Shown piece after piece: positions 1 through 59,072 of a DNA stretch of 59,072 nt. The notes beneath the pieces are model-generated. The model was not told where the DNA came from. It did no database searches and saw nothing but the letters and a program-made list of their open reading frames with translations. Numbering within the stretch: the first letter of the stretch is position 1; every line of letters begins with the position of its first letter. Both the position numbers and the translations under genes were made by a program. This stretch comes from an uncultured SAR86 cluster bacterium (GTDB lineage Bacteria > Pseudomonadota > Gammaproteobacteria > Magnimaribacterales > D2472), in contig CACPON010000004.1 of NCBI GenBank assembly GCA_902635645.1, forward strand, positions 1-59,072. Reading direction: 5' to 3'.

Positions 1-2
1 AT

Positions 3-302
3 ATTTTAAATGAAGTGCTTATAAAATATATATCTACAAACTTTCCTATAGGAATTCTTATTGTAAATGTTTTAGGTTGCCTTCTTGTTGGTTTAGTTTT
101 AGGTAATTCAATAATTTCAAAAGGCCACCTTTATTATTTTTTTGCTGTTGGTTTCTTAGGATCATTCACAACAATGTCTGCATTTAGTTATCAGGCTATA
201 GAGTTATTTAATAGCAATATTTTAATTGCATGTTCATATATAATATTAACTTTAATGCTGACAATTTTAGCAACCTATATAGGTATTAATTTTTCTAAAT
301 AA
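3..302 (+). CDS. crcB: Fluoride efflux channel CrcB/Fluc, N-terminus cut by the window edge
   Basis: Motifs FPxG..VNVLGCLLVG and GFLGSFTTMSAF. The frame is open back to position 3, so the true start lies outside the window. Confidence 0.9.
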   Translation: MLNEVLIKYISTNFPIGILIVNVLGCLLVGLVLGNSIISKGHLYYFFAVGFLGSFTTMSAFSYQAIELFNSNILIACSYIILTLMLTILATYIGINFSK

Positions 303-303
303 A

Positions 304-603
304 ATGATTGATATAAAAAACCTTAGAGACAATATTGATGCTACAAGCGAAGCACTTCTTAGAAGATGTTACAAATTAGAAGCTAAAAAATTCAAATCTC
401 TAGATTCTGAAAGAAAAGCTTTGCAAGTTAATGTTGAAACACTTCAATCTTCTAGAAAAAAATTATCCGAAGAGTTTGGAAAGCTCAAGGCTTCGGGTTC
501 CGATACTGCTTCATTAAAAGAAGAAATCGATACTATTAACTCAGATCTAAAAAGAGAAAATGAATTATTAAATGTGCTTTTAGAATCTATAAATGAGTCT
601 CTG
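304..603 (+). pseudogene. serS: Seryl-tRNA synthetase, N-terminal coiled-coil only (~100 aa), broken at ~600
   Basis: MIDIKNLRDN...LDSERKALQVNVETLQSSRKKLSEEFGKLK is the SerS tRNA-binding arm and follows crcB as in the usual gammaproteobacterial order. After ~ESINESL the frame runs into the antisense of lolA and stops at 714. Confidence 0.85.
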
Positions 604-815
604 AGGATATATTTTTCTTTGGTTGGTAAATCTATTGTTATTTCAATAAAATCTTTATTTCTAACTAATCTTCCTTTTGAATTAATTTCGTCAAAACCTG
701 AATCAGTAGTTTGAACAAAATTTAAATTATTTTTTATTAAGTTGTTGATAGACAGAATGTTATCTTTTGAATATAGATTTAAAGAGAGCAATAAAGAGAA
801 TATTAATTTATTCAA
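596..815 (-). pseudogene. lolA: LolA-like lipoprotein carrier, N-terminal ~73 aa only, broken at ~600
   Basis: Directly downstream of ftsK (conserved ftsK-lolA order). Signal-like N-terminus and NFVQT...SKGRL pattern. Below ~596 the frame is simply the antisense of serS. Confidence 0.65.
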
Positions 816-816
816 T

Positions 817-3111
817 CTAGTCTCTTTTTGGCACTAAAACTTCTCTTGAACCATTAGAACTCATCTCTGATACTAAACCAGCTTCTTCCATTGACTCTAT
901 AAGCCTAGCAGCTCTGTTATATCCAATTCTGAGTTTTCTTTGAACTGCAGATATAGATGCCCTTCTGGACTCTAAAACAAAATTAACTGCTTCATCATAT
1001 AAATCATCTGAGTCTTCAGATGAAGAGCTTTCTGATCCTGACCAACCAGGTATAGGACCTGTCTCTTGAGATGATGAAACAATATCATCTATATATTCTG
1101 GTTCAGCTCTTGATTTCCAATCATTAACAACTCTATGAACTTCATCATCTCCAACAAAAGCTCCGTGAACTCTTACAGGAACACCAACACCGGGTGGCAA
1201 ATAAAGCATATCTCCATAACCTAATAGTTGTTCTGCTCCGCCTTGATCTAATATGGTTCTAGAGTCTATTTTTGTAGAAACTTGAAAACCTATTCTTGTA
1301 GGAATGTTTGCTTTAATTAAACCTGTAATAACATCAACAGAAGGTCTTTGTGTTGCAAGAATTAAATGAATACCAGCTGCTCTTGCTTTTTGTGCAATTC
1401 TTGCAATTAAGTGTTCAACTTTTTTACCAACTAACATCATCATGTCAGCAAATTCATCTACAACTACAACAATAGATGGAAGAACTTCAAGATACTCCTC
1501 ATCCTCAGGATGCAAAGGATTAATTAATTGCTTACCATTCGCTGCTGCTTCTTCAACCTTTTTATTATATCCTGCAAGATTTCTTACTCCCATTAATGAC
1601 ATAAGTTTATATCTTCTGTCCATTTCAACCACACACCATCTCAGGCCATTTGATGCATCTGTCATATCAGTTATTACAGGAGTTAATAAGTGAGGAATAC
1701 CATCATAAACAGAAAGCTCTAGCATTTTTGGGTCAATTAAAATCAATCTCACATCCTTGGGATCTGATTTGAATAAAAGACTAAGAAGCATAGCGTTTAC
1801 ACCTACTGATTTTCCTGATCCTGTTGTACCTGCAACTAATAAATGTGGCATTTTTGCAAGATCAACTACAACAGGGTTGCCTGAAATATCGTGTCCTAGA
1901 GCAAGGGTTAGATTAGATGGTGATTTTTTAAATGCTTTAGAGGATAAAATCTCGGTTAATCGGACCATTTTTCTATTAGTATTGGGTATTTCAATACCAA
2001 CATAGGATTTACCCTCGATAACTTCTACCACTCTAACACTGCTAACAGATAGTGACCTTGCTATATCTTGAGCAATATTTGTGATTTTACTTGCCTTGGT
2101 GCCTGGCGCAGGTTGAATTTCGAATCTGGTAACTACAGGTCCCGGAAGAACAGATTCGACAGTAGCTTCAATTCCAAATTCATCAAGTTTTGTTTCAAGA
2201 AGAGATGCTATTTGGCTTAACTCTTCCTCAGTCAATGAAGAACCATCATCAAGAGCTCTATCAAGAAGTTCAGTACTTGGCATTACTGTTTTTTCTTGAG
2301 ATGTTTCAGTAATTGATTCTTTTGATTCAACTTCTTTTATAGTTGGCTCGGAAGTGTTTGGTAAGTCTGGTTGTAGTGGTGAATCTAGAGACTTATTTTT
2401 ATCCTCTGCAATATCAACTTTTTTAGCAGGTACAATTTTTGATTTTAAATTTTTAGCTTCTTCTTTTTTAGATTCTTTGATATCTCTTATTTCTTTTAAA
2501 CGTTTAAAAAAACTAGAAGTGCTTGCTCTAATAAAACTAAATAGTTTAGATAAGGATACTCGACATAAATCAAAAAAATTAATCAACAAATTTCCAATTA
2601 AATCTAAAGTCTTTAACCAAGAAAAATTAAATGATAATGAAGATGCTGGAATTATAAAAATAACGAGAAATATTAAGCTTCCAATAAAACCAAGAGTATT
2701 TGATAGGTTTATAAAAAATATTTTTCCCAAATAGCCTCCACTATTTTCAAGGAAATAATATTCAAGAATTGAACAAAAACTAATTAATAGAATAACTGAG
2801 CTAACAACCCTTACTGCAATTTTAACTTTAGAATTATATGGATCTCTAAAAAAAATTGTTTGAAGAGCCCAAATAACCCCAACTGCTAGAATTAAATATG
2901 ACCCCAAGCCAAAAATGGTAAATAAAAAGTCAGAAATATTTGCTCCAAGTGGTCCGCCTAGATTGTTAATATTTGATGAAGAAGTTTTATAAAAAATACC
3001 AGGATCAGATGAGTCATGTGAGATTAAGGCTATTAAAATATATAAAGAAAATGCTATTAAAAAAAAGCTAAGAAAATTTAGTAAAGTATTTTTTACGTAA
3101 TTTGGTATCAC
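817..3111 (-). CDS. ftsK: DNA translocase FtsK
   Basis: N-terminal 4TM region, [15 protein letters not shown] Walker [16 protein letters not shown]-terminal gamma domain ([14 protein letters not shown]). Confidence 0.98.
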
Positions 3112-3139
3112 AGTATTTTTTTAATAGTTTTATGTATAA

Positions 3140-4126
<987 letters not shown>

Positions 4127-4132
4127 AATATC

Positions 4133-5116
4133 ATGGACTATAAAGCATATTTAGTTGAAGAATTAGACGGAGTATATTCAGGCTCTATCAAAGAACTTCA
4201 AATGCGTGACATAGAACCAGGAAATGTAATCATTAAAGTCCATTATTCTTCATTAAATTATAAAGATGCTTTAGCTGCTTCAGGTGTAAAAGGAGTTGCA
4301 TCCTCCTACCCTTTTGTTCCAGGGATAGACGTTGCTGGAGAGATTTTAGAATCTACATCAGATAACTTTAAAGCCGGTGACAAAGTAATAGCAACAGGCT
4401 ATAAGCTTGGCATGTCAGTTTTTGGAGGTTTTGGTCAATTAGTTCAAATACCTCAAGAATGGGTGGTACCACTTCCATCAGATTTTTCACTTCTTAATGC
4501 CATGTCGTTTGGGACAGCTGGCTTAACAGCTGGGGCTTGTGTTAAGAAAATTTTAAACAATAATCCATCATTTAAAAATCCAGTATTAGTTTCAGGTGCT
4601 ACAGGAGGTGTTGGTTCTGTAGCTGTTAATTTATTATCTAATTTAAATTATGAAGTTCACGCAATTACTGGGAAATTAAATGAAGAGCTCATTTTAAAAA
4701 AAATGGGTGCATCAAAAGTTATTGATAGAAATGAATTCATGGCTGAACCGGTAAAAGCTCTAGATAAGGCTATTTATTCAGCAGGTGTTGATACAGTAGG
4801 TGGTGATATTCTATCAAAAATGCTGTCAATGATTGAAAGTCATGGAAGTGTTGCGTGTTGTGGAAATGTAGCTGGCATGAAATTTACATCTTCAGTATTT
4901 CCATTTATTTTAAGAGGTATTTCTTTAATAGGAGTTGATTCAGCTGAATCAGATATAAACTTCAAAAAAGAAATTTGGGATCTTTTTTCAAGCGATTGGT
5001 CACTTAATCTAGATGATTATAGTAAAGTTATACCGCTTGAAGATATTGGAGATGAAATTACAAAAATTTTAGATGGCAAACAAATTGGAAGAGTTGTCAT
5101 AAAACACGGAGATTAA
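4133..5116 (+). CDS. acuI: YhdH/YhfP-family MDR oxidoreductase (acryloyl-CoA reductase AcuI-like)
   Basis: YSSLNYKDALA, PGID, GTAGLTA, VSGATGGVGS, VFPFILRG..L.GVDS. Confidence 0.85.
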   Translation: MDYKAYLVEELDGVYSGSIKELQMRDIEPGNVIIKVHYSSLNYKDALAASGVKGVASSYPFVPGIDVAGEILESTSDNFKAGDKVIATGYKLGMSVFGGFGQLVQIPQEWVVPLPSDFSLLNAMSFGTAGLTAGACVKKILNNNPSFKNPVLVSGATGGVGSVAVNLLSNLNYEVHAITGKLNEELILKKMGASKVIDRNEFMAEPVKALDKAIYSAGVDTVGGDILSKMLSMIESHGSVACCGNVAGMKFTSSVFPFILRGISLIGVDSAESDINFKKEIWDLFSSDWSLNLDDYSKVIPLEDIGDEITKILDGKQIGRVVIKHGD

Positions 5117-5118
5117 AT

Positions 5119-5253
5119 ATGAACAATGATGATTTTGAAAAGTATTATGAATCAAAAGAAGCTAATGAAGATAGCAAGTCAGATGCTAATGTAATTTTAT
5201 TTCTTGTCATAGTATCTGTAATTGCTATGACATACTGGGTTGCAGGTCAGTAA
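5119..5253 (+). CDS. 44-aa small membrane protein (not in ORF track)
   Basis: MNNDDFEKYYESKEANEDSKSDANVILFLVIVSVIAMTYWVAGQ*. GGAGA RBS at 5108-5112; fills the acuI-SDR gap; one C-terminal TM helix. Confidence 0.7.
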   Translation: MNNDDFEKYYESKEANEDSKSDANVILFLVIVSVIAMTYWVAGQ

Positions 5254-5257
5254 GAAA

Positions 5258-6028
5258 CTATTTAGCTTCCATTCTCATTGCTGAATCTAGCCTAATTGTT
5301 TCTCCATTTAGATAAGTATTATTAATAATGTGTTCAGCTAGCTGAGCATATTCTTTGACATCACCAAATCTATGTGGAAATTGAGTAGATTTTAAAAGAG
5401 CTTCCTTATTTTCATCTTTAGCTAGCGCCATTAAAGGTGTATCAAATATACCGGGGGCTATAGTGCATACTCTGATACTATGTCTAGCAAGATCTCTAGC
5501 TGAAGTTAAAGTCATTCCTATTACACCAGCTTTTGATGCTGCATATGCTGATTGACCAATTTGTCCTTCGTAGCCCGCAATTGATGCCGTATTTATTACA
5601 ACACCCTTCTCACCCTTATCGTCTGGATCATTTGCGTCAATTAACTCAGCTCCAAGCCTCATCACATTAAAAGTACCAACTAAATTTAAATCAATAATGA
5701 ATTTAAATATATCTAAAGGATGGGGACCATTTTTACCAAGTATTCTTGCACCATAACCTGTACCAGCACAATTAACTATAAAATTTAGCTTTCCGAAATT
5801 TTCTTTGATTCCATTTATAGCGTTCTTTACAGAATCTTCATTCATAACATCTGTATTAAAATAAACAACATTATCTGCACCAAGCAGATCAATGACCTCC
5901 TTAGCCTTTTCATCATTAATATCTAGTATTGCAACCTTGCATCCCTTAGAGACAAAATGCTCAACAGTTCCTCTACCTAAACCTGAGGCTCCTCCGGTAA
6001 CTAATGCGACATTATTTTTTAGATCCAT
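5258..6028 (-). CDS. SDR family 3-hydroxyacyl-CoA dehydrogenase type II (HSD10-like)
   Basis: TGGASGLG, NCAG, YxxxK (AYAASK), IAPGIFDTP, LNGETIRLD. Start moved to the ATG at 6028 (GGGAG RBS). Confidence 0.9.
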   Translation of the reverse strand: MDLKNNVALVTGGASGLGRGTVEHFVSKGCKVAILDINDEKAKEVIDLLGADNVVYFNTDVMNEDSVKNAINGIKENFGKLNFIVNCAGTGYGARILGKNGPHPLDIFKFIIDLNLVGTFNVMRLGAELIDANDPDDKGEKGVVINTASIAGYEGQIGQSAYAASKAGVIGMTLTSARDLARHSIRVCTIAPGIFDTPLMALAKDENKEALLKSTQFPHRFGDVKEYAQLAEHIINNTYLNGETIRLDSAMRMEAK

Positions 6029-6095
6029 ATGATTACTCCCTTTTATAGATATCAAAATTATACCTTTAATTGAAAATAAAGATAAAAAACAACGA

Positions 6096-6113
6096 TTGGC
6101 ACATAAATTGCAT
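6096..6113 (+). promoter_or_regulatory. sigma54 -24/-12 promoter for torF-glnK-amt
   Basis: TTGGCACATAAATTGCAT, an exact TGGCAC-N5-TTGCA match 45 bp upstream of the ATG. Confidence 0.9.
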
Positions 6114-6158
6114 TACTAAAAGCGAATATAAATTATTTTTCATATTAAGGAGAAAAAA

Positions 6159-7099
<941 letters not shown>

Positions 7100-7109
7100 G
7101 GAGTAAAAG

Positions 7110-8351
7110 ATGGAAGAAATTGCATTTGCTTTAGATACATTTTACGCAGTAATGGCAGGAGCTCTTGTTATGTTCATGGCAGCTGGTTTTACCATGCTTG
7201 AAGCAGGACTTGTGCAAAAGAAAGATGTATCAGAAATTGTAACGAAAAATATAGGCTTATACTCAATAGCTTGTATTATGTACCTAGCCTGTGGCTTTGT
7301 AATTATGTACCCTGGTTCATATATTATTGAAGGTGTTTTACCGTCAATTCTTGGAACAAGTTCATTTGGATTATCAACTTCATTACCTAATGAAGATATA
7401 GGTATGCCATATGGTATGGATTATTCACAACAAGCCGACTTCTTTTTCCAAGTAGTTTTTGTTGCTACGGCAATGTCGATAGTATCAGGAGCTGTTGCTG
7501 GAAGAATGAAACTTATACCTTTCTACTTATTTGCTATCGTATTAACAGGTTTAATATACCCTATTCAGGGTGCATGGAACTGGGGCGGTGGTTTCTTAAG
7601 CGGAACTTTTGGTTATTCTGACTATGCAGGATCAGGAACAGTGCATTTATGTGGTGCAGCTGCAGCATTAGCAGTTGTAACTGTTCTAGGGCCAAGAAAT
7701 GGTAAGTATGCTCCTGACGGAACATCTTTACCTATGCCTGGATCTAATATACCAATGGCTGCATTAGGTGTATGGATTCTTTGGTTAGGTTGGTTCGGAT
7801 TTAATGGTGGATCAGAGTTAATTGTTAGCAACGAAGCATCTGCTATTGCTGTCAGTCAGGTATTTATGAATACAAATATGGCTGCATGTGGTGGTGTTGT
7901 TGCTGCAATCTTAGTGAGCTTAATTAGAACAGGTAAAATGGATGTAACAATGGCTATGAATGGTGCTATTGCTGGTTTAGTTGCAATAACAGCTGGCCCA
8001 AGTGCTCCATCTGGTGGTGCTGCAGTCTTAATTGGTGCGTTAGGCGGTGTTTTAGTATATTTCTCAATCTTATTTTTTGATAATGTTCTAAAGCTTGATG
8101 ATCCAGTTGGTGCTATTTCAGCTCACGGAACTGTTGGTATCTTAGGTGTTATGGTTGTTCCATTTACATCTGATGCTTCATTCTTTGCTCAATTCATTGG
8201 TGTAATTGCAATCGCAGGATTTACGTTTATTGCAAGTTTGTTAACAATCTATGCTATTAACGCTGTATTGCCAATTAGAGCTAGTGATGACGAACAGTAT
8301 GCTGGTCTAGATAGTTCTGAGATAGGAGTTGAAGCTTATCCAGAATTTTAA
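7110..8351 (+). CDS. amtB: Ammonium transporter (Amt), copy 1
   Basis: DYAGSGTVH, LWLGWFGFNGGS, DDPVGAISAHG; ~11 TM segments. Confidence 0.96.
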   Translation: MEEIAFALDTFYAVMAGALVMFMAAGFTMLEAGLVQKKDVSEIVTKNIGLYSIACIMYLACGFVIMYPGSYIIEGVLPSILGTSSFGLSTSLPNEDIGMPYGMDYSQQADFFFQVVFVATAMSIVSGAVAGRMKLIPFYLFAIVLTGLIYPIQGAWNWGGGFLSGTFGYSDYAGSGTVHLCGAAAALAVVTVLGPRNGKYAPDGTSLPMPGSNIPMAALGVWILWLGWFGFNGGSELIVSNEASAIAVSQVFMNTNMAACGGVVAAILVSLIRTGKMDVTMAMNGAIAGLVAITAGPSAPSGGAAVLIGALGGVLVYFSILFFDNVLKLDDPVGAISAHGTVGILGVMVVPFTSDASFFAQFIGVIAIAGFTFIASLLTIYAINAVLPIRASDDEQYAGLDSSEIGVEAYPEF

Positions 8352-8353
8352 GT

Positions 8354-8400
8354 TTATAGGTTAGGGTCCTTATCTCCCCTATATATAACCTAACCTGTAA
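8354..8400 (+). other. 12-bp stem-loop with C/U-rich loop in the amt1 3' UTR
   Basis: TTATAGGTTAGG (8354-8365) pairs with CCTAACCTGTAA (8389-8400, one G-U). The loop contains TCCTTATCTCCCCT. Confidence 0.65.
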
Positions 8401-8406
8401 TATACT

Positions 8407-8439
8407 AAAAGCCGTTACTTTCTGTAGCGGCTTTTTTTT
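8407..8439 (+). terminator. Intrinsic terminator after amt1
   Basis: GCCGTTAC-tttct-GTAGCGGC followed by T8. Confidence 0.9.
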
Positions 8440-8455
8440 GCACCTTTTATAAGCA
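8439..8455. promoter_or_regulatory. Possible NtrC-type enhancer site
   Basis: TGCACCTTTTATAAGCA resembles TGCACC-N4-TGGTGCA and lies ~60-70 bp upstream of the sigma54 site; only one good half-site. Confidence 0.4.
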
Positions 8456-8511
8456 AAATTTAAATTTCTATTTTGATGTGCCCTTTTTATTAACACTTAT
8501 AGAGTTTTAAT

Positions 8512-8529
8512 TTGGCATATAAATTGCAT
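8512..8529 (+). promoter_or_regulatory. sigma54 -24/-12 promoter for amt2
   Basis: TTGGCATATAAATTGCAT, 17/18 identical to the site at 6096. Confidence 0.88.
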
Positions 8530-8562
8530 GTAATTAATATATATATTTTTAAGGGAGATATA

Positions 8563-9843
8563 ATGAATAAGATGTATTTAATCTTAGGTAGTCTTTTAGC
8601 TACTCAAGTTGTTCATGGAGAAGAGTTAAATTCAGGTGATACTGCTTGGATACTTACCTCTACTGCTTTAGTCCTTTTTATGACTTTACCAGGATTAGCT
8701 TTATTTTATGGTGGACTGGTTAGAACAAAAAATGTTCTTTCAGTTTTAATGCAGTGTTTTACAATTGCATGTTTAATGTCAGTATGTTGGGTTATTTATG
8801 GTTATAGCCTTGCATTCAAAGGTGATGGTATGTTTATAGGCGATCTAAGCGCGCTATTTTTAAATGGTGTAGGAAGAGATTCTCTATCTGGAACGCTTCC
8901 TGAATCAGTATTTATAACTTTTCAAATGACATTTGCAATTATTACACCCGCACTTGTAGTTGGAGCTTTTGCAGAAAGAATGAAATTTACAGCAATGTGC
9001 CTTTTTTCAGTTGCATGGTTTACTTTTGTATATCTGCCAGCATGTCATATGGTCTGGGGCGGTGGATATCTTGGATCAATAGGAGTCATAGATTTTGCCG
9101 GAGGTCTAGTTGTTCATGCCACATGTGGTATAGGAGCATTAGTTTCGGCTTTATATCTAGGACAAAGAAATGGTTTTATGAAATCTCCTATGCCGCCACA
9201 TAATAGAACAATGGTTATGATTGGTGCATCAATGCTTTGGGTTGGCTGGTTTGGTTTTAATGCCGGAAGTGCTGTAGCTGCTGATGGTTCTGCTGGTATG
9301 GCTATGCTAGTAACTCACATCAGTGCTGCAACAGGCGCATTAACATGGATGGCTATTGAATGGATTAAATCCGGTAAAGCTACAATGATTGGTATAGCTA
9401 CAGGAATGGTAGCTGGTTTAGCCACTATTACACCAGCCTCTGGGACTGTAGGTCCAGCTGGAGCATTATTAATTGGATTCTTAGCAGGATTAGTCTGTTT
9501 TTATGCCACTCAAGCCGTTAAGTCTTACTTCAGAATTGATGATTCGCTTGATGTGTTCCCTGTCCATGGTGTTGGAGGTATTCTTGGCATTATTATGATT
9601 GCTTTTGTTGGTAATCCTGATGGTTTTCTTGGCTCAGGAGCGGCTGGTATCTCTGAAGATGGTACTATTGCTCAGCTAATGATTCAACTTCAAGGAGTTG
9701 TTGTTATATCAGCTTATACAGCAATAGTAACATACGTAATTCTAAGATTAGTTAGTTTAATAACTGATGTAAGAGCTTCGGAAGAAGACGAAGATATTGG
9801 TTTAGATATGAGTGAGCATAACGAACAAGGTTATAGTTTATAA
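8563..9843 (+). CDS. amtB: Ammonium transporter AmtB, copy 2 (with N-terminal signal peptide)
   Basis: GDTAW, LVLFMTLPGLALFYGG, DFAGGLVVH, DDSLDVFPVHG. Start set at the ATG at 8563 (GGGAG RBS) because the ORF-track TTG lies inside the promoter. Confidence 0.96.
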   Translation: MNKMYLILGSLLATQVVHGEELNSGDTAWILTSTALVLFMTLPGLALFYGGLVRTKNVLSVLMQCFTIACLMSVCWVIYGYSLAFKGDGMFIGDLSALFLNGVGRDSLSGTLPESVFITFQMTFAIITPALVVGAFAERMKFTAMCLFSVAWFTFVYLPACHMVWGGGYLGSIGVIDFAGGLVVHATCGIGALVSALYLGQRNGFMKSPMPPHNRTMVMIGASMLWVGWFGFNAGSAVAADGSAGMAMLVTHISAATGALTWMAIEWIKSGKATMIGIATGMVAGLATITPASGTVGPAGALLIGFLAGLVCFYATQAVKSYFRIDDSLDVFPVHGVGGILGIIMIAFVGNPDGFLGSGAAGISEDGTIAQLMIQLQGVVVISAYTAIVTYVILRLVSLITDVRASEEDEDIGLDMSEHNEQGYSL

Positions 9844-10947
9844 GACAGAATTACTATATTGCTTTAAAAGAAAAGGATGCATTTCTTCTGGTATTAAGTG
9901 CATCCTTTTATTTAAATACTCCATAGCTTTATCTATCTCATTTTCAGTGAACTCATGATTAGGTATATTAATACCCTGCATAATACATGCAGCTATATTT
10001 GTAGAATGGTTTTTATAAGAGAGTTTAATTTTATTTGTTATTAATTCAGCTATATCTTCATAACTGTTTGATTCAAATTTCATCGGTTTTCCTATATACA
10101 AATGAACATTACCTTTATCTCCAGTAATACCATCTGAAATGCTTAAAAGATCTTCTCTAGGTTCTTTTTCATAGAAGCTATTAATAGAAGTTAAATATAA
10201 TTCCTTTGCTTTTAAAAGATCATTAGGATCTTTTTGATAGGATATTGCTACAGGAATCAGAGAAATACTATTAAAAAAGTCACTTACTGAAGTATTTTTT
10301 CTTTCATTTAAATGAATCATTTTTAATACAGCCGGGTCAGTGAAATCAATACCATCTTTAGATCTGCCCTGCTTTTGTGCAATCCATACTGACTGATTGT
10401 TATTTGAAATTGAATTAATTATAAATTCAGAGGCTAGATGTAAACTTTTATATATATCTTTCTTTGATTTACCAGATCTATCAATTATGAAACTTTTATT
10501 GAGTCTCATTAAATCTGAAGCCCATTTTTCATTCATCAAGTTATTGCCAACAGCGTTGTTGGTAGTATTAATTCCACTCTGATGTAGTTTTAAATTTAAC
10601 AAGGCTGAATCTAAAGTAATATCTCTGTGATTGGACAAAAATAGATAACCTTTACCAATTTCGAGATTATCAATGCCTTCGATTGAAAAATTATCGATAG
10701 TCTTTTTAACAACATCTAATACTATTGATTCAAAAAATTTTTGATAATCTTTAATTGTTTTAATATTTTTTGTTTTGCGTCTCAAGAAAAATGTAACTAA
10801 TCTCTCAATCATAGGAATATTCTGGAGCCACGTGTTTTTATTAACCGCTAAAATAGTTTTAATAACATCTTTGTCTTTGGCTAGATCTAATAAAACTTTT
10901 TCAACTTCTTGATCTTCGTATGGACGTATGGAATCAAATTTACTCAC
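9838..10947 (-). CDS. Glycerolipid acyltransferase (PlsC/LPLAT superfamily)
   Basis: FDSIRPY N-terminus, NHRDITLD (HxxxxD), WIAQKQGRSKDG. Confidence 0.88.
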   Translation of the reverse strand: MSKFDSIRPYEDQEVEKVLLDLAKDKDVIKTILAVNKNTWLQNIPMIERLVTFFLRRKTKNIKTIKDYQKFFESIVLDVVKKTIDNFSIEGIDNLEIGKGYLFLSNHRDITLDSALLNLKLHQSGINTTNNAVGNNLMNEKWASDLMRLNKSFIIDRSGKSKKDIYKSLHLASEFIINSISNNNQSVWIAQKQGRSKDGIDFTDPAVLKMIHLNERKNTSVSDFFNSISLIPVAISYQKDPNDLLKAKELYLTSINSFYEKEPREDLLSISDGITGDKGNVHLYIGKPMKFESNSYEDIAELITNKIKLSYKNHSTNIAACIMQGINIPNHEFTENEIDKAMEYLNKRMHLIPEEMHPFLLKQYSNSVL

Positions 10948-11011
10948 AGCTATAAAGTACTAAATATAGTTTTCTTATATTTTACATTATTAATGTATAC
11001 AATACTTTTAC

Positions 11012-11752
11012 ATGAAACCTTATCTAAATTATTCAGGAGTTGCAGTTTTAGCTCATAGAGGAGGATCTATCGAGTCTTATGAAAATACTATTGAATCATT
11101 TTATTACTCTCAATCACTAGGATGCAGATTTATTGAAACTGATGTGCAAGTGTCATCTGATGGAATTCCTTATATATTCCATGATGAAACTCTAACCAGA
11201 CTATTGGATAAAAATGATGTATTTAGCAACTTACATTCCTCTGAGATAGAAGATTTAAGAATCTTTGAATCTCATAAAATACCGAGATTAGAAGAAACAC
11301 TTCAGACTTTCCCTGAGATGTATTTTCAAATTGATGTAAAAACTGATGAAGTTGCTATGCCAGCACTAGAAGTTATCCATCAATGTAAGGCTGAAGATAG
11401 AGTTTGTATTGCAAGTTTTAATAGCGCTAGACTATCAAAAGTAAATAATATATATCCTGAAATATGTTTATCTATGGGACCTAATGAGGTCAGTAAAATG
11501 CTTTTATCAAGCTTTGGTTTATTTAAAAAGACTATTATGGGAGACTGCTTGCAGGTACCAATGTACTACTATGGAATTAAGGTAGTAACCAAGAGATTTG
11601 TTGATTTTATCCATAGCAAAGGACTAAAAATATGTGTTTGGACAATTAATGATGAAAAAACTTTTAAAAAACTTATAGATATGGGTGTTGATGGAATTAT
11701 TACTGATAAACCCAAATTATTATTTCAAGTTTTAGATTCAGAAACTAATTAA
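11012..11752 (+). CDS. Glycerophosphodiester phosphodiesterase (GDPD)
   Basis: AHRGG, ENT, IETDV, FHD, WTIND, GVDGIITD. Confidence 0.93.
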   Translation: MKPYLNYSGVAVLAHRGGSIESYENTIESFYYSQSLGCRFIETDVQVSSDGIPYIFHDETLTRLLDKNDVFSNLHSSEIEDLRIFESHKIPRLEETLQTFPEMYFQIDVKTDEVAMPALEVIHQCKAEDRVCIASFNSARLSKVNNIYPEICLSMGPNEVSKMLLSSFGLFKKTIMGDCLQVPMYYYGIKVVTKRFVDFIHSKGLKICVWTINDEKTFKKLIDMGVDGIITDKPKLLFQVLDSETN

Positions 11753-11933
11753 TAAATTTAACTAGTAGTCTTTTAGCAATAATATAAATTGGAATAATTA
11801 TTGAAGTAGTTATAAGTATTTCGATTGGTGTAGAAAAATCGATTAGACTTCTTATAAAAGGAGCAAGAATAAAAGCTGTAACTGCTCCTAAAATACTATA
11901 AAAAATAATAGATTCTTTACTAAGTAATTTCAT
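11745..11933 (-). CDS. 62-aa two-TM hypothetical protein
   Basis: Start overlaps the end of the MFS gene; two hydrophobic helices; fills the gap. Confidence 0.65.
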   Translation of the reverse strand: MKLLSKESIIFYSILGAVTAFILAPFIRSLIDFSTPIEILITTSIIIPIYIIAKRLLVKFIN

Positions 11934-13176
11934 TTTTTACTCTTGTTAATAATAATCCACCAATAATAAATAAAATTGCTATAGGCAATAAAGCTATTCT
12001 CACATTTCCGTATAAAGTTAAAAGACTGCCAACCAGAAGAGGTCCCAATATAGCTCCTGCCCTTCCCATTACATTATACAAACCAAAAAACTCACCGGCT
12101 TTTTCTTTAGGGATTAATTTTCCAAAGTAACCTCTTGAACTCCCCTGGATACCGCCCTGAACACATCCAACCCATGCAGCTAAAAGATAAAATTCAAGGG
12201 CGCTTGATAAAGTGGTGCTATAAATAATGATAAATATATATGAACAAATAGTTATATACAAAACTAATTTATCTCCAAATCTATTAGCTACATACCCCCA
12301 AATTAATGTAGCAGGAAAGGCTACAAGTTGGACTAGTATTAATGCTTGAATAATAGAACTAGTTTCCAATCCAAGATTTAGAGCAAAAGTTGAAGCAAGA
12401 TAAATTACAGTATGAGCGCCATCAATAAATAAAAAAAATGCAATCAAAAAAAGGAAAGCATTTTTATACTGATAAACAGATTTTAAAGTTGTGACGATAT
12501 TCTTTAGTGATGAAAGAACAATACCTTTAGATTTATGATGATCTCTAGTTTCTTGAAAATTTAATAATAAAGGTATTAAAAATAATAACCACCAAACAGA
12601 TACCATTAAAAATGAGACTCTAATTGCATCAGATTGTGAATCAAGACCAAATGATGTTGGATAAATACTCATTAATGCATTCACTATGAATAGCAATCCT
12701 CCGCCTGCGTAGCCCCATGCATAACCCTGGTTAGAGATTATTGAAAACTTTTCAGGTGTTGAGATCTTTGTAAGAATTTTGTCGTAAGGAATTTGTGCTA
12801 CACAAAAACAATAATTTGCTATACCAAAGAAAACCAATGCATAAATCCACGATCCAACAGAAAGAAAATATAAAAGTCCAACAAAAAATACAGAAGTGAT
12901 TGTAAAGATTGTTAGAGATTTTTTGGTTGACTGATTAATATCAGTAATCGCACCTATAACAGGGCCAGACAGTAAAATAGAAACATTACATATAACTAAA
13001 GTCCAATTTAGATATATAGATGCTTCAATTTTAGGTAGGTTTGATGCCCAAAATTCTAAGTAAAAAATTGGAAAAAAAGCTGCAACAACAGTAGTAGCGA
13101 ATGCTGAATTTCCAGCATCATAAGCAATCCATGATTTAACAGTTCTTGTAAAAGTTCTATCTGACGAATTATTCAA
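11920..13176 (-). CDS. MFS transporter, UMF1/Atg22-like family
   Basis: SWIAYDAGNSAF, GYAWGYAGG, GEFFGLY; 12 TM segments. Confidence 0.88.
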   Translation of the reverse strand: MNNSSDRTFTRTVKSWIAYDAGNSAFATTVVAAFFPIFYLEFWASNLPKIEASIYLNWTLVICNVSILLSGPVIGAITDINQSTKKSLTIFTITSVFFVGLLYFLSVGSWIYALVFFGIANYCFCVAQIPYDKILTKISTPEKFSIISNQGYAWGYAGGGLLFIVNALMSIYPTSFGLDSQSDAIRVSFLMVSVWWLLFLIPLLLNFQETRDHHKSKGIVLSSLKNIVTTLKSVYQYKNAFLFLIAFFLFIDGAHTVIYLASTFALNLGLETSSIIQALILVQLVAFPATLIWGYVANRFGDKLVLYITICSYIFIIIYSTTLSSALEFYLLAAWVGCVQGGIQGSSRGYFGKLIPKEKAGEFFGLYNVMGRAGAILGPLLVGSLLTLYGNVRIALLPIAILFIIGGLLLTRVKNEIT

Positions 13177-13281
13177 TAGGAATTAAATTATTTATAGTTG
13201 TCTTTATTTTATATCCTTTGCTAACAAATAACCTTGTAAATACCCATATTTTTGTTATATTTTTTTTAGGAGGAGTGTGAC

Positions 13282-13380
13282 ATGAGTGATAGTCAGACTA
13301 TAAAATTAGGTAGTTACTTTGTACTAGGTATTGGTTTCGTAGTATTTTTACTAGGTTTAGGGGCCTATATATTTTATTAG
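13282..13380 (+). CDS. 32-aa single-TM small protein (not in ORF track)
   Basis: MSDSQTIKLGSYFVLGIGFVVFLLGLGAYIFY*. Strong AGGAGGAG RBS; TTGTAA-16-TATATT promoter with extended TG; stop overlaps the hinT stop. Confidence 0.7.
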   Translation: MSDSQTIKLGSYFVLGIGFVVFLLGLGAYIFY

Positions 13381-13718
13381 CCTGGAGGCCAATTCAAAGA
13401 TCTGCCTGATAAAAGATGTAAATGCAGGTGAAAGACACTTTGACCTGCTTTTGCACCATTGTTGATAACAATCCTAAATGTGTTATCGAGATTAAGCTGT
13501 TCAGCAACCTTCCCCGCCACCAACATTAAATGCCCTAAAACTTCCTGATCTTCAATTGATGAATCTGAAAGTTTTGGTATTACTTTTTTTGGAATTATTA
13601 ATAAGTGTGTTGGAGCTTGCGGATGAATATCTTTTATTACTATAGAGAGGTCGTCTTCATAAATAATATCTGCTGGTATCTCTCTATTTATAATTTTTTC
13701 AAATAAAGTCTCAGACAT
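13377..13718 (-). CDS. hinT: HIT-family nucleotide-binding protein
   Basis: ETLFEKII, PQAPTH, GQSVFHLHLH, WPPG C-terminus. Confidence 0.95.
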   Translation of the reverse strand: MSETLFEKIINREIPADIIYEDDLSIVIKDIHPQAPTHLLIIPKKVIPKLSDSSIEDQEVLGHLMLVAGKVAEQLNLDNTFRIVINNGAKAGQSVFHLHLHLLSGRSLNWPPG

Positions 13719-13720
13719 TA

Positions 13721-13906
13721 TTAAAAGGCTCTAAAAAATCTAAAGCCAATATAAAAAATTGCTGCTGTCATGAGAATAGCTAACAAAATAATAAATAAAT
13801 CTCTAATAGTTTGTAAAAAGCGGCCTTGTTTTTTTGCTCTCACAAGTTGCATTAGTAAATAAACTAACGCGATGGTACTTACAACTAAAATAAAAACACT
13901 TAACAT
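13721..13906 (-). CDS. 61-aa two-TM hypothetical protein
   Basis: Tightly packed between dedA and hinT (2-3 bp gaps); hydrophobic. Confidence 0.65.
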   Translation of the reverse strand: MLSVFILVVSTIALVYLLMQLVRAKKQGRFLQTIRDLFIILLAILMTAAIFYIGFRFFRAF

Positions 13907-13909
13907 AAT

Positions 13910-14413
13910 TTATCCTAAAACAGATCCTATTCCTGTGACTAGAAAGCCTAATGCTAAACCCCAGCATATGCAAGCTATTAGATCTGCTATATAAAATTTA
14001 ATAACTTTTAAATCTGATATTCCAAGTAAAAATGGAACAATTGGTCTTATAGCTGGAATAAACCTACCCATTAAGACTGTGTATGACCCAGTTTTATCTA
14101 AAAATTTTTGAGCTCTATTAATAACCTTTTCTCTTTTTTGAACAACCTTAGTTGACATAATTTGTGGACCGATAGTTTTACCAAAAATAAAACCTGACAT
14201 GTCACCTAGATGAGCACCAACGACTGCTACAGGAACAATGGCAGTTATTGGCATTAATTCAGTGTTATAAACCAAAATACAAATAGAAAATAAGATTGCA
14301 CTTGAAACAATTAACCCTGAAAGAATAAAGGATTCAAGAAATGCAAAAAATAATACAAACAACCATGCATATTCGGCATTGGCATTCAAATATATTTCTA
14401 TTTTTTCGAACAT
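13910..14413 (-). CDS. DedA-family membrane protein
   Basis: FAFLES, GAHLGD, GRFIPAIR. Confidence 0.9.
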   Translation of the reverse strand: MFEKIEIYLNANAEYAWLFVLFFAFLESFILSGLIVSSAILFSICILVYNTELMPITAIVPVAVVGAHLGDMSGFIFGKTIGPQIMSTKVVQKREKVINRAQKFLDKTGSYTVLMGRFIPAIRPIVPFLLGISDLKVIKFYIADLIACICWGLALGFLVTGIGSVLG

Positions 14414-14500
14414 TGGTTATTTAATTTTAATCAAAGATAATATTTTACTTTATTAAAGCCGTTAGCTTATAGTTTAAAACTTATAATTAAAATATCTAAA

Positions 14501-15619
14501 ATGATTAAAGAATTCCAAATAAATATTAATGACAGCCAAATTGAGCTTTTGCACAAGAAAATTGAGTTAACAAGATGGCCGGATGAAATAAATAATGAAT
14601 ACTGGTCTCATGGAACTAGCATGTGTTTTCTTAAAGACTTATCTGAGTATTGGATAAATGATTTTAATTGGAGAGCACATGAAAAAGAATTAAATGATAT
14701 TGGTAGTTATAAATTTACCTCTAAAACAGGTCTTGATATTCATTTTCTTCATGCTAAATCTAATCAAAAAAATTCTTTACCACTTGTTATGACCCATGGA
14801 TGGCCTGGAAGTGTTCAAGAATTTATCAAAGTCATTCCTTTAATACAGGAACAATCCAATAGACCAATAGATATAATATGCCCTTCCCTTCCAGGGTTTG
14901 GCTTTTCTGATAAGCCAAAAGATCTTGGAATGAATTCAGAGGAAATAGCAAAAATTCAACATGAACTAATAATGGCTTTGGGATATAAACAATATATTGT
15001 TCAAGGCGGCGACTGGGGTGCAACAGTATCTAAATGGATGGCGGAACTATTTCCTGAAAACTGTATTGGTATTCATTTAAACTTAGTGATTGCATTTCCT
15101 CCAAATACCGAAAATCCAATGGAGGGAGTTACAGATAAAGAATTGAACTTCCTTGAGAATTTTAATAAATACAAAACTCAGGGTTACGGCTATTATGAAA
15201 TTCAAAAAACAAAACCTCAAACCATAGGGTATGGCCTTAACGATTCACCTATTGGTCTTGCTGCATGGATATCTGAAAAATTTTATGGATGGTTTGATGG
15301 TAATGATAACAACTTGGTTATATCTAATGACGAGGTCTTAAGCATAATATCTCTCTATTGGTTTACAGAATCTATAACCTCTTCTGCAAGACTCTATAAA
15401 GAAAATGGTGACTTTGGTTTTTCTTTTAACTCAATCAAGCAACCAATGGCTGGTGCTATTTTTAAAAGAGATATTATGTTGCCACCAAGGGTTTGGGCTG
15501 AAAAAATTTATAACGTAGTTCAGTGGAATGAATATGATGGCGGGCATTTCGCAGCTATGGAAAGACCAGAAGAGTTATCAAATGATGTGATTCAGTTCAT
15601 TAATAAATTAGAGCTCTAG
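14501..15619 (+). CDS. Epoxide hydrolase (EHN domain + alpha/beta hydrolase)
   Basis: TRWPD, HGWPGS, PSLPGFGFS, QGGDWG, GGHFAAME. Confidence 0.93.
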   Translation: MIKEFQININDSQIELLHKKIELTRWPDEINNEYWSHGTSMCFLKDLSEYWINDFNWRAHEKELNDIGSYKFTSKTGLDIHFLHAKSNQKNSLPLVMTHGWPGSVQEFIKVIPLIQEQSNRPIDIICPSLPGFGFSDKPKDLGMNSEEIAKIQHELIMALGYKQYIVQGGDWGATVSKWMAELFPENCIGIHLNLVIAFPPNTENPMEGVTDKELNFLENFNKYKTQGYGYYEIQKTKPQTIGYGLNDSPIGLAAWISEKFYGWFDGNDNNLVISNDEVLSIISLYWFTESITSSARLYKENGDFGFSFNSIKQPMAGAIFKRDIMLPPRVWAEKIYNVVQWNEYDGGHFAAMERPEELSNDVIQFINKLEL

Positions 15620-16684
15620 TGCTTTAATTACTTCCTCGAATGAAACATATTTAAAATTTTGTCTTTTAACTATTTTTTTTCCATCGTTGGTGCCGTCTTG
15701 AACTACTAGCAAGCCCTTTGGATATTTACTATTAAGTCTATTACTAACAACATCAATACCATCAGTGTCATTTACATTATCAATCTTTCCTGAATGACCA
15801 ATTTTAAAGCTACCTAAATAGTTATAAGGCTCAGTTCGATTATACACATTAAACGAATTATCACCTTGAGATGAAAGTAAAATATAACCATCATTGGTTG
15901 ATGTTTTATAGATAGTAACTCCTTCAGGATCATCATCAATGTTTCCTGATCTTGAATCAATAATCACAGGATTGGAGAAGTCTAAGTTTGAATTTATTTT
16001 ATATGCTCTGAGTATTCCTCTGTCTTGTTCTTCCGAGATTAACAGAGTTCTATTTTCATCATCGTAAACACAACCTTCTGATTGAGCAGCATTTGCATTA
16101 TTGAACGTTTTTAATAATGACAAGCCGTCTTCATCATAAGACCACATTTGAACTCTAGAACCCTCATCTTCGGTTATAAAAGCTATCACACCAAACTCTT
16201 GATCATATCCAGCACAAACTCCGTATACGACAATATTAGTTCTGCCCTTAAAAGAAGGATCTTTTTCAATATTAAAGTTTTTTGATTTGGCTAGAGCATC
16301 CATTGCCTCATCTTCGTATATCCACAAGTCCAAAGTACTAGTTGTTCTATTTGAAGCAAAAATAAATGTGTACGAACCAAAATCATCTAAATTAACAGAT
16401 CTAAGATCAATATTATTTATATTTCCTAATTCGGTATAACCAATTTTTTTTGCATTTAAATCGTAGGTATAAACTCCACTTTTTTTATCAGTTCCAAAAA
16501 TAAGTGAGTTAGTAGTTGATATATTATTTATCCATATTGCTGGATCGTCAGCAGCGTCTCCTTTCGTTACGACCTGAGGGGTTTCAGCATTGGGCTTTAC
16601 AACATATACGATCTTGTCTTCAGGATCTCCCGAAACAAAAAATGAAAAACAAACTAGGAATGAAAGATATGATTTTTTTAGCAT
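15608..16684 (-). CDS. Beta-propeller phytase (single domain, secreted)
   Basis: DAADDPAIW, GTDKK, NNIDLR, EGCVYD, SSQGDNS, TDGID, VVQDG, QNFK. Confidence 0.92.
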   Translation of the reverse strand: MLKKSYLSFLVCFSFFVSGDPEDKIVYVVKPNAETPQVVTKGDAADDPAIWINNISTTNSLIFGTDKKSGVYTYDLNAKKIGYTELGNINNIDLRSVNLDDFGSYTFIFASNRTTSTLDLWIYEDEAMDALAKSKNFNIEKDPSFKGRTNIVVYGVCAGYDQEFGVIAFITEDEGSRVQMWSYDEDGLSLLKTFNNANAAQSEGCVYDDENRTLLISEEQDRGILRAYKINSNLDFSNPVIIDSRSGNIDDDPEGVTIYKTSTNDGYILLSSQGDNSFNVYNRTEPYNYLGSFKIGHSGKIDNVNDTDGIDVVSNRLNSKYPKGLLVVQDGTNDGKKIVKRQNFKYVSFEEVIKALEL

Positions 16685-16699
16685 AAATAAATTTTAAAT

Positions 16700-16732
16700 A
16701 AAAAAGGCAACGTTTTCACGTTGCCTTTTTTT
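16700..16732. terminator. Hairpin/terminator between the TonB receptor and phytase
   Basis: AAAAAAGGCAACG-ttttca-CGTTGCCTTTTTTT, with T-tracts on both strands. Confidence 0.85.
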
Positions 16733-16745
16733 GGTTTAACGAGAT

Positions 16746-19280
16746 TTACAGATTATATCTTATGCCAATAGAATATGTTCTACCATACTCATCATATTGA
16801 GATAACCTGTTAGGAGTTCCCCAATAATAAAATTCAGGCTCATCTGTAATATTACTAATATCAAATTTGACACTCATTTGATCATTGATCTTGTACTTCA
16901 TATTAAAGTCTATTTGAGTATGATCATCAGTATATCTAATATTATTATTATCTAAATCTTCCTGTATAGTTTCAGCATCATCATCAGCAAGATAGTCTAA
17001 ATAAGGAGATCTTGAAACAGCTGATAGTCTGATATCAAACTTATTTTTATCATAGCCTATAGAGATATTTGAAACATCTTCTGATAATTTTCTAAATGGA
17101 AATGTTACCGTTCCGTTATCTACAGCCAGGGAAGAGTTTCCATCAGTTTTAGTAACATTCATTGAAAGAAACAAACCATCGAAGGGTTCAGGCAACATAT
17201 TTAATTCTTGAAATATATTAAATTCAAAGCCATCAACTTCAGAATCATCTGTATTTACATATGTTAGCAATTCATCAAACAGCAAACCATTTATGGTTGT
17301 ATTGGCAACAGCTAATGGATAAATTGCATTTTCTATATCTTTTTTGAAGTATCCAAAAGATGCGAATGAACCTTCTCCATAATACTCAATAGACAAATCA
17401 AAATTAGTTGCCTCATAAGGATCAAGATCAGGGTTACCCATCTCACCTCGATAATTACCATCATCTCTCTCAGTGATATCTGCAATTAAATTTGCCTGAC
17501 CAAAGCCTGGTCTAGATAATGCTCTCCAAATCGCACCTCTTACAATAGTTTGATCATTTAAGAAGTATTTTACATTCAAGCTAGGAGATACAAATGTATA
17601 ACTTTTTGATGCAGTTAAAACATCATTTACATCACCATCATTGTATCCAAGAGTATCGTAATCAGTATCTTCAATTCTGATACCTGCGATTACAACTGCT
17701 TTATCAAACTCCATTGTACCCATAAGATATAAAGCTGTGATATCTTCATTAGTAGTAAAATCTTCTTCAAAATTATCATAATCAGGTCCGCCTGTATATT
17801 GGCCTTTTCTTGCATATAGAAGATTTTCATTTGCGTGAGGGCCGTAAGCTTGTCCAGCAAATGGCCAAGATCTTGTGTAAGGTCCAAATTGAGATTGAAG
17901 TAATGCTTGTACATTATCATCATCAACTTCTATTTGATTACTATCACCTTTCTTTTCTCTAGATCTGTATTTAAAACCATACTTCACAGTTGTTGGTGCA
18001 TCCATAAATGTAAAACCATCTTTTGTCATGTCAACACTAAAAGCTGTTTCAGTATCTTTAATTAAGCTCCAGTCCTCTTCCCATGCATCAACATTTAAAT
18101 CAGCATAAAGCACGCCTTGAGCGTATGTGGTAAGAGCTAACCCAACTTTTTGAGGATTCTGATAAAAGAAAGTACCACAGGGACCTTCGCAATCATCAAC
18201 GTCTATTCTCTCGCTTCTGAATGTTACATCTACGTTATCTGTATCATTTTCTTCTGCATAAGAGTGACTAAACTGTATTTCTGCAAACCAATCATTTATT
18301 AGAGTTTCCCCACCGAAAATTACAGTTCTAATATCCCGTGTCTCAATTCTTTTTCTAACTTCAGCATCTCTTCTTATTCTATTAATTTCACTTGAGCCTG
18401 CAAATACGTTTCCTGTTCTAAGAGAACCAAACTCTTCTTTGTTTCTTAATTCATCATCCTCATAGTGGTTATATAAAAAGTTTGCATAAATTGCGGTGTT
18501 ATCATCAATCACCATATCAATATCATAAGTAACACCAGTTCTTTCTCTTGTTAAGTCATAAAATCTCATTTCCCAATCATCATCAAGAAAGATATTTCCA
18601 TTGTCGGTATCCCATGCTGGAAAACCTGTTTCGTTATTGTAGGTAACGATTTGTTTACTGGCATAAGTAACACCTAATACGTGACCAACATTGTCTGAAA
18701 TCATGGATCCATACGTTAAAGCCATTTTTGGATTATCGCGATTCTTTGATTGGGTATTGTATGAAGTATCCAGTTTAGCTTTTAATAGTGTTCCATCAAG
18801 TGAGGTAGCTCTTTTAGTATTAAATTCAATTCTACCGCCTATTGAATCAGCATCTTTATCAGCTGTAAGAGATTTATATACTTCTATAGAATCAAGTAAC
18901 TCTGTTGGCAAACCATCAAGCATGACTGTTCTTCCACCTTCAGGAGCAGGCACAAGAGCACCATTTACAGAAATTGAATTGAGATCACCAGATATGCCTC
19001 TGATATTTACATATCGGCCTTCACCCTGATCGTTTTCAACTGTAATACCTGATAATCTTCTAATGGCTTCAGCTGCAGTTGTATCAGGGAAATCACCTAA
19101 TGCATCAGAATCAACAACTGATACAATTAAATTTGAATTTCTTTGCTTATCAATTGCAGATATTAAACTTGCCTTAGTACCAACAGTTACCACCTCTTCG
19201 ACGCTATCTTCTGACTCTTGAGCAATAAAAGAATTTGAAATTGATAATAGTGCTAGTACAGATAATAATTTTTTATACAT
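16746..19280 (-). CDS. TonB-dependent receptor (phytase-associated)
   Basis: TonB box EEVVTVG, FPDTTAAEAIRRLSGI..DQGEGRYVNIRG plug, GNPDLDPY, C-terminal GRTYSIGIRYNL. Confidence 0.95.
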   Translation of the reverse strand: MYKKLLSVLALLSISNSFIAQESEDSVEEVVTVGTKASLISAIDKQRNSNLIVSVVDSDALGDFPDTTAAEAIRRLSGITVENDQGEGRYVNIRGISGDLNSISVNGALVPAPEGGRTVMLDGLPTELLDSIEVYKSLTADKDADSIGGRIEFNTKRATSLDGTLLKAKLDTSYNTQSKNRDNPKMALTYGSMISDNVGHVLGVTYASKQIVTYNNETGFPAWDTDNGNIFLDDDWEMRFYDLTRERTGVTYDIDMVIDDNTAIYANFLYNHYEDDELRNKEEFGSLRTGNVFAGSSEINRIRRDAEVRKRIETRDIRTVIFGGETLINDWFAEIQFSHSYAEENDTDNVDVTFRSERIDVDDCEGPCGTFFYQNPQKVGLALTTYAQGVLYADLNVDAWEEDWSLIKDTETAFSVDMTKDGFTFMDAPTTVKYGFKYRSREKKGDSNQIEVDDDNVQALLQSQFGPYTRSWPFAGQAYGPHANENLLYARKGQYTGGPDYDNFEEDFTTNEDITALYLMGTMEFDKAVVIAGIRIEDTDYDTLGYNDGDVNDVLTASKSYTFVSPSLNVKYFLNDQTIVRGAIWRALSRPGFGQANLIADITERDDGNYRGEMGNPDLDPYEATNFDLSIEYYGEGSFASFGYFKKDIENAIYPLAVANTTINGLLFDELLTYVNTDDSEVDGFEFNIFQELNMLPEPFDGLFLSMNVTKTDGNSSLAVDNGTVTFPFRKLSEDVSNISIGYDKNKFDIRLSAVSRSPYLDYLADDDAETIQEDLDNNNIRYTDDHTQIDFNMKYKINDQMSVKFDISNITDEPEFYYWGTPNRLSQYDEYGRTYSIGIRYNL

Positions 19281-19354
19281 AATTTACCTCTTATTTAGTA
19301 TGAAAAAAAACTTATAGCACAGTATCATTTCATTGAATAATATGTCGCACATTA

Positions 19355-19382
19355 ATGAAAATTTTTGCAACATTCATGTGAC
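19355..19382 (-). promoter_or_regulatory. Pho-box-like direct repeats upstream of the TBDR-phytase pair
   Basis: Minus strand GTCACA-n5-GTTGCA-n5-TTTCAT, 11-bp period. Confidence 0.55.
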
Positions 19383-19397
19383 GTAGATATTTTAGGA

Positions 19398-19426
19398 TTT
19401 ACATTTATACGACAAATGTCGATAAT
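19398..19426 (+). promoter_or_regulatory. sigma70 promoter of tetR with operator-like palindrome in the spacer
   Basis: TTTACA-17-GATAAT ending 6 nt before the ATG; CGACA-aa-TGTCG at 19410-19421. Confidence 0.55.
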
Positions 19427-19432
19427 TAAGTT

Positions 19433-20029
19433 ATGCAAAATCCTCCTAAACAAAGTAGAAGCAAATTAAGAATTCAAACCATAATTGAAACTGCCGAGAA
19501 AATTTTGCTTGAGGAAGGTATTGATAATATAACTATTGCTCACATATCGGAATTATCAGGACTTAAAAGAACGTCTACCTATAAATTTTTTCCTACACCT
19601 AAATCGTTAAAATCAGAGATGTCTAATATTTATATAAGCGAGTGTATTAGAGATTTTAAATCTAAGTCTGAAAATATTAAAACTGACAATCTATCTGTAA
19701 TTGTCCTGAGGTGTGTTGGCATTCTTTATGATTACTTTGATAATAATTTAAAAGCTCAAAAACTTATCCTTTCAAATGAGTTTAGCCCCTCTTTAGAAAC
19801 AGATAAATTTAACGAATTATCTTCCGTAATTCAGTCTTTTGTTGATATGAATATCAAATTGCCTGAGATGTTTAATAAAGATGGTGTATACAGGGTTTTT
19901 ACTCAAATTATTATTTCAATTTTTTCTTTAAATCTAAAAGAAAATAATTCTATTGACGAAGTTGGGAAAATTGAAGCCCATAGAGCCGGGCATGCATACT
20001 TATTAGATTGGGTTAACCATAGTTCTTAA
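19433..20029 (+). CDS. TetR/AcrR-family regulator
   Basis: PKQSRS..RIQTII.TA..ILLEEG...TIAHI..LSGL...STYKFFP helix-turn-helix. Confidence 0.9.
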   Translation: MQNPPKQSRSKLRIQTIIETAEKILLEEGIDNITIAHISELSGLKRTSTYKFFPTPKSLKSEMSNIYISECIRDFKSKSENIKTDNLSVIVLRCVGILYDYFDNNLKAQKLILSNEFSPSLETDKFNELSSVIQSFVDMNIKLPEMFNKDGVYRVFTQIIISIFSLNLKENNSIDEVGKIEAHRAGHAYLLDWVNHSS

Positions 20030-20031
20030 CT

Positions 20032-21276
20032 TTAAACATTAAAAATTAATCTTAGAATTACATAAAACAAAATTGTGAATGTAGCTCCCACAGGTATTGT
20101 TATTATCCAAGAAGCAAAAATTCTTTTAATTGAGCTTATGTCTAAATGTTCATACCCTCTTGCTAAACCAACTCCAATGACTCCTCCTACTAATGTATGT
20201 GTAGTGGATATTGGAAAACCAAGATAAGACGCAGCAAGAACTGTTGATGCAGTAGCCATGTTTGCAGAAAAACCTAAGCTCGGTGTTAGCGTTGTAATTT
20301 TTTCACCAACAGTTTTAATAACGTGTCTTCCCATAATTGCTAGGCCAGCTACTATACCTACAGCACCCAGAAGTAAAACCCATGAGTTTAATTCGGATGA
20401 ACTTTGAATTGTTCCATCAGAAGATACTATTGATACAATTGCTGCAATTGGACCAATTGCATTTGCAACATCATTAGAACCATGAGCAAAAGCCATAGCA
20501 CATGCTGTAACAACCATTAAGATTCCAAATTGATTTTCAACATTTCTTATATTTTTTGATTGAACAAATAAAAATACAAACGTAAGAATAGAAACTGCAA
20601 TACTAATACCAATTGTAAATAAATATATTTCATTATCCGTCCAATTAATGCCCACATGCTTTAAACCTTTTCTTGCAGTTACAAGACATATAACAGCAGA
20701 TACGAAGAAACTATAAAAAGGAATAAAGTATATTGCAGCTTGTTTGGGGTTTTCCCTGTCTAAAATCAAATATTTTGCAGATAGGTAGAGCAAAAATGCC
20801 ATAAGACCAGAAATCACTGGTGAAGTAATCCAGCTAGAAGCAATATTGCCAACTGTTCCCCATGATACGTTTGATGCTCCTTTTGATATTAAAACAAACC
20901 CAACAATAGCACCAACAATTGAATGAGTTGTGGAGACGGGCCAGCCCCTTGAACTTGCAATTATTAACCAAAAACCAGCAGCTAGTAGCGAGGACAGCAT
21001 ACCGATAATAAATATATTTACATCATTGGTGTATAAAAATGGATCAACTATTCCTTTTCTTATTGTCGATGTTACTTCACCGCCAGCAAAATAAGCACCT
21101 AAAAACTCAAAAATTGCAGCAATTATGACAGCCTGTTTAAGGGTTATGGCTTTGCTGCCAACTGATGTACCCATTGCGTTAGCTACATCATTGGCTCCTA
21201 TTCCATAAGCCATAAAAAAACCAACAACTGCGGCTATTATAATTATTAGCGCTGGATCCAAAAATAAATTTTCCAT
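20032..21276 (-). CDS. pitA: PiT-family inorganic phosphate transporter
   Basis: GANDVAN and HGSNDVAN signatures, PVSTTH/PISTTH. Confidence 0.95.
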   Translation of the reverse strand: MENLFLDPALIIIIAAVVGFFMAYGIGANDVANAMGTSVGSKAITLKQAVIIAAIFEFLGAYFAGGEVTSTIRKGIVDPFLYTNDVNIFIIGMLSSLLAAGFWLIIASSRGWPVSTTHSIVGAIVGFVLISKGASNVSWGTVGNIASSWITSPVISGLMAFLLYLSAKYLILDRENPKQAAIYFIPFYSFFVSAVICLVTARKGLKHVGINWTDNEIYLFTIGISIAVSILTFVFLFVQSKNIRNVENQFGILMVVTACAMAFAHGSNDVANAIGPIAAIVSIVSSDGTIQSSSELNSWVLLLGAVGIVAGLAIMGRHVIKTVGEKITTLTPSLGFSANMATASTVLAASYLGFPISTTHTLVGGVIGVGLARGYEHLDISSIKRIFASWIITIPVGATFTILFYVILRLIFNV

Positions 21277-21330
21277 AATAATAATTTAAATTAAAGCAAC
21301 GGCAAGTATAATGGTTCTTTGAATCCTTGA

Positions 21331-21358
21331 TGTTACATTATTGTAAGTTTTGGTAATT
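21331..21358. promoter_or_regulatory. Pho-box-like repeats in the divergent pit/ppk2 promoter
   Basis: TGTTACA-ttat-TGTAAGT-ttt-GGTAATT, 10-11 bp period. Confidence 0.5.
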
Positions 21359-21405
21359 TTAATTCTAATAAACTTATAGAACAAGAAACACTATCATAAA
21401 AATTT

Positions 21406-22245
21406 ATGTCATTAATCTCATTAGACCAAGCAGAATATAAAAGACTTGAAGCTAAGGCATACTCTCTTGAAAAACGTCGTCTTCAAATTGAATTATTGAA
21501 ACTTCAAGAAGATGTTATTAAGAATGATAGGAAAATATGCATTGTTTTTGAAGGAAGAGATACTGCTGGCAAAAGTTCTGCAATAAAATTTTTTTCAGAA
21601 TATCTAAGACCAAAGAATTTTAATTACGTACAACTAGGTATTCCGACTAAATGGGAGTCCTCACATTGGTTTCAGAGATGGGAAAAAGTTTTACCAAAAA
21701 AAGGTGAGATCTCTTTTCTTGATAGATCTTGGTATACCAGAGCAATAACCGAACCAATAATGGGTTATTGCAACGAACATCAATATAGAACATTTATGAA
21801 AAGAGTAAATAAATGGGAGCATGAATTAATAAATGGTGGAACTGAGTTAACAAAATTTTATTTTTCTTTATCAAGAGATCAACAAACAAGAAGAATGAAT
21901 GCAAGAAAAAACTCACAACTAAAATATTGGAAACTCTCTAAGAATGATGAAAAAATTGTTACCAAGTGGGATGCCTTCACTCTTTATAAGGACCAGATGT
22001 TTGATAAAACTTCAACTGATAAATCTCCATGGGTATCCATAAATTCAAATAATAAAATGATTGGACGTCTAACATCATTAAGATATCTTCTTATAAAAAC
22101 GGAATATGAAAATAAAAAAATACTGAAGCCTGCAAAATATTCAAAAAGCCTTGCAAACTATAGCGCAACTATTGAAGGTGTTACTTTTGAAAATCTTACT
22201 TATGAGCAATTTATGATAATAAGCAAATATAGCGATGATACATAA
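21406..22245 (+). CDS. ppk2: Polyphosphate kinase 2
   Basis: LQIELLKLQ, FEGRDTAGK (Walker A), DRSWY, WKLS, SPW. Confidence 0.95.
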   Translation: MSLISLDQAEYKRLEAKAYSLEKRRLQIELLKLQEDVIKNDRKICIVFEGRDTAGKSSAIKFFSEYLRPKNFNYVQLGIPTKWESSHWFQRWEKVLPKKGEISFLDRSWYTRAITEPIMGYCNEHQYRTFMKRVNKWEHELINGGTELTKFYFSLSRDQQTRRMNARKNSQLKYWKLSKNDEKIVTKWDAFTLYKDQMFDKTSTDKSPWVSINSNNKMIGRLTSLRYLLIKTEYENKKILKPAKYSKSLANYSATIEGVTFENLTYEQFMIISKYSDDT

Positions 22246-23105
22246 TGAAAATTGCTTCAATTGATATAGGCACAAATGCCATAAAGTCTAAAATTTTTAA
22301 GACCACTCCAACATCAATTGAATTCATAGAAGGAATAAGATCGCCTATAAGATTAGGCTCAAATGTCTTTAAAGAAGGCTATCTGAAAAAAAATAAATTA
22401 AATGAATTAGTAAAAACTTTAAAAAAATATCAAAATAATTTTAATAAAAATCATATAAAAATGTATGAAATTGTTGCTACTAGCGCCTTTAGAGATACTC
22501 AAAACTCAGAAGATGCTAGAAGATATGTTGAAAATAAAATTGAACACCCGATTAGAATAATCTCAGGATTAGAAGAAGCAAAATTAATTAGTCTTCATCC
22601 CAAAGCTCAATCAAAAAATAAAAATGTATTTGTAGATGTGGGCGGAGGAAGCACGGAAATCTATATATACCAAGATGATCAGCATATTATTCAATCATTC
22701 CAATTAGGGGCTGTAAGAGGAATGCTTAATAAAAATGATCTGAGTGAATGGAAAAGATTAAAGAATTGGTTGAAAAAACAAAATAAAGTAGAGTTTTTAG
22801 TTGGTCTGGGAGGCAATATTAGATCTTTTTTAAAAATCTATGAATCAAATAAGATGCCAACTAATGATCTTATTCAATTTGCCAATGAGCTAGGTGCATT
22901 AAGTCTTAATGAAAAAATAAAAAAATATAATCTAGCCAACGATAGAGCTGACGTTATAGATGAAGCATTAAAAATTTATATCGAAATTGCAAAACTTTTA
23001 AAAGTAAAAACTATCAAATCAACTAAATGGGGAGTTTCTGATTCAATTGCAGTAAAGATATTCCATGAGCTCTATTCAGATAAGATAACGATCTCAAGAA
23101 GCTAG
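22245..23105 (+). CDS. ppx: Exopolyphosphatase Ppx/GppA (short form)
   Basis: IDIGTNA, ATSAFR, IISGLEEA, DVGGGSTE, RADVI; TAATG overlap with ppk2. Confidence 0.92.
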   Translation: MKIASIDIGTNAIKSKIFKTTPTSIEFIEGIRSPIRLGSNVFKEGYLKKNKLNELVKTLKKYQNNFNKNHIKMYEIVATSAFRDTQNSEDARRYVENKIEHPIRIISGLEEAKLISLHPKAQSKNKNVFVDVGGGSTEIYIYQDDQHIIQSFQLGAVRGMLNKNDLSEWKRLKNWLKKQNKVEFLVGLGGNIRSFLKIYESNKMPTNDLIQFANELGALSLNEKIKKYNLANDRADVIDEALKIYIEIAKLLKVKTIKSTKWGVSDSIAVKIFHELYSDKITISRS

Positions 23106-23554
23106 TTAAATATCAATTCAGCGCTTACTTTATTGTTAAAGTTTTCATATTTGATATTAGTTATTTCTCTATTGGAACTATTAACTAGTTTTTCTGATAG
23201 AGTAACAGCATCACTGATATTAGTAGATAAGAAACTTATATAAATGGATGAGTTTTTCTCAGTTATATTGAGATCAGTTATATTATCCTGAAAACTGTTA
23301 TCGATAATAATTCTTTCAATATTCTCACTGCTAAGATTTTTTTTGTTATTGGAACTTTCAAAAAGTTTAACTTTATTGTAAACATATTCGTAGTCTGATT
23401 TAGCTTTTGCTAAGTTTATTGAGGACCTGGTATAACTCGAATAAACATTCATAAATGAAAAGTATAGAATAAGAAAAATAATTAAAACAAAGGAAATCAG
23501 AACTAGTTTCCTTTCTCTTTCTTGAAGATTTTTATATAAATTAATTATTTTCAT
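23102..23554 (-). CDS. gspM: T2SS protein GspM
   Basis: LQERERKLVL followed by a TM helix; last gene of the gsp cluster. Confidence 0.75.
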   Translation of the reverse strand: MKIINLYKNLQERERKLVLISFVLIIFLILYFSFMNVYSSYTRSSINLAKAKSDYEYVYNKVKLFESSNNKKNLSSENIERIIIDNSFQDNITDLNITEKNSSIYISFLSTNISDAVTLSEKLVNSSNREITNIKYENFNNKVSAELIFN

Positions 23555-24689
23555 ATTTTAGGTTTAATACTCCATCAATATTGCCATCTGTTGTTTCTAA
23601 GTTTTGTTCAGAAATTTTAATATTTAATTTTTCAGCCCCATTTTTTAATATATTAAATTGAAAAGAAGGCATCGAATTTATCTTTACTTTTGCAGAAGAG
23701 TTTTTTACATCAACTGTAATATCTGAAATATATTTTTCGCCATATTTAAAGAATAAATCTAAATTTGGAAGCTTGATATCAGGTGTATTATTCATAGGAA
23801 CGTTTTCTAAAATTTGATCTATTTGGTTCCTGGGAGCTACCACCCTATTAATATCCTTGCTTAATGAAGAAAAAATATTAAAAGTAGCATCAACAAATAG
23901 TTGAGTATCATGCTTGTTTTTATAAACAAGGTAATTTGGAGCAAGAATTATAAAAAATATGGCTAATAGAGAACTGATTAATTGTGCTCTAGAAAAACTC
24001 ATTTTCTTTATAAATAAATTTAAAGATAAGTTAATTTTAAAAAAATTAGGCAAAGATTCTACTTTTGTACTGTCAACATCCTGAAATACAAAATCTTTAT
24101 TCTCATTTGTAGACTTGAATTTATTATTTAAATCAATGTTAGAACTATAAATTATTGGCTCATAGTTTGGCTTATCATTGACAACAAGCTCTAGATATTG
24201 GTTTAGATTGTTACTGGAAATACTAAAACCGCATTTATTTTTGTACGCAAACATAAATTTTTCATCTATCTGAGTAATAGAATCAGAATCATTAAATGAA
24301 TTAATGAGATATTCCGGAGTAACATGTACTTTATAATTTAAATTGCTTAAATATTGATTTAATTCAGCTAAAAAACTTTTATTTACAACGTATCCTGCTG
24401 CTTCAGAAAGAAAATACTCATTATCAGATACAGAATCAATAAAATTTGAATCAACATCAGAAATAAAATTTGCAATATTTATTTGCTCAGATAAAGAGCT
24501 ATTTTGAATAAATTCGTATGAGGTAACCTCTGAAGATGGAATTAAAACTAACAGCAATTTAGCATCATCAATGTCATCAAGTTGTCTAAGTGAGTTAATC
24601 GTTTTTTTAGATTCATTTTTACTGGTTGCATTGTATAAATGAATTAAATCAAGGTTTGAGCTAAGAATATGTGCTATGTAGAAGTTCAT
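23541..24689 (-). CDS. gspL: T2SS protein GspL (divergent)
   Basis: Position between K and M; cytoplasmic domain (VLIPS..V), single TM, PRNQI periplasmic motif. Confidence 0.7.
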   Translation of the reverse strand: MNFYIAHILSSNLDLIHLYNATSKNESKKTINSLRQLDDIDDAKLLLVLIPSSEVTSYEFIQNSSLSEQINIANFISDVDSNFIDSVSDNEYFLSEAAGYVVNKSFLAELNQYLSNLNYKVHVTPEYLINSFNDSDSITQIDEKFMFAYKNKCGFSISSNNLNQYLELVVNDKPNYEPIIYSSNIDLNNKFKSTNENKDFVFQDVDSTKVESLPNFFKINLSLNLFIKKMSFSRAQLISSLLAIFFIILAPNYLVYKNKHDTQLFVDATFNIFSSLSKDINRVVAPRNQIDQILENVPMNNTPDIKLPNLDLFFKYGEKYISDITVDVKNSSAKVKINSMPSFQFNILKNGAEKLNIKISEQNLETTDGNIDGVLNLKYENN

Positions 24690-25655
24690 TTAGATACCAT
24701 TATAAATTCTTGAGGTAATATAGCTATTATTATTGACTCCATAGTAAATCTTACTAACAGAATCTGAAACATAATCCTCATATGAAAATGATGTGGTGAG
24801 CGTAAATTTTGAGGATGAAAACTCAATATGCATATTTCCATTATCTAATTCATAAGATGGAAATGCTCGCTTAAGATCATTAATATCCCTAAAGCCTTCC
24901 TCGGGAATATTATCCAATATGTATTGAGCATCAGTATATGGCATATTTGAAAACATTGAAGCTAATAGCATGTCATGACGCATTTCAAGTGTGTTTATAT
25001 TTACATTAAGTATATTGTCGGGAAAAACACAAAAATTATCCTCAAAAATGCTCCAACCTATCTTTCTTATAGCTGGAAGACCCTTTAGCTCAGCAAGTGC
25101 ATAAAACAATCTACTACCGGTGTACTCTTTTGGGTTGTTTAATGGTCCAGAATAGTAATAATCTTCTAAGCCATATGCTCTTGGATTAGAGTCACCATCA
25201 ATCCAATCAATAATTTGATCAATAGCTTCATCTGTTAAATTTAAATCGACTTCATTTAAAGTCATTAATTTTTTAAAAACTTCTATGTTCTTTTCATTTG
25301 GTTTAAATTCATTCTTAACTTTTTTGACAATAGAATTAATGTTAAAACAGTTTGAAGCGTCAGTAATTTTTCCTGTAACAATGCCATTATTTAATTCAAA
25401 AATAAAATCATTAAGAAATAATGAATTATTCTTTGCATGTATCTTTGAATTAAATCTAAGTTCGTTATCAATCTTTTTTTGTGCAAGAGATTCAATATTT
25501 CTAAAAATATTTAGAGATACTGTCTGGAATTCAGCATATTGAGCTCTTTTAAATGAAACAAAATAATTGTTTCCAATTAGAACTGCGACTGATGAAAGTA
25601 GTAAAACTATCATCAAAACAGATATTAAAACAACTCCTTTAGTTTTGTAATGCAT
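24690..25655 (-). CDS. gspK: T2SS minor pseudopilin GspK
   Basis: KG|VVLISVL cleavage site, CFNINS, IIDWIDGD, VNINT. Confidence 0.93.
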   Translation of the reverse strand: MHYKTKGVVLISVLMIVLLLSSVAVLIGNNYFVSFKRAQYAEFQTVSLNIFRNIESLAQKKIDNELRFNSKIHAKNNSLFLNDFIFELNNGIVTGKITDASNCFNINSIVKKVKNEFKPNEKNIEVFKKLMTLNEVDLNLTDEAIDQIIDWIDGDSNPRAYGLEDYYYSGPLNNPKEYTGSRLFYALAELKGLPAIRKIGWSIFEDNFCVFPDNILNVNINTLEMRHDMLLASMFSNMPYTDAQYILDNIPEEGFRDINDLKRAFPSYELDNGNMHIEFSSSKFTLTTSFSYEDYVSDSVSKIYYGVNNNSYITSRIYNGI

Positions 25656-26235
25656 AGGTTATGTTCGGATCAATGATCCATGAATACTCTTTATTTTTCT
25701 TTGAAAATTCAATTTTTATCAAAGTAGGAATTTTTTTTGAGGTTATAAGACTAATTGGCCACGATTCATGCCACGAGTTTTCATAGAAGAAAGAGAGTTG
25801 TAAATTTTCAATATCTTTAATTAATTCAATTTCTGTGAAATCGTCTTGACTATAAGGGTTTGAGGAAAAAAATTGTTTTCTGACCAACCTGTTATCAATT
25901 AATTCATAGTTAATTCTTTTAATTGGAGAAACGTCATTAGATATAGATTTAATATTTGAATTAAATATTAAACTATCTGAGTTAATTTGATTTATTAAAG
26001 TTCCATAGAGGTTATTACCGTAAAAATCTTTCATACGAGCATTTACGATTTGTCTAAAATCTCTTCTAATAATGGTTGAAGCTAAGCTTAATTCTTTAAT
26101 TGAATTTAGTTGTGCAGATGTTTCTTGTTCTGACTCTAAAGATGATTTTAAGATATTAGATGATACTATTGCTATCATTGAAAGAATAACCAGTGATACC
26201 AAAACTTCAATTATTGTAAAACCTTTATTATTCAT
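25639..26235 (-). CDS. gspJ: T2SS minor pseudopilin GspJ
   Basis: KG|FTIIEVL, RRDFRQ, W..SWP. Confidence 0.9.
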   Translation of the reverse strand: MNNKGFTIIEVLVSLVILSMIAIVSSNILKSSLESEQETSAQLNSIKELSLASTIIRRDFRQIVNARMKDFYGNNLYGTLINQINSDSLIFNSNIKSISNDVSPIKRINYELIDNRLVRKQFFSSNPYSQDDFTEIELIKDIENLQLSFFYENSWHESWPISLITSKKIPTLIKIEFSKKNKEYSWIIDPNITYALQN

Positions 26236-26614
26236 TAATAAGAAATCCTTCAGATTTATATAAATATTGATTAGAATTTTTTTCTTGAACTAATATTACA
26301 TATTTTATAAGTTCCTCAGAATCACTGGCTTCAAAGGTTTCTTCCCAACGCCATTCTTTACTACCCATCTTCATATATCCTGAGCGAGCATTGCCAATTG
26401 ATGGTTTTTCAATAGTGTGAATTAAAGCTATTCTGTTATTTGCAACTTCCTTAGAGTGATAATAATCATCTAAATTAAATATGGATATGCTTGTAGACAA
26501 AACTAAATTATATAAAACAAGTATTGAAGTGCTTAGAATAAATAAGGCTACAACTATCTCAATTAAGCTAAAGCCTTTTTTAGTAGTTGATAATTTGTGA
26601 TGTGACTTTTCCAT
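26228..26614 (-). CDS. gspI: T2SS minor pseudopilin GspI
   Basis: KG|FSLIEI, VANN, MGSKEWRW. Start chosen at the ATG at 26614. Confidence 0.88.
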   Translation of the reverse strand: MEKSHHKLSTTKKGFSLIEIVVALFILSTSILVLYNLVLSTSISIFNLDDYYHSKEVANNRIALIHTIEKPSIGNARSGYMKMGSKEWRWEETFEASDSEELIKYVILVQEKNSNQYLYKSEGFLINE

Positions 26615-27095
26615 TAGAGTTAATTTCAATTTTTTGAATATAATTATCAAAATATATATTTATATGGCCTCCAGAGTTTTCACCTGAAGGATAAAATAAT
26701 AGCAAAGGTGATTCATCGACGTCTAAATTAAAATCAATCTCAGAGCCATCAAATGACTTAAATGTTTTTTTAAAATTTGTCAGATTCTTCCAATTATTAG
26801 AATACGGATTTGCAACATCTGAAATGACTTTGTTGTTGTTATCAAGAGAGTAAGAAAATTGATTATTATTGTCAGCATGCCAACCTATGACATTACCAGT
26901 GATAATGCTTTCTTCAGATAGATAATGAAAAAATTTAGCAAAAGTTGATTGATTTTTTGAAATCGAAGTAGCTGAGCTGAAATTTAAAAAGATTAGTGAT
27001 GAGGCAATACCTATTACAATGAGAACAACAAGTATCTCTATAAGAGTAAACCCTCTTTTAAAATTATTGCATCCAATTACCGATGTCAGTGTCAT
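26580..27095 (-). CDS. gspH: T2SS minor pseudopilin GspH
   Basis: RG|FTLIEIL, FYPSGE. The start at 27095 overlaps the gspG 3' end (start uncertain). Confidence 0.85.
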   Translation of the reverse strand: MTLTSVIGCNNFKRGFTLIEILVVLIVIGIASSLIFLNFSSATSISKNQSTFAKFFHYLSEESIITGNVIGWHADNNNQFSYSLDNNNKVISDVANPYSNNWKNLTNFKKTFKSFDGSEIDFNLDVDESPLLLFYPSGENSGGHINIYFDNYIQKIEINSNGKVTSQIINY

Positions 27096-27492
27096 CTCCA
27101 GATCCGCCCTCCATTCCATCTGCACCTAAAGTGTATAAATCAAATTTTTTAGATTTTCTTGGTGGAAATTCATAAAGATATTCTCTTCCCCATGGATCTA
27201 GCGGTATAGAAGAAATATAACCATCCTCAGGAAACAAGTAAGGATTTTTTAAGCTACTATTTGGAATTATAAGAGCCTCTAATCCTTGAGAAGTAGATGG
27301 ATACTGAAGTTCATTAAATTTATACATTTCTAATGCTTTTTCAGTTTGAGCCATGTCTGCTTTAATTTTTTCTAAATTTGCTCTTTGGAAAACCGGGGAA
27401 ACATTAATAACAACAATAGTACCTAAAATACCAAGTATAACTAATACAGCCATTAGCTCTATTAAAGTAAAACCTTTTTTATATTTTTTCAT
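27064..27492 (-). CDS. gspG: T2SS major pseudopilin GspG
   Basis: KG|FTLIELM, YPSTSQGLEAL, DPWG, LGADG..GG.G.D.DIGNW. Confidence 0.97.
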   Translation of the reverse strand: MKKYKKGFTLIELMAVLVILGILGTIVVINVSPVFQRANLEKIKADMAQTEKALEMYKFNELQYPSTSQGLEALIIPNSSLKNPYLFPEDGYISSIPLDPWGREYLYEFPPRKSKKFDLYTLGADGMEGGSGDDTDIGNWMQ

Positions 27493-27495
27493 AAT

Positions 27496-28692
27496 TTATC
27501 CTAATGAGAGAGTGTTCATCTGCATTATAGGGATTAGTATAGCTAGAACAATTAACATAATAAAACCACCCATAAAAATTATAACTATAGGTTCCAGGAG
27601 CGATAAAAATACCGATCTTTTAGAGTCTATTTCATTTCTTAAAAAATCTGATGCCTTATAAAACATTCTTACTAAATTTCCTGACTTATATCCGCTAGAA
27701 ATTAATTGCATGAATATGTTTGGAAATACTTTTGTTTTATTTAATGAAATAATAAAGTCTTTGCCCTCAACCACATCATTTTTTGCATTCATCACAATAT
27801 AATGTAAGTATTTATTATTAAAAACTTTCGAAGACTCTTCTAAGGCAATATCTAAATTAGTTCCAGATTCCATAATTAATGCCATGGTGCTCGAAAACCT
27901 TTCAACTTCAGATATTAAGATAAAACCACCAATCAAGGGCAAATTTAAAAATTTTTTATGAGCGGAGATATGATTTTCAATATTTGCTACATGTTTTTTA
28001 TAACCGAATGTAATTAAAAAAATAAGTATGGCTAAAAATAAAAGAATTATAAAAATATTATTTGATAACCCTATTAATAAAGTTGTTATTAAAGGTAGTT
28101 CAGCACCTGCTTTCACAAACTGTCCAATAACTTGTGGTAATACAAAAGTTAACAAAGCAATTATCACTACTATAGAAAACCCTATTAAGATAATTGGATA
28201 AGTTAAAGCTGAAAAAACCTTTTGTCTAATAGATGCACTCTCTTCCAGGTAATCTGCTAACTTATTAAATATTAGATCAAGGCTACCTGATGAGTCTCCA
28301 GCAGTAACCAAAGATGAATATGTATTATCAAAAACATCTGGATACTTTTTCATTGACTGTCCAAGTCTTTTTCCTTGTATTACATCTTCTCGTAAATTAA
28401 GAATAATACTTATTAAATCCTTATTATTTAATTGATCTGCGGTTATTTTTAATGCATCTATAATAGATGTATTCGCCTCAAGGAGAGTAGCTAACTGCCT
28501 CGTCATCAATACAATTTCTTTGTTTTTTATCTTTGATCTAAATGAAGGTCTCCTAGTTGCAACAGTTACACTTACTGGAGTTAATTGAAGTTCTTTTATA
28601 TATCTTCTTGCTTCTCTTTCAGATGAAGCGCTCAGAATTCCCTTTTTCTTTGTGCCACTATTATTTAGAGCAATATAATTATAGGTTGGCAT
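27496..28692 (-). CDS. gspF: T2SS inner-membrane platform GspF
   Basis: TRQLATLL, ALTYP, LLEP..I..MGG..IVLAIL.PI. Confidence 0.95.
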   Translation of the reverse strand: MPTYNYIALNNSGTKKKGILSASSEREARRYIKELQLTPVSVTVATRRPSFRSKIKNKEIVLMTRQLATLLEANTSIIDALKITADQLNNKDLISIILNLREDVIQGKRLGQSMKKYPDVFDNTYSSLVTAGDSSGSLDLIFNKLADYLEESASIRQKVFSALTYPIILIGFSIVVIIALLTFVLPQVIGQFVKAGAELPLITTLLIGLSNNIFIILLFLAILIFLITFGYKKHVANIENHISAHKKFLNLPLIGGFILISEVERFSSTMALIMESGTNLDIALEESSKVFNNKYLHYIVMNAKNDVVEGKDFIISLNKTKVFPNIFMQLISSGYKSGNLVRMFYKASDFLRNEIDSKRSVFLSLLEPIVIIFMGGFIMLIVLAILIPIMQMNTLSLG

Positions 28693-30178
28693 CTTCTTTT
28701 AAATTTCCAACCCTAATAAGTTCTTCTGCTGAAGTAACACCATTTATTAAAAGACCTAACGAGGCCTGATCAATTGATTGATTGTCTTTAAAAACATAAT
28801 TTGAAATCTCATTTTCAGAGGAGTTATTATGAATCATATCTTTTAATACTTTATCTACTTGAATACATTCGGCGATAGCAATCCTTCCTTGATATCCAGT
28901 ATGTGTGCAGTCCTCACATCCTTTAGAGTTATATATTTTTTTACCAGCTGCTAAGTTAAACAGTTTAGCTATCTCATTAGTAGCATCTTCTTCATAACGA
29001 CAATTTAAACACAATCTTCTTACAAGTCTTTGAGAGATTATTGTTCTTAAACTTGAAGCTAAAAGAAAGGATTCAATACCCATATCTCGAAGCCTTGTGA
29101 TTGCAGCAATAGCACTATTAGTATGGACTGTAGAAAGCACTAGATGTCCGGTTAAACTAGCTTGAATACCAATTTGTGCAGTCTCAACATCTCTCATTTC
29201 ACCAATCATAACAACATCAGGGTCTTGTCTAAGAATAGCTCTCAATCCTTTAGCAAATGTATATCCAGTTTTTGAATTAACTTGAGTCTGGCCAACTCCT
29301 TCAAGTGTATATTCCACTGGATCTTCAACTGTTAGAATATTCTGGGAAGAGTCACTTAAATATCGGAGGCCTGCATATAAAGTTGTAGTTTTACCAGAAC
29401 CGGTTGGACCAGTGAATAAGATTATTCCCTCTGGATTTTTTAAAGAGGATTTATAATTTGATAATATTTGCTCTGGTAGACCTAGATCATCAATATTTAT
29501 TTGAGCTGACTGTTTATCTAACAACCTTAAAACTACCCTCTCACCATATGAAGAAGGTAAGGTTGAAACTCTGACATCAACACTTTTATCACCAAGAGAA
29601 AGTGAAACCCTACCATCTTGTGGCAATCTTCTCTCAGAAATATCTAATCCAGAAATAATTTTAATTCTAGAAATTAAAACTGAAGATATTTTACTATCTT
29701 GTGATAAAACTTCTCTTAGAATTCCATCAACCCTATATCTGATTATAATTTTATCTTCATATGGCTCAAAATGAATATCTGAGGCTCTATTTCTGATAGC
29801 CTGACTAATGACTCCATTAATTAATTTTATTATTGGGGTATCATCACCTCCACTTAATAAATCTTCAGTAGCAGTAATTGAACCTGCAAAAGATTGAAGA
29901 TCGAATTCGTCAGATAATTCTTCTGATATGTCATTAGATGTATCATCAGCAGAGAAGGTATTTGTTAAAAGTTCATTGAATTCTTCTGAACTACATTGTT
30001 TAAATGTAAATTCAGTTTTTAGGAACTTAAAAAGTTCATGATAAAGGTCTGGTGAAATTTTATTTGGGGAAATTACCTCGTATCCATCAGGATCCTTAGA
30101 TGCAATGATCTGATTTTCTTTAACAAAGTCATAGGGAAGAATATTAAATTTTTCTCTATCCATGGACGAAAAGGACAT
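28679..30178 (-). CDS. gspE: T2SS ATPase GspE
   Basis: ASDIHFEP, GPTGSGKTTT, LRQDPD, TGHLVLSTVH, two CxxC zinc motifs. Confidence 0.97.
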   Translation of the reverse strand: MSFSSMDREKFNILPYDFVKENQIIASKDPDGYEVISPNKISPDLYHELFKFLKTEFTFKQCSSEEFNELLTNTFSADDTSNDISEELSDEFDLQSFAGSITATEDLLSGGDDTPIIKLINGVISQAIRNRASDIHFEPYEDKIIIRYRVDGILREVLSQDSKISSVLISRIKIISGLDISERRLPQDGRVSLSLGDKSVDVRVSTLPSSYGERVVLRLLDKQSAQINIDDLGLPEQILSNYKSSLKNPEGIILFTGPTGSGKTTTLYAGLRYLSDSSQNILTVEDPVEYTLEGVGQTQVNSKTGYTFAKGLRAILRQDPDVVMIGEMRDVETAQIGIQASLTGHLVLSTVHTNSAIAAITRLRDMGIESFLLASSLRTIISQRLVRRLCLNCRYEEDATNEIAKLFNLAAGKKIYNSKGCEDCTHTGYQGRIAIAECIQVDKVLKDMIHNNSSENEISNYVFKDNQSIDQASLGLLINGVTSAEELIRVGNLKEDANL

Positions 30179-30184
30179 CGCTCA

Positions 30185-32044
30185 TTAATCTTTTGGATTG
30201 GTTAAGTCAATTAGTTGTTGAGATTCACCAGTTAACATTTGTCTAGCTTTTATATAATTGTATTTATCACTTGATGCGGACATGGCTGATTCTGCATCAG
30301 TTATTATAGTTGGTCTTAAGAAAACCATTAGGTTTTTCTTAACAGTAGTTGAGGAAGAGGACTGAAATAATCTTCCAAGAATAGGTACTGATCCAAGAAG
30401 TGGAACCTTAGAAACAGTATCTTGTTTGTCTTCATCAACAAGACCCCCAAGAACTATAATTTGATTGTTATCAACAAGTGCTGTTGTCTCAATTGCTCTT
30501 TTATTTGTAATAATATCTATACCACTCATGGGAACTCCAGCAACACCGGAAACCTCAATTTTAATTTGCATAACAACAGAACTACCTTCATTTATTTGAG
30601 GTGTTACTTCAAGTTTAATACCAACCTCTTGTCTAGATGTAGTTCTAAAAGGATTAGCATTATTAGTTCCCAAGCTTTCACCTGTAGTAATTGGAATTTC
30701 TTGACCAATTATAGAAGTAGCTAACTCATTATCCATTGCCATTAGTGATGGAGTTGCAAGTATGTTTGAATTAGAGTCTTGTGATATTGCATTAATAATT
30801 CCTACAAAATTATCCTTGCCAGGAGTTAAATCACCAAACCCAGCTATCAATCCTTGTGTATTAAGTAACGATGCTGAAGCCGTGGTTGATAAATTTACAT
30901 CAGTTTCATCAGCTGAAGAGCCAATAATTGTTAAGAGATCTGGTCCTGAGCCACCAAAACGAGTTACGCCAATTGGAACACTGTCTTTATCAGTTCCATT
31001 AAAAACAGTCTCAACACCAAGAGAACTGGCGGCAGTCTCTGATAATTCAACAATTATAGCTTCAACCAAGACCTGTGCCCTTCTTATATCAAGCTGAGAA
31101 ATAATATTCCTGATAGTTGCTAAATTAGCTTCTGCAGATGAAATAATTAAAGAATTAGTTTTTTCATGATGTGTTATAACTGTTTTAGCGCCATCATTGT
31201 CAGGTATGAATCCGCTTGAAACAGAATTAAGGATTGCAGCTATGTCAGCAGATTTAGCATATTTTAGGTAAACGACATCAATTGAGTCATCTGTTTTAAC
31301 ATCCTCATCTAGTGATTTGAGTGTTTCGTTAATATTATTAGTGACATATTCATTAGCTGAAACAATTACTGAATTAGATGGATTGAATGGTATAGCTATA
31401 AATTTGTTAATAGTAGGGTTATTTTGGGCTTTTAACTTATCAAGAATTCTGACTGCTTCAATGGAAGATAGGTTATTTAATTTTATAATTGATATTTTAG
31501 CAGCATTATTTTTATCTAAATCCTTTATAAGATCATTAATCCTTTGAACATTGCTAGATCTATCTACAATTAGAATAGAGTTTATTGAGGGGATGCTTGA
31601 TAAATGAGATTGTCTACCCGTTATAGGTTTTATCATTGGCAGAACCTCTTCAGTTGATCTGTTTATTAAAGGTATTACTAATGTTTGATAGTCTCCTGAT
31701 GAGGATACAGATGCGGTATTTTCATCTCTTGTAGCTTCATTCTCAGGAACAATTCTTACAAAACCATTTTCAGAAATTGCACTAAATCCATTTACTTGAA
31801 TTGTTCTTAGATATACATCCCAAACTTGTCTTCTATCTAAATTAGCATTTGAGTATATTGTTATTCTTCCTTTAACTCTTGGGTCTAAAATAATTGTTTT
31901 TTTTGAAAATTGAGCTATATCCTGTGTTACTTTTTTTATGTCTACATCCTCATAGTTAAGAATAAAAGATTCTTGTGTCAATAACACATTTACACTTCCA
32001 AAAAACAGAAATAAGCTCAAAATTATATTTTTAAAAAATTTCAT
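30185..32044 (-). CDS. gspD: T2SS secretin GspD
   Basis: ILDPRVKG, LDIRRAQVLVEA, GIKLEVTPQIN, KVPLLG..P.LG.LF. Start set at MKFF (32044), just after the gspC stop. Confidence 0.96.
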   Translation of the reverse strand: MKFFKNIILSLFLFFGSVNVLLTQESFILNYEDVDIKKVTQDIAQFSKKTIILDPRVKGRITIYSNANLDRRQVWDVYLRTIQVNGFSAISENGFVRIVPENEATRDENTASVSSSGDYQTLVIPLINRSTEEVLPMIKPITGRQSHLSSIPSINSILIVDRSSNVQRINDLIKDLDKNNAAKISIIKLNNLSSIEAVRILDKLKAQNNPTINKFIAIPFNPSNSVIVSANEYVTNNINETLKSLDEDVKTDDSIDVVYLKYAKSADIAAILNSVSSGFIPDNDGAKTVITHHEKTNSLIISSAEANLATIRNIISQLDIRRAQVLVEAIIVELSETAASSLGVETVFNGTDKDSVPIGVTRFGGSGPDLLTIIGSSADETDVNLSTTASASLLNTQGLIAGFGDLTPGKDNFVGIINAISQDSNSNILATPSLMAMDNELATSIIGQEIPITTGESLGTNNANPFRTTSRQEVGIKLEVTPQINEGSSVVMQIKIEVSGVAGVPMSGIDIITNKRAIETTALVDNNQIIVLGGLVDEDKQDTVSKVPLLGSVPILGRLFQSSSSTTVKKNLMVFLRPTIITDAESAMSASSDKYNYIKARQMLTGESQQLIDLTNPKD

Positions 32045-32045
32045 A

Positions 32046-32447
32046 TTATTTTTCTTCATCATTATCAATTCTATACATTTTATTACCATTACGAAATATA
32101 GCGCTATTTTGATTTACTTCAACCAGCTCAAATGTATTATCTAATAACTGACCCATTCCAACTAAATATTCTTTATTCGCCTTCTTTACAATAACAGATG
32201 AATTTTCTCCTCCAGACCGTATTCCTATTAACTTGTAATTAAAGTCAATCTCAATTAACTCATCTGCAACGTAATTTTCATCACTTATTAACGACTGTTC
32301 TGAAATAAATTCCTCAATAGTTATATTACCAATATCCTCTATGACTGGAGTGTTCTTATATGATTCGAACAATAAATATACAAAAAAAATAGATATCAAT
32401 GACAATAATATTAGAACAGTATTTTTAAGAAATTTAAAATTTAGCAT
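32046..32447 (-). CDS. gspC: Minimal GspC-like protein (TM + HR domain, no PDZ)
   Basis: First gene of the gsp cluster; TM helix then YKLIGIRSG..SSVIV...YLVG....L.EV, a GspC/PilP-type pattern. Confidence 0.7.
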   Translation of the reverse strand: MLNFKFLKNTVLILLSLISIFFVYLLFESYKNTPVIEDIGNITIEEFISEQSLISDENYVADELIEIDFNYKLIGIRSGGENSSVIVKKANKEYLVGMGQLLDNTFELVEVNQNSAIFRNGNKMYRIDNDEEK

Positions 32448-32454
32448 AAATATA

Positions 32455-32475
32455 ATGGGCTACATTGTAGCCCAT
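32455..32475. terminator. Hairpin between the TonB receptor and gspC
   Basis: ATGGGCTACA-t-TGTAGCCCAT perfect inverted repeat; weak U-tract on the coding (minus) strand. Confidence 0.65.
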
Positions 32476-32489
32476 ATTTTTATAAATTT

Positions 32490-35117
32490 TTAAAAACTAA
32501 ATTTAAATCCTAGAGAAACAGAAGAGCCAAGTTTATATTTATCATAAATGACTGATGATGCCATAGCTGCATAGTAGTCTTCATCTAGTAAATTTCTGAG
32601 CTCTAAAGATATTTTTAATGAAGAAGCATCGTAATAAATTTCTTTAGAGTAAACAAAATCAACTAATAAAGGAGGTTCTTCAATAACATCTGGAAGCACA
32701 TCTATACCCCTTGCTCGGACTCTGTCGCTAACATAGTTAACAATAAAAGTTCCTTGTGAGCCGTTTTGTAGATCGTCCCATCCAAATTGAATATTTCCTA
32801 TTAAGTCTGATTGACCTTGAAGACGTGTGTCTCTTCCGTTAGCAAATAAAGAAGCAGCACTTATTAAGGATCCCTGGCTGTTAACATATGTATCGCTAGC
32901 GCCATATACAACCTCGGATTCTGTGGCTGTAAGATTAAATTTTAATAAAAACTCTTTAGTTTGACCCCAATCAGAATTTGGCAATAAATCCTCAAATACT
33001 CTCTCGTATTCAAGCTCTATACCTGTTAATTCAGCACCAGGAACGTTCTGATAAGATGTAACGATCAGATCACCTGATTCATTAACAACTTCTTCAATTG
33101 GTTTAGATATATCTTTAAAGAATACTCCAGCTGTCATAAATTGGTTAACGCCCCAATAATACTCAGCTCTTAAATCAATATTATCTATTTCAGAATTTTC
33201 TAAGTATAAGGAACCTGCTATTACTCGATCTGTATCAACATCTATGAATAGAGTCGGTGAAAGTTCTCTAAATGTTGGTCTTGCAATAGTTTGTGATAGA
33301 CCTAATCTAAATTGAAGATTTTCATTGAATTCAGGTAGATATGTAAGAGTAAATGATGGAAGCGTATAATCCTCATCAAGAACTTTTTCAATATTTGAAT
33401 CGACTGGTTGAAATACATCATATGTATTTACCATTTGCTCACCATTTTCAGATCTAATACCCAGAGCAAGTCTATAATTTTCATTAATATAAGTATCTAT
33501 TGTTAGATACATTGAATCAGTAGTAAGCTCACCTTGATATCCAGCTGGTGATGATGCTGCTGTATTCTCTATCAGAATTAATCTTGATGGATCAAAATTT
33601 TTATCTGCAAAAATGTAATCAATTCTATTATCTAATCCATCCTGAGGAATTGGACCACCTTCAGCTAAAAATCTATAACTTCTAACTTGTGCATCTCTGT
33701 TGTTTTCTGTTAAATCATATCCAACTTTTAATACAGCATCTGTTTCAAATAGCTGAATCGGATAGCTTATATCAAGACCAACGTTTTCATTGTTGTCTTC
33801 GACATAACTAAACTGAGTTTGATTTCGTCCAGTATTAACGTCATATCTCCAGAAACCTCTATCATCTGTATCTTCATAAAATACCACTCTCTCATATGGT
33901 GAGTGTCTTGATGCTTCTCCAGAAGTTAATCTTAAATCAAGCTGAGCTCCATTATCATACATATATGAATAATTAATTTGATTATTAGTAAGTTCTCTTT
34001 CAAAAAACTCTATAAAGTCTTCTCTAACGTTACCAGCATCACTTGAATCATAACCATCGAGTATTCTTGCTCTTTTGGTGCCTTTGTGAATATACATTCC
34101 TGTGTATTTAAGCTCATAAGAATCTGTATCAATACCAATAACTGACATAGCGTATGATGTAACATCATTTGATGTACTTAAAAATGTTTTGTCGTTAGAG
34201 ATAATAACATCTGCAGTACCATCACCTTGTGCTTGAAGAGTTCCAGTTTGACGAATACCATCTTGTGTATCCCATGAGCTTCTCATACCTGCAGTAAACA
34301 TCACACCAAAAGTTGCGCTTGAATCTCCTAGTATTTCATCAATGGATATATCAAGTTCATCACCGTATGTGAAATTAAATGATTGATCTAATGGCACCTC
34401 ACCTTCTTGAATTACCCATAACTTTGAATTCTCGAATTCACGGCCAATATTTGATAATTCAACTACATCAAAATTTGAGCGATCTAACTTAAGATTTCTA
34501 TTTATAGCTTGTTGAACAGAATCAGGAAAATCTCTTATACCATCATCATAACCAATATCATCATCATCTCCGCCATCATACAACAAGCCGTCAGATAAAC
34601 TAGTAGCGTCATTAAATCCAGAAGAAAAAGAAAAATCTAATATTCTATCTGTTGGTACTGGTTTAGTCTCAATCTCTATAATACCTCCACCAAACTCTCC
34701 TGGCATATCTGCAGAATAAGTTTTTTGGATTACTGAAGAGTTAATTATTTGGGTAGGAAACAGATCAAGCGGCACAACTCTCTTTAATGGCTCTGGGCTT
34801 GGTAAATTAGAGCCATTTAATGTTGCTGCAGAGTATCTTTCACCTAAACCTCTAACATATACGTATTTACCTCTAACCAAACTTAAACCTGTAAGTCTTG
34901 TTAAAGCAACCGCGATGTTGTCATCTCCAGTTCTTTCTATTTCAGATGAATCTAAGATTGCTGATATTTCAGATGTATCTCTTTTTTCATCAGGAATGAA
35001 TGAACCACTTACTACAACCTCTTCAATTTCTTGACCAACCATAAAAGGAGCTATTAGTAATAAACTAATAGCTACTCTATGTATTGTTTTGTTTAGTTGT
35101 TCTATTGTTGCTCTCAT
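32490..35117 (-). CDS. TonB-dependent receptor (T2SS/lipoprotein-linked)
   Basis: EEVVVSG TonB box, YVYVRGLGERY, LPSPEPLKRVVPLDLFP, SQTIARPTFREL, C-terminal Phe. Start set at 35117 (GGAGA RBS). Confidence 0.95.
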   Translation of the reverse strand: MRATIEQLNKTIHRVAISLLLIAPFMVGQEIEEVVVSGSFIPDEKRDTSEISAILDSSEIERTGDDNIAVALTRLTGLSLVRGKYVYVRGLGERYSAATLNGSNLPSPEPLKRVVPLDLFPTQIINSSVIQKTYSADMPGEFGGGIIEIETKPVPTDRILDFSFSSGFNDATSLSDGLLYDGGDDDDIGYDDGIRDFPDSVQQAINRNLKLDRSNFDVVELSNIGREFENSKLWVIQEGEVPLDQSFNFTYGDELDISIDEILGDSSATFGVMFTAGMRSSWDTQDGIRQTGTLQAQGDGTADVIISNDKTFLSTSNDVTSYAMSVIGIDTDSYELKYTGMYIHKGTKRARILDGYDSSDAGNVREDFIEFFERELTNNQINYSYMYDNGAQLDLRLTSGEASRHSPYERVVFYEDTDDRGFWRYDVNTGRNQTQFSYVEDNNENVGLDISYPIQLFETDAVLKVGYDLTENNRDAQVRSYRFLAEGGPIPQDGLDNRIDYIFADKNFDPSRLILIENTAASSPAGYQGELTTDSMYLTIDTYINENYRLALGIRSENGEQMVNTYDVFQPVDSNIEKVLDEDYTLPSFTLTYLPEFNENLQFRLGLSQTIARPTFRELSPTLFIDVDTDRVIAGSLYLENSEIDNIDLRAEYYWGVNQFMTAGVFFKDISKPIEEVVNESGDLIVTSYQNVPGAELTGIELEYERVFEDLLPNSDWGQTKEFLLKFNLTATESEVVYGASDTYVNSQGSLISAASLFANGRDTRLQGQSDLIGNIQFGWDDLQNGSQGTFIVNYVSDRVRARGIDVLPDVIEEPPLLVDFVYSKEIYYDASSLKISLELRNLLDEDYYAAMASSVIYDKYKLGSSVSLGFKFSF

Positions 35118-35155
35118 TTGTTTCTCCAATAAAATTTATTTGTTATCACTCTTAT

Positions 35156-38110
35156 TTATTGGACGTCTATAGTTCCAGAGATTGTCCAGTTCTTATACCA
35201 CGTATCAGTTGCTCCTTTAACAGCACCAATGTAATCAGTCGTGTCAAAGAAACCATCTGCATTATAAGTAATAGGAATCGCAGTAACTGTAGCAGCAGTT
35301 TCTGCTGAACCATTTACGGGACCACTTAGTGTATTAACATATGTACCTCCACCAGAGTTGGCGCCGTAAAGATTATTGGTGCCCTCTCTAACAATTGATT
35401 CTATTTGAGCTACAGTAGCAAGGCCATCAGTTTTAATAAAACCGTTACACTGCATAGCAACAGAGTTCATTGAAAAATGAGGAGTAACTGCACCGTCTTG
35501 AGCAGTTTCAGCAAAAGTAGTTTCTATACAGTTTGTAGAATCATCTTTAACAACAGCCACGCCATTATAGTATTGACCAGACACACCTTCTTTTAATTTA
35601 AAGATTTCATCTTTACCACTACTTAAGAAAGTGAAGTTTGCAACAATAGGGTTAGACCTTGGCTCAGTTAAATATGCAACTGCTGCATCTGCATTAGTGT
35701 TATCTGATTCAACAACATGATCACCTACTCCATTTGATTGTTGAACAAGCACATATTGCATTCTTCCTTGATAACCCCAGTCAATATCGAGATTATCATC
35801 TCCGGCACCTGTACAAATTAAATGTTTCACATCAACTGTACCACCAAAGAACTCAACACAATCATCTTGGTTGTTATGAACTTGGATGTAATCAACAACT
35901 GTGCCATTACCGACTCCACCAAATGTAATTCCATTAAGCTCATTTCCTGGAAATACTTCGTATCCAGCATATTGAACCCTGACATATTTTAGTGATCCAC
36001 TACTGTCATTTGGGAGTTCGCCACCCATAGTATCGCCAGCTGAACCTTCAACTTCTTTTTCACATGGATCAACTCTTGTACCAGCTGATGTAGCTGAGCC
36101 TTGAGTTGAGAATGAACATTTGTTTATAGGCGCTTGACCTAATATTACCAATCCACCCCATAAACCTCTTGTGTTAACTATATCTGCTTCTCCAAGAATA
36201 TCTTGACGACCAGTCATAATAATTGGAGCCGAAGAAGTTCCAACAGCATGAATATCTGATCCTCTCATAACTACTAAATAGTCATTTCCTGATTCACCAA
36301 AAACTGTCACACCTGGTTCGATTGTTAATTTAGCACTAACACCGTCGGATTTTGTTCCATCTGCACCCATATCTTTTCCAATTGCAACTTTTCCATCTAA
36401 TTTATAGTAGTTTCCAGCTACAAGAGTTAAATCTGATGTAACTTCTCCAGATAAACTACAAACTTTTTTACCTAGAAGAACCTCAGATTCTAATGTACCT
36501 GCAGGACATTCAGGTGCTTCAAATAAACCAATGGTCCAGCCTGATGCCCAGTTATTTTCAAGATCTGATCCTGGAGAAAAAGCTCCAATGTAATCAGTTG
36601 CCGAGAACCATGTATCAACAATGTATCTTCCTTCTTTTGAACTATATGTTGGACATAGATCGGTTGTTGTTCCAGCAGCATGTGGACCTACTGCACACAT
36701 ACCTTGAACTTTATCACCATTAAAAGCAGAAACAACAGCTGACTCTGCATCACCTAAAAACATTCCAGATACTAAAGTATTTGTATCTAACACAAGATCA
36801 GTAGCTCTAGATGTAAGAGATGCTTCTAATTCTTCAACCGTAACAGCAGCTGTTTCACTATCTGGTTCTGAGTATTTAAATGGAGATGTGTCTCCAGCAG
36901 AATCCATAAAGATGCTGTGATGCTGAATTTTAGGAGTAAGGGCACCATCTTGAACAGTTTCTAAATTAGTTGCCTCAATTAAATTTTGAGAATTAACATT
37001 TACAACAACACCGTTAATGTATATTCCAGAAACACCTTCTTTGTACTTTAATGGTTCGTCTAATCCCTGAGAAATAAAAGTAAAGTTTGCTACCATTGGT
37101 CTTGATCTAGGTTCTGTTAAATAGCCTACTGAGGAATCTGAATTAGTGTTATCTGATTCTACTATGTGATCACCTACACCACTTGATTGCTTAACAACAA
37201 CAAATTGCATTTTACCTTGGTAACCCCAGTCAATATCTAAGTTGTCATCACCTGCACCTGTACAGATTAAATGTTTTACATTGACTGTCCCTCCAAAGAA
37301 CTCAACGCAGTCGTCTTGATTATTATGAACTTGTACATAATCAACTTCAGTTCCAGATCCTACAGCTCCAAATGTAATACCATTAAGTTCATTCCCTGGA
37401 AAAATTTCATATCCAGCATATTCAACTCTGACAAAATTTAATTTTCCAGAATCATCGTCTGGTGTGGCTCCACCCATTAAAGCATCAGAGCCTTCAACAA
37501 CTCTCTCACAAGCAGCTGTTCCTCTTACGTCATTTGAACACTTGTTAATTGGAGCTTTTCCAAGAATTACAATACCGCCCCATAAACCTCTTTCATTTTC
37601 ACTAACTGTGCCTTCTATAGCAGTATTATGAGTAAATCTAATTGGAGCTGAACGAGTACCGTTAGCAATAATTTTTGATCCTCTATTAACAACTAAATAA
37701 TCATTTGATGTTCTACCCATTATTACAACTCCAGCTGGAATAATTAATGTTCCAGATGCTCCACCAGCTTTGGTGCCATCACCTCCCATATCAATACCAA
37801 TATCAACTTTGCCAAGCATTCTATACATAACATCATCTGTTAATGTTAATTCACCAGTTATTGGGCCTTGAATTGCACATACGTTGTTACCCGCAACAGG
37901 TGAACCTACTTGTATAAATTCAGAATCAGGGCATGAACCTGTAAGTACATTACTGTTTGAACCACCGGTGCTACCACCACCTCCAGATGGATCTGATAAA
38001 GGACCCAACTCTCCAGGTGATGCTATAGATGTATCTCCTCCACCACCACATGCGGCAAGCAAAAATATAGATGTTAAAAATAATGAATTCTTAATTGATT
38101 TAGTGAACAT
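35156..38110 (-). CDS. 984-aa lipoprotein with two tandem beta-helix-like domains (ElpS-like)
   Basis: Lipobox LAAC, Gly/Ser linker, and two ~450-aa copies each with GLWGG.VILG.APINKC, YAGYE.FPGNELNGITFG.VG.GT, DDCVEFFGGTV and TDYIGA. GGAGG RBS. Confidence 0.85.
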   Translation of the reverse strand: MFTKSIKNSLFLTSIFLLAACGGGGDTSIASPGELGPLSDPSGGGGSTGGSNSNVLTGSCPDSEFIQVGSPVAGNNVCAIQGPITGELTLTDDVMYRMLGKVDIGIDMGGDGTKAGGASGTLIIPAGVVIMGRTSNDYLVVNRGSKIIANGTRSAPIRFTHNTAIEGTVSENERGLWGGIVILGKAPINKCSNDVRGTAACERVVEGSDALMGGATPDDDSGKLNFVRVEYAGYEIFPGNELNGITFGAVGSGTEVDYVQVHNNQDDCVEFFGGTVNVKHLICTGAGDDNLDIDWGYQGKMQFVVVKQSSGVGDHIVESDNTNSDSSVGYLTEPRSRPMVANFTFISQGLDEPLKYKEGVSGIYINGVVVNVNSQNLIEATNLETVQDGALTPKIQHHSIFMDSAGDTSPFKYSEPDSETAAVTVEELEASLTSRATDLVLDTNTLVSGMFLGDAESAVVSAFNGDKVQGMCAVGPHAAGTTTDLCPTYSSKEGRYIVDTWFSATDYIGAFSPGSDLENNWASGWTIGLFEAPECPAGTLESEVLLGKKVCSLSGEVTSDLTLVAGNYYKLDGKVAIGKDMGADGTKSDGVSAKLTIEPGVTVFGESGNDYLVVMRGSDIHAVGTSSAPIIMTGRQDILGEADIVNTRGLWGGLVILGQAPINKCSFSTQGSATSAGTRVDPCEKEVEGSAGDTMGGELPNDSSGSLKYVRVQYAGYEVFPGNELNGITFGGVGNGTVVDYIQVHNNQDDCVEFFGGTVDVKHLICTGAGDDNLDIDWGYQGRMQYVLVQQSNGVGDHVVESDNTNADAAVAYLTEPRSNPIVANFTFLSSGKDEIFKLKEGVSGQYYNGVAVVKDDSTNCIETTFAETAQDGAVTPHFSMNSVAMQCNGFIKTDGLATVAQIESIVREGTNNLYGANSGGGTYVNTLSGPVNGSAETAATVTAIPITYNADGFFDTTDYIGAVKGATDTWYKNWTISGTIDVQ
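35170..37933 (-). repeat. Intragenic tandem domain duplication (copy 1 ~37933-36520, copy 2 ~36508-35170)
   Basis: ~37220-37333 and ~35770-35883 encode the nearly identical peptide QVHNNQDDCVEFFGGTVxVKHLICTGAGDDNLDIDWGYQG with many third-position differences. Confidence 0.92.
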
Positions 38111-38179
38111 AAATTATTCTCCTCCAAGAAAAATATGAGAATATTTAAATCTATTAGTGAAAAGTTATTAAGGAGAGAA

Positions 38180-38238
38180 TGTTAATTAATGCTAATTTAT
38201 TGTTACAGTAAGTGGAGATTTTGTTACGTCTTCGTAAC
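38180..38238 (-). promoter_or_regulatory. Pho-box-like array upstream of the lipoprotein-TBDR-gsp operon
   Basis: Minus-strand hexamers GTTACG, GTAACA, GTAACA, TTAGCA, TTAACA at + positions 38233, 38222, 38201, 38190, 38180 (10-11 bp phasing). Confidence 0.65.
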
Positions 38239-38241
38239 TAA

Positions 38242-40011
38242 TTACTTTGAAACTGGCAGTGAAAACCAAAACTCTGAACCTTTTTGTGGAGCATTCCTTA
38301 CACCTACGTCACCATTAAGACTATTAGCAAGATTTTTTACAATTGCTAAACCCAATCCGCTTCCTTTTTTTTCAGATGCTCTTGCTTCAGCCGTTCTAAA
38401 GAATCTATCAAATATCAAAGGCTTATCCTCATCTGAAATGCCTTTTCCGCTATCCGTTATTGTCACAACAACATTGTCTTCTTTTTTCTTAGTTTTGGTT
38501 GATATTTCAATTACTGAGTTTTCTTCACTATATTTAAAAGCATTATCTATTAAATTTGTAAGAATACGCTCTAAAGCTTTTTTATCAGCAAGAACTAATT
38601 GAGGTTTTTTTGGACAATTACATTTAATAGAAATATTTTTCTTCTTACCAAGGTGTTTAAGAGAATCAATTACTTGATCAATAGATTCTTTTAAATCAGT
38701 TTCCTCAATAATTAATTTTAGCTCGCCGTGCTCAATTCTTGAAAGATCTAGCAAGTCTGAAACCATTTCTGATAATCTTTCAGAGTTATGTAATATAGCT
38801 TTAGAAAAAACTTTTGCTTGTTTTTTATCGTCTAACGCTCCTTGAAGCAAAGTTTCTGAATTGGCTCTTATAACACTCACTGGAGTTCTAAGCTCATGGG
38901 AAACATTTGATATGAAATCTCGCCTCATTGAACTTAATTGTCTTAACTGGGTTATATCATGTATCACTAAAATAAACTCTTTAGTTGTTTTTGATTGATT
39001 CATCGAAGCTAGAACCCATTTAGTTGTTCTATCACTGTTCTCAATTTCAAATTCAATATCTGCAGATTTTGTTCTTTTAGTTTTTTTGTACAAGCTTTGG
39101 ATTGATTTAATACCTATGTCTTTTATTTGATTGCCAACAAGATCTTCTTTTGAAAGAATTTCTAAAAATTGCTCATTACAGTATGTAACTTCACCTGCTT
39201 TATCTGCAACCATAATACCTTCACCAAGATCATCAAGAACCAAACCAAACTGATCTCTTTGTTTAGCTAAGAGATTAATTTGAGATTTTAGATCTTCTGA
39301 AATTTGTGAAATACTTCTTGCAACGTTACCAAACTCATCAACCCTCTCTGTGGGTAAGGCTTTGATTGAACTTTTCTTCAATGAGCCACTTGCAAGATTG
39401 GATGCTGCGTTTGCTAATTCAGCTATACTCGAATAGGTGTAATTTGCTGCAACTCCACTAGCTATAGTTGCAACCAATAAAGCTACCATAGCAACGAGTA
39501 GAATTGATAAATCGAGACTTTCTATTGCCTGATCAAGATATGTATAGGGAACAGCAATTCTTATAACATTTGGTGATATCTCATTTTTATCTCTAATTGC
39601 AACATACAGCTGTTGTTGGTTTACTGAGCTGCTATATCTTGAGGACCAACCAAAACCGGTTTGCAGTGCCTCAATAAATTCTTCTCTATCGCTATGATTT
39701 TCCAATAAGTCGATTTGATTTTCATCAATATATGAATCACCTATTACCCTTCCATTATTTAAAATTAATGTAACTCTTGAGTTTGATGCATTTCCAAGTC
39801 TATCAGCAATGGAATCAGCATTATTATTTTCTTGAAGCGAGTCTACTTCATCAATATATTCAACTAGCAGTGATGCTTGCTTCTCCAATTGGTCTAAGAT
39901 TTGTTCTTCAAATGTGTTTGTTAAATCTCTCTCAGCAATAATATATGAAATAGTAATGCTTATTGATAGCGATAAGAATATTAATAAAAAGATGCGGGTT
40001 CTTATACCCAT
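38242..40011 (-). CDS. phoR: PhoR-like sensor histidine kinase (periplasmic domain, HAMP, PAS, HisKA, HATPase)
   Basis: RRDFISNVSHELRTP H-box, NLIDNAFKY, D.GKGI, GSGLGL; follows phoB inside a phosphorus island. Confidence 0.85.
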   Translation of the reverse strand: MGIRTRIFLLIFLSLSISITISYIIAERDLTNTFEEQILDQLEKQASLLVEYIDEVDSLQENNNADSIADRLGNASNSRVTLILNNGRVIGDSYIDENQIDLLENHSDREEFIEALQTGFGWSSRYSSSVNQQQLYVAIRDKNEISPNVIRIAVPYTYLDQAIESLDLSILLVAMVALLVATIASGVAANYTYSSIAELANAASNLASGSLKKSSIKALPTERVDEFGNVARSISQISEDLKSQINLLAKQRDQFGLVLDDLGEGIMVADKAGEVTYCNEQFLEILSKEDLVGNQIKDIGIKSIQSLYKKTKRTKSADIEFEIENSDRTTKWVLASMNQSKTTKEFILVIHDITQLRQLSSMRRDFISNVSHELRTPVSVIRANSETLLQGALDDKKQAKVFSKAILHNSERLSEMVSDLLDLSRIEHGELKLIIEETDLKESIDQVIDSLKHLGKKKNISIKCNCPKKPQLVLADKKALERILTNLIDNAFKYSEENSVIEISTKTKKKEDNVVVTITDSGKGISDEDKPLIFDRFFRTAEARASEKKGSGLGLAIVKNLANSLNGDVGVRNAPQKGSEFWFSLPVSK

Positions 40012-40014
40012 AAA

Positions 40015-40707
40015 TTACTCAGGTGTTCTTGAAAATTTGTAACCCACACCTCTGATAGTTTGAACATATTTACCCATGACTCCAAGTTTTTCTCTGAGTC
40101 TTTTAATATGAGTATCAACTGTTCTGGTTGTTACATCAGCGCTATAACCCCAAACATCAGATAATAATTGGTCTCTTGATTGAACCCTTCCTCTTCGATC
40201 AACTAATTGGCGCAAAAGTTTAAATTCTAAGGCTGTTAATGTAATAGATTCATTATCAACAAATACCTCATGAGAATCTACATCAATTACTAAATCACCA
40301 AATTGCCTTTGTACTTCAAGATTTGCTGATTTTTGATCACCTCTTTTTAAAACCGCTTTTACTCTTAATATTAATTCTCTAACACTAAATGGCTTAGTAA
40401 CATAGTCATCAGCACCCAATTCAAAACCAACAACTTTATCAACTTCATCATCTTTAGCAGTAAGTATGATTATTGGAGTGGTCTTTTTTTCTGAATCTGA
40501 TTTCAACTCTCGGCATAAATCTAACCCCGAGCCGTCAGGTAACATCAGATCAAGCAAAATTAAAGAAAATTGATCAGCGTTTATATAGTTTTTACCCTCA
40601 GAAAGTGAGGAGGCACAAGCAACATCAAAGCCCTCTCTTGATAAATTGTATTCAAGAGTTTTTCTAATATCAGGCTCGTCTTCTATAAGTAATATTTTTT
40701 GCAACAT
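40015..40707 (-). CDS. phoB: PhoB/PhoP-like OmpR-family response regulator
   Basis: LLDLMLPD, GADDYVTKPFS, SRDQLLSDVWG, RTVDTHIKRLR, TIRGVGY. Confidence 0.85.
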   Translation of the reverse strand: MLQKILLIEDEPDIRKTLEYNLSREGFDVACASSLSEGKNYINADQFSLILLDLMLPDGSGLDLCRELKSDSEKKTTPIIILTAKDDEVDKVVGFELGADDYVTKPFSVRELILRVKAVLKRGDQKSANLEVQRQFGDLVIDVDSHEVFVDNESITLTALEFKLLRQLVDRRGRVQSRDQLLSDVWGYSADVTTRTVDTHIKRLREKLGVMGKYVQTIRGVGYKFSRTPE

Positions 40708-40773
40708 AAATAAACCTAAATTGTTTTCTATTTATACTCTTTTTTCTTAAAAGATAAAGTATTTTGTATTAAA

Positions 40774-42450
40774 TTAAATATTCTCTAAAAACTGCTCTCT
40801 AAGGTTTGGTTTATCAAATTTACCCGATCCAACTCTAGGCAGGCTATTTTCATAAAATTTAATATTAACTGGTATTTTAAAAGCGGCTAGTTTTGTTGAT
40901 AAGAACGACTGGAGTTCATCAGTTGATAGTTTTGAATTTTCTCTTAAATAAATAGCTGCGCAAAGAATCTCTCCTAGCCTTTCATCAGGGACTCCGAATA
41001 CGCAAGCTTCAAGAATATCATCATGTTCATATATTGCTCCTTCAACTTCTGGGCATGCGATATTTTCACCGCCACGAATAACGATATCTTTAACTCTATC
41101 TAATATATAGAGGAAAGGGCCATCAAATTTTCCAAGATCACCTGATCTAAACCAACCATCATCACTCATACATTGCTTTGTTGCTTCAGGATCTTTCCAA
41201 TAACCCATCATGTTACCAAGTGACTTAATGGCAACCTCACCAACCTCTCCTTCGGGCAATTCATTCCAATCTTCATCAATTATTTTGATTTCTGTAAGAG
41301 GCGGAACAACTCTTCCAGTTGAATTTGGATGATTTACATATTCATCACCACCACCCAAGGCACCCAATGCATTAGTTTCAGATAAGCCATAACCAATAGC
41401 TGGCCTTGCTTCAAACTCAGCATCTAACTGTTTTACATGCTCAGCAGGTCTTGGAGCGCCGCCTGCACCTAAAGTTTTTAAAGATGATAAATCATAATTT
41501 AATCTTTCAGGATGATTAAGCAATTCCCAAGTCTGTGTAGGAACGCCGGTAATATCTGTTACTTTTTCTTGTTCAATTAACTTTAGAGCTAGTCCGGAAT
41601 CCCATTTTTTCATCATGACAATTTTTCTCCCAACTAGAACAGACATTAATAATCCTGCATGACTTCCAGTAACATGGAATAAAGGAACGCAATGTAAAAT
41701 TACGGATTCTGGGCTTACTATAGCTGCTGCATCTGGATTTTTTTGTGCTTCAACTTGATTCATTACAGATGAAAAGCATGCCCAACTGAACATTGTAGCT
41801 AAGACAGCTTTTTGAGATGACAAAACACCCTTAGGTTTTCCAGTAGATCCTGAGGTGTAATAAATTGTTGCATGATCATTTCTACCAATTTCTACATCTG
41901 GAAATGTCTTATCATGTCCAGAAATAAAATCATCGAAAGATGTAAATGAAGTATCTGGTGTATAGCTGGTAACTATTTTTTTAACATTTGGTAGTGATTC
42001 TAATCCTTGTAATCTTTTTGAATCAGCTATTAATAATTTAGCATCAGAATGATTTAAACCATATATAACTTCAGACGGAACCCACCACGAGTTTAGCGGA
42101 ACGCATACAGCTCCTATGCCCACAATGCCAAAATAGGAATATACAAATTCAGGATTATTTTGCATGCATATTGCCACCCTATCACCCTTTTTAATACCAG
42201 CCTTAATTAATGCATTTCCAGTTTGAGCACTTTTTTCAAAAACTTCCTTATAGGTATGTCTCTCATCCTCATAAATTAAGCATTCTTTATCTGCATGAGC
42301 TAAAGCAAAATCTAAATAGCCTCTGAGGCTATCTGGAAGATTAATGTATTCTTTAAAAGTAACACCATTTTCATTAGTAACTTCTTTAGTTTCAAACATT
42401 TGACCTGGTGCAGTATGTTGATCCAAAATTTCTTGATATAAATCTTTCAT
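40774..42450 (-). CDS. Long-chain acyl-CoA ligase (class I adenylate-forming)
   Basis: YTSGSTGKPKG, GYGLSET, SGDLG, RGGENI, terminal GKFDK. Confidence 0.92.
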   Translation of the reverse strand: MKDLYQEILDQHTAPGQMFETKEVTNENGVTFKEYINLPDSLRGYLDFALAHADKECLIYEDERHTYKEVFEKSAQTGNALIKAGIKKGDRVAICMQNNPEFVYSYFGIVGIGAVCVPLNSWWVPSEVIYGLNHSDAKLLIADSKRLQGLESLPNVKKIVTSYTPDTSFTSFDDFISGHDKTFPDVEIGRNDHATIYYTSGSTGKPKGVLSSQKAVLATMFSWACFSSVMNQVEAQKNPDAAAIVSPESVILHCVPLFHVTGSHAGLLMSVLVGRKIVMMKKWDSGLALKLIEQEKVTDITGVPTQTWELLNHPERLNYDLSSLKTLGAGGAPRPAEHVKQLDAEFEARPAIGYGLSETNALGALGGGDEYVNHPNSTGRVVPPLTEIKIIDEDWNELPEGEVGEVAIKSLGNMMGYWKDPEATKQCMSDDGWFRSGDLGKFDGPFLYILDRVKDIVIRGGENIACPEVEGAIYEHDDILEACVFGVPDERLGEILCAAIYLRENSKLSTDELQSFLSTKLAAFKIPVNIKFYENSLPRVGSGKFDKPNLREQFLENI

Positions 42451-42527
42451 AATAAATTTTTATATATATTAATTAGAAAGAAGTTATTATAACTAAACCT
42501 TCTTATTAGTATATTTATAAAATAAAG

Positions 42528-44309
42528 ATGATAAAAAATCTTAGATTGAAAACTTGGACTAAGCAATCAAAACTAATACATCTTGCATGCTTTATTTTGT
42601 ATTCACTATGTATAGAAGTAGGTGCCAAAGATTTTCAACCTATTGGAACTGTCAATCCATCAAAATATGTTCCTGCTCAAAAACAAATTGCAGAAAGTAA
42701 AAACGGAATGGTTACAACACAACATTTCCTTGCAACAAAAGTTGGAGAGAAAATACTAAACAAAGGTGGAAATGCTTATGATGCAGCTATTGCTGTAGGT
42801 TTCACATTGGCTGTTGTATTGCCAAGAGCTGGAAATATTGGTGGAGGTGGATTTATGGTCATGCATGATTCAGCAACTAATCAAAGCTATTCCATAGATT
42901 ACAGAGAAATGGCTCCAGCTAAATCATTCACCAACATGTATCTGAAAGATGACGGCTCCTTTAATGATGACAAATTATCTACATTTGGATATTTAGCGAG
43001 TGGAGTTCCTGGAACAGTAGCTGGCTTTTGGGAAATTCATCAAAAATTTGGTTCTTTAGATTGGGAGTTGTTGCTAGAAGATGCGATTTATTATGCTGAA
43101 AATGGTTTCGAAATTACTCCATATATGGGAGATATGCTAACAAAATATGAAGAAAAATTGTCATATTTTGAGCCAACAAAAAAAATATTTATGGAACATA
43201 ATCCTGATTTTACAGGTAGTATTCTTGTGCAAAAAGATTTAGCAAATACTTTAAAACTTATTGCCGAAAAAGGTAAGGATGGTTTTTATAAAGGTGAAAT
43301 AGCTAAGAGAATAGCAAATGAAATGCAAAAAAATGGTGGCATGATTACAGAAAATGATTTAACTAACTACAAGCCACAATGGCGAAAGCCTCTCATATCA
43401 GACTATCGCGACAATAAAATTATTACTATGGGCCCACCCTCGTCAGGAGGAGTTCATATAATTCAAATGCTTAACATTCTAGAGAATTATGATCTTAAAT
43501 TAATACAACATAATACTGTTGACTATATAAACTTATTGGCTGAGGTCATGAAATATGCGTATGCTGATAGATCAAAGCATTTAGGTGATCCAGATTTTTT
43601 TGTTGTTCCAATATCAGAAATAACTAATAAAAAATATGCTAAAAGTATTAAAAATAAAATTAAAATTGGTGAATCAACATCATCATCAAAAATATTACCA
43701 GGTTCATTTGAAGAAATTGAAAGTGTTGAAACAACCCATTTTTCAGTGGCTGATAAAAATGGAAATATTGTATCGTCAACCTATACTTTAAACTCAACTT
43801 TTGGCTCAGGAGTTACTATAGAAGGAACTGGAATATTGATGAATAATGAAATGGATGATTTTTCAGCAGCACCTGGTATACCAAACCAATTTGGTCTTCT
43901 TGGAGCTGAGGCAAATGAAATCCAGCCAAAAAAAAGACCCTTAAGCTCAATGACGCCAACAATTGTAATGAGAGATAATAAATTATTTTTTACTACTGGA
44001 AGTCCTGGAGGATCTAGAATAATTTCTGCAGTACTTCAATCAATTTTAAATATTATAGATTTTGAAATGGATCTAGAGGAAGCTAATAAATCTAAGAGAA
44101 TTCATCATCAATGGCAACCTGATATTTTACAAATTGAATTTTCACTTGATAATGATATAAAGCAACAACTTTTGAATTTAAATTATAAAGTTGAAGTAAT
44201 TGATCCAGCTACATGTCTTCAAACAATTATGTTTAAAGATGGCAAATATTACGGGTATGGAGATTTCAGAAGACCAGATGCCTTTGCTTCAGGAGATATA
44301 TATGATTGA
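42528..44309 (+). CDS. ggt: Gamma-glutamyltransferase
   Basis: GGNAYDAA, IDYREMAP, ETTHFSV (catalytic Thr), NNEMDDF, PLSSMTP, GSPGGSRI. Confidence 0.96.
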   Translation: MIKNLRLKTWTKQSKLIHLACFILYSLCIEVGAKDFQPIGTVNPSKYVPAQKQIAESKNGMVTTQHFLATKVGEKILNKGGNAYDAAIAVGFTLAVVLPRAGNIGGGGFMVMHDSATNQSYSIDYREMAPAKSFTNMYLKDDGSFNDDKLSTFGYLASGVPGTVAGFWEIHQKFGSLDWELLLEDAIYYAENGFEITPYMGDMLTKYEEKLSYFEPTKKIFMEHNPDFTGSILVQKDLANTLKLIAEKGKDGFYKGEIAKRIANEMQKNGGMITENDLTNYKPQWRKPLISDYRDNKIITMGPPSSGGVHIIQMLNILENYDLKLIQHNTVDYINLLAEVMKYAYADRSKHLGDPDFFVVPISEITNKKYAKSIKNKIKIGESTSSSKILPGSFEEIESVETTHFSVADKNGNIVSSTYTLNSTFGSGVTIEGTGILMNNEMDDFSAAPGIPNQFGLLGAEANEIQPKKRPLSSMTPTIVMRDNKLFFTTGSPGGSRIISAVLQSILNIIDFEMDLEEANKSKRIHHQWQPDILQIEFSLDNDIKQQLLNLNYKVEVIDPATCLQTIMFKDGKYYGYGDFRRPDAFASGDIYD

Positions 44310-44388
44310 TAAACTCGCTATAATTAGTATGTATGCAATTCCAGCTTTGGTCTTATTGTTTATTTGTTTTCGAATTACTAAAAAGTAA
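44302..44388 (+). CDS. 28-aa single-TM small protein
   Basis: MIDKLAIISMYAIPALVLLFICFRITKK*. AGGAGA RBS at 44291; the ATG overlaps the ggt end. Confidence 0.5.
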   Translation: MIDKLAIISMYAIPALVLLFICFRITKK

Positions 44389-44400
44389 ATTTATTTATTA

Positions 44401-45207
44401 ATGGAATTGATTATTTTAGTTTTTCTAATCATGTTATTTCTTTCTATCGGAAGCTTAAGTTCTGTTGTTATACATAGATTAATTTTAATGGAATTTACTG
44501 ATACAAGGCTTAATTTATTTACTCCAAGATCTCACTGCCCTGAATGCAAAAAAAGTATTTCTTTAATTAATTTAATTCCGCTATTTGGTTTTTTAATTCA
44601 AAAAGGTAAATGCGTTAACTGTAAAGTAGCTATTTCATATAAATACCCACTTCATGAATTTATTCATCTAGTTTCGGGTCTATCAATCTATTTTTTATTT
44701 AATATAAATTTATTTTCAATTTTAATTTATATCTTATTTACAATTTTTTATATTCTTTTTGTATGTGACATAGAAAAATTTTATATACCCTTTTACTTAA
44801 ATTTATCAATCTCAATAATAGGTGTATCTGGTGCATATTATGGAAATCTATTTAATATAGATACTTTAAATTTATTAAACACATCACAATTTGAGCTTTC
44901 TTTATATGGCTTTATTGTTGGATATTCAATTTTATGGCTTATAAACTTTTTTTTTAAATTTTTAAAAAAACAAGATGGGATTGGCGGAGGCGATTTTTTA
45001 CTTCTAGGTGGTATAGGCTCTTTAGTTGGTCCAATTAGTTTAGCGCCAGTTATTTTTATAGGCTCATTAGCAACCTTATTTGTGGGGTTGATTGGTAAAT
45101 ATGATTTAAAAAAAGAATTACCATTAGGATCAGGATTCATAATTGGATTATTAATTTATTTATTAATAAAATTTTTTGAACTTTCTTTATTTGGATTAGT
45201 CTTATAG
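44401..45207 (+). CDS. pilD: Prepilin peptidase PilD/GspO (A24)
   Basis: PRSHCPEC, GKCVNC..IS..YP, Asp in VCDIE, GIGGGDF. Confidence 0.92.
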   Translation: MELIILVFLIMLFLSIGSLSSVVIHRLILMEFTDTRLNLFTPRSHCPECKKSISLINLIPLFGFLIQKGKCVNCKVAISYKYPLHEFIHLVSGLSIYFLFNINLFSILIYILFTIFYILFVCDIEKFYIPFYLNLSISIIGVSGAYYGNLFNIDTLNLLNTSQFELSLYGFIVGYSILWLINFFFKFLKKQDGIGGGDFLLLGGIGSLVGPISLAPVIFIGSLATLFVGLIGKYDLKKELPLGSGFIIGLLIYLLIKFFELSLFGLVL

Positions 45208-45256
45208 ATAAGACCTTTGAATATCCTCTTTAAATTCAAAAATCCCCTAGGTCGCT

Positions 45257-45287
45257 AAAAAGCAGGTTTTTAACCTGCTTTTTTTTT
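45257..45287 (+). terminator. Intrinsic terminator after pilD
   Basis: AAAAAGCAGGTT-ttt-AACCTGC followed by T9. Confidence 0.9.
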
Positions 45288-45340
45288 AATTAATCCTAAA
45301 ATATGATATAAATATAAATAATAAATTTACTCATAACATT

Positions 45341-46084
45341 ATGAAAAACTACTCTCTACTTCTTTTAACTTCTTTAATAATTATTTCTTGTTCTGATGCT
45401 GATCAAAAAGAATCATTAGAACCAGAATCACCTGCATCAAACTATGTAGAATATGTTTGGCATTCAGCTGAAGAAAACTTTAATGCTGAAAACCTAGCTA
45501 CGCTTATCAGTAAATGGAATACTATTATTGACGGATACTCATGTGATATGGATGGAGCAAATATATTAACTCCTACAGAAAAAAGAGAGAATCATGATTT
45601 TGTCTGGGTGCTAAAATGGCCATCAATAGATGCAAGAAATTCATGCTGGGATATATGGACAAATGACTATGCTGCTGATTGGGATAAAACTATCGATGGC
45701 ATTATGTCTTATGATCCAAATAATGCTTTTATGTTTAGTGTAGAAGTTGGTCGTACACCAAAAGAAGAAAATACATCTGGATCTTTTGTTAATACTTTCT
45801 ATTTTTGTAAATTTAATGAAGGTAGTAATATGGATACTTTAGATACTTATAGAGAAGACTTAGCAAAAATTAACAACTTCTCAAACAATCATTGGTATGT
45901 TCTATTAGATCCAACTTTTGATCCAGGACCTTCTGCGCCTGATTTTGTCTGGCTTGACTTATGGGGAAGCGATGAGGATAAAAATAATGATATGAAAATT
46001 TGGGAAGCCACTGATCTTCCCGCTAGAGCGGAATCAATGGTTAATTGTGAAGAATTCAGTAACTATGGTGTTGTCATTAGATAA
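45341..46084 (+). CDS. Hypothetical lipoprotein (two internally similar halves)
   Basis: Lipobox IISC; DFVW motif appears twice (HDFVWVLKWPS / PDFVWLDLWGS). Confidence 0.8.
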   Translation: MKNYSLLLLTSLIIISCSDADQKESLEPESPASNYVEYVWHSAEENFNAENLATLISKWNTIIDGYSCDMDGANILTPTEKRENHDFVWVLKWPSIDARNSCWDIWTNDYAADWDKTIDGIMSYDPNNAFMFSVEVGRTPKEENTSGSFVNTFYFCKFNEGSNMDTLDTYREDLAKINNFSNNHWYVLLDPTFDPGPSAPDFVWLDLWGSDEDKNNDMKIWEATDLPARAESMVNCEEFSNYGVVIR

Positions 46085-46091
46085 GTAAACT

Positions 46092-46166
46092 TGGAGCGGG
46101 TAGAGAGGATCGAACTCTCATCAAAAGGTTGGAAACCTCTTATAATAGCCATTATACGATACCCGC
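46092..46166 (-). tRNA. tRNA-Gly (TCC)
   Basis: GCGGGTA acceptor stem, anticodon loop TTTCCAA, GTTCGAT T-loop, encoded CCA; TATAAT upstream. Confidence 0.97.
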
Positions 46167-46239
46167 TTGCGCACATTATAATAAAAAAAAACTTTAATAT
46201 CTCTATATTTTTAAGAATAAACTATGCGATATTTTTGTT

Positions 46240-46983
46240 TTAAATGAGTTTGTAAGATTTATATTTTTTAGAATCAATACATGTGGCATTTGCAGAAAAT
46301 TCACTTTGTATTTCTGCGGAGTCTTTATTATTGGCCCAATTTTTCAATAATATATCTTCATAGTCTTCAGTATAAAAATAATTTATCCATATAAAACTAT
46401 CATTTTTTGAATTATCTTTAAGGTAGCTAATTGAATATGGGAGATCTATTGTTCTTAGGTTATTAATAAATCTATTTATAGATATTTGAAATGTTCCAAA
46501 ATTATAAGTGTCGTTATATTTGCATCTCAAAATTTCAGCATTGATGAAAGGGTTATTATTATTAATGAGTTCTTCTTTGAGTTTAATACCTTTATGTTGA
46601 AATATTGCAAAAGAACATGATGCAACTTCAGTTATATCATCACTTTTAACGGCGTCAATAAATTTCTTTAATCCCAGTGGATTGTTATTAGAAATTATTG
46701 AAATAATAAAATTAGTTATATTTGTATTATTCTCAGGAAAAAAAATTGAAATATTAAGATTTTCTAACTCTGCTATATTTTTATATTCTTCAATATTTTT
46801 TGAAAAAAAAGATTCTAGGGCAATTAAAGACCCATTTTCATTTAATGTGCAGTCAAATAAATCTTGGGTATAAGAAAAATCAGCTTTAACTAATGAGCTC
46901 AATTTGATTTCATCATTAGATTCATTCTTACTGCAAGCAGAAAGCAATATAATCACTAAAAAAATATTTAAGAGTTTGCGCAT
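46240..46983 (-). CDS. Hypothetical lipoprotein (distant relative of 45341-46084)
   Basis: Lipobox LSAC; CTLNE/CKYND and SFIWINYF motifs; same 247-aa length. Confidence 0.75.
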   Translation of the reverse strand: MRKLLNIFLVIILLSACSKNESNDEIKLSSLVKADFSYTQDLFDCTLNENGSLIALESFFSKNIEEYKNIAELENLNISIFFPENNTNITNFIISIISNNNPLGLKKFIDAVKSDDITEVASCSFAIFQHKGIKLKEELINNNNPFINAEILRCKYNDTYNFGTFQISINRFINNLRTIDLPYSISYLKDNSKNDSFIWINYFYTEDYEDILLKNWANNKDSAEIQSEFSANATCIDSKKYKSYKLI

Positions 46984-47006
46984 TTATATATTGTTATACT
47001 TAAAAT

Positions 47007-48005
47007 ATGAAAAAAAAATTAAGCATTGCAGCCCTTTTAGTTCCACTGTTATTTTGTAATTTTACCATAGCCAAGACCTATAAGATTGCATTTGGTTCCT
47101 GTCTTGATCAAGAAGACCCTCAACCAATTTGGAATTCTGTAAAGAAAGAAAATATAAATTCTTTTATATTTCTTGGTGATAACGTCTACGGCGACATACC
47201 TTCTGGTAGTCTTGATTTTATGAAAACTGCCTATGCTCAACAAAAAAAAATGTTGCCTGATTGGCTCTTTAAAAAAGATATTAATGTAATTTGGGATGAC
47301 CACGATTTTGGAGAAAATGATGGTGGTGCATCTTACCCACTAAAGCAAGAAGCACAAAAATTATATTTAGACTTCTGGAAAATTCCAATCGATGACATTA
47401 GACAAAAAAGAAAGGGTATCTATACAAATAAAATAATAAACATTGATAATTTCAAAATTAATCTAATTCTTCTTGATACTCGTTACTTTAGATCTGATCT
47501 AAAAAAAACAAAAGGTGTTAAGCCAGTTTATCTAAAAAACGAAGAATTAAATGCAACAATATTAGGCTATGATCAGTGGTCATGGCTCCTTGAAGTCATG
47601 AAAGTTAAATCGGACTTAACCATAATTGCAACCTCGATACAATTATTACCAACAGAACATAGGTTTGAAAAGTGGTCAAACTTTCCATCAGATCATTTGA
47701 AACTTAAAAAGCTATTAAAATCCCATTCGCGCCCTATTGTAGTGATTTCTGGAGATCGACATCAAGGTGCCATATATAATGATGAAAATATTTATGAAAT
47801 TACATCATCATCCTTAAACAAGACTATTTCATCAATTTTTGGAAGACCTAAAGAGGTAGATAAATATATGTTAGGTGAGATGTTTTCAGGTGAGAATTAT
47901 GGTCTTATTACAATCAACACTGATAAAAAAATTGTTGATCTAGAAATTAAAAATATTAAGGGAGAAAGGGTTCGATATAAAAAAATAGATATAAAAAAGG
48001 GCTAA
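47007..48005 (+). CDS. phoD: PhoD-like alkaline phosphatase/phosphodiesterase
   Basis: IAFGSC, FLGDNVYGD, WDDHD, LLDTRYFR, ISGDRH. Confidence 0.9.
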   Translation: MKKKLSIAALLVPLLFCNFTIAKTYKIAFGSCLDQEDPQPIWNSVKKENINSFIFLGDNVYGDIPSGSLDFMKTAYAQQKKMLPDWLFKKDINVIWDDHDFGENDGGASYPLKQEAQKLYLDFWKIPIDDIRQKRKGIYTNKIINIDNFKINLILLDTRYFRSDLKKTKGVKPVYLKNEELNATILGYDQWSWLLEVMKVKSDLTIIATSIQLLPTEHRFEKWSNFPSDHLKLKKLLKSHSRPIVVISGDRHQGAIYNDENIYEITSSSLNKTISSIFGRPKEVDKYMLGEMFSGENYGLITINTDKKIVDLEIKNIKGERVRYKKIDIKKG

Positions 48006-48020
48006 AAATAGCCCTTTTTT
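47993..48020. terminator. Bidirectional intrinsic terminator
   Basis: AAAAAAGGGCTA-aaaa-TAGCCCTTTTTT between convergent genes. Confidence 0.88.
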
Positions 48021-48034
48021 AAAATACTGGTTTT

Positions 48035-48460
48035 TTAGTTCATAACAAGAACTTTATTGCGATAAATAGCATCGCATTGACCAGAATAAAGATTTGCTAA
48101 ATTATTTTGTGACTCAGCCTTAAGATAGTTTACTTTAAGATCACAAGTCAATGAGCTATCAATTAAACCAGTATTTGAATGCTGGATATAATCACTATAA
48201 AGACCAAAAATTACAACGTCATGATGTGTTTTTGATAAATCATCTCTGACAATTATTCTGCCTCTATCTGCTGATGTATAACAACCAACTGATTGTTTTG
48301 GACAAAAGTCCTCTACTATACTTGTATTATATTCAATTTGAATATATCTAGAATCTAAATCTAAATGATCTTTTGCACTTTCAAATATAGCTTCGTTAGC
48401 TAAAGCGGTTGTGCATATCATAAATAATGATGCAAAGATTCCATTTTTAATATATTTCAT
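48035..48460 (-). CDS. Small secreted hypothetical protein (141 aa, 4 Cys in the mature part)
   Basis: AGGAG RBS, Sec signal ending ALA, terminator downstream. Confidence 0.85.
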   Translation of the reverse strand: MKYIKNGIFASLFMICTTALANEAIFESAKDHLDLDSRYIQIEYNTSIVEDFCPKQSVGCYTSADRGRIIVRDDLSKTHHDVVIFGLYSDYIQHSNTGLIDSSLTCDLKVNYLKAESQNNLANLYSGQCDAIYRNKVLVMN

Positions 48461-48475
48461 TTCAACTCTCCTTAA

Positions 48476-48535
48476 TGTTACATTTGTGTGACATTAGTTA
48501 CAATTATGTTACATAGTTGTCACATATATGTCAAA
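48476..48535. promoter_or_regulatory. Six-unit TGTNACA array (Pho-box-like)
   Basis: TGTTACA 48476, TGTGACA 48487, AGTTACA 48496, TGTTACA 48507, TGTCACA 48518, TGTCAAA 48529; spacings 11, 9, 11, 11, 11. Confidence 0.8.
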
Positions 48536-48602
48536 CATTAAAGAAATGATATTTGAATGCTAAATTGTGTATTTTTTATAATTAATCTGTAAAGATACGT
48601 TT

Positions 48603-50093
48603 ATGAGTTCTCTAAATATTATATTTCCAGATCAGCTATCTCTTAGAAATGAGGCTTTGCAAACTGCATCTAATGAAGATCTTTTATTATTCTATGAACC
48701 TCATGATTCCTTTTATGAAATATCTCATCACAAGCATAAGCTTGTCTTTCAAATAAGTGCATTAAGACATTTAATTAATACGATTGATCATAAAAATGTA
48801 AAACATGAAAAGATATCTAAGAAACCATCTAAGTTAATTGAATATCTATCAGAACTATACAAAGAGGTACCCTTTTCGACTGTGAATGTTTCAAGACCTA
48901 GTGATTTTAAAACCCTAAAAGATTTAATGTATTTTTGCCAATCATCGAATGTAGAGCTAAATATATATGATGACAAAAATTTCATCACTTCACCTTCAGA
49001 CTACCAGTATTGGGCTAAAGATAAAAAATCAACAACTCAAGAGTTCTATTATAGATGGTTGCGAAAAAGGAATAATGTTCTTATGGACGATTCAAAACCG
49101 GTTGGTGGTAGCTGGAATTATGATAAAGAAAATCGTCAAGGCATTTCAAAATTAAAGTCATCTATTCCTGAAAGATCAAAAATAATAACTGATCAAATTA
49201 CATTAGAAGTAATGATTGAAGTTCAAGAAATATTTATTAATTCTTATGGAAATTTAGAGAGCTTTAATTGGGCTGTCACGCATCAAGAAGCCTTTAAGGT
49301 GTTTAATGATTTTTTAGATAAATTTTTAACCAATTATGGGGCATTTCAAGACGCTATAAACAAAGAAAATGCATTTATGTTTCATTCACTTCTTTCACCC
49401 TATTTTAATGCTGGACTTTTAGATCCTTTAAATTGTATTCAGATTGTTGAAAAAAAATATCAAGAATCAAATGAATTGATTCCTCTGAATTCGGTTGAAG
49501 GTTTTATTCGTCAAGTTTTAGGTTGGAGAGAATTTATTATGGGTGTTTACTGGGACAATATGCCCCAGTACAAACAACAGAATTTTTGGAATCACAAAAA
49601 AGATCTTACTGAATCTTGGTATAAAGGTGAAACTGGCATTCCACCTCTTGACGGAGCAATAAAAGAATCAATCGAGTTAGGCTATACACATCACATTAAT
49701 CGGTTAATGATAATTTCTAATTTGATGAATTTATCTGGTATTGATCCTAACAATATTCATAAATGGTTTATGGAAATGTATGTGGATACTGCTGACTGGG
49801 TTATGGTACCAAATGTCTATGGGATGGGCACTTTTGCTGATGGTGGTATATTTTCAACAAAACCTTATATTTGTGGTTCAAGTTACATGCTGAGAATGTC
49901 TAATTATAAAAAAGGTGATTGGTGTGATGTTGTTGATGGGTTGTATTGGAATTTTATTGAAAAGAATATTAATTTCTTTAAAACAAACCCCCGATTATCC
50001 CTTATGGTAAATGCATTAAATAAGATTAACCCTGAAAGAAAAAAACTTATAACTGAAAAAGCCCAAGAATTTATATCAAATAATACTGTTTAG
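48603..50093 (+). CDS. Bacterial (6-4) photolyase/cryptochrome of the PhrB/CryB class, FeS-less type
   Basis: FPDQL, HKHKL, EFYYRW.RK, GGSWNYDKENR, EGFIRQVLGWREF, HHINRLM, WVMVPNVYGM, KPY. Confidence 0.92.
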   Translation: MSSLNIIFPDQLSLRNEALQTASNEDLLLFYEPHDSFYEISHHKHKLVFQISALRHLINTIDHKNVKHEKISKKPSKLIEYLSELYKEVPFSTVNVSRPSDFKTLKDLMYFCQSSNVELNIYDDKNFITSPSDYQYWAKDKKSTTQEFYYRWLRKRNNVLMDDSKPVGGSWNYDKENRQGISKLKSSIPERSKIITDQITLEVMIEVQEIFINSYGNLESFNWAVTHQEAFKVFNDFLDKFLTNYGAFQDAINKENAFMFHSLLSPYFNAGLLDPLNCIQIVEKKYQESNELIPLNSVEGFIRQVLGWREFIMGVYWDNMPQYKQQNFWNHKKDLTESWYKGETGIPPLDGAIKESIELGYTHHINRLMIISNLMNLSGIDPNNIHKWFMEMYVDTADWVMVPNVYGMGTFADGGIFSTKPYICGSSYMLRMSNYKKGDWCDVVDGLYWNFIEKNINFFKTNPRLSLMVNALNKINPERKKLITEKAQEFISNNTV

Positions 50094-50944
50094 TTTAGAT
50101 CATCTATATCTCTTAGAAGAATGTTTGCTGCATAAGGCGTAACTTTCTTGAAATCATGATCAACATTATCAAGAACTTTATAATTCCATCTAAAAGCATA
50201 ATTCTTATCTTCAGCGCTAGTGATAAGTGAATTAAAATAATTATTCGCCCTATCAACTCTTGTTATGCCTTGAAGTTTTGCTCCTTTAGAAGAATTTACA
50301 CTTTTGGAACCAATATCTTCACTGCCGATAAGTAAATTTACTTTATTAGACATAAACCATCTTAAATCTTCATCAGAAATAATTATTGGTGAGCTTTTAA
50401 TACCATAAGGAAACTCAGCATTGTTTATAAATGTATACCATCCAGCATTAGCAACCACGGCATTTGATATCCTTTTATCTTTACTTAAAAGCATATACCT
50501 ATGAGTGAACTGAGCACCAGCAGAATGACCAAACATGTTGTAGGTATTAATATTTAAGGAAAATTTACTTTTTATATAATTAAAAAATAATGAAATTGAA
50601 TTATTTATATATTTGCTCTCATCTTTATTTACATTGCCTGAAGACTCAGCCATTTCTAATAAAAAAAAGTATCTAAAATCAGCTTTATTAAATTGAGGCG
50701 CGGCAACTATGACGTTCTTATTTTTGATGTGAGGTATCCAAGCTGAAAGATACTCTTCAGCATTTCTGCTGTTTCCATGGATTACAAATATTACTTTAGT
50801 ATTTTCATTAATGACATCAGGAGTAATATAGTAAATCTCAACATCAGGCTTATTCCAATATGCAAAAGTTGTTTGATGTATTTCAGCTGCATTTGTATAC
50901 ATTGGTAAAACTAAAAGCAAAAGGAGTTTTAAGAAATATTTCAT
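50090..50944 (-). CDS. Secreted alpha/beta hydrolase
   Basis: Signal peptide, IHGNSRNA, GHSAGAQF nucleophile elbow, ANAGWY, C-terminal H. Confidence 0.85.
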   Translation of the reverse strand: MKYFLKLLLLLVLPMYTNAAEIHQTTFAYWNKPDVEIYYITPDVINENTKVIFVIHGNSRNAEEYLSAWIPHIKNKNVIVAAPQFNKADFRYFFLLEMAESSGNVNKDESKYINNSISLFFNYIKSKFSLNINTYNMFGHSAGAQFTHRYMLLSKDKRISNAVVANAGWYTFINNAEFPYGIKSSPIIISDEDLRWFMSNKVNLLIGSEDIGSKSVNSSKGAKLQGITRVDRANNYFNSLITSAEDKNYAFRWNYKVLDNVDHDFKKVTPYAANILLRDIDDLN

Positions 50945-51007
50945 AAATCCATTTTAGCAATGAAATTATTTAATAGGTTAAAATGCACGTAAATTTAATT
51001 AATCCAT

Positions 51008-52111
51008 ATGCAAGATAGAACAGATCTTATAAAAAAAATACATGAGTCTAAATATAAAATTACTTATGTATCTAGCGGTGGTGGAACTAATGCCATTTCA
51101 TCCCTTCTTAGGGTACCTGGTGCAAGTAATACCATATTAGAAACCTACGTACCTTACTCAAAGAAATCAATGGATTTATTTTTGAATAAAAAGCCAGATC
51201 ATTACTGTTCTCTTAATACTTGTTTAAGTATGTCTGCTAATGCATATAAAAAATCAATACAGATTGAGCCTGAAACAAAAACCAAGTACTTAATTGGTAT
51301 TGCGGTAACAGCGAGCTTGGCAACTACATATAAAAAAATTGGCGATCATAAGTTTTTTGTAGTTATGCAAACTGATTCTTATACTAAGACGATTTCATGC
51401 GTACTAGAAAAAAATACAAGAACTAGAGAGGAAGAGGAAGAGTTAATTACAGAATATGTTTTAAGTTTGATTGCAGAAACTTGTTCTATTAAGAAAGAAT
51501 TTCCTCAACATCAAGAAAAGGTAGAAATTGAGACCATAACAGCTGAAAAATCTTGGAGGAAACTGTTAAATAATGAAATTAATTATGTATCAAGTGATAA
51601 AGCTATACCTGAATTAATATTTCCTGGCTCATTCAATCCGCTTCATGATGGCCATTTAAAGATGAGAGAGATGGCTGAAAAAAGAACAGGTATGAGAGCT
51701 ACTTTTGAGATATGCGCTAGAAATGCTGACAAACCCCCTCTCACTTTTTATGAGATCAAAAGAACTCTTGATCAGTTTGATGATAATGATAGTTGGGTAA
51801 TGACATCAGCTGGAAGGTTTAGTGAAAAGGCAGAAATGTTTCCCAATAGTGTATTTATCATTGGTGCTGATACTTTTATGAGAGTATTTGATGAGAAGTT
51901 TTATCTAAATAAAAAAGATATGTTAAATCACGTTGAAAGGTTCAACGATCACAACATTCATTTTTTAGTGTTTGGTCGAATGGTACAAGATAAATTTATA
52001 TCCTTAAGAGATATAGTTATTCCAGAAAGCATAAAGCACAGATGTACTGGTTTTGATGAAGCGAGTTTTAGGGATGATATTTCTTCTACTAAACTAAGAT
52101 TAGAAGACTAA
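51008..52111 (+). CDS. CinA/PncC-like domain fused to an HxGH nucleotidyltransferase (NadD-like)
   Basis: GGG..ISSLLRVPGAS..VPYS N-domain; FPGSFNPLHDGH, IIGADTF, ISSTKLR C-domain. Confidence 0.8.
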   Translation: MQDRTDLIKKIHESKYKITYVSSGGGTNAISSLLRVPGASNTILETYVPYSKKSMDLFLNKKPDHYCSLNTCLSMSANAYKKSIQIEPETKTKYLIGIAVTASLATTYKKIGDHKFFVVMQTDSYTKTISCVLEKNTRTREEEEELITEYVLSLIAETCSIKKEFPQHQEKVEIETITAEKSWRKLLNNEINYVSSDKAIPELIFPGSFNPLHDGHLKMREMAEKRTGMRATFEICARNADKPPLTFYEIKRTLDQFDDNDSWVMTSAGRFSEKAEMFPNSVFIIGADTFMRVFDEKFYLNKKDMLNHVERFNDHNIHFLVFGRMVQDKFISLRDIVIPESIKHRCTGFDEASFRDDISSTKLRLED

Positions 52112-52113
52112 TT

Positions 52114-52308
52114 TTAGTTGTGAGGAGGTAATTTAGCCTCAACAAACCACTCATGCACTCTTTTTGCTGGATTGAATTTCTTCATTCTCATTTTTTTATT
52201 TTCAAGAGTAAATTTTCTAGTTTTAATAGCTGTATAGTGATAAGTGTGACTATCACGAGTCTCACCTTCAGGTATTAAATATACTTTAGTTTGTTTTTTA
52301 TCTGCCAT
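52114..52308 (-). CDS. rpmG: 50S ribosomal protein L33 (divergent, Cys-free)
   Basis: VYL...YHYTAIK...KMRMKKFNP..RVHEWFVEAK. Start set at the ATG at 52308. Confidence 0.8.
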   Translation of the reverse strand: MADKKQTKVYLIPEGETRDSHTYHYTAIKTRKFTLENKKMRMKKFNPAKRVHEWFVEAKLPPHN

Positions 52309-52370
52309 AATGGAATGCAATTATACACAAAAAATATTAAATAAGTACTTCGAAAATAAGTTTTTATATT

Positions 52371-53255
52371 TTAAAACTTAATTACCTCATCTTTATCCCA
52401 AAGCCCCCAATAGGCTCCTACATCGCCCTCTGCTTCTACCTTCCATGATTCATCAAAAGATGAAAAATAGAACATATCAATACCTTGATCTTTTGACCAA
52501 AGCTGCGCATTAATAAAGTATTTTAAGTAATTAGTATAAGATGGGTGTGCTCCCCATAAATCACTACCCTTACTTGGCCATCCGGTTTCAGTAATAATAA
52601 CTTTTTTGCCATTTGATGCCTTGATAGCTTCGTTATACATATCTTTCATGTATAGCAAAGAGTATTCTGCTGCACAACCTTCCCAAAATGGATAACAGTT
52701 TGCAAGAATCACATCACATGCATCAGTTATATTAGGTCTATCTCTAAACTCATAATATGCATCAACATAACCAACAGGAATATTTCCAATATTTTCTTTA
52801 ACATAATTAATGTATGAAATAAGTTGGTTTTCTTCTAGCTCTTTTCTGTATATTACTTCGTTACCAACAGCAGCAACATCAACTAGATTATTATTTGCTA
52901 ACTTAATTAACCCTTCTATCTCTTTGTCATTGCTTTGCATATCATCACTAAGCCATGCACCAACAAGTGTTTGAAAACCCATATCTTTCGCAATTTGAAC
53001 TATTCGCGCATGCTCATCTAATGAAGAGAATGTTCTTATAGATGATGTATATGGTTTTAATATTTGGAGGCGTCTAATTATTTGATCATCAGAAACTATA
53101 TCTCCAGGTTGTTGGGTGCCTTCATAAAGACTAAAACAAATACCATGAATTTTACTTGTAAGAATTTTACTACAAAGTTTTTTTAATTCTTCTTCAGATA
53201 AATCATCAAGATTGGTTCCTAGCAAAGATTTGATTTTTTCATCTCTTAACGACAT
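52371..53255 (-). CDS. GH17 beta-1,3-glucanase (no signal peptide)
   Basis: IRTFS, AVGNEV, ANCYPFWEG, ITETGWPS, FSSFDESWK, YWGLW. Confidence 0.92.
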   Translation of the reverse strand: MSLRDEKIKSLLGTNLDDLSEEELKKLCSKILTSKIHGICFSLYEGTQQPGDIVSDDQIIRRLQILKPYTSSIRTFSSLDEHARIVQIAKDMGFQTLVGAWLSDDMQSNDKEIEGLIKLANNNLVDVAAVGNEVIYRKELEENQLISYINYVKENIGNIPVGYVDAYYEFRDRPNITDACDVILANCYPFWEGCAAEYSLLYMKDMYNEAIKASNGKKVIITETGWPSKGSDLWGAHPSYTNYLKYFINAQLWSKDQGIDMFYFSSFDESWKVEAEGDVGAYWGLWDKDEVIKF

Positions 53256-53257
53256 TT

Positions 53258-54688
53258 TTAGTTCATTTCTCCTTTTCTTTCTTGTAATTGTGACCTAATT
53301 TCTGCAGCCCTATCTTCATTAATTTCATAATCACTCATTACGTAGATAGCAATCAATGTGCCAATAATTGGAATAGTGGAATATGCTATTCTCAAGCCCG
53401 TTAGCGCTCCCTCAGGTTGTGAGGAAGCATCAGCTGAAAATCCAACGTAATACATAATTAATCCTGATAACAGGCCAGCAAGCGCTGTTCCAAGCTTGAC
53501 CATCCACCAATAAATTGCTCCAAACGATCCTTCTTTTCTTGGCAAACCATTTTCAAGCTCCTCATAATCACAAGTATCTGCAGTCATGCTCATCATTAAA
53601 GTGAAGAGACCACCTATTCCAAATGAAAAGAATGGTAATGCAAAAAGAAACATATATGGCTTTCCAGGAATGAAAAGAAACCAGAATAAGATGTATCCAA
53701 TCACAGAAATACTTTGGGAAATTATAAAAGTTTCCTTTTTTCCATACCTTTGAGCCATTTTAGATACTATAGGTATAACAACAAATGTTGTGACAATTGC
53801 CCCCACGCTTCCATGCAATGTTGGCCATGGGCTAGCTGCAGATGCATCTCCTAAAAATAGATAATGAACAATAATAAAAAATGAAAACGCTGCGATTGTT
53901 TGAAAAGAATTAAAGACTAAGAAAGTTGCTATGCATAACTTTCTAAATGGTATGTTTTTCCATGCATCTTTAAATATATGAATAATATTAATTAAGCTAT
54001 TTCCAATATTCTTTCTTGTAATTGGTACTAAATGATCATCATTAAGCGTGGATTTACTCTTTATAAAAATAGCAGGAACTATTGCAAGCAAAGTACATAT
54101 AATTCCAAAAACTATAGATAGAATTCTTGTTCCTGATGCAGGGTCAACAAAAATAGCAGGGTCATAAATAATTATCCATATCCATGGAGCTAAGACCCAT
54201 GCAAACTGACCTATGAATTGTGAAACTGCCATGATTTTTGTTCTTTCATGAAAGTCATCACTCATCTCATAACCCATTGCAACAAATGGAATTCCAAAGA
54301 TTGTTATGCCAAGATAAAAAAGAAGGTTAAAAAGCAAGAAGTACCAGAAATTAAAAGTTTGCCCATTCTCTGCATACAATTGCCAAGATAAAATAAAAGC
54401 TATTCCAGTCAATATGCCTCCAAAGAAAACATACTGCCTTCTTTTGCCCCATTTAGATTTTGTATTATCTGAAATAAAGCCCATCAAAGGGTCAGTAATT
54501 GCATCAATAAATCTTGGTATAAAAGCAATAATTCCATACAGAAGTGGACTAAAACCAAGATCTTGGATTAAAACCACTATAAATATTGATAGCAATGCAG
54601 GAAATAGTTGATTTGCCAACATTCCTAAACCAAAAGCAATTTTTTGTCCCATTGGAACACTATTCATCATTTTTTCTTCATTATTCAT
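53258..54688 (-). CDS. GPH-family (MelB-like) MFS sugar transporter
   Basis: KIAFGLG, DAITDPLMGFISD.T.S.WG.RR, ERT, M.AD.CDY.E, R.EG.F. Confidence 0.92.
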   Translation of the reverse strand: MNNEEKMMNSVPMGQKIAFGLGMLANQLFPALLSIFIVVLIQDLGFSPLLYGIIAFIPRFIDAITDPLMGFISDNTKSKWGKRRQYVFFGGILTGIAFILSWQLYAENGQTFNFWYFLLFNLLFYLGITIFGIPFVAMGYEMSDDFHERTKIMAVSQFIGQFAWVLAPWIWIIIYDPAIFVDPASGTRILSIVFGIICTLLAIVPAIFIKSKSTLNDDHLVPITRKNIGNSLINIIHIFKDAWKNIPFRKLCIATFLVFNSFQTIAAFSFFIIVHYLFLGDASAASPWPTLHGSVGAIVTTFVVIPIVSKMAQRYGKKETFIISQSISVIGYILFWFLFIPGKPYMFLFALPFFSFGIGGLFTLMMSMTADTCDYEELENGLPRKEGSFGAIYWWMVKLGTALAGLLSGLIMYYVGFSADASSQPEGALTGLRIAYSTIPIIGTLIAIYVMSDYEINEDRAAEIRSQLQERKGEMN

Positions 54689-54714
54689 ATGAACTCCCCC
54701 TTGAATTCATATAT

Positions 54715-55710
54715 TTAATTGATGTCAAAGTTTACATATGCATCTTTTACAACATCAAAGGTTATTTTTTTATTCCTATTAATATCTACTATTCCCCAAA
54801 ATTCTTCATTTGCCGTTCCATCATAAGGAGTGCCGTCACTATTTGGTGCAGACCCACCTGTATCTTGTTTGGCTGGATTACCAGCCTTCCATAAACCATC
54901 AGTGAACTGAAAAACAAATGATCCAATATTCTTATCACTATTTGATAAAACTTTATCTAAAATTATTTTATTAGCATCAGCTTGAGCGAGTTGATTCTCA
55001 CCTTTTGTATACTTTTCTGTTGATTTAGTCATATAACTATCTGCACCTAACTCTGCAAAATACATAGGCTTGTCACTAATTGCTTTCCATTCGTTAAAGA
55101 TAGATTCTGGCTCATCCCATCTGTATACATTCATTCCCCAAACTTGAACGCTAGATGCAATACTAATTGCTTCTTTGCTCGGCAAATCACCGTGAGCAGA
55201 AGATACCAATCTATTAGGATCCTCAATTTGAATCATTCTGGATACCAACTCCATTGCTTTGTACCAGTTATTAATATCACCACCAAACCATTGAGGGTTG
55301 TAATTATATTCATTGCCAAGCTCCCACATGAGGATGGCTTCATGATTTTTATATTTTTTTACATAGTCTATAAAAGTGCCTGAAACAATATCGAATCGCC
55401 CTTTTTGGTTATATCCAAAACTTATTACAACTTTAATTCCAGCAGCTTGAAGCTCATCAAGCACTTCAATATCATCAATAGGCTCATAAACCCTTAGCGT
55501 GTTAATACCAGCTTCTTTTATTAGAATTAAGTCTTCTGTAAGAGATTCAAAACTTCTTTTTGTTTTTCCAATTTTTACTGGATGATAGCAAATTCCTTTC
55601 ATATAAAATGGTTTACCATCAACAATCATTTTGTTGTCTTTAATCTCAACTTCAATTCCAAATGAAAAAATAGAAAAGAGTAAAAAAGTAAATATATAAC
55701 TATTTTTCAT
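54715..55710 (-). CDS. Clan GH-A TIM-barrel glycoside hydrolase (GH2-like; exact family uncertain)
   Basis: DGKPFYMKG, GINTLRVY, LMWELGNE acid/base, FAELG nucleophile, EEFWGIV. Confidence 0.8.
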   Translation of the reverse strand: MKNSYIFTFLLFSIFSFGIEVEIKDNKMIVDGKPFYMKGICYHPVKIGKTKRSFESLTEDLILIKEAGINTLRVYEPIDDIEVLDELQAAGIKVVISFGYNQKGRFDIVSGTFIDYVKKYKNHEAILMWELGNEYNYNPQWFGGDINNWYKAMELVSRMIQIEDPNRLVSSAHGDLPSKEAISIASSVQVWGMNVYRWDEPESIFNEWKAISDKPMYFAELGADSYMTKSTEKYTKGENQLAQADANKIILDKVLSNSDKNIGSFVFQFTDGLWKAGNPAKQDTGGSAPNSDGTPYDGTANEEFWGIVDINRNKKITFDVVKDAYVNFDIN

Positions 55711-55712
55711 GA

Positions 55713-56963
55713 TTATTCTTCTTTGATTGTAATCGGAGGAATGTTGGAATCTTTTAAAAGTGCTTCAAAATTTCCATTATATGTTTTTTCTATTGGATTA
55801 CCGCCTCTGGTTAAGTTATTAAAAACTCCATTATCAACTTGCTCCCATAATGGATATTTTGCCTTACCCTCTACAGTAAAGAGTCCAAAATGATTTTCAG
55901 ATCCATTTTCATTTGTTGAATCCTTCCATGGTTCATTAAACGCTGAAAAATAAAAACAAGTAAGTGACATTGAGTAACAAATATCTGAAATCATCTGGTA
56001 GTACAAACCTAATTTGTATTCATCAGCTGCTTCAGTTCCACCATAGCCATATAAGTCAGAAGCAACGCTAGACCATCCTGTTTCTCCAATATGAACTTCT
56101 TTTGATGGATCAATTTCGTGTACGTATTTTTTTACACTATCAAACTGATTGAGTTCATAATCAACCGCTCTTTTCATAGCCTGTTTGATAGTATCTTGTT
56201 TATCTAAATTTTCAGGTACGGCATCAAGATTCCAAAAACTAGGATTGTAATGTGTGTCATGAAAAGCATAAGTATGCATAGATACAAAATCTACCGATCT
56301 AATAAGCTCATCTAAATCATCATTATGATAGTCATCTGAGCCACCTCCCCATGATGCAAAATTATCAGAACTTGTAACCCATAAATCATCATTTAGATCG
56401 CCGTTAGCTTTTAGTTCTTGAAGATATTTCACCCACTTTAGAACAAATTTTGGTGGCACATGATAGCTCCATGCCCAATGAACCATAGCCTCATTACCAA
56501 CTGCGATTATTTTTACTATATCTGGGTACTCTTGCGCCAGCCTGACTGCCTCAGTGATCTCAAATTTATTGCCTTCAAAATCTTCTTCTTCATGTATTGG
56601 ATTTTCAGTAAATGCATCCTTGCATTGAATCCAGGCACCAAGCATTACATACATTTCAAAATCTGAATCAGCTTGCTTAATTTCTCTGATAGCTTTTAGT
56701 GTATTTTCTGCAAAAGGATGATGAAGGTCATAGGTTCTAAAAACTCTAAACCCTTGAGCATGCATAATAAGGAGATCTTCTTTGATTTCATTAATTGTAG
56801 GTTGCTGCTCACGTGATTTTTCTCTGTAACCTCCATAAGAAATTGCAGGATAATCAGGATTTCCTATAAACTCTTTTGCACTCTTATTCATACTCAAGTC
56901 TCCAGATTGACTACATGAAGCAAGTAGAAATAAAGAAATAATAAAGTATCTTATTTTCTTCAT
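55713..56963 (-). CDS. GH17 beta-1,3-glucanase, lipoprotein
   Basis: Lipobox LASC, AISYGGYR, IAVGNEAM, IGETGW, FSAFNEPWK, SENHFGL. Confidence 0.9.
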   Translation of the reverse strand: MKKIRYFIISLFLLASCSQSGDLSMNKSAKEFIGNPDYPAISYGGYREKSREQQPTINEIKEDLLIMHAQGFRVFRTYDLHHPFAENTLKAIREIKQADSDFEMYVMLGAWIQCKDAFTENPIHEEEDFEGNKFEITEAVRLAQEYPDIVKIIAVGNEAMVHWAWSYHVPPKFVLKWVKYLQELKANGDLNDDLWVTSSDNFASWGGGSDDYHNDDLDELIRSVDFVSMHTYAFHDTHYNPSFWNLDAVPENLDKQDTIKQAMKRAVDYELNQFDSVKKYVHEIDPSKEVHIGETGWSSVASDLYGYGGTEAADEYKLGLYYQMISDICYSMSLTCFYFSAFNEPWKDSTNENGSENHFGLFTVEGKAKYPLWEQVDNGVFNNLTRGGNPIEKTYNGNFEALLKDSNIPPITIKEE

Positions 56964-59072
56964 TTCACAATACTTACATATACAGCCTTAATTAAATTAG
57001 TTCTGTTAAAAATACTTTCCGAATTCTCAATATCTAATTCATGACCTTCAATTGTTTTCTCAGAATTATTTATATAAGAAATTCTTATATTTTCTTTATC
57101 TGATAAGTTATAAATAACTGGTACTTGGCAAACAGTAAAGGCTAGTGAATGCTTGTCTAGCTCAATATAATTTATCTCATTATCTAAATTTACATATTTA
57201 AATAATTTTTCCTCTTCAATAAACTCTGACTTTCTTAATATTGTTGGATCAAAAGTAACCCTTCCATCATTTACAAAAACACCTAATTCATAGAACCTAC
57301 TCACAATATCTTCTTTTACCTGACCAGTCATACCCGGCTGCTGCACACCTCTTCCTCTTGGCGTATGAGAATATGGGTCTGTTGGAAAAGCACCATATAA
57401 TTCTGGTGACTTATTTACACCAATGCCCTCATTAATCTCAAAATAATGATCAAAAAATCTTCCTATCATTTTTGGATCACTTTTCTCAAGAATAGACTGT
57501 TGAGTAACTTCAGCAGATGCTAATAAAAGTTTGGATACCATATGCCAATAAATAGAACCTAAACCTTCATAACCATAGAAAGTCCCTGATCTCCCTGTAA
57601 AGGATTTATGATCAAAAACATTTTCAAATATTTCAAGAACCGTATTTTTATCTTTAACCACAAGCTCTTGATATTGAGGAGGTAATTTAGAAAGCTCTTC
57701 AACTAAGCAGCTAGCGTTATGAAATAATCCATTAAAATGATATTTATCATTAACATCTTTTTCTATGATTTGCTTATTACCATCTTTAATTAGATTGCTA
57801 AGTAAATCTGATTTTTTTAACTCTGCCTCAGGAACAATATTTTTATTCATAAATCCTAATAATTCTTTATTAGGGTAAAGAATGTAACTGTATTGCTCAT
57901 CCCAGAATAGATCACTTTTCTTAAGGCTATCTAATACAGATAAAGACTCCTCCTGAGAAAGATAACCCGAACTTAAGACACCAACTTGGCCTTCAAGCAT
58001 TTCAGAAAGTCTATCTATTGTAATTTCATGCTCTTCAAGATTTATTAGGTTGTATGCATGATAAAGACCATCTTTTCTTTTATTTGAATCTATTGTTTTA
58101 TCAAGGACGTTAAGAACAGTTTCAAAAAAATGAATAATTCTATTCCTATCTAGAGAGTCTTTGGTGCCAGAGAAGTATGAAGTATAAATTCTGTCTCTAT
58201 ACTCAGCTGCAACCTCACCCACTTCATCAACAAATTGCTTTCTTTTTTTGTCATTTAAATCGGATTCAATAGAACTGAAAGATGAGTTTAGTTTTTCAAA
58301 AAAATGAAATAACTCTGTTGAAATTTCAAATGAAGAAGATTTATCTTGATTAAGAACTTTAACAAAAAAACTTAAAAAGCGTCTTAGATAATAAAGAGTT
58401 ACCATTGAAACGCCATTTCCAACAAGTGCATTATTAGCATCATTCCACTCAGGTCTTTGAGTATTCATCCAAATACCAGCTCCAGGAACAAAATTTGATA
58501 GCTTTGCTAAGACAGTTGAAAGAATTTTTTCTAAAAAATTTACTTCGTGTATAAAACCCTGATAGTTTTTTAGAATAGCTCCATCAGCGCCTTCTTTTAG
58601 TCTGTTATTTTCAATTTCTTCTGCTAACTCAAAATTAAAATCTATGGTGTTTTTAGGGTCTTTATAAATAGATTTATAGTCCTTGATCTCATAGGGAACG
58701 TTGGCATATACAAAGTCATCTTTATTAAGAAATGAGTTAAGTCTTTGAGGAAAATAATTTTCAGAGATTTCTAAAAATTTTAATAAGTAGATAATTTGAT
58801 GGTCTCCCCAGTAGCCAATATATGACCATGGGTTATCAGGTTCTATAGTCTCCCAGTCAAATCCATCTTTAGTGAGTCTGTATGGATTATAGCCATCAAA
58901 GGTTGAAGCGTTAAGGAATCTATAAATCATTCCATCAATGAATTGAGGATATGAATAAGCCAGAGCCTCCCAATTTTGAAAAATATCTCTCCAGTTACCT
59001 TGATAATCAAGAACCTTCTCACCTGTCATATCATCACGAGTATTTATTGAAAATTTATTCCAGGGTCTACTT
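56960..59072 (-). CDS. GH149 beta-1,3-glucan phosphorylase, N-terminus beyond the window edge
   Basis: Frame open to the edge (SRPWNKFSI...); GNWRDIFQNWEAL, GYWGDHQ, QRPEWNDANNAL, YEGLGSIYWHM, FPTDPYSHTP, QQPGMTGQVKED. Confidence 0.9.
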   Translation of the reverse strand, partial: SRPWNKFSINTRDDMTGEKVLDYQGNWRDIFQNWEALAYSYPQFIDGMIYRFLNASTFDGYNPYRLTKDGFDWETIEPDNPWSYIGYWGDHQIIYLLKFLEISENYFPQRLNSFLNKDDFVYANVPYEIKDYKSIYKDPKNTIDFNFELAEEIENNRLKEGADGAILKNYQGFIHEVNFLEKILSTVLAKLSNFVPGAGIWMNTQRPEWNDANNALVGNGVSMVTLYYLRRFLSFFVKVLNQDKSSSFEISTELFHFFEKLNSSFSSIESDLNDKKRKQFVDEVGEVAAEYRDRIYTSYFSGTKDSLDRNRIIHFFETVLNVLDKTIDSNKRKDGLYHAYNLINLEEHEITIDRLSEMLEGQVGVLSSGYLSQEESLSVLDSLKKSDLFWDEQYSYILYPNKELLGFMNKNIVPEAELKKSDLLSNLIKDGNKQIIEKDVNDKYHFNGLFHNASCLVEELSKLPPQYQELVVKDKNTVLEIFENVFDHKSFTGRSGTFYGYEGLGSIYWHMVSKLLLASAEVTQQSILEKSDPKMIGRFFDHYFEINEGIGVNKSPELYGAFPTDPYSHTPRGRGVQQPGMTGQVKEDIVSRFYELGVFVNDGRVTFDPTILRKSEFIEEEKLFKYVNLDNEINYIELDKHSLAFTVCQVPVIYNLSDKENIRISYINNSEKTIEGHELDIENSESIFNRTNLIKAVYVSIVK

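Follow-up and report, generated by a model that had tools for sequence, protein, structure and literature searches.

A two-module ElpS-family lipoprotein encoded between phoBR-type genes and a TonB-dependent receptor gene in a SAR86-type gammaproteobacterium

The locus described here lies in a window of 59,072 nucleotides (contig CACPON010000004.1 of assembly GCA_902635645.1, from an uncultured SAR86 cluster bacterium), and its features are collected in Table 1. The gene for a 984-residue lipoprotein, which we refer to as elpS2, is read from the minus strand together with phoB- and phoR-type genes on its upstream side and genes for a TonB-dependent receptor (TBDR) and a type II secretion system (T2SS) on its downstream side. 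For the phoB product the best NCBIfam model was TIGR02154 (PhoB), at 242.8 bits and thus below the cut-off of 296.2, and the best models for the sensor kinase were PnpS, WalK and PhoR, all below their cut-offs. The TBDR matched TIGR01782 (TonB-Xanth-Caul) with 162.6 bits, also below the cut-off. The T2SS operon comprises a gspC-like gene, gspD, E, F, G, a pseudopilin gene, I, J, K, a 382-aa ORF in the gspL position, and gspM; the matches of the gspC-like gene (32046-32447) and of gspM were weak. Further members of the island are genes for GDPD, a phytase with a second TBDR, PHO4, PPK2, Ppx and a PhoD-like protein. The initial annotation had suspected a link between the lipoprotein and phosphorus, and the phoB-phoR pair, this phosphorus-scavenging island and the literature on relatives presented below together make that link a strong one.

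Table 1. Features of the elpS2 locus, with positions counted from the first letter of the window
Feature	Position	Strand	Basis or remark
phoB-type response regulator gene	40015..40707	-	Response_reg and Trans_reg_C
phoR-type sensor histidine kinase gene	38242..40011	-	HAMP/PAS/HisKA/HATPase_c; directly upstream of the lipoprotein gene
Pho-box-like half-sites	38180..38227	-	131-nt phoR-elpS2 spacer
Lipoprotein ORF (elpS2)	35156..38110	-	984 aa
Signal peptide with lipobox LLAAC (Cys21)	38048..38110	-	read from the translation
Gly/Ser/Pro-rich tether, aa 22-58	37937..38047	-	model pLDDT and N-terminus comparison
Beta-helix module 1, aa 59-534	36509..37936	-	carboxylate core 37076-37447
Beta-helix module 2, aa 535-984	35159..36508	-	carboxylate core 35627-35998
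TonB-dependent receptor gene (879 aa)	32490..35129	-	Plug domain; 26 nt downstream of the lipoprotein gene
Type II secretion operon	23102..32447	-	Pfam/NCBIfam
Prepilin peptidase gene, gspO/pilD type	44401..45207	+	Peptidase_A24 and A24_N_bact

The lipoprotein starts with a signal peptide, within which the full-length structure model places a helix at residues 9-19, and continues behind the lipobox with a tether that is disordered in the model (pLDDT below 50 for residues 1-53). Comparison of N-termini revealed that the tether motif IASPGE is common to homologues from Caulobacter, Xanthomonas and Phenylobacterium; the lipoprotein signal and the flexible tether that mark the ElpS family are both present. 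The remainder of the protein consists of two modules of ~450 aa each, whose boundaries in Table 1 are approximate. Self-BLAST of residues 1-534 against residues 535-984 gave 245/472 identities (52%, E 1e-148), a similarity well outside what chance would produce. Four motifs, ELNGITFG (positions 241 and 724), HNNQDDCVEFFGG (262 and 745), GAGDDNLDIDWG (285 and 768) and DH(I/V)VESDNTN (314 and 797), occur exactly twice each, with a constant offset of 483 residues, and each module contains 8 Cys, of which 6 are found at equivalent positions in both modules.

Over 420 aligned codons (Nei-Gojobori), the two modules differ with a pS of 0.61, a dS of ~1.27 and a dN of 0.37, and synonymous sites between them are saturated (dS ~1.3). 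For the core (aa 230-345), dN was 0.084 and dS ~1.47, giving a dN/dS of ~0.06; the flanks of the core displayed dN values of 0.45-0.60. Third-position identity between the cores was 0.57, different codons are used at 41 of the 97 identical residues, and the longest identical nucleotide run is 18. This codon divergence and the short identical runs point to an old duplication without traces of recent gene conversion. The picture drawn from the letters alone, namely two copies with four almost unchanged motifs and several Cys each, derived from an old duplication and kept by strong purifying selection on an Asp/Glu core, is therefore in agreement with these results, and the selection is evident also from the near-invariance of the core in the 303 modules described below.

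The AlphaFold model of module 2 is a confident right-handed beta-helix (pLDDT 92.6, pTM 0.93), and VIA-align matched it to right-handed parallel beta-helix proteins with Z values of 22.8-16.4 (250-314 aligned residues, rmsd 2.8-4.6 A, 6-13% identity). Taken with the lipobox Cys21, this confirms the earlier description of the protein as a lipoprotein with two beta-helix modules. The VIA-align list obtained with the model is flat, descending from Z 22.8 to 16.4 over 50 unrelated families, and shows fold only. Likewise, the likeness to beta-helix carbohydrate-active enzymes and tailspike depolymerases (5w6p, 8ja4, 2pyg, 1ru4) is one of fold, at 6-13% identity and without a sequence-family match. 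Foldseek against the PDB produced no match at E<=1e-3 (weak rows only, the best at E 0.016), PDB sequences gave 0 matches at E<=10 with phmmer and also with a 71-sequence profile, and neither the protein nor either module matched Pfam or NCBIfam even at E<=10, the Pfam copy searched being one without PF28492.

Seven carboxylates, arranged as DD..E / DD..D / E on four successive rungs, are nearly invariant in 303 modules: D750 is conserved in all 303, D771 and D775 in 302 each, D749 and E753 in 301 each, and E801 in 298. They occupy turn and strand-edge positions that are 22-26 residues apart, and the complete set is present in both modules. The invariant site is composed of carboxylates and Asn only, and is a putative metal site. 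The initial annotation had described the core as rich in Asp, Glu and His; the carboxylates are indeed conserved, but the histidines are not so family-wide (H745 in 160/303 modules, H798 in 32/303), on which grounds we reject a His-based Zn site.

With its two modules, the protein belongs to the ElpS family, Pfam 38.1 PF28492 (Beta_helix_4). PF28492.1, which carries this name in the Atlas, is precomputed on all of the at least 120 homologues listed for the full protein, and the family counts 5,615 cluster representatives at 50% identity. P0375, a single-module protein of 486 aa from Caulobacter sp., shares 42% identity with module 2 (98% coverage, E 8e-80), and in tblastn module 2 matched all 77 of the 77 loci found with P0375, with 160-309 bits. 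These loci include Caulobacter, Xanthomonas, Hyphomonas and sphingomonads, which are the taxa named by Le Blastier et al. (PMC2996285). The tie to ElpS (CC0170) itself is drawn through this congeneric Caulobacter homologue and synteny only. In the genus the gene is patchy, being present in 9 of 24 other genomes, many of them incomplete, and this distribution indicates that it is accessory. One homologue variant, P0285, is fused to cadherin-like domains, and one source labels homologues 'trimeric autotransporter adhesin'. A phosphatase role, which had been among the activities considered, is unlikely: the protein has no match to the phosphatase families PhoA, PhoD, PhoX and PafA in Pfam and NCBIfam, and the account of Le Blastier et al. 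describes purified and immunoprecipitated ElpS as devoid of alkaline phosphatase activity (PMC2996285). The family is already known, and nothing in this locus adds a new principle beyond published work.

Two-module ORFs were found in 12 of the 36 positive genomes of a phylum-wide sample and in 8 of the 14 positive genomes of the same class. Proteins with 2-5 modules make up 126 of the 150 best cluster representatives, a list that favours multi-module proteins because scores sum over modules. Modules of one protein are mutually closest in 79/95 two-module, 15/20 three-module and 4/4 four-module representatives, and tandem forms appear to arise repeatedly. Keeping two copies, from which the initial annotation had drawn conclusions for a streamlined genome, is by the counts from the phylum and the class not special to this one. 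Together with the best-150 list, these counts go halfway towards tandem architecture being the norm of the family, the very outcome that the initial annotation had set against its own reading.

The spacer between phoR and elpS2 contains the half-sites GTAACA (38222-38227 and 38201-38206), TTAGCA (38190-38195) and TTAACA (38180-38185), which are spaced by 21, 11 and 10 and of which two only are exact. Among relatives with 89-91% protein identity this block is conserved while its flanks diverge, and more distant orthologues have clearer GTAACA arrays in an 11-bp phase. A stringent genome-wide scan (at least 3 GTAACA-like half-sites with at most 1 mismatch, at least 1 of them exact, in a 10-12-bp phase; 0-1 arrays in shuffled genomes) did not call the elpS2 promoter, and the only array it returned was 48496-48523. 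A clear array of 5-6 of the same half-sites is present elsewhere in the island. A looser two-site pattern occurs at 20 places genome-wide and is thus unspecific. We regard the half-sites in the spacer as candidate PhoB binding sites.

In 14 RNA-library runs from 7 studies, the sampled words of the gene were present to at least 65%. In 4 of 4 examined runs, contigs covered both this gene and that of the TBDR; such contigs do not prove transcription and, as all four runs consist of contigs, depth cannot rank genes. In runs X5 and X9, elpS2 and the TBDR gene were covered, and phoR/phoB and most T2SS bins were covered little or not at all; we draw no conclusion from this pattern.

An orthologue of this TBDR follows the ElpS homologue in 71 of the 73 loci with enough downstream DNA, and all 11 SAR86-type loci with downstream DNA have it. 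Upstream, phoR is found also in relatives L080-L082, L084, L085 and L090. Of the 63 homologous loci that extend at least 5.5 kb further downstream, 35 encode GspD there on the same strand, among them all three Caulobacter loci; a T2SS cluster beside the gene, as in Caulobacter, Xanthomonas and Hyphomonas, is thus not found throughout the family. Here the lipoprotein gene is followed by the TBDR gene and by gspC-like/D/E, which matches the published order cc0170-cc0171-gspC-N (PMC2996285).

ElpS of C. crescentus (CC0170 / CCNA_00169; Le Blastier et al. 2010, PMC2996285) has, as here, a lipobox followed by a G-rich tether with ASPGE, the same succession of lipoprotein, TBDR (CC0171) and T2SS (gspC-N), and a link to the Pho regulon. 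ElpS has only one module, of ~50 kDa, whereas the protein studied here has two modules in 984 aa; moreover, phoB-phoR lie immediately upstream here, and the host is a streamlined marine SAR86-type gammaproteobacterium. Pi starvation induces ElpS according to Le Blastier et al., who also report the protein to be palmitoylated, to be sensitive to proteinase K when cells are intact, and to be released in a way that depends on the T2SS (PMC2996285); its induction is described as PhoB-dependent (PMC5172544). In Flavobacterium johnsoniae, Fjoh_0546 ('hypothetical lipoprotein FII') is a pectin-lyase-fold lipoprotein next to the TBDT Fjoh_0545; it is reported to be among the proteins most strongly induced by Pi depletion and to be abundant in the exoproteome (Lidbury et al. 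2021, PMC8115612). Fjoh_0545/0546 belong to what that paper calls the 'PhoBR operon', a setting mirrored by the phoBR adjacency here, and are up about log2 8-11 under Pi depletion (PMC8115612). Differences are the Bacteroidota host and the order, TBDT then lipoprotein judging by locus tags. The homology of Fjoh_0546 rests on Price (2023, bioRxiv 10.1101/2023.03.17.533168), where BT4056 of Bacteroides thetaiotaomicron is said to share 40% identity with Fjoh_0546 and to be a distant relative of ElpS. According to the same preprint, lipoprotein-TBDT proximity extends over 621 genera, 171 of them of Proteobacteria, and a lid role is proposed; BT4056 would be an outward-facing lipoprotein and putative 'lid' of the non-SusC TBDT BT4055. 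This is the same principle as proposed below, although BT4056 is a single module and its lid role is a prediction (Price 2023). The SusD lipoproteins of SusC/D systems are alike in concept, in that a surface lipoprotein is combined with a TonB-dependent transporter. The SusD fold is all-helical and TPR-like and hence unrelated to the beta-helix of this protein, which has no SusD/RagB Pfam match.

The family to which the protein belongs, its fold, the gene order, the purifying selection and the presence in RNA libraries are established here, and we consider it probable that the lipoprotein is a Pho-controlled surface partner of the adjacent TBDR and captures a phosphorus-containing ligand. PhoB-PhoR, encoded directly upstream, would turn the pair on at low phosphate. 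With its lipid attached at Cys21, the lipoprotein would stand on the external side of the outer membrane on its ~35-residue flexible tether, presenting two right-handed beta-helix modules, each with the same seven-carboxylate cluster on four rungs, and would serve as a 'lid', a surface partner for substrate capture by the TBDR encoded 26 nt downstream. The phosphorus-containing ligand to be taken up would probably be held via bound Ca2+-type metal ions, since the site itself is acidic and would repel phosphate unless a metal bridges the two. The neighbouring T2SS may free the lipoprotein from the surface, as in Caulobacter. Two modules with the same site would provide avidity for a polymeric or particulate ligand and not two specificities. 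In this scheme, induction by Pi starvation through PhoB, exposure on the surface and release by way of the T2SS are taken by analogy from relatives, and the metal site, the nature of the ligand, the contact between lipoprotein and transporter and the avidity are what we infer. Because AlphaFold-Multimer is reported to give 'few high-confidence contacts' for BT4055-BT4056 (Price 2023, bioRxiv 10.1101/2023.03.17.533168), the transporter contact stays a prediction even in relatives. More tentatively, ElpS modules in general could capture a polyanionic phosphorus source through bridging metals, possibly as enzymes, and would constitute, each with its own TBDR, a widespread outer-membrane phosphorus route distinct from PstS and porins. 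Candidate ligands may be polyphosphate, nucleic acid, a phosphorylated glycan or colloidal metal-phosphate. On this view, the modules appear to have multiplied two-, three- and fourfold on repeated, independent occasions, which would point to selection for avidity towards a polymer or particle.

Instead of a lid, the protein could be an enzyme, a Ca2+-dependent beta-helix lyase, hydrolase or esterase that cuts an anionic surface polymer, perhaps a phosphorylated one. Phosphoglycan, teichoic-acid-like material, acidic exopolysaccharide or nucleic acid could be the substrate, and the fragments would pass to the TBDR in the manner of a polysaccharide-utilisation locus. Nearly all of the best structural neighbours are carbohydrate-active (tailspike depolymerases, alginate epimerases/lyases, PL1/PL6/PL9 and GH28). 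With a carboxylate cluster on adjacent rungs, such enzymes bind Ca2+ or form their catalytic site, and the near-absolute conservation of the seven carboxylates in 303 modules looks closer to catalysis than to simple binding. The exoproteins also have, according to Lidbury et al., a weak similarity to pectate lyases and polygalacturonases (PMC8115612). We nevertheless find an enzyme unlikely: there is no sequence match to a CAZyme or any other family (Pfam at E<=10; PDB by phmmer and profile; Foldseek at E<=1e-3), the flat VIA-align list speaks for fold only, the candidate general base R616 is conserved in just 237 of the 303 modules, and the literature reports an activity for no family member.

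For ElpS, Le Blastier et al. proposed that it activates, scaffolds or helps to release a separate secreted phosphatase, the products of which would here be taken up by the TBDR. Their paper reports that elpS overexpression raised alkaline phosphatase activity in Caulobacter supernatants, with ElpS itself inactive, and that ElpS is released by a T2SS-dependent protease (PMC2996285); a PhoD-like gene and a phytase gene are present in the same island. Deletion of elpS, however, left secreted phosphatase activity unchanged in the same report (PMC2996285). Such a role, which we judge improbable, also leaves the tight lipoprotein-TBDR pairing (71/73 loci here; 621 genera in the preprint) unexplained, and in an unsystematic look no particular phosphatase co-occurred consistently.

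A site made of carboxylates and Asn only is typical of hard-metal binding, and TonB-dependent receptors classically import metal complexes. The lipoprotein might on these grounds capture a metal cation (Ca2+, Fe3+ or similar) as cofactor for a PhoX/PhoD-type phosphatase, the TBDR importing metal and not phosphorus. This is very improbable, as sea water is rich in Ca2+ and Mg2+, elpS is described as indifferent to FeSO4 and not induced in iron-depleted medium (PMC2996285), and the Flavobacterium loci are reported to be tightly repressed under Fe and N limitation (PMC8115612). Finally, although the beta-helix adhesins PfbA and Vag8 passenger are among the structural matches, and the adhesin label and the cadherin-like fusion mentioned above would suit it, a surface adhesin or structural beta-helix protein standing only incidentally beside phoBR and the TBDR gene is hardly credible and was already disfavoured, given the pairing with one TBDR lineage kept across phyla, the Pho-dependent induction documented in two distant relatives and the invariance of the specific carboxylate cluster.

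The preferred reading, a Pho-controlled surface partner of the TBDR, concerns a very large family that is among the strongest phosphate-starvation-induced surface proteins in two model bacteria and nearly always occurs together with a dedicated TonB-dependent transporter. That a genome of ~0.9-1.3 Mb holds such a module behind phoBR, and that marine RNA libraries of 7 studies contain it, suggests that it is worth keeping in the phosphorus-poor surface ocean. The identity of the ligand, once found, would define a new bacterial route of phosphorus acquisition and, if metal-bridged capture is true, an abundant streamlined ocean bacterium would be a possibly quantitatively relevant sink for such phosphorus pools.

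The elpS2 gene occupies positions 35156-38110 on the minus strand, and translation gives a 984-aa product that starts with a signal peptide with the lipobox LLAAC (Cys21) at its end; a stretch rich in Gly, Ser and Pro comes next. The product had no match in our local copies of Pfam and NCBIfam, nor among PDB sequences. A protein-collection search with the full-length protein gave 1,009 proteins at E≤1e-3 among the candidates; PF28492.1 is precomputed on all 120 homologues among the matches listed (PF28492 is named 'Beta_helix_4' (Pfam 38.1) in the Atlas), and the closest relatives, going by their source names, belong to the SAR86 cluster. With module 2 (aa 535-984) as query, an exhaustive HMMER search matched 5,615 cluster representatives (E≤1e-3), 1,575 of which reach 1e-30. 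Module 2 is 42% identical to P0375, a 486-aa protein of Caulobacter sp., over 98% of the module length (E 8e-80). With P0375 as query we obtained 77 homologous loci from named genomes (Caulobacter, Phenylobacterium, Xanthomonas, Hyphomonas and many sphingomonads), and module 2 matched all 77 in tblastn. In addition, the mature start Cys-GG..-(I/V)ASPGE is common to Caulobacter, Xanthomonas and the elpS2 product. By these sequence comparisons the elpS2 product very probably belongs to the ElpS family, which is already described, with experimental work in Caulobacter and Flavobacterium and a Pfam entry of its own. Identity with the type protein ElpS (CC0170) of Caulobacter crescentus is drawn from this congeneric homologue, rather than from CC0170 itself, and from synteny.

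This motif stands at the lipidated Cys in the window (37937-38047) and also in loci L002, L006, L012 and L069. The start Cys-Gly-Gly-..-(I/V)-Ala-Ser-Pro-Gly-Glu may serve as a signal for surface sorting or for cleavage; PMC2996285 gives residue 38 as the first residue of the secreted form of Caulobacter ElpS.

The initial annotation had described two homologous copies sharing four motifs, with several Cys in each, and this description holds. BLASTP of residues 1-534 against 535-984 gave 245/472 identities (E 1e-148), each motif occurs twice and no more, its two copies 483 residues apart, and either module has eight Cys. Codon analysis over 420 aligned codons gave dS ~1.27 (pS 0.61) and dN 0.37 between the modules. 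The core (aa 230-345) has a dN of 0.084 against a dS of ~1.47, and dN is higher in its flanks (0.45-0.60). Within the core, identity at third codon positions is 0.57, and no run of identical nucleotides is longer than 18; codon comparison and nucleotide runs gave no sign of recent gene conversion between the elpS2 modules. Thus, as proposed from the sequence, the internal duplication is old and the core is under strong purifying selection.

The initial annotation had taken two copies kept in a streamlined genome as a sign of avidity or of two substrates; in the wider family, the tandem form is not special to this genome. Of 401 genomes drawn evenly from the phylum, 37 contain the family, this genome included. 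Twelve of the other 36 positive genomes contain a two-module ORF (907-1022 aa), 23 have single-module genes only, and one is fragmented; in the same class, a two-module ORF is found in 8 of 14 positive genomes. The best 150 cluster representatives, a list biased towards multi-module proteins, comprise 97 proteins with two modules, 22 with three, 6 with four, 1 with five and 20 with one, besides 4 partial matches. The tandem form is therefore common in the ElpS family. We built a FastTree phylogeny of 303 modules, taken from these 150 representatives and 16 more proteins (P0001 and 15 from other searches), leaving out modules that cover fewer than 300 profile positions. Among collection sequences P0122-P0270, own modules were monophyletic in 79/95 two-module, 15/20 three-module and 4/4 four-module proteins; support was at least 0.9 for 74 of the 79 pairs, and median own-module identity was 68%. 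This monophyly indicates either many independent tandem duplications or concerted evolution of modules. In three proteins of the SAR86 lineage (60-100% identical), the first modules group together, as sister to a clade of the second modules (support 1.0), and hence the duplication is older than the divergence of these three proteins and the copies have been separate since. Two collection proteins, P0285 (772 aa) and P0129 (1181 aa), carry a single ElpS module, 59-63% identical to module 2, behind a different N-terminal part; the precomputed domains of P0285 are cadherin-like (PF00028, PF17963, PF19410, PF23592), and in the phylogeny P0129 falls with the second modules of the SAR86 proteins.

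The AlphaFold model of module 2, based on a 71-sequence alignment, had a pLDDT of 92.6 and a pTM of 0.93; the full-length model (pLDDT 86.4, pTM 0.68) consists of two confident modules behind disordered residues 1-53. Foldseek with the module 2 model returned nothing at E≤1e-3. VIA-align against 48,161 chains returned fifty right-handed parallel beta-helix proteins, with Z from 22.8 down to 16.4, from many unrelated families (tailspike depolymerases, alginate epimerases/lyases, PL1/6/9, GH28, NosD and adhesins). As modelled, the beta-helix fold that had been anticipated is certain and is right-handed, and no single family is prominent among the matches. Several of these families are enzymes, and a true beta-helix enzyme cutting an anionic polymer is the foremost of the alternatives, though an unlikely one; that the protein is an adhesin, a class also among the matches, seems very improbable.

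An Asp/Glu/His core had been claimed, of which the carboxylates stand and the histidines do not. In the 303 modules (numbering of module 2 in the full-length protein), D749 is conserved in 301, D750 in 303, E753 in 301, D771 in 302, D775 in 302, E801 in 298 and N726 in 295; D772 is D in 282 and E in 21, but H745 is kept in only 160 and H798 in 32. In the model, the conserved acidic residues occupy turn and strand-edge positions 22-26 residues apart on four successive rungs. Such an all-carboxylate stack suggests putative hard-metal (Ca2+-type) binding, and a metal-bridged carboxylate site is our tentative reading of its chemistry; metal capture as the function itself is hardly probable. All conserved core residues are present in both elpS2 modules, and this identity of the cores argues, as we infer, for avidity over two substrates, both of which had been suggested earlier.

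The arrangement of the locus, lipoprotein followed by TonB-dependent receptor (TBDR) and T2SS genes, is the same as that of the Caulobacter ElpS locus, whose order is given as cc0170 (ElpS)-cc0171 (TBDR)-gspC-N by Le Blastier et al. (PMC2996285). Among the 73 loci in which the sequence continues for 1.5 kb or more, 71 have an orthologue of the window TBDR as the next gene downstream, on the same strand (exceptions L037 and L077). Among the 63 that continue for 5.5 kb or more, GspD lies downstream in 35, all three Caulobacter loci being among these. The window forms a phosphorus island, with spans at 11012-23105 and 47007-48005. It also contains a tRNA-Gly(TCC) gene (46092-46166, minus strand) within the island and two adjacent ammonium transporter genes (7110-8351 and 8512-9843, plus strand).

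Genes of the window around elpS2 and the half-site array at 48476-48534
Feature	Position	Strand	Remark
TBDR	32490-35129	minus	next gene after elpS2
gspC-like ORF			between TBDR and gspD; weak match
gspD/E/F/G/I/J/K/M			beyond gspC-like ORF; T2SS
phoB-type and phoR-type genes			directly upstream of elpS2
GDPD	11012-11752		
Beta-propeller phytase	15608-16684		
Second TBDR (phytase partner)	16746-19280		TonB-Xanth-Caul, 482 bits, above cut-off
PHO4-type transporter, PPK2, Ppx/GppA, PhoD-like gene			further P genes; PhoD-like gene weak
Prepilin peptidase			in window
141-aa ORF	48035-48460	minus	no family match; array ends ~15 nt before its start
Photolyase-related gene	48603-50093	plus	other side of array

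Within the genus, elpS2 is present in 9 of 24 other genomes, many of them incomplete, and is by this patchiness an accessory gene. In one relative of the same genus (G013:C18:4287-7237) the orthologue seems to be broken into two parts, and the second match contains a single in-frame TGA; this may be a pseudogene or an assembly error.

The 131-nt spacer 5′ of elpS2 contains four half-sites, GTAACA, GTAACA, TTAGCA and TTAACA, which are spaced by 21, 11 and 10. This block is kept in relatives with 89-91% protein identity while its flanks differ, and in more distant orthologues the half-site recurs in clear 11-bp arrays. At 48476-48534 (minus strand) a further array repeats this half-site, as TGT(A/G/C)ACA, 5-6 times with an exact 11-bp phase. 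A stringent scan called no other such array in the 888-kb genome (0-1 in shuffled sequence), and this one is probably the local Pho box. The same genome-wide scan did not call the elpS2 promoter, and PhoB control of elpS2 is therefore at most likely. PMC2996285 describes Caulobacter ElpS as palmitoylated, produced only under Pi starvation, digested when proteinase K is applied to intact cells, and released in dependence on the T2SS and a protease; PMC5172544 states that the elpS promoter requires PhoB, and PMC8115612 places Flavobacterium Fjoh_0545/0546 in a 'PhoBR operon', up about log2 8-11 under Pi depletion. The phosphorus link made in the initial annotation is a good one in view of the phoB/phoR genes upstream, the phosphorus island and the Pi-starvation-induced relatives. 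Fourteen RNA-library runs from 7 studies each contain 65% or more of the words sampled from the gene. Contigs cover elpS2 and the TBDR gene in all four runs examined, one of them (record 12 of run X2) bridging the junction, though RNA-library contigs are no proof of transcription.

The reading we favour, with some confidence, is that the elpS2 product, tethered to the surface and under Pho control, would partner the adjacent TonB-dependent transporter (TBDT) by capturing, at two sites, a P-containing and probably metal-bridged ligand. A related role, that of a lid of its TBDT, is proposed for the family by Price (bioRxiv 2023), who reports lipoprotein-TBDT proximity in 621 genera and few AlphaFold-Multimer contacts. 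The idea of Le Blastier et al. that the protein is a phosphatase activator appears distinctly improbable. The family and its tandem form are already known, and the point of remaining interest is the family's ligand.

Follow-up and report, generated by a model that had tools for sequence, protein, structure and literature searches.

The question raised by this locus is which protein reads a dense run of phased heptamers in front of a 141-aa ORF, which gene that run serves, and in which direction its occupation would move expression. The window, i.e. the whole stretch of 59,072 nt that was analysed, comes from an uncultured SAR86 cluster bacterium, of an abundant marine lineage of gammaproteobacteria with small genomes, whose phosphorus physiology has, to our knowledge, been known from gene lists only. 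An earlier note had read the run as a Pho-box array and the ORF as a secreted member of a PhoB regulon. The elements of the locus are as follows.

48476..48535, no strand assigned: array of six heptamers, phased 11/9/11/11/11 and kept in orthologue loci.
48035..48460, minus strand: 141-aa ORF with a signal-peptide-like N-terminus, four invariant Cys residues, the motif HHDVVxxGxxSDY and a zincin-like predicted fold.
48468..48473, minus strand: Shine-Dalgarno AAGGAG, located by eye 7 nt before the ATG.
47992..48021, no strand assigned: hairpin terminator common to the convergent genes.
47007..48005, plus strand: PhoD-like metallophosphatase, the convergent neighbour in genera g1, g3, g4 and g7.
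48603..50093, plus strand: photolyase-related protein (Pfam DPRP and FAD_binding_7), the divergent neighbour.

The six heptamers that had been proposed at spacings of 11, 9, 11, 11 and 11 bp were all recovered. On the plus strand they read TGTTACA (48476), TGTGACA (48487), AGTTACA (48496), TGTTACA (48507), TGTCACA (48518) and TGTCAAA (48529); four are exact TGTNACA and two carry one mismatch, and the four ORF-proximal boxes read TGT(A/C)AC(A/T) on the minus strand. Together with their symmetric flanks the boxes are near-palindromic (A-TGTNACA-T), and the array edge lies 2 nt from the Shine-Dalgarno of the 141-aa ORF. Exact TGTNACA occurs 19 times in the whole window versus 16.2 expected from shuffles, hence the word alone is not enriched. 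Four of these 19 copies fall within 49 bp at the array, and the maximum was two per 60-bp span in 300 first-order Markov copies of the window. The run had been called the strongest of its kind in the window; it is also the only cluster of at least three TGTNACA boxes in the 887,777-bp genome G000, in which it lies. The described convergence on phoD through a shared terminator was borne out as well, with one hairpin between the two genes and a Pfam PhoD score of 43.5 bits (cut-off 27) for the convergent gene.

Absence of the array upstream of orthologues had been set beforehand as a possible refutation. Among 30 orthologue loci from 8 genera, the array was retained: 29 have an upstream box pair scoring at least 10/12, versus 11 of 840 background upstream regions, and the 30th has a triple box. 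The boxes upstream of the -10 element are likewise conserved among the orthologues. In the whole family, the exact double box TGTNACA-N4-TGTNACA was found in 66 of 139 genomes, while the reversed-pattern control was found in 6 of 139. The array is almost certainly a conserved protein-binding operator of the 141-aa gene.

The boxes themselves resemble those of PhoB. The ChIP-seq 18-mers of E. coli PhoB contain half-sites such as TGTAACA and TGTCACA, in which position 4 is C or A, in the part of PMC10294691 that includes its Table 1. The array likewise shows the 7-bp half-site TGT(C/A)A(C/T)N with an 11-bp period. On the coding strand position 4 is C or A in 110 of 139 exact boxes, a bias that may stem from 5'UTR composition instead of protein contacts. 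Only this central base is asymmetric, and by it 40 of 53 distinct adjacent box pairs (phylogenetically related to one another) share the same polarity, as is expected of head-to-tail binders. Box direction mostly follows the target gene; the outer two boxes of G000 point the opposite way and read TGTCA in the direction of the photolyase-related gene. Judged from their sequence, the array boxes appear to be of the PhoB type.

A candidate binder and its kinase are encoded in the same window.

40015..40707, minus strand: PhoB-like response regulator, candidate binder of the array.
38242..40011, minus strand: PhoR-like histidine kinase that has HAMP, PAS and an additional sCache-like domain in the periplasm.

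The best NCBIfam model for the regulator is PhoB (TIGR02154), although its score of 242.8 bits is below the cut-off of 296.2. The kinase scores 235.7 bits against PhoR (TIGR02966, cut-off 334.2), and the PnpS and WalK models score higher. With the NCBIfam ArcA model the regulator reaches 148.3 bits versus a cut-off of 334, so it is not an ArcA orthologue. The PhoB-like regulator was found in 101 of the 139 family genomes, and it is the sole Trans_reg_C protein in four of the five near-complete ones; a second Trans_reg_C protein in G000 is paired with a CpxA-like kinase. A frameshift, which may be an assembly error, interrupts the regulator gene of G129, and the array behind the kinase is intact there. 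The binder of the array is probably this PhoB-like regulator.

The sensing side of the system departs from the textbook arrangement. PhoU (PF01895) was detected in none of the 139 genomes, the 26 high-quality ones included, while the control was positive in 13 of 14 genomes, and PstS matches were found in only 5 of 139 genomes, four of them over the cut-off. Since PhoU is absent and PstS is rare, PhoR cannot receive the classical Pst-PhoU input here; this sensing route is missing in the lineage. The patchy Pst distribution and the 10 genera seen here agree with the description in PMC11582366.

Other targets were sought at 49 loci fetched by the box pattern. Arrays stand most often at the type II secretion operon (19/49). 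By placement, 22 arrays lie directly after the stop codon of the PhoR-like gene, 7 in the region of the TonB receptor (phytase) and TetR-like genes, and 4 at 141-aa orthologues. Three boxes in phase are a common pattern in these loci. The corresponding elements of the window are listed below.

23102..32447, minus strand: type II secretion operon, which follows directly on the PhoB/PhoR-like genes.
38201..38240, no strand assigned: degenerate boxes right behind the kinase stop codon (by eye), where relatives have strong arrays.
19366..19383, no strand assigned: weaker double box (10/12) between the TonB-receptor/phytase operon and the TetR-like gene.
21331..21348, no strand assigned: weaker double box (10/12) between a PHO4-type phosphate transporter and PPK2.

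At the TonB-receptor/TetR site, exact double boxes occur in genera g3, g4 and g5. Immediately behind arrays in relatives there are tiny ORFs of 26-36 aa, cationic and bearing the motif hMK(S/A)G(R/D)L. No such ORF was found in G000, and an NCBIfam search gave no match for the tiny ORFs or for two further small secreted proteins. Four pstS upstream regions were inspected: in G126 and G129 a box pair (11/12 and 10/12) precedes a -10-like hexamer by 9 nt, which is the classical register, and those of G015 and G112 show no clear box pair. No box was found upstream of the PhoB-like regulator gene itself. The regulon of this phosphorus island would thus comprise the type II secretion operon, the TonB receptor/phytase operon, PHO4/PPK2, the tiny ORFs, the 141-aa gene and, where present, pstS. 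This provides a putative operator motif and a first putative regulon for the PhoB-like system of the lineage; the secretion operon, the 141-aa gene and the tiny ORFs could serve as metatranscriptome markers.

Membership of the 141-aa gene in a PhoB regulon, as earlier proposed, stands in part, and the tight regulation by phosphorus that was attached to it would be a prediction. The half-sites match E. coli ChIP sites, and the boxes are common to the phosphorus-island genes and to pstS in two of four genomes. On the other hand, the regulator and kinase fall below the PhoB and PhoR cut-offs, PhoU is lacking and PstS scarce, and the promoter geometry is unlike classical PhoB activation. That geometry involves the following elements.

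48529..48534, minus strand: predicted -35 element TTGACA of the 141-aa gene (promoter scan), which doubles as the outermost box.
48506..48511, minus strand: predicted -10 element TAACAT (promoter scan), 17 nt from the -35 and within a box.
About 48496-48499, minus strand: predicted start site of the 141-aa gene, placed from TTGACA-N17-TAACAT.

TTGACA-N17-TAACAT is the top match of the promoter scan, agreeing with the consensus at 10 of 12 positions over both hexamers. In the 30 aligned upstream regions the TTGACA is kept with few exceptions, namely L021, L024 and L028 (TTGACT) and L025 (start mis-set). In two studies, contigs from RNA libraries end at 48488 (with adapter next to it) and 48491, a weak hint which places at least two boxes within the transcript. 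An alternative -10 element, TAATGT (48491-48496), was set aside, as the RNA contigs extend to 48488 and 48491. From the -35 the boxes run through the spacer, the -10 and the start site into the 5'UTR, as far as the ribosome-binding site. In the classical PhoB layout, a box pair stands in place of the -35, about 10 bp upstream of the -10; here there is instead a perfect TTGACA 17 nt from TAACAT. The arrangement agrees with an ArcA-type multi-repeat geometry, with direct repeats 11 bp apart over a (predicted) sigma-70 promoter. Because the boxes lie over a near-consensus promoter, its start site and its 5'UTR, occlusion is favoured over classical activation, and the earlier hint that boxes so close to the ribosome-binding site could mean repression is judged the better reading. 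The secretion-operon arrays show a related layout, at least 10 diverged loci keeping TTTAC(A/T)-N17-TAnnnT immediately before the first box (by eye).

We propose that the phosphorylated, oligomerising PhoB-like regulator would fill the array of half-sites, which lie one helical turn apart, and that the filled array would exclude or block RNA polymerase; the 141-aa gene would then be strongly expressed whenever the array is free of the regulator. Provided that the PhoB-like regulator is the binder, net repression is the likely outcome. The explanation as a whole, in which this regulator occludes the promoter of the 141-aa gene through a multi-site operator, is put forward tentatively, at a confidence slightly short of even. 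If the repression geometry is true, the lineage would offer a clear example of a Pho-type regulator turned from an activator into an occluding repressor.

The same PhoB-like binder might instead activate the gene classically via the outer boxes at 48518-48535, which overlap the -35 position, with the inner boxes only trimming or capping expression when the regulator is plentiful. CATAAT (48503-48508) follows this pair after 9 nt in G000, a spacing that corresponds to the classical PhoB activation register of E. coli and gives classical activation some probability; the pstS promoters of G126 and G129 share it. The phosphorus-island setting also fits activation, and so does the RNA-library coverage, where the word depth of contigs over the 141-aa gene is far above that of its neighbours, though contig depth is a poor expression measure and gives a hint only. 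Some stretches have no RNA-contig cover. PhoB is, moreover, a dual regulator whose sign is set by site position, according to the available portion of PMC10294691. However, an activator-dependent promoter should have a poor -35, whereas the TTGACA here is perfect and conserved. The CATAAT register is not conserved in the orthologues either, its hexamer being without the final T in L007, L009, L014 and L015, while the hexamer 17-18 nt from TTGACA retains A2 and T6 (by eye). At the secretion operon, a final T is present in the in-register hexamer of only 3 of the 12 loci read, and the conserved full promoter lies upstream of all boxes. The outer boxes of G000 also carry a central G on the strand of the gene. 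Taken together, activation appears unlikely.

Occlusion by a different protein has to be weighed too. The window encodes a divergent TetR-family regulator, which could repress through symmetric dimers on palindromic box pairs with the PhoB-like system uninvolved.

19433..20029, plus strand: divergent TetR-family regulator, the rival binder.
19410..19421, no strand assigned: palindrome CGACAAATGTCG, abutting the -10 of the TetR-like gene and conserved in relatives, probably the TetR autoregulatory operator.

The repression geometry is typical of TetR proteins, and box palindromes with symmetric flanks suit a symmetric dimer. The TetR-like gene lies directly upstream of the array and the 141-aa gene, on the same strand, in G070, G080, G093, G095, G096 and G101, and the exact double boxes of 7 of the 49 loci stand in the TetR/TonB-receptor intergenic region. 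The protein itself is encoded in 105 of 139 genomes and in 25 of the 26 high-quality ones. Presence and absence cannot separate the two regulators, as both are near-universal; nor can their DNA-reading helices be set against the box variants, as both helices are invariant in 9-10 genera (with the G070 TetR left out). The palindrome in the TetR-like promoter is of the form ACA-N2-TGT, not the ACA-N4-TGT of the boxes; GACAWWTGTC has two sites in G000, and its fuller form with flanks is unique to that promoter. Where the two genes diverge, the double box adjoins the receptor gene instead of the TetR gene. Adjacent boxes that form an inverted repeat should have opposite polarities, which is at odds with the shared polarity of most pairs, and three-box in-phase runs are common. 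The 22 arrays behind the kinase gene are, in addition, far from the TetR gene. Hence, we consider TetR-mediated repression improbable.

As a further possibility, the array might exist mainly for the divergent photolyase-related gene, or for a regulator that responds to light or stress, with the 141-aa gene as a bystander. Such a gene, or an FAD-oxidoreductase followed by one, is divergent to arrays in g1, g4 and g9, whether the opposite side holds the 141-aa gene or a tiny ORF, and in g4 the ATG of the oxidoreductase is 18-20 nt from the outer box. But about 18 of the 30 orthologue loci keep the array with no photolyase-related gene within 1.5 kb, and this persistence assigns the array to the 141-aa gene; box polarity also tracks the 141-aa gene or the tiny ORF. 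The photolyase-related gene has a predicted promoter of its own.

48553..48582, plus strand: predicted promoter of the photolyase-related gene, TTGAAT-N18-TATAAT (promoter scan).

An operator for a light repressor of the CarH/LitR type was rejected, given the arrays that persist without a photolyase neighbour and, more weakly, the absence of a MerR_1-type regulator from G000, a genome 66% complete. A LOV-type light-sensing kinase was rejected likewise: the PAS domain of the kinase has no LOV-type motif by eye and looks PhoR-like. Control of the divergent photolyase, which had been suggested from the quasi-palindromic unit, may occur, yet it is not what maintains the array, and a reading with the photolyase as main target is very improbable.

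That the array is not protein-binding DNA at all, but an RNA 5'UTR element or AT-rich repeat noise, can practically be dismissed: at least two boxes are transcribed and the boxes are self-complementary, but no Rfam match covers the array, the predicted 5'UTR fold is no better than shuffles (z = -0.71), and the conserved boxes upstream of the -10 and the excess over the reversed pattern (66 versus 6 of 139 genomes) stand against it.

Coming back to occlusion by the PhoB-like regulator, repression of phosphorus-scavenging genes by phosphorylated PhoB would, speculatively, be sensible only if the kinase logic is unlike that of E. coli. A joint reading can be drawn up, in which the sole OmpR-family regulator acts in the manner of ArcA as an occluding repressor and the kinase reads phosphorus without Pst-PhoU, perhaps sensing phosphorus status via its periplasmic Cache-like domain. 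In this "inverted" Pho wiring, the core regulon would consist of type II secretion, the cationic micro-proteins of 26-36 aa and the 141-aa secreted pseudo-zincin. The same reading holds that the 141-aa gene is possibly among the most transcribed of the cell in the sea. As a combination, it is doubtful.

The N-terminus of the 141-aa protein, as read from the sequence, has a basic stretch, a hydrophobic stretch and ALA|NE, and the protein is presumably secreted; its four cysteines probably form two disulfides. No match was found in Pfam, NCBIfam, a PDB profile search or the ESM Atlas. The predicted structure (pLDDT 85.6) has selecase as its best Foldseek match (E 0.12, probability 0.87). VIA-align gave YbeY (Z 7.9, with rmsd 3.3 over 109 residues, and Z 7.5), jannalysin (Z 7.2) and SPRTN (Z 7.0); the top rows are consistently zincins, yet Z values below 8 are in the range of a common arrangement. 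An alignment of 33 sequences shows H79 H80 D81 V82 V83 ... G86 ... S89 D90. The zinc motif of YbeY is HxxxHxxGxxH. Neither this motif nor HExxH is present in the 141-aa protein, where V and S occupy the second and third His positions (register by eye). The protein may be a pseudo-zincin, with a zincin-like fold in the model and no HExxH. Its best fold likeness is to the minigluzincins (selecase, jannalysin and abylysin) and YbeY, from which it differs in this missing motif, in its predicted secretion and in its two probable disulfides.

Compared with the E. coli Pho system, the array shares the TGT-initial 7-bp half-sites with C or A at position 4, their repetition every 11 bp and the use of several boxes per promoter; the targets are likewise concerned with phosphorus acquisition, and the cytoplasmic part of the kinase is PhoR-like. 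Unlike in E. coli, ACA is fixed at positions 5-7, so that each box is palindromic, and the boxes lie over a full sigma-70 promoter and the 5'UTR. The two-component pair also differs by the extra sCache-like domain in this genus, by family scores under the cut-offs for both proteins and by the lack of PhoU. Another comparable arrangement is the PhoP system of Bacillus subtilis, whose boxes are TT(A/T/C)ACA hexamers about every 11 bp, some of them downstream of the start or on repressed promoters, and whose kinase combines an extracytoplasmic domain with HAMP and PAS, as does the kinase here. The host here is, however, a gammaproteobacterium.

A close geometric parallel is given by the E. coli ArcA operators. 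As described in passages of PMC3798270, these consist of 2-5 direct repeats spaced 11 bp centre to centre over the sigma-70 promoter, and 52 of 66 repressed targets have their sites over the promoter. Shared with them are a regulator of the OmpR/PhoB family, a core of two repeats 11 bp apart with 1-3 more, and the overlap with the promoter; the regulator here is not an ArcA orthologue and the half-site is different. For the targets, a close parallel is the Hxc type II secretion system of Pseudomonas aeruginosa, which is switched on together with secreted phosphatases under phosphate limitation, as stated in the available part of PMC9769906. A secretion operon is a target in both cases. There, it is governed by a classical PhoB with Pst-PhoU, whereas here the boxes stand downstream of a full promoter.

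Six TGTNACA-type heptamers lie in the 142-bp gap between the ORF of a 141-aa protein and a photolyase-related gene. The features needed here are the following.

47992-48021: hairpin, the single terminator between the 141-aa ORF and a convergent PhoD-like gene
48035-48460, minus strand: 141-aa ORF
48476-48535: array of heptamers starting at 48476, 48487, 48496, 48507, 48518 and 48529
48603-50093, plus strand: photolyase-related gene
40015-40707: PhoB-like response regulator
38242-40011: PhoR-like kinase
19433-20029: divergent TetR-family protein

The spacings of 11, 9, 11, 11 and 11 bp described in the earlier note were recovered exactly (48476-48529), and four of the six heptamers are exact TGTNACA. 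The closeness to the ribosome-binding site was likewise confirmed, as 2 nt separate the array from AAGGAG of the 141-aa gene. Convergence on phoD through a shared terminator holds for the PhoD-like gene and its hairpin, and the N-terminus of the ORF, read by eye, is signal-peptide-like, in line with the secreted protein proposed. The window shows no enrichment of the exact word (19 observed versus 16.2 expected). However, the array places four exact boxes in a 60-bp span, while the maximum in 300 Markov-1 copies of the window was two, and no second cluster of at least three boxes was found elsewhere in the genome carrying the window (G000; 887,777 bp, 66% complete). Hence, it is the clustering of boxes, not the word frequency, that makes the array notable. 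Besides the array, box pairs scoring 10/12 occurred at 19366 (receptor/TetR region), at 21331 (PHO4/PPK2 region) and at one intragenic site, with 4.3 per window expected from shuffles.

Homologues of the 141-aa ORF were present in 36 of the 139 genomes of the family, covering 8 of 10 genera, and the 30 loci returned were compared. The divergent neighbour is the photolyase-related gene at 10 loci and an FAD-oxidoreductase gene at one, while at the remaining loci this position is taken by a hydrolase-like gene of 284 aa, a TetR-like gene or unrelated genes. The earlier note had made its reading depend on conservation upstream of orthologues, and such conservation was observed: a box pair of at least 10/12 lies within 110 nt of the start at 29/30 loci, compared with 11/840 regions upstream of other G000 ORFs, and at the 30th locus (L025) an exact triple box lies 10 nt away from the matched start. 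The array is thus kept whatever the neighbour and belongs to the 141-aa gene.

The same boxes are widespread in the family. The exact double box TGTNACA-N4-TGTNACA was detected in 66/139 genomes, and the reversed pattern, serving as control, in 6/139.

Setting of the array at 49 double-box loci (30 first returned plus 19 picked from the match list; about 30 further matches were left out)
19 loci: directly 3' of the PhoR-like kinase stop, followed by a 28-29-aa ORF (WNKFHxFMKSGRLNKV type), a GspC-like gene and the type II secretion operon
7 loci: TonB-receptor(phytase)/TetR-like intergenic region
5 loci: before a 29-aa tiny-ORF relative and a lipoprotein gene, divergent from the photolyase-related gene
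5 loci: before a 26-41-aa ORF, at the position held by the 141-aa gene in sister genomes
4 loci: before a 36-aa tiny-ORF relative, divergent from an oxidoreductase
4 loci: at orthologues of the 141-aa gene
3 loci: 3' of the kinase, with other small secreted proteins following
2 loci: a short-chain dehydrogenase follows the array at one, no neighbour was assigned at the other

Tiny basic ORFs of 26-36 aa, sharing the motif hMK(S/A/E)(G/S), stand directly behind the array at 33 of these 49 loci (32 picked by script). Examples are as follows.

L103, 1606-1689, plus strand: tiny ORF
L066, 1539-1625, plus strand: tiny ORF
L053, 1562-1669, plus strand: tiny ORF
L114, 1453-1575, minus strand: tiny ORF

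The 28-aa form before the GspC-like gene reads WNKFHxFMKSGRLNKVxKISG. Among 27 columns, 18, 9 and 24 vary at codon positions 1, 2 and 3, and the codon differences comprise 803 synonymous versus 1133 non-synonymous; these counts suggest that the tiny ORFs are translated. They had no match in NCBIfam, and no tiny ORF was found in G000. It should be pointed out that ORF calls at L024, L025, L047, L102 and L103 were extended upstream through the boxes, giving spurious N-termini (e.g. MLHxCN...) because the boxes can be read in frame as ATG TnA CA. Care is therefore needed when annotating gene starts beside such arrays.

The window itself is a phosphorus island with a glycerophosphodiesterase, a phytase and TonB receptor, a PHO4 transporter, PPK2, Ppx, the type II secretion operon, two more receptor-type genes, the two-component system and the PhoD-like gene. 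In G000 the kinase is separated from the GspC-like gene by a TonB-receptor gene (32490-35129) and a lipoprotein-like gene of 984 aa that matched nothing in Pfam (35156-38110), whereas in sister species of the genus (G112, G113, G115, G126 and G129) array and tiny ORF run straight into the secretion operon. Contig C2 of G000 carries a one-mismatch double box (about 12917-12934) just 3' of a proteorhodopsin-like gene and its terminator, ahead of an uncharacterised secreted protein of 147 aa.

None of the 88 database homologues of the 141-aa protein is named, and the labelled sources are marine (Tara, NCBI gammaproteobacterial MAGs). In an alignment of 33 sequences, four cysteines are invariant and the stretch HHDVVxxGxxSDYxQ is conserved. 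The best structural matches of the AlphaFold model (mean pLDDT 85.6, pTM 0.78) were all zincin folds, namely selecase, jannalysin and abylysin by Foldseek (E 0.12-0.36), and YbeY (Z 7.9 and 7.5), leukotriene A4 hydrolase, jannalysin (Z 7.2) and SPRTN (Z 7.0) by structural alignment, scores in a range that may reflect a common arrangement. The HExxH motif is absent from the protein. Our reading of the model is a secreted zincin-like protein whose canonical metal site would have been lost. RNA contigs were far deeper over this gene than over its neighbours in three of four libraries, although contig word depth is a poor measure of expression.

Word depth of RNA contigs by library run
X6: 141-aa gene about 2,650-9,760; PhoD-like 13-220; photolyase-related 0-11
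X2: 141-aa gene 160-227; PhoD-like 16.5; photolyase-related 9.2
X4: 141-aa gene 41-73; PhoD-like about 14; photolyase-related 5-41
X8: no difference apparent; both genes are covered by a single contig

The PhoB-like regulator is probably the binder of the array. Table 1 of PMC10294691 lists E. coli 18-mers bound by PhoB in vivo, such as TGTAACCCGTATGTAACA (mglB), TGTCACATTCCTGTCAAT (cspD/clpS) and TGTCATAAAACTGTCATA (pstS), with the pattern TGT, C/A, A, C/T and a repeat after 11 bp. The array boxes match these occupied sequences, and the label "Pho-box-like" given earlier is a fair one. The central base is C/A on the coding strand of the target gene in 110/139 exact boxes (53 distinct upstream regions) and adjoining boxes share polarity in 40/53 distinct pairs, both counts being phylogenetically non-independent and possibly raised by 5'UTR composition bias. 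Since head-to-tail binders give neighbours of the same polarity and an inverted repeat would give the opposite pattern, the shared polarity would favour the PhoB-like regulator over a symmetric dimer. NCBIfam PhoB is the best model for the regulator (242.8 bits, under the 296.2 cut-off), RegX3 and MtrA are its closest solved relatives, and its recognition helix is invariant in ten genera. It is the sole Trans_reg_C protein in four of five near-complete relatives; G000 and G121 have a second one, which is partnered by a CpxA-like kinase. PstS matches exceed the cut-off in four genomes, and in two of these the pstS promoter carries a pair of boxes located 9 nt before a -10-like hexamer.

Binding by the TetR-like protein is unlikely, even though this protein is equally universal in the family and its gene lies immediately upstream of array and gene in six genomes. 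Its own promoter holds a different conserved palindrome, CGACAAATGTCG in G000 (19410-19421), which abuts the -10, is kept before orthologues whatever the upstream neighbour, and is probably the protein's own operator. Only two GACAWWTGTC sites occur in G000, and the fuller form with flanks is found at this promoter alone. Moreover, in the divergent regions the double box sits on the receptor side, not the TetR side. What likelihood these two candidates leave falls to another binder or to both regulators. At one locus (L138, contig C2 of G129) the PhoB-like gene is in two frames, split near residue 120 by a frameshift or assembly error, and array, tiny ORF and GspC-like gene are intact behind the kinase.

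The PhoB/PhoR-like pair is nearly universal (101/139 genomes; 23/26 of high quality). The kinase resembles PhoR in the PAS, DHp and catalytic parts and has in addition a periplasmic sCache-like domain and a HAMP domain. It occurs as a 589-aa form with the sCache-like domain in the genus of the window and as a form of about 448 aa without it in one g9 subclade (L098-L107). PhoU (PF01895) was found in none of the 139 genomes, including 26 of high quality, while the control was positive in 13/14 genomes; PstS-type proteins matched in five, four of them over cut-off. This agrees with the account of SAR86 in PMC11582366, where pit is core and Pst patchy. The PhoB-like regulator belongs to a lineage that lacks PhoU and mostly lacks Pst, so the textbook input to PhoR through PstSCAB and PhoU, summarised in PMC9769906, cannot operate. 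The rare pstS genes (L033-L036; G015, G112, G126, G129) lie right beside tRNA-like sequence, which suggests acquired islands. An inverted kinase logic would, speculatively, make biological sense with a repressing array. The tiny ORFs, the secretion operon as main target and the loss of PhoU all add value to the array finding.

With respect to mode of action, the top minus-strand promoter in the scan is TTGACA (48534-48529), 17 nt, TAACAT (48511-48506), with 10/12 matches; almost every orthologue retains TTGACA, whereas the spacer is variable. On this predicted promoter, one box would form the -35, one would lie in the spacer, one would hold the -10 and one would cover the start site, leaving two in the 5'UTR beside the ribosome-binding site. 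RNA-library contig ends from two studies, at 48488 (adapter after) and 48491, give a weak hint in that they fit a start near 48496-48499 and exclude one downstream of the inner boxes. The arrays of the secretion operon show the same logic more plainly: in the diverged loci inspected, the first box directly follows a TTTAC(A/T)-N17-TAnnnT promoter, and three to four in-phase boxes extend from promoter to ribosome-binding site. Classical activation would act through the outermost two boxes, placed 9 nt before CATAAT (48503-48508) in G000; this mode is possible but rather doubtful. Promoter occlusion is the likely mode, and the earlier caveat that boxes so near the ribosome-binding site could mean repression gains weight from their position over the predicted promoter. 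E. coli ArcA sites consist of two to five direct repeats 11 bp apart centre to centre, and 52/66 repressed targets have sites over the promoter (PMC3798270). Because the array would likewise overlie its promoter with ArcA-like repeats, its occupancy should switch the 141-aa gene off, much as ArcA operators work.
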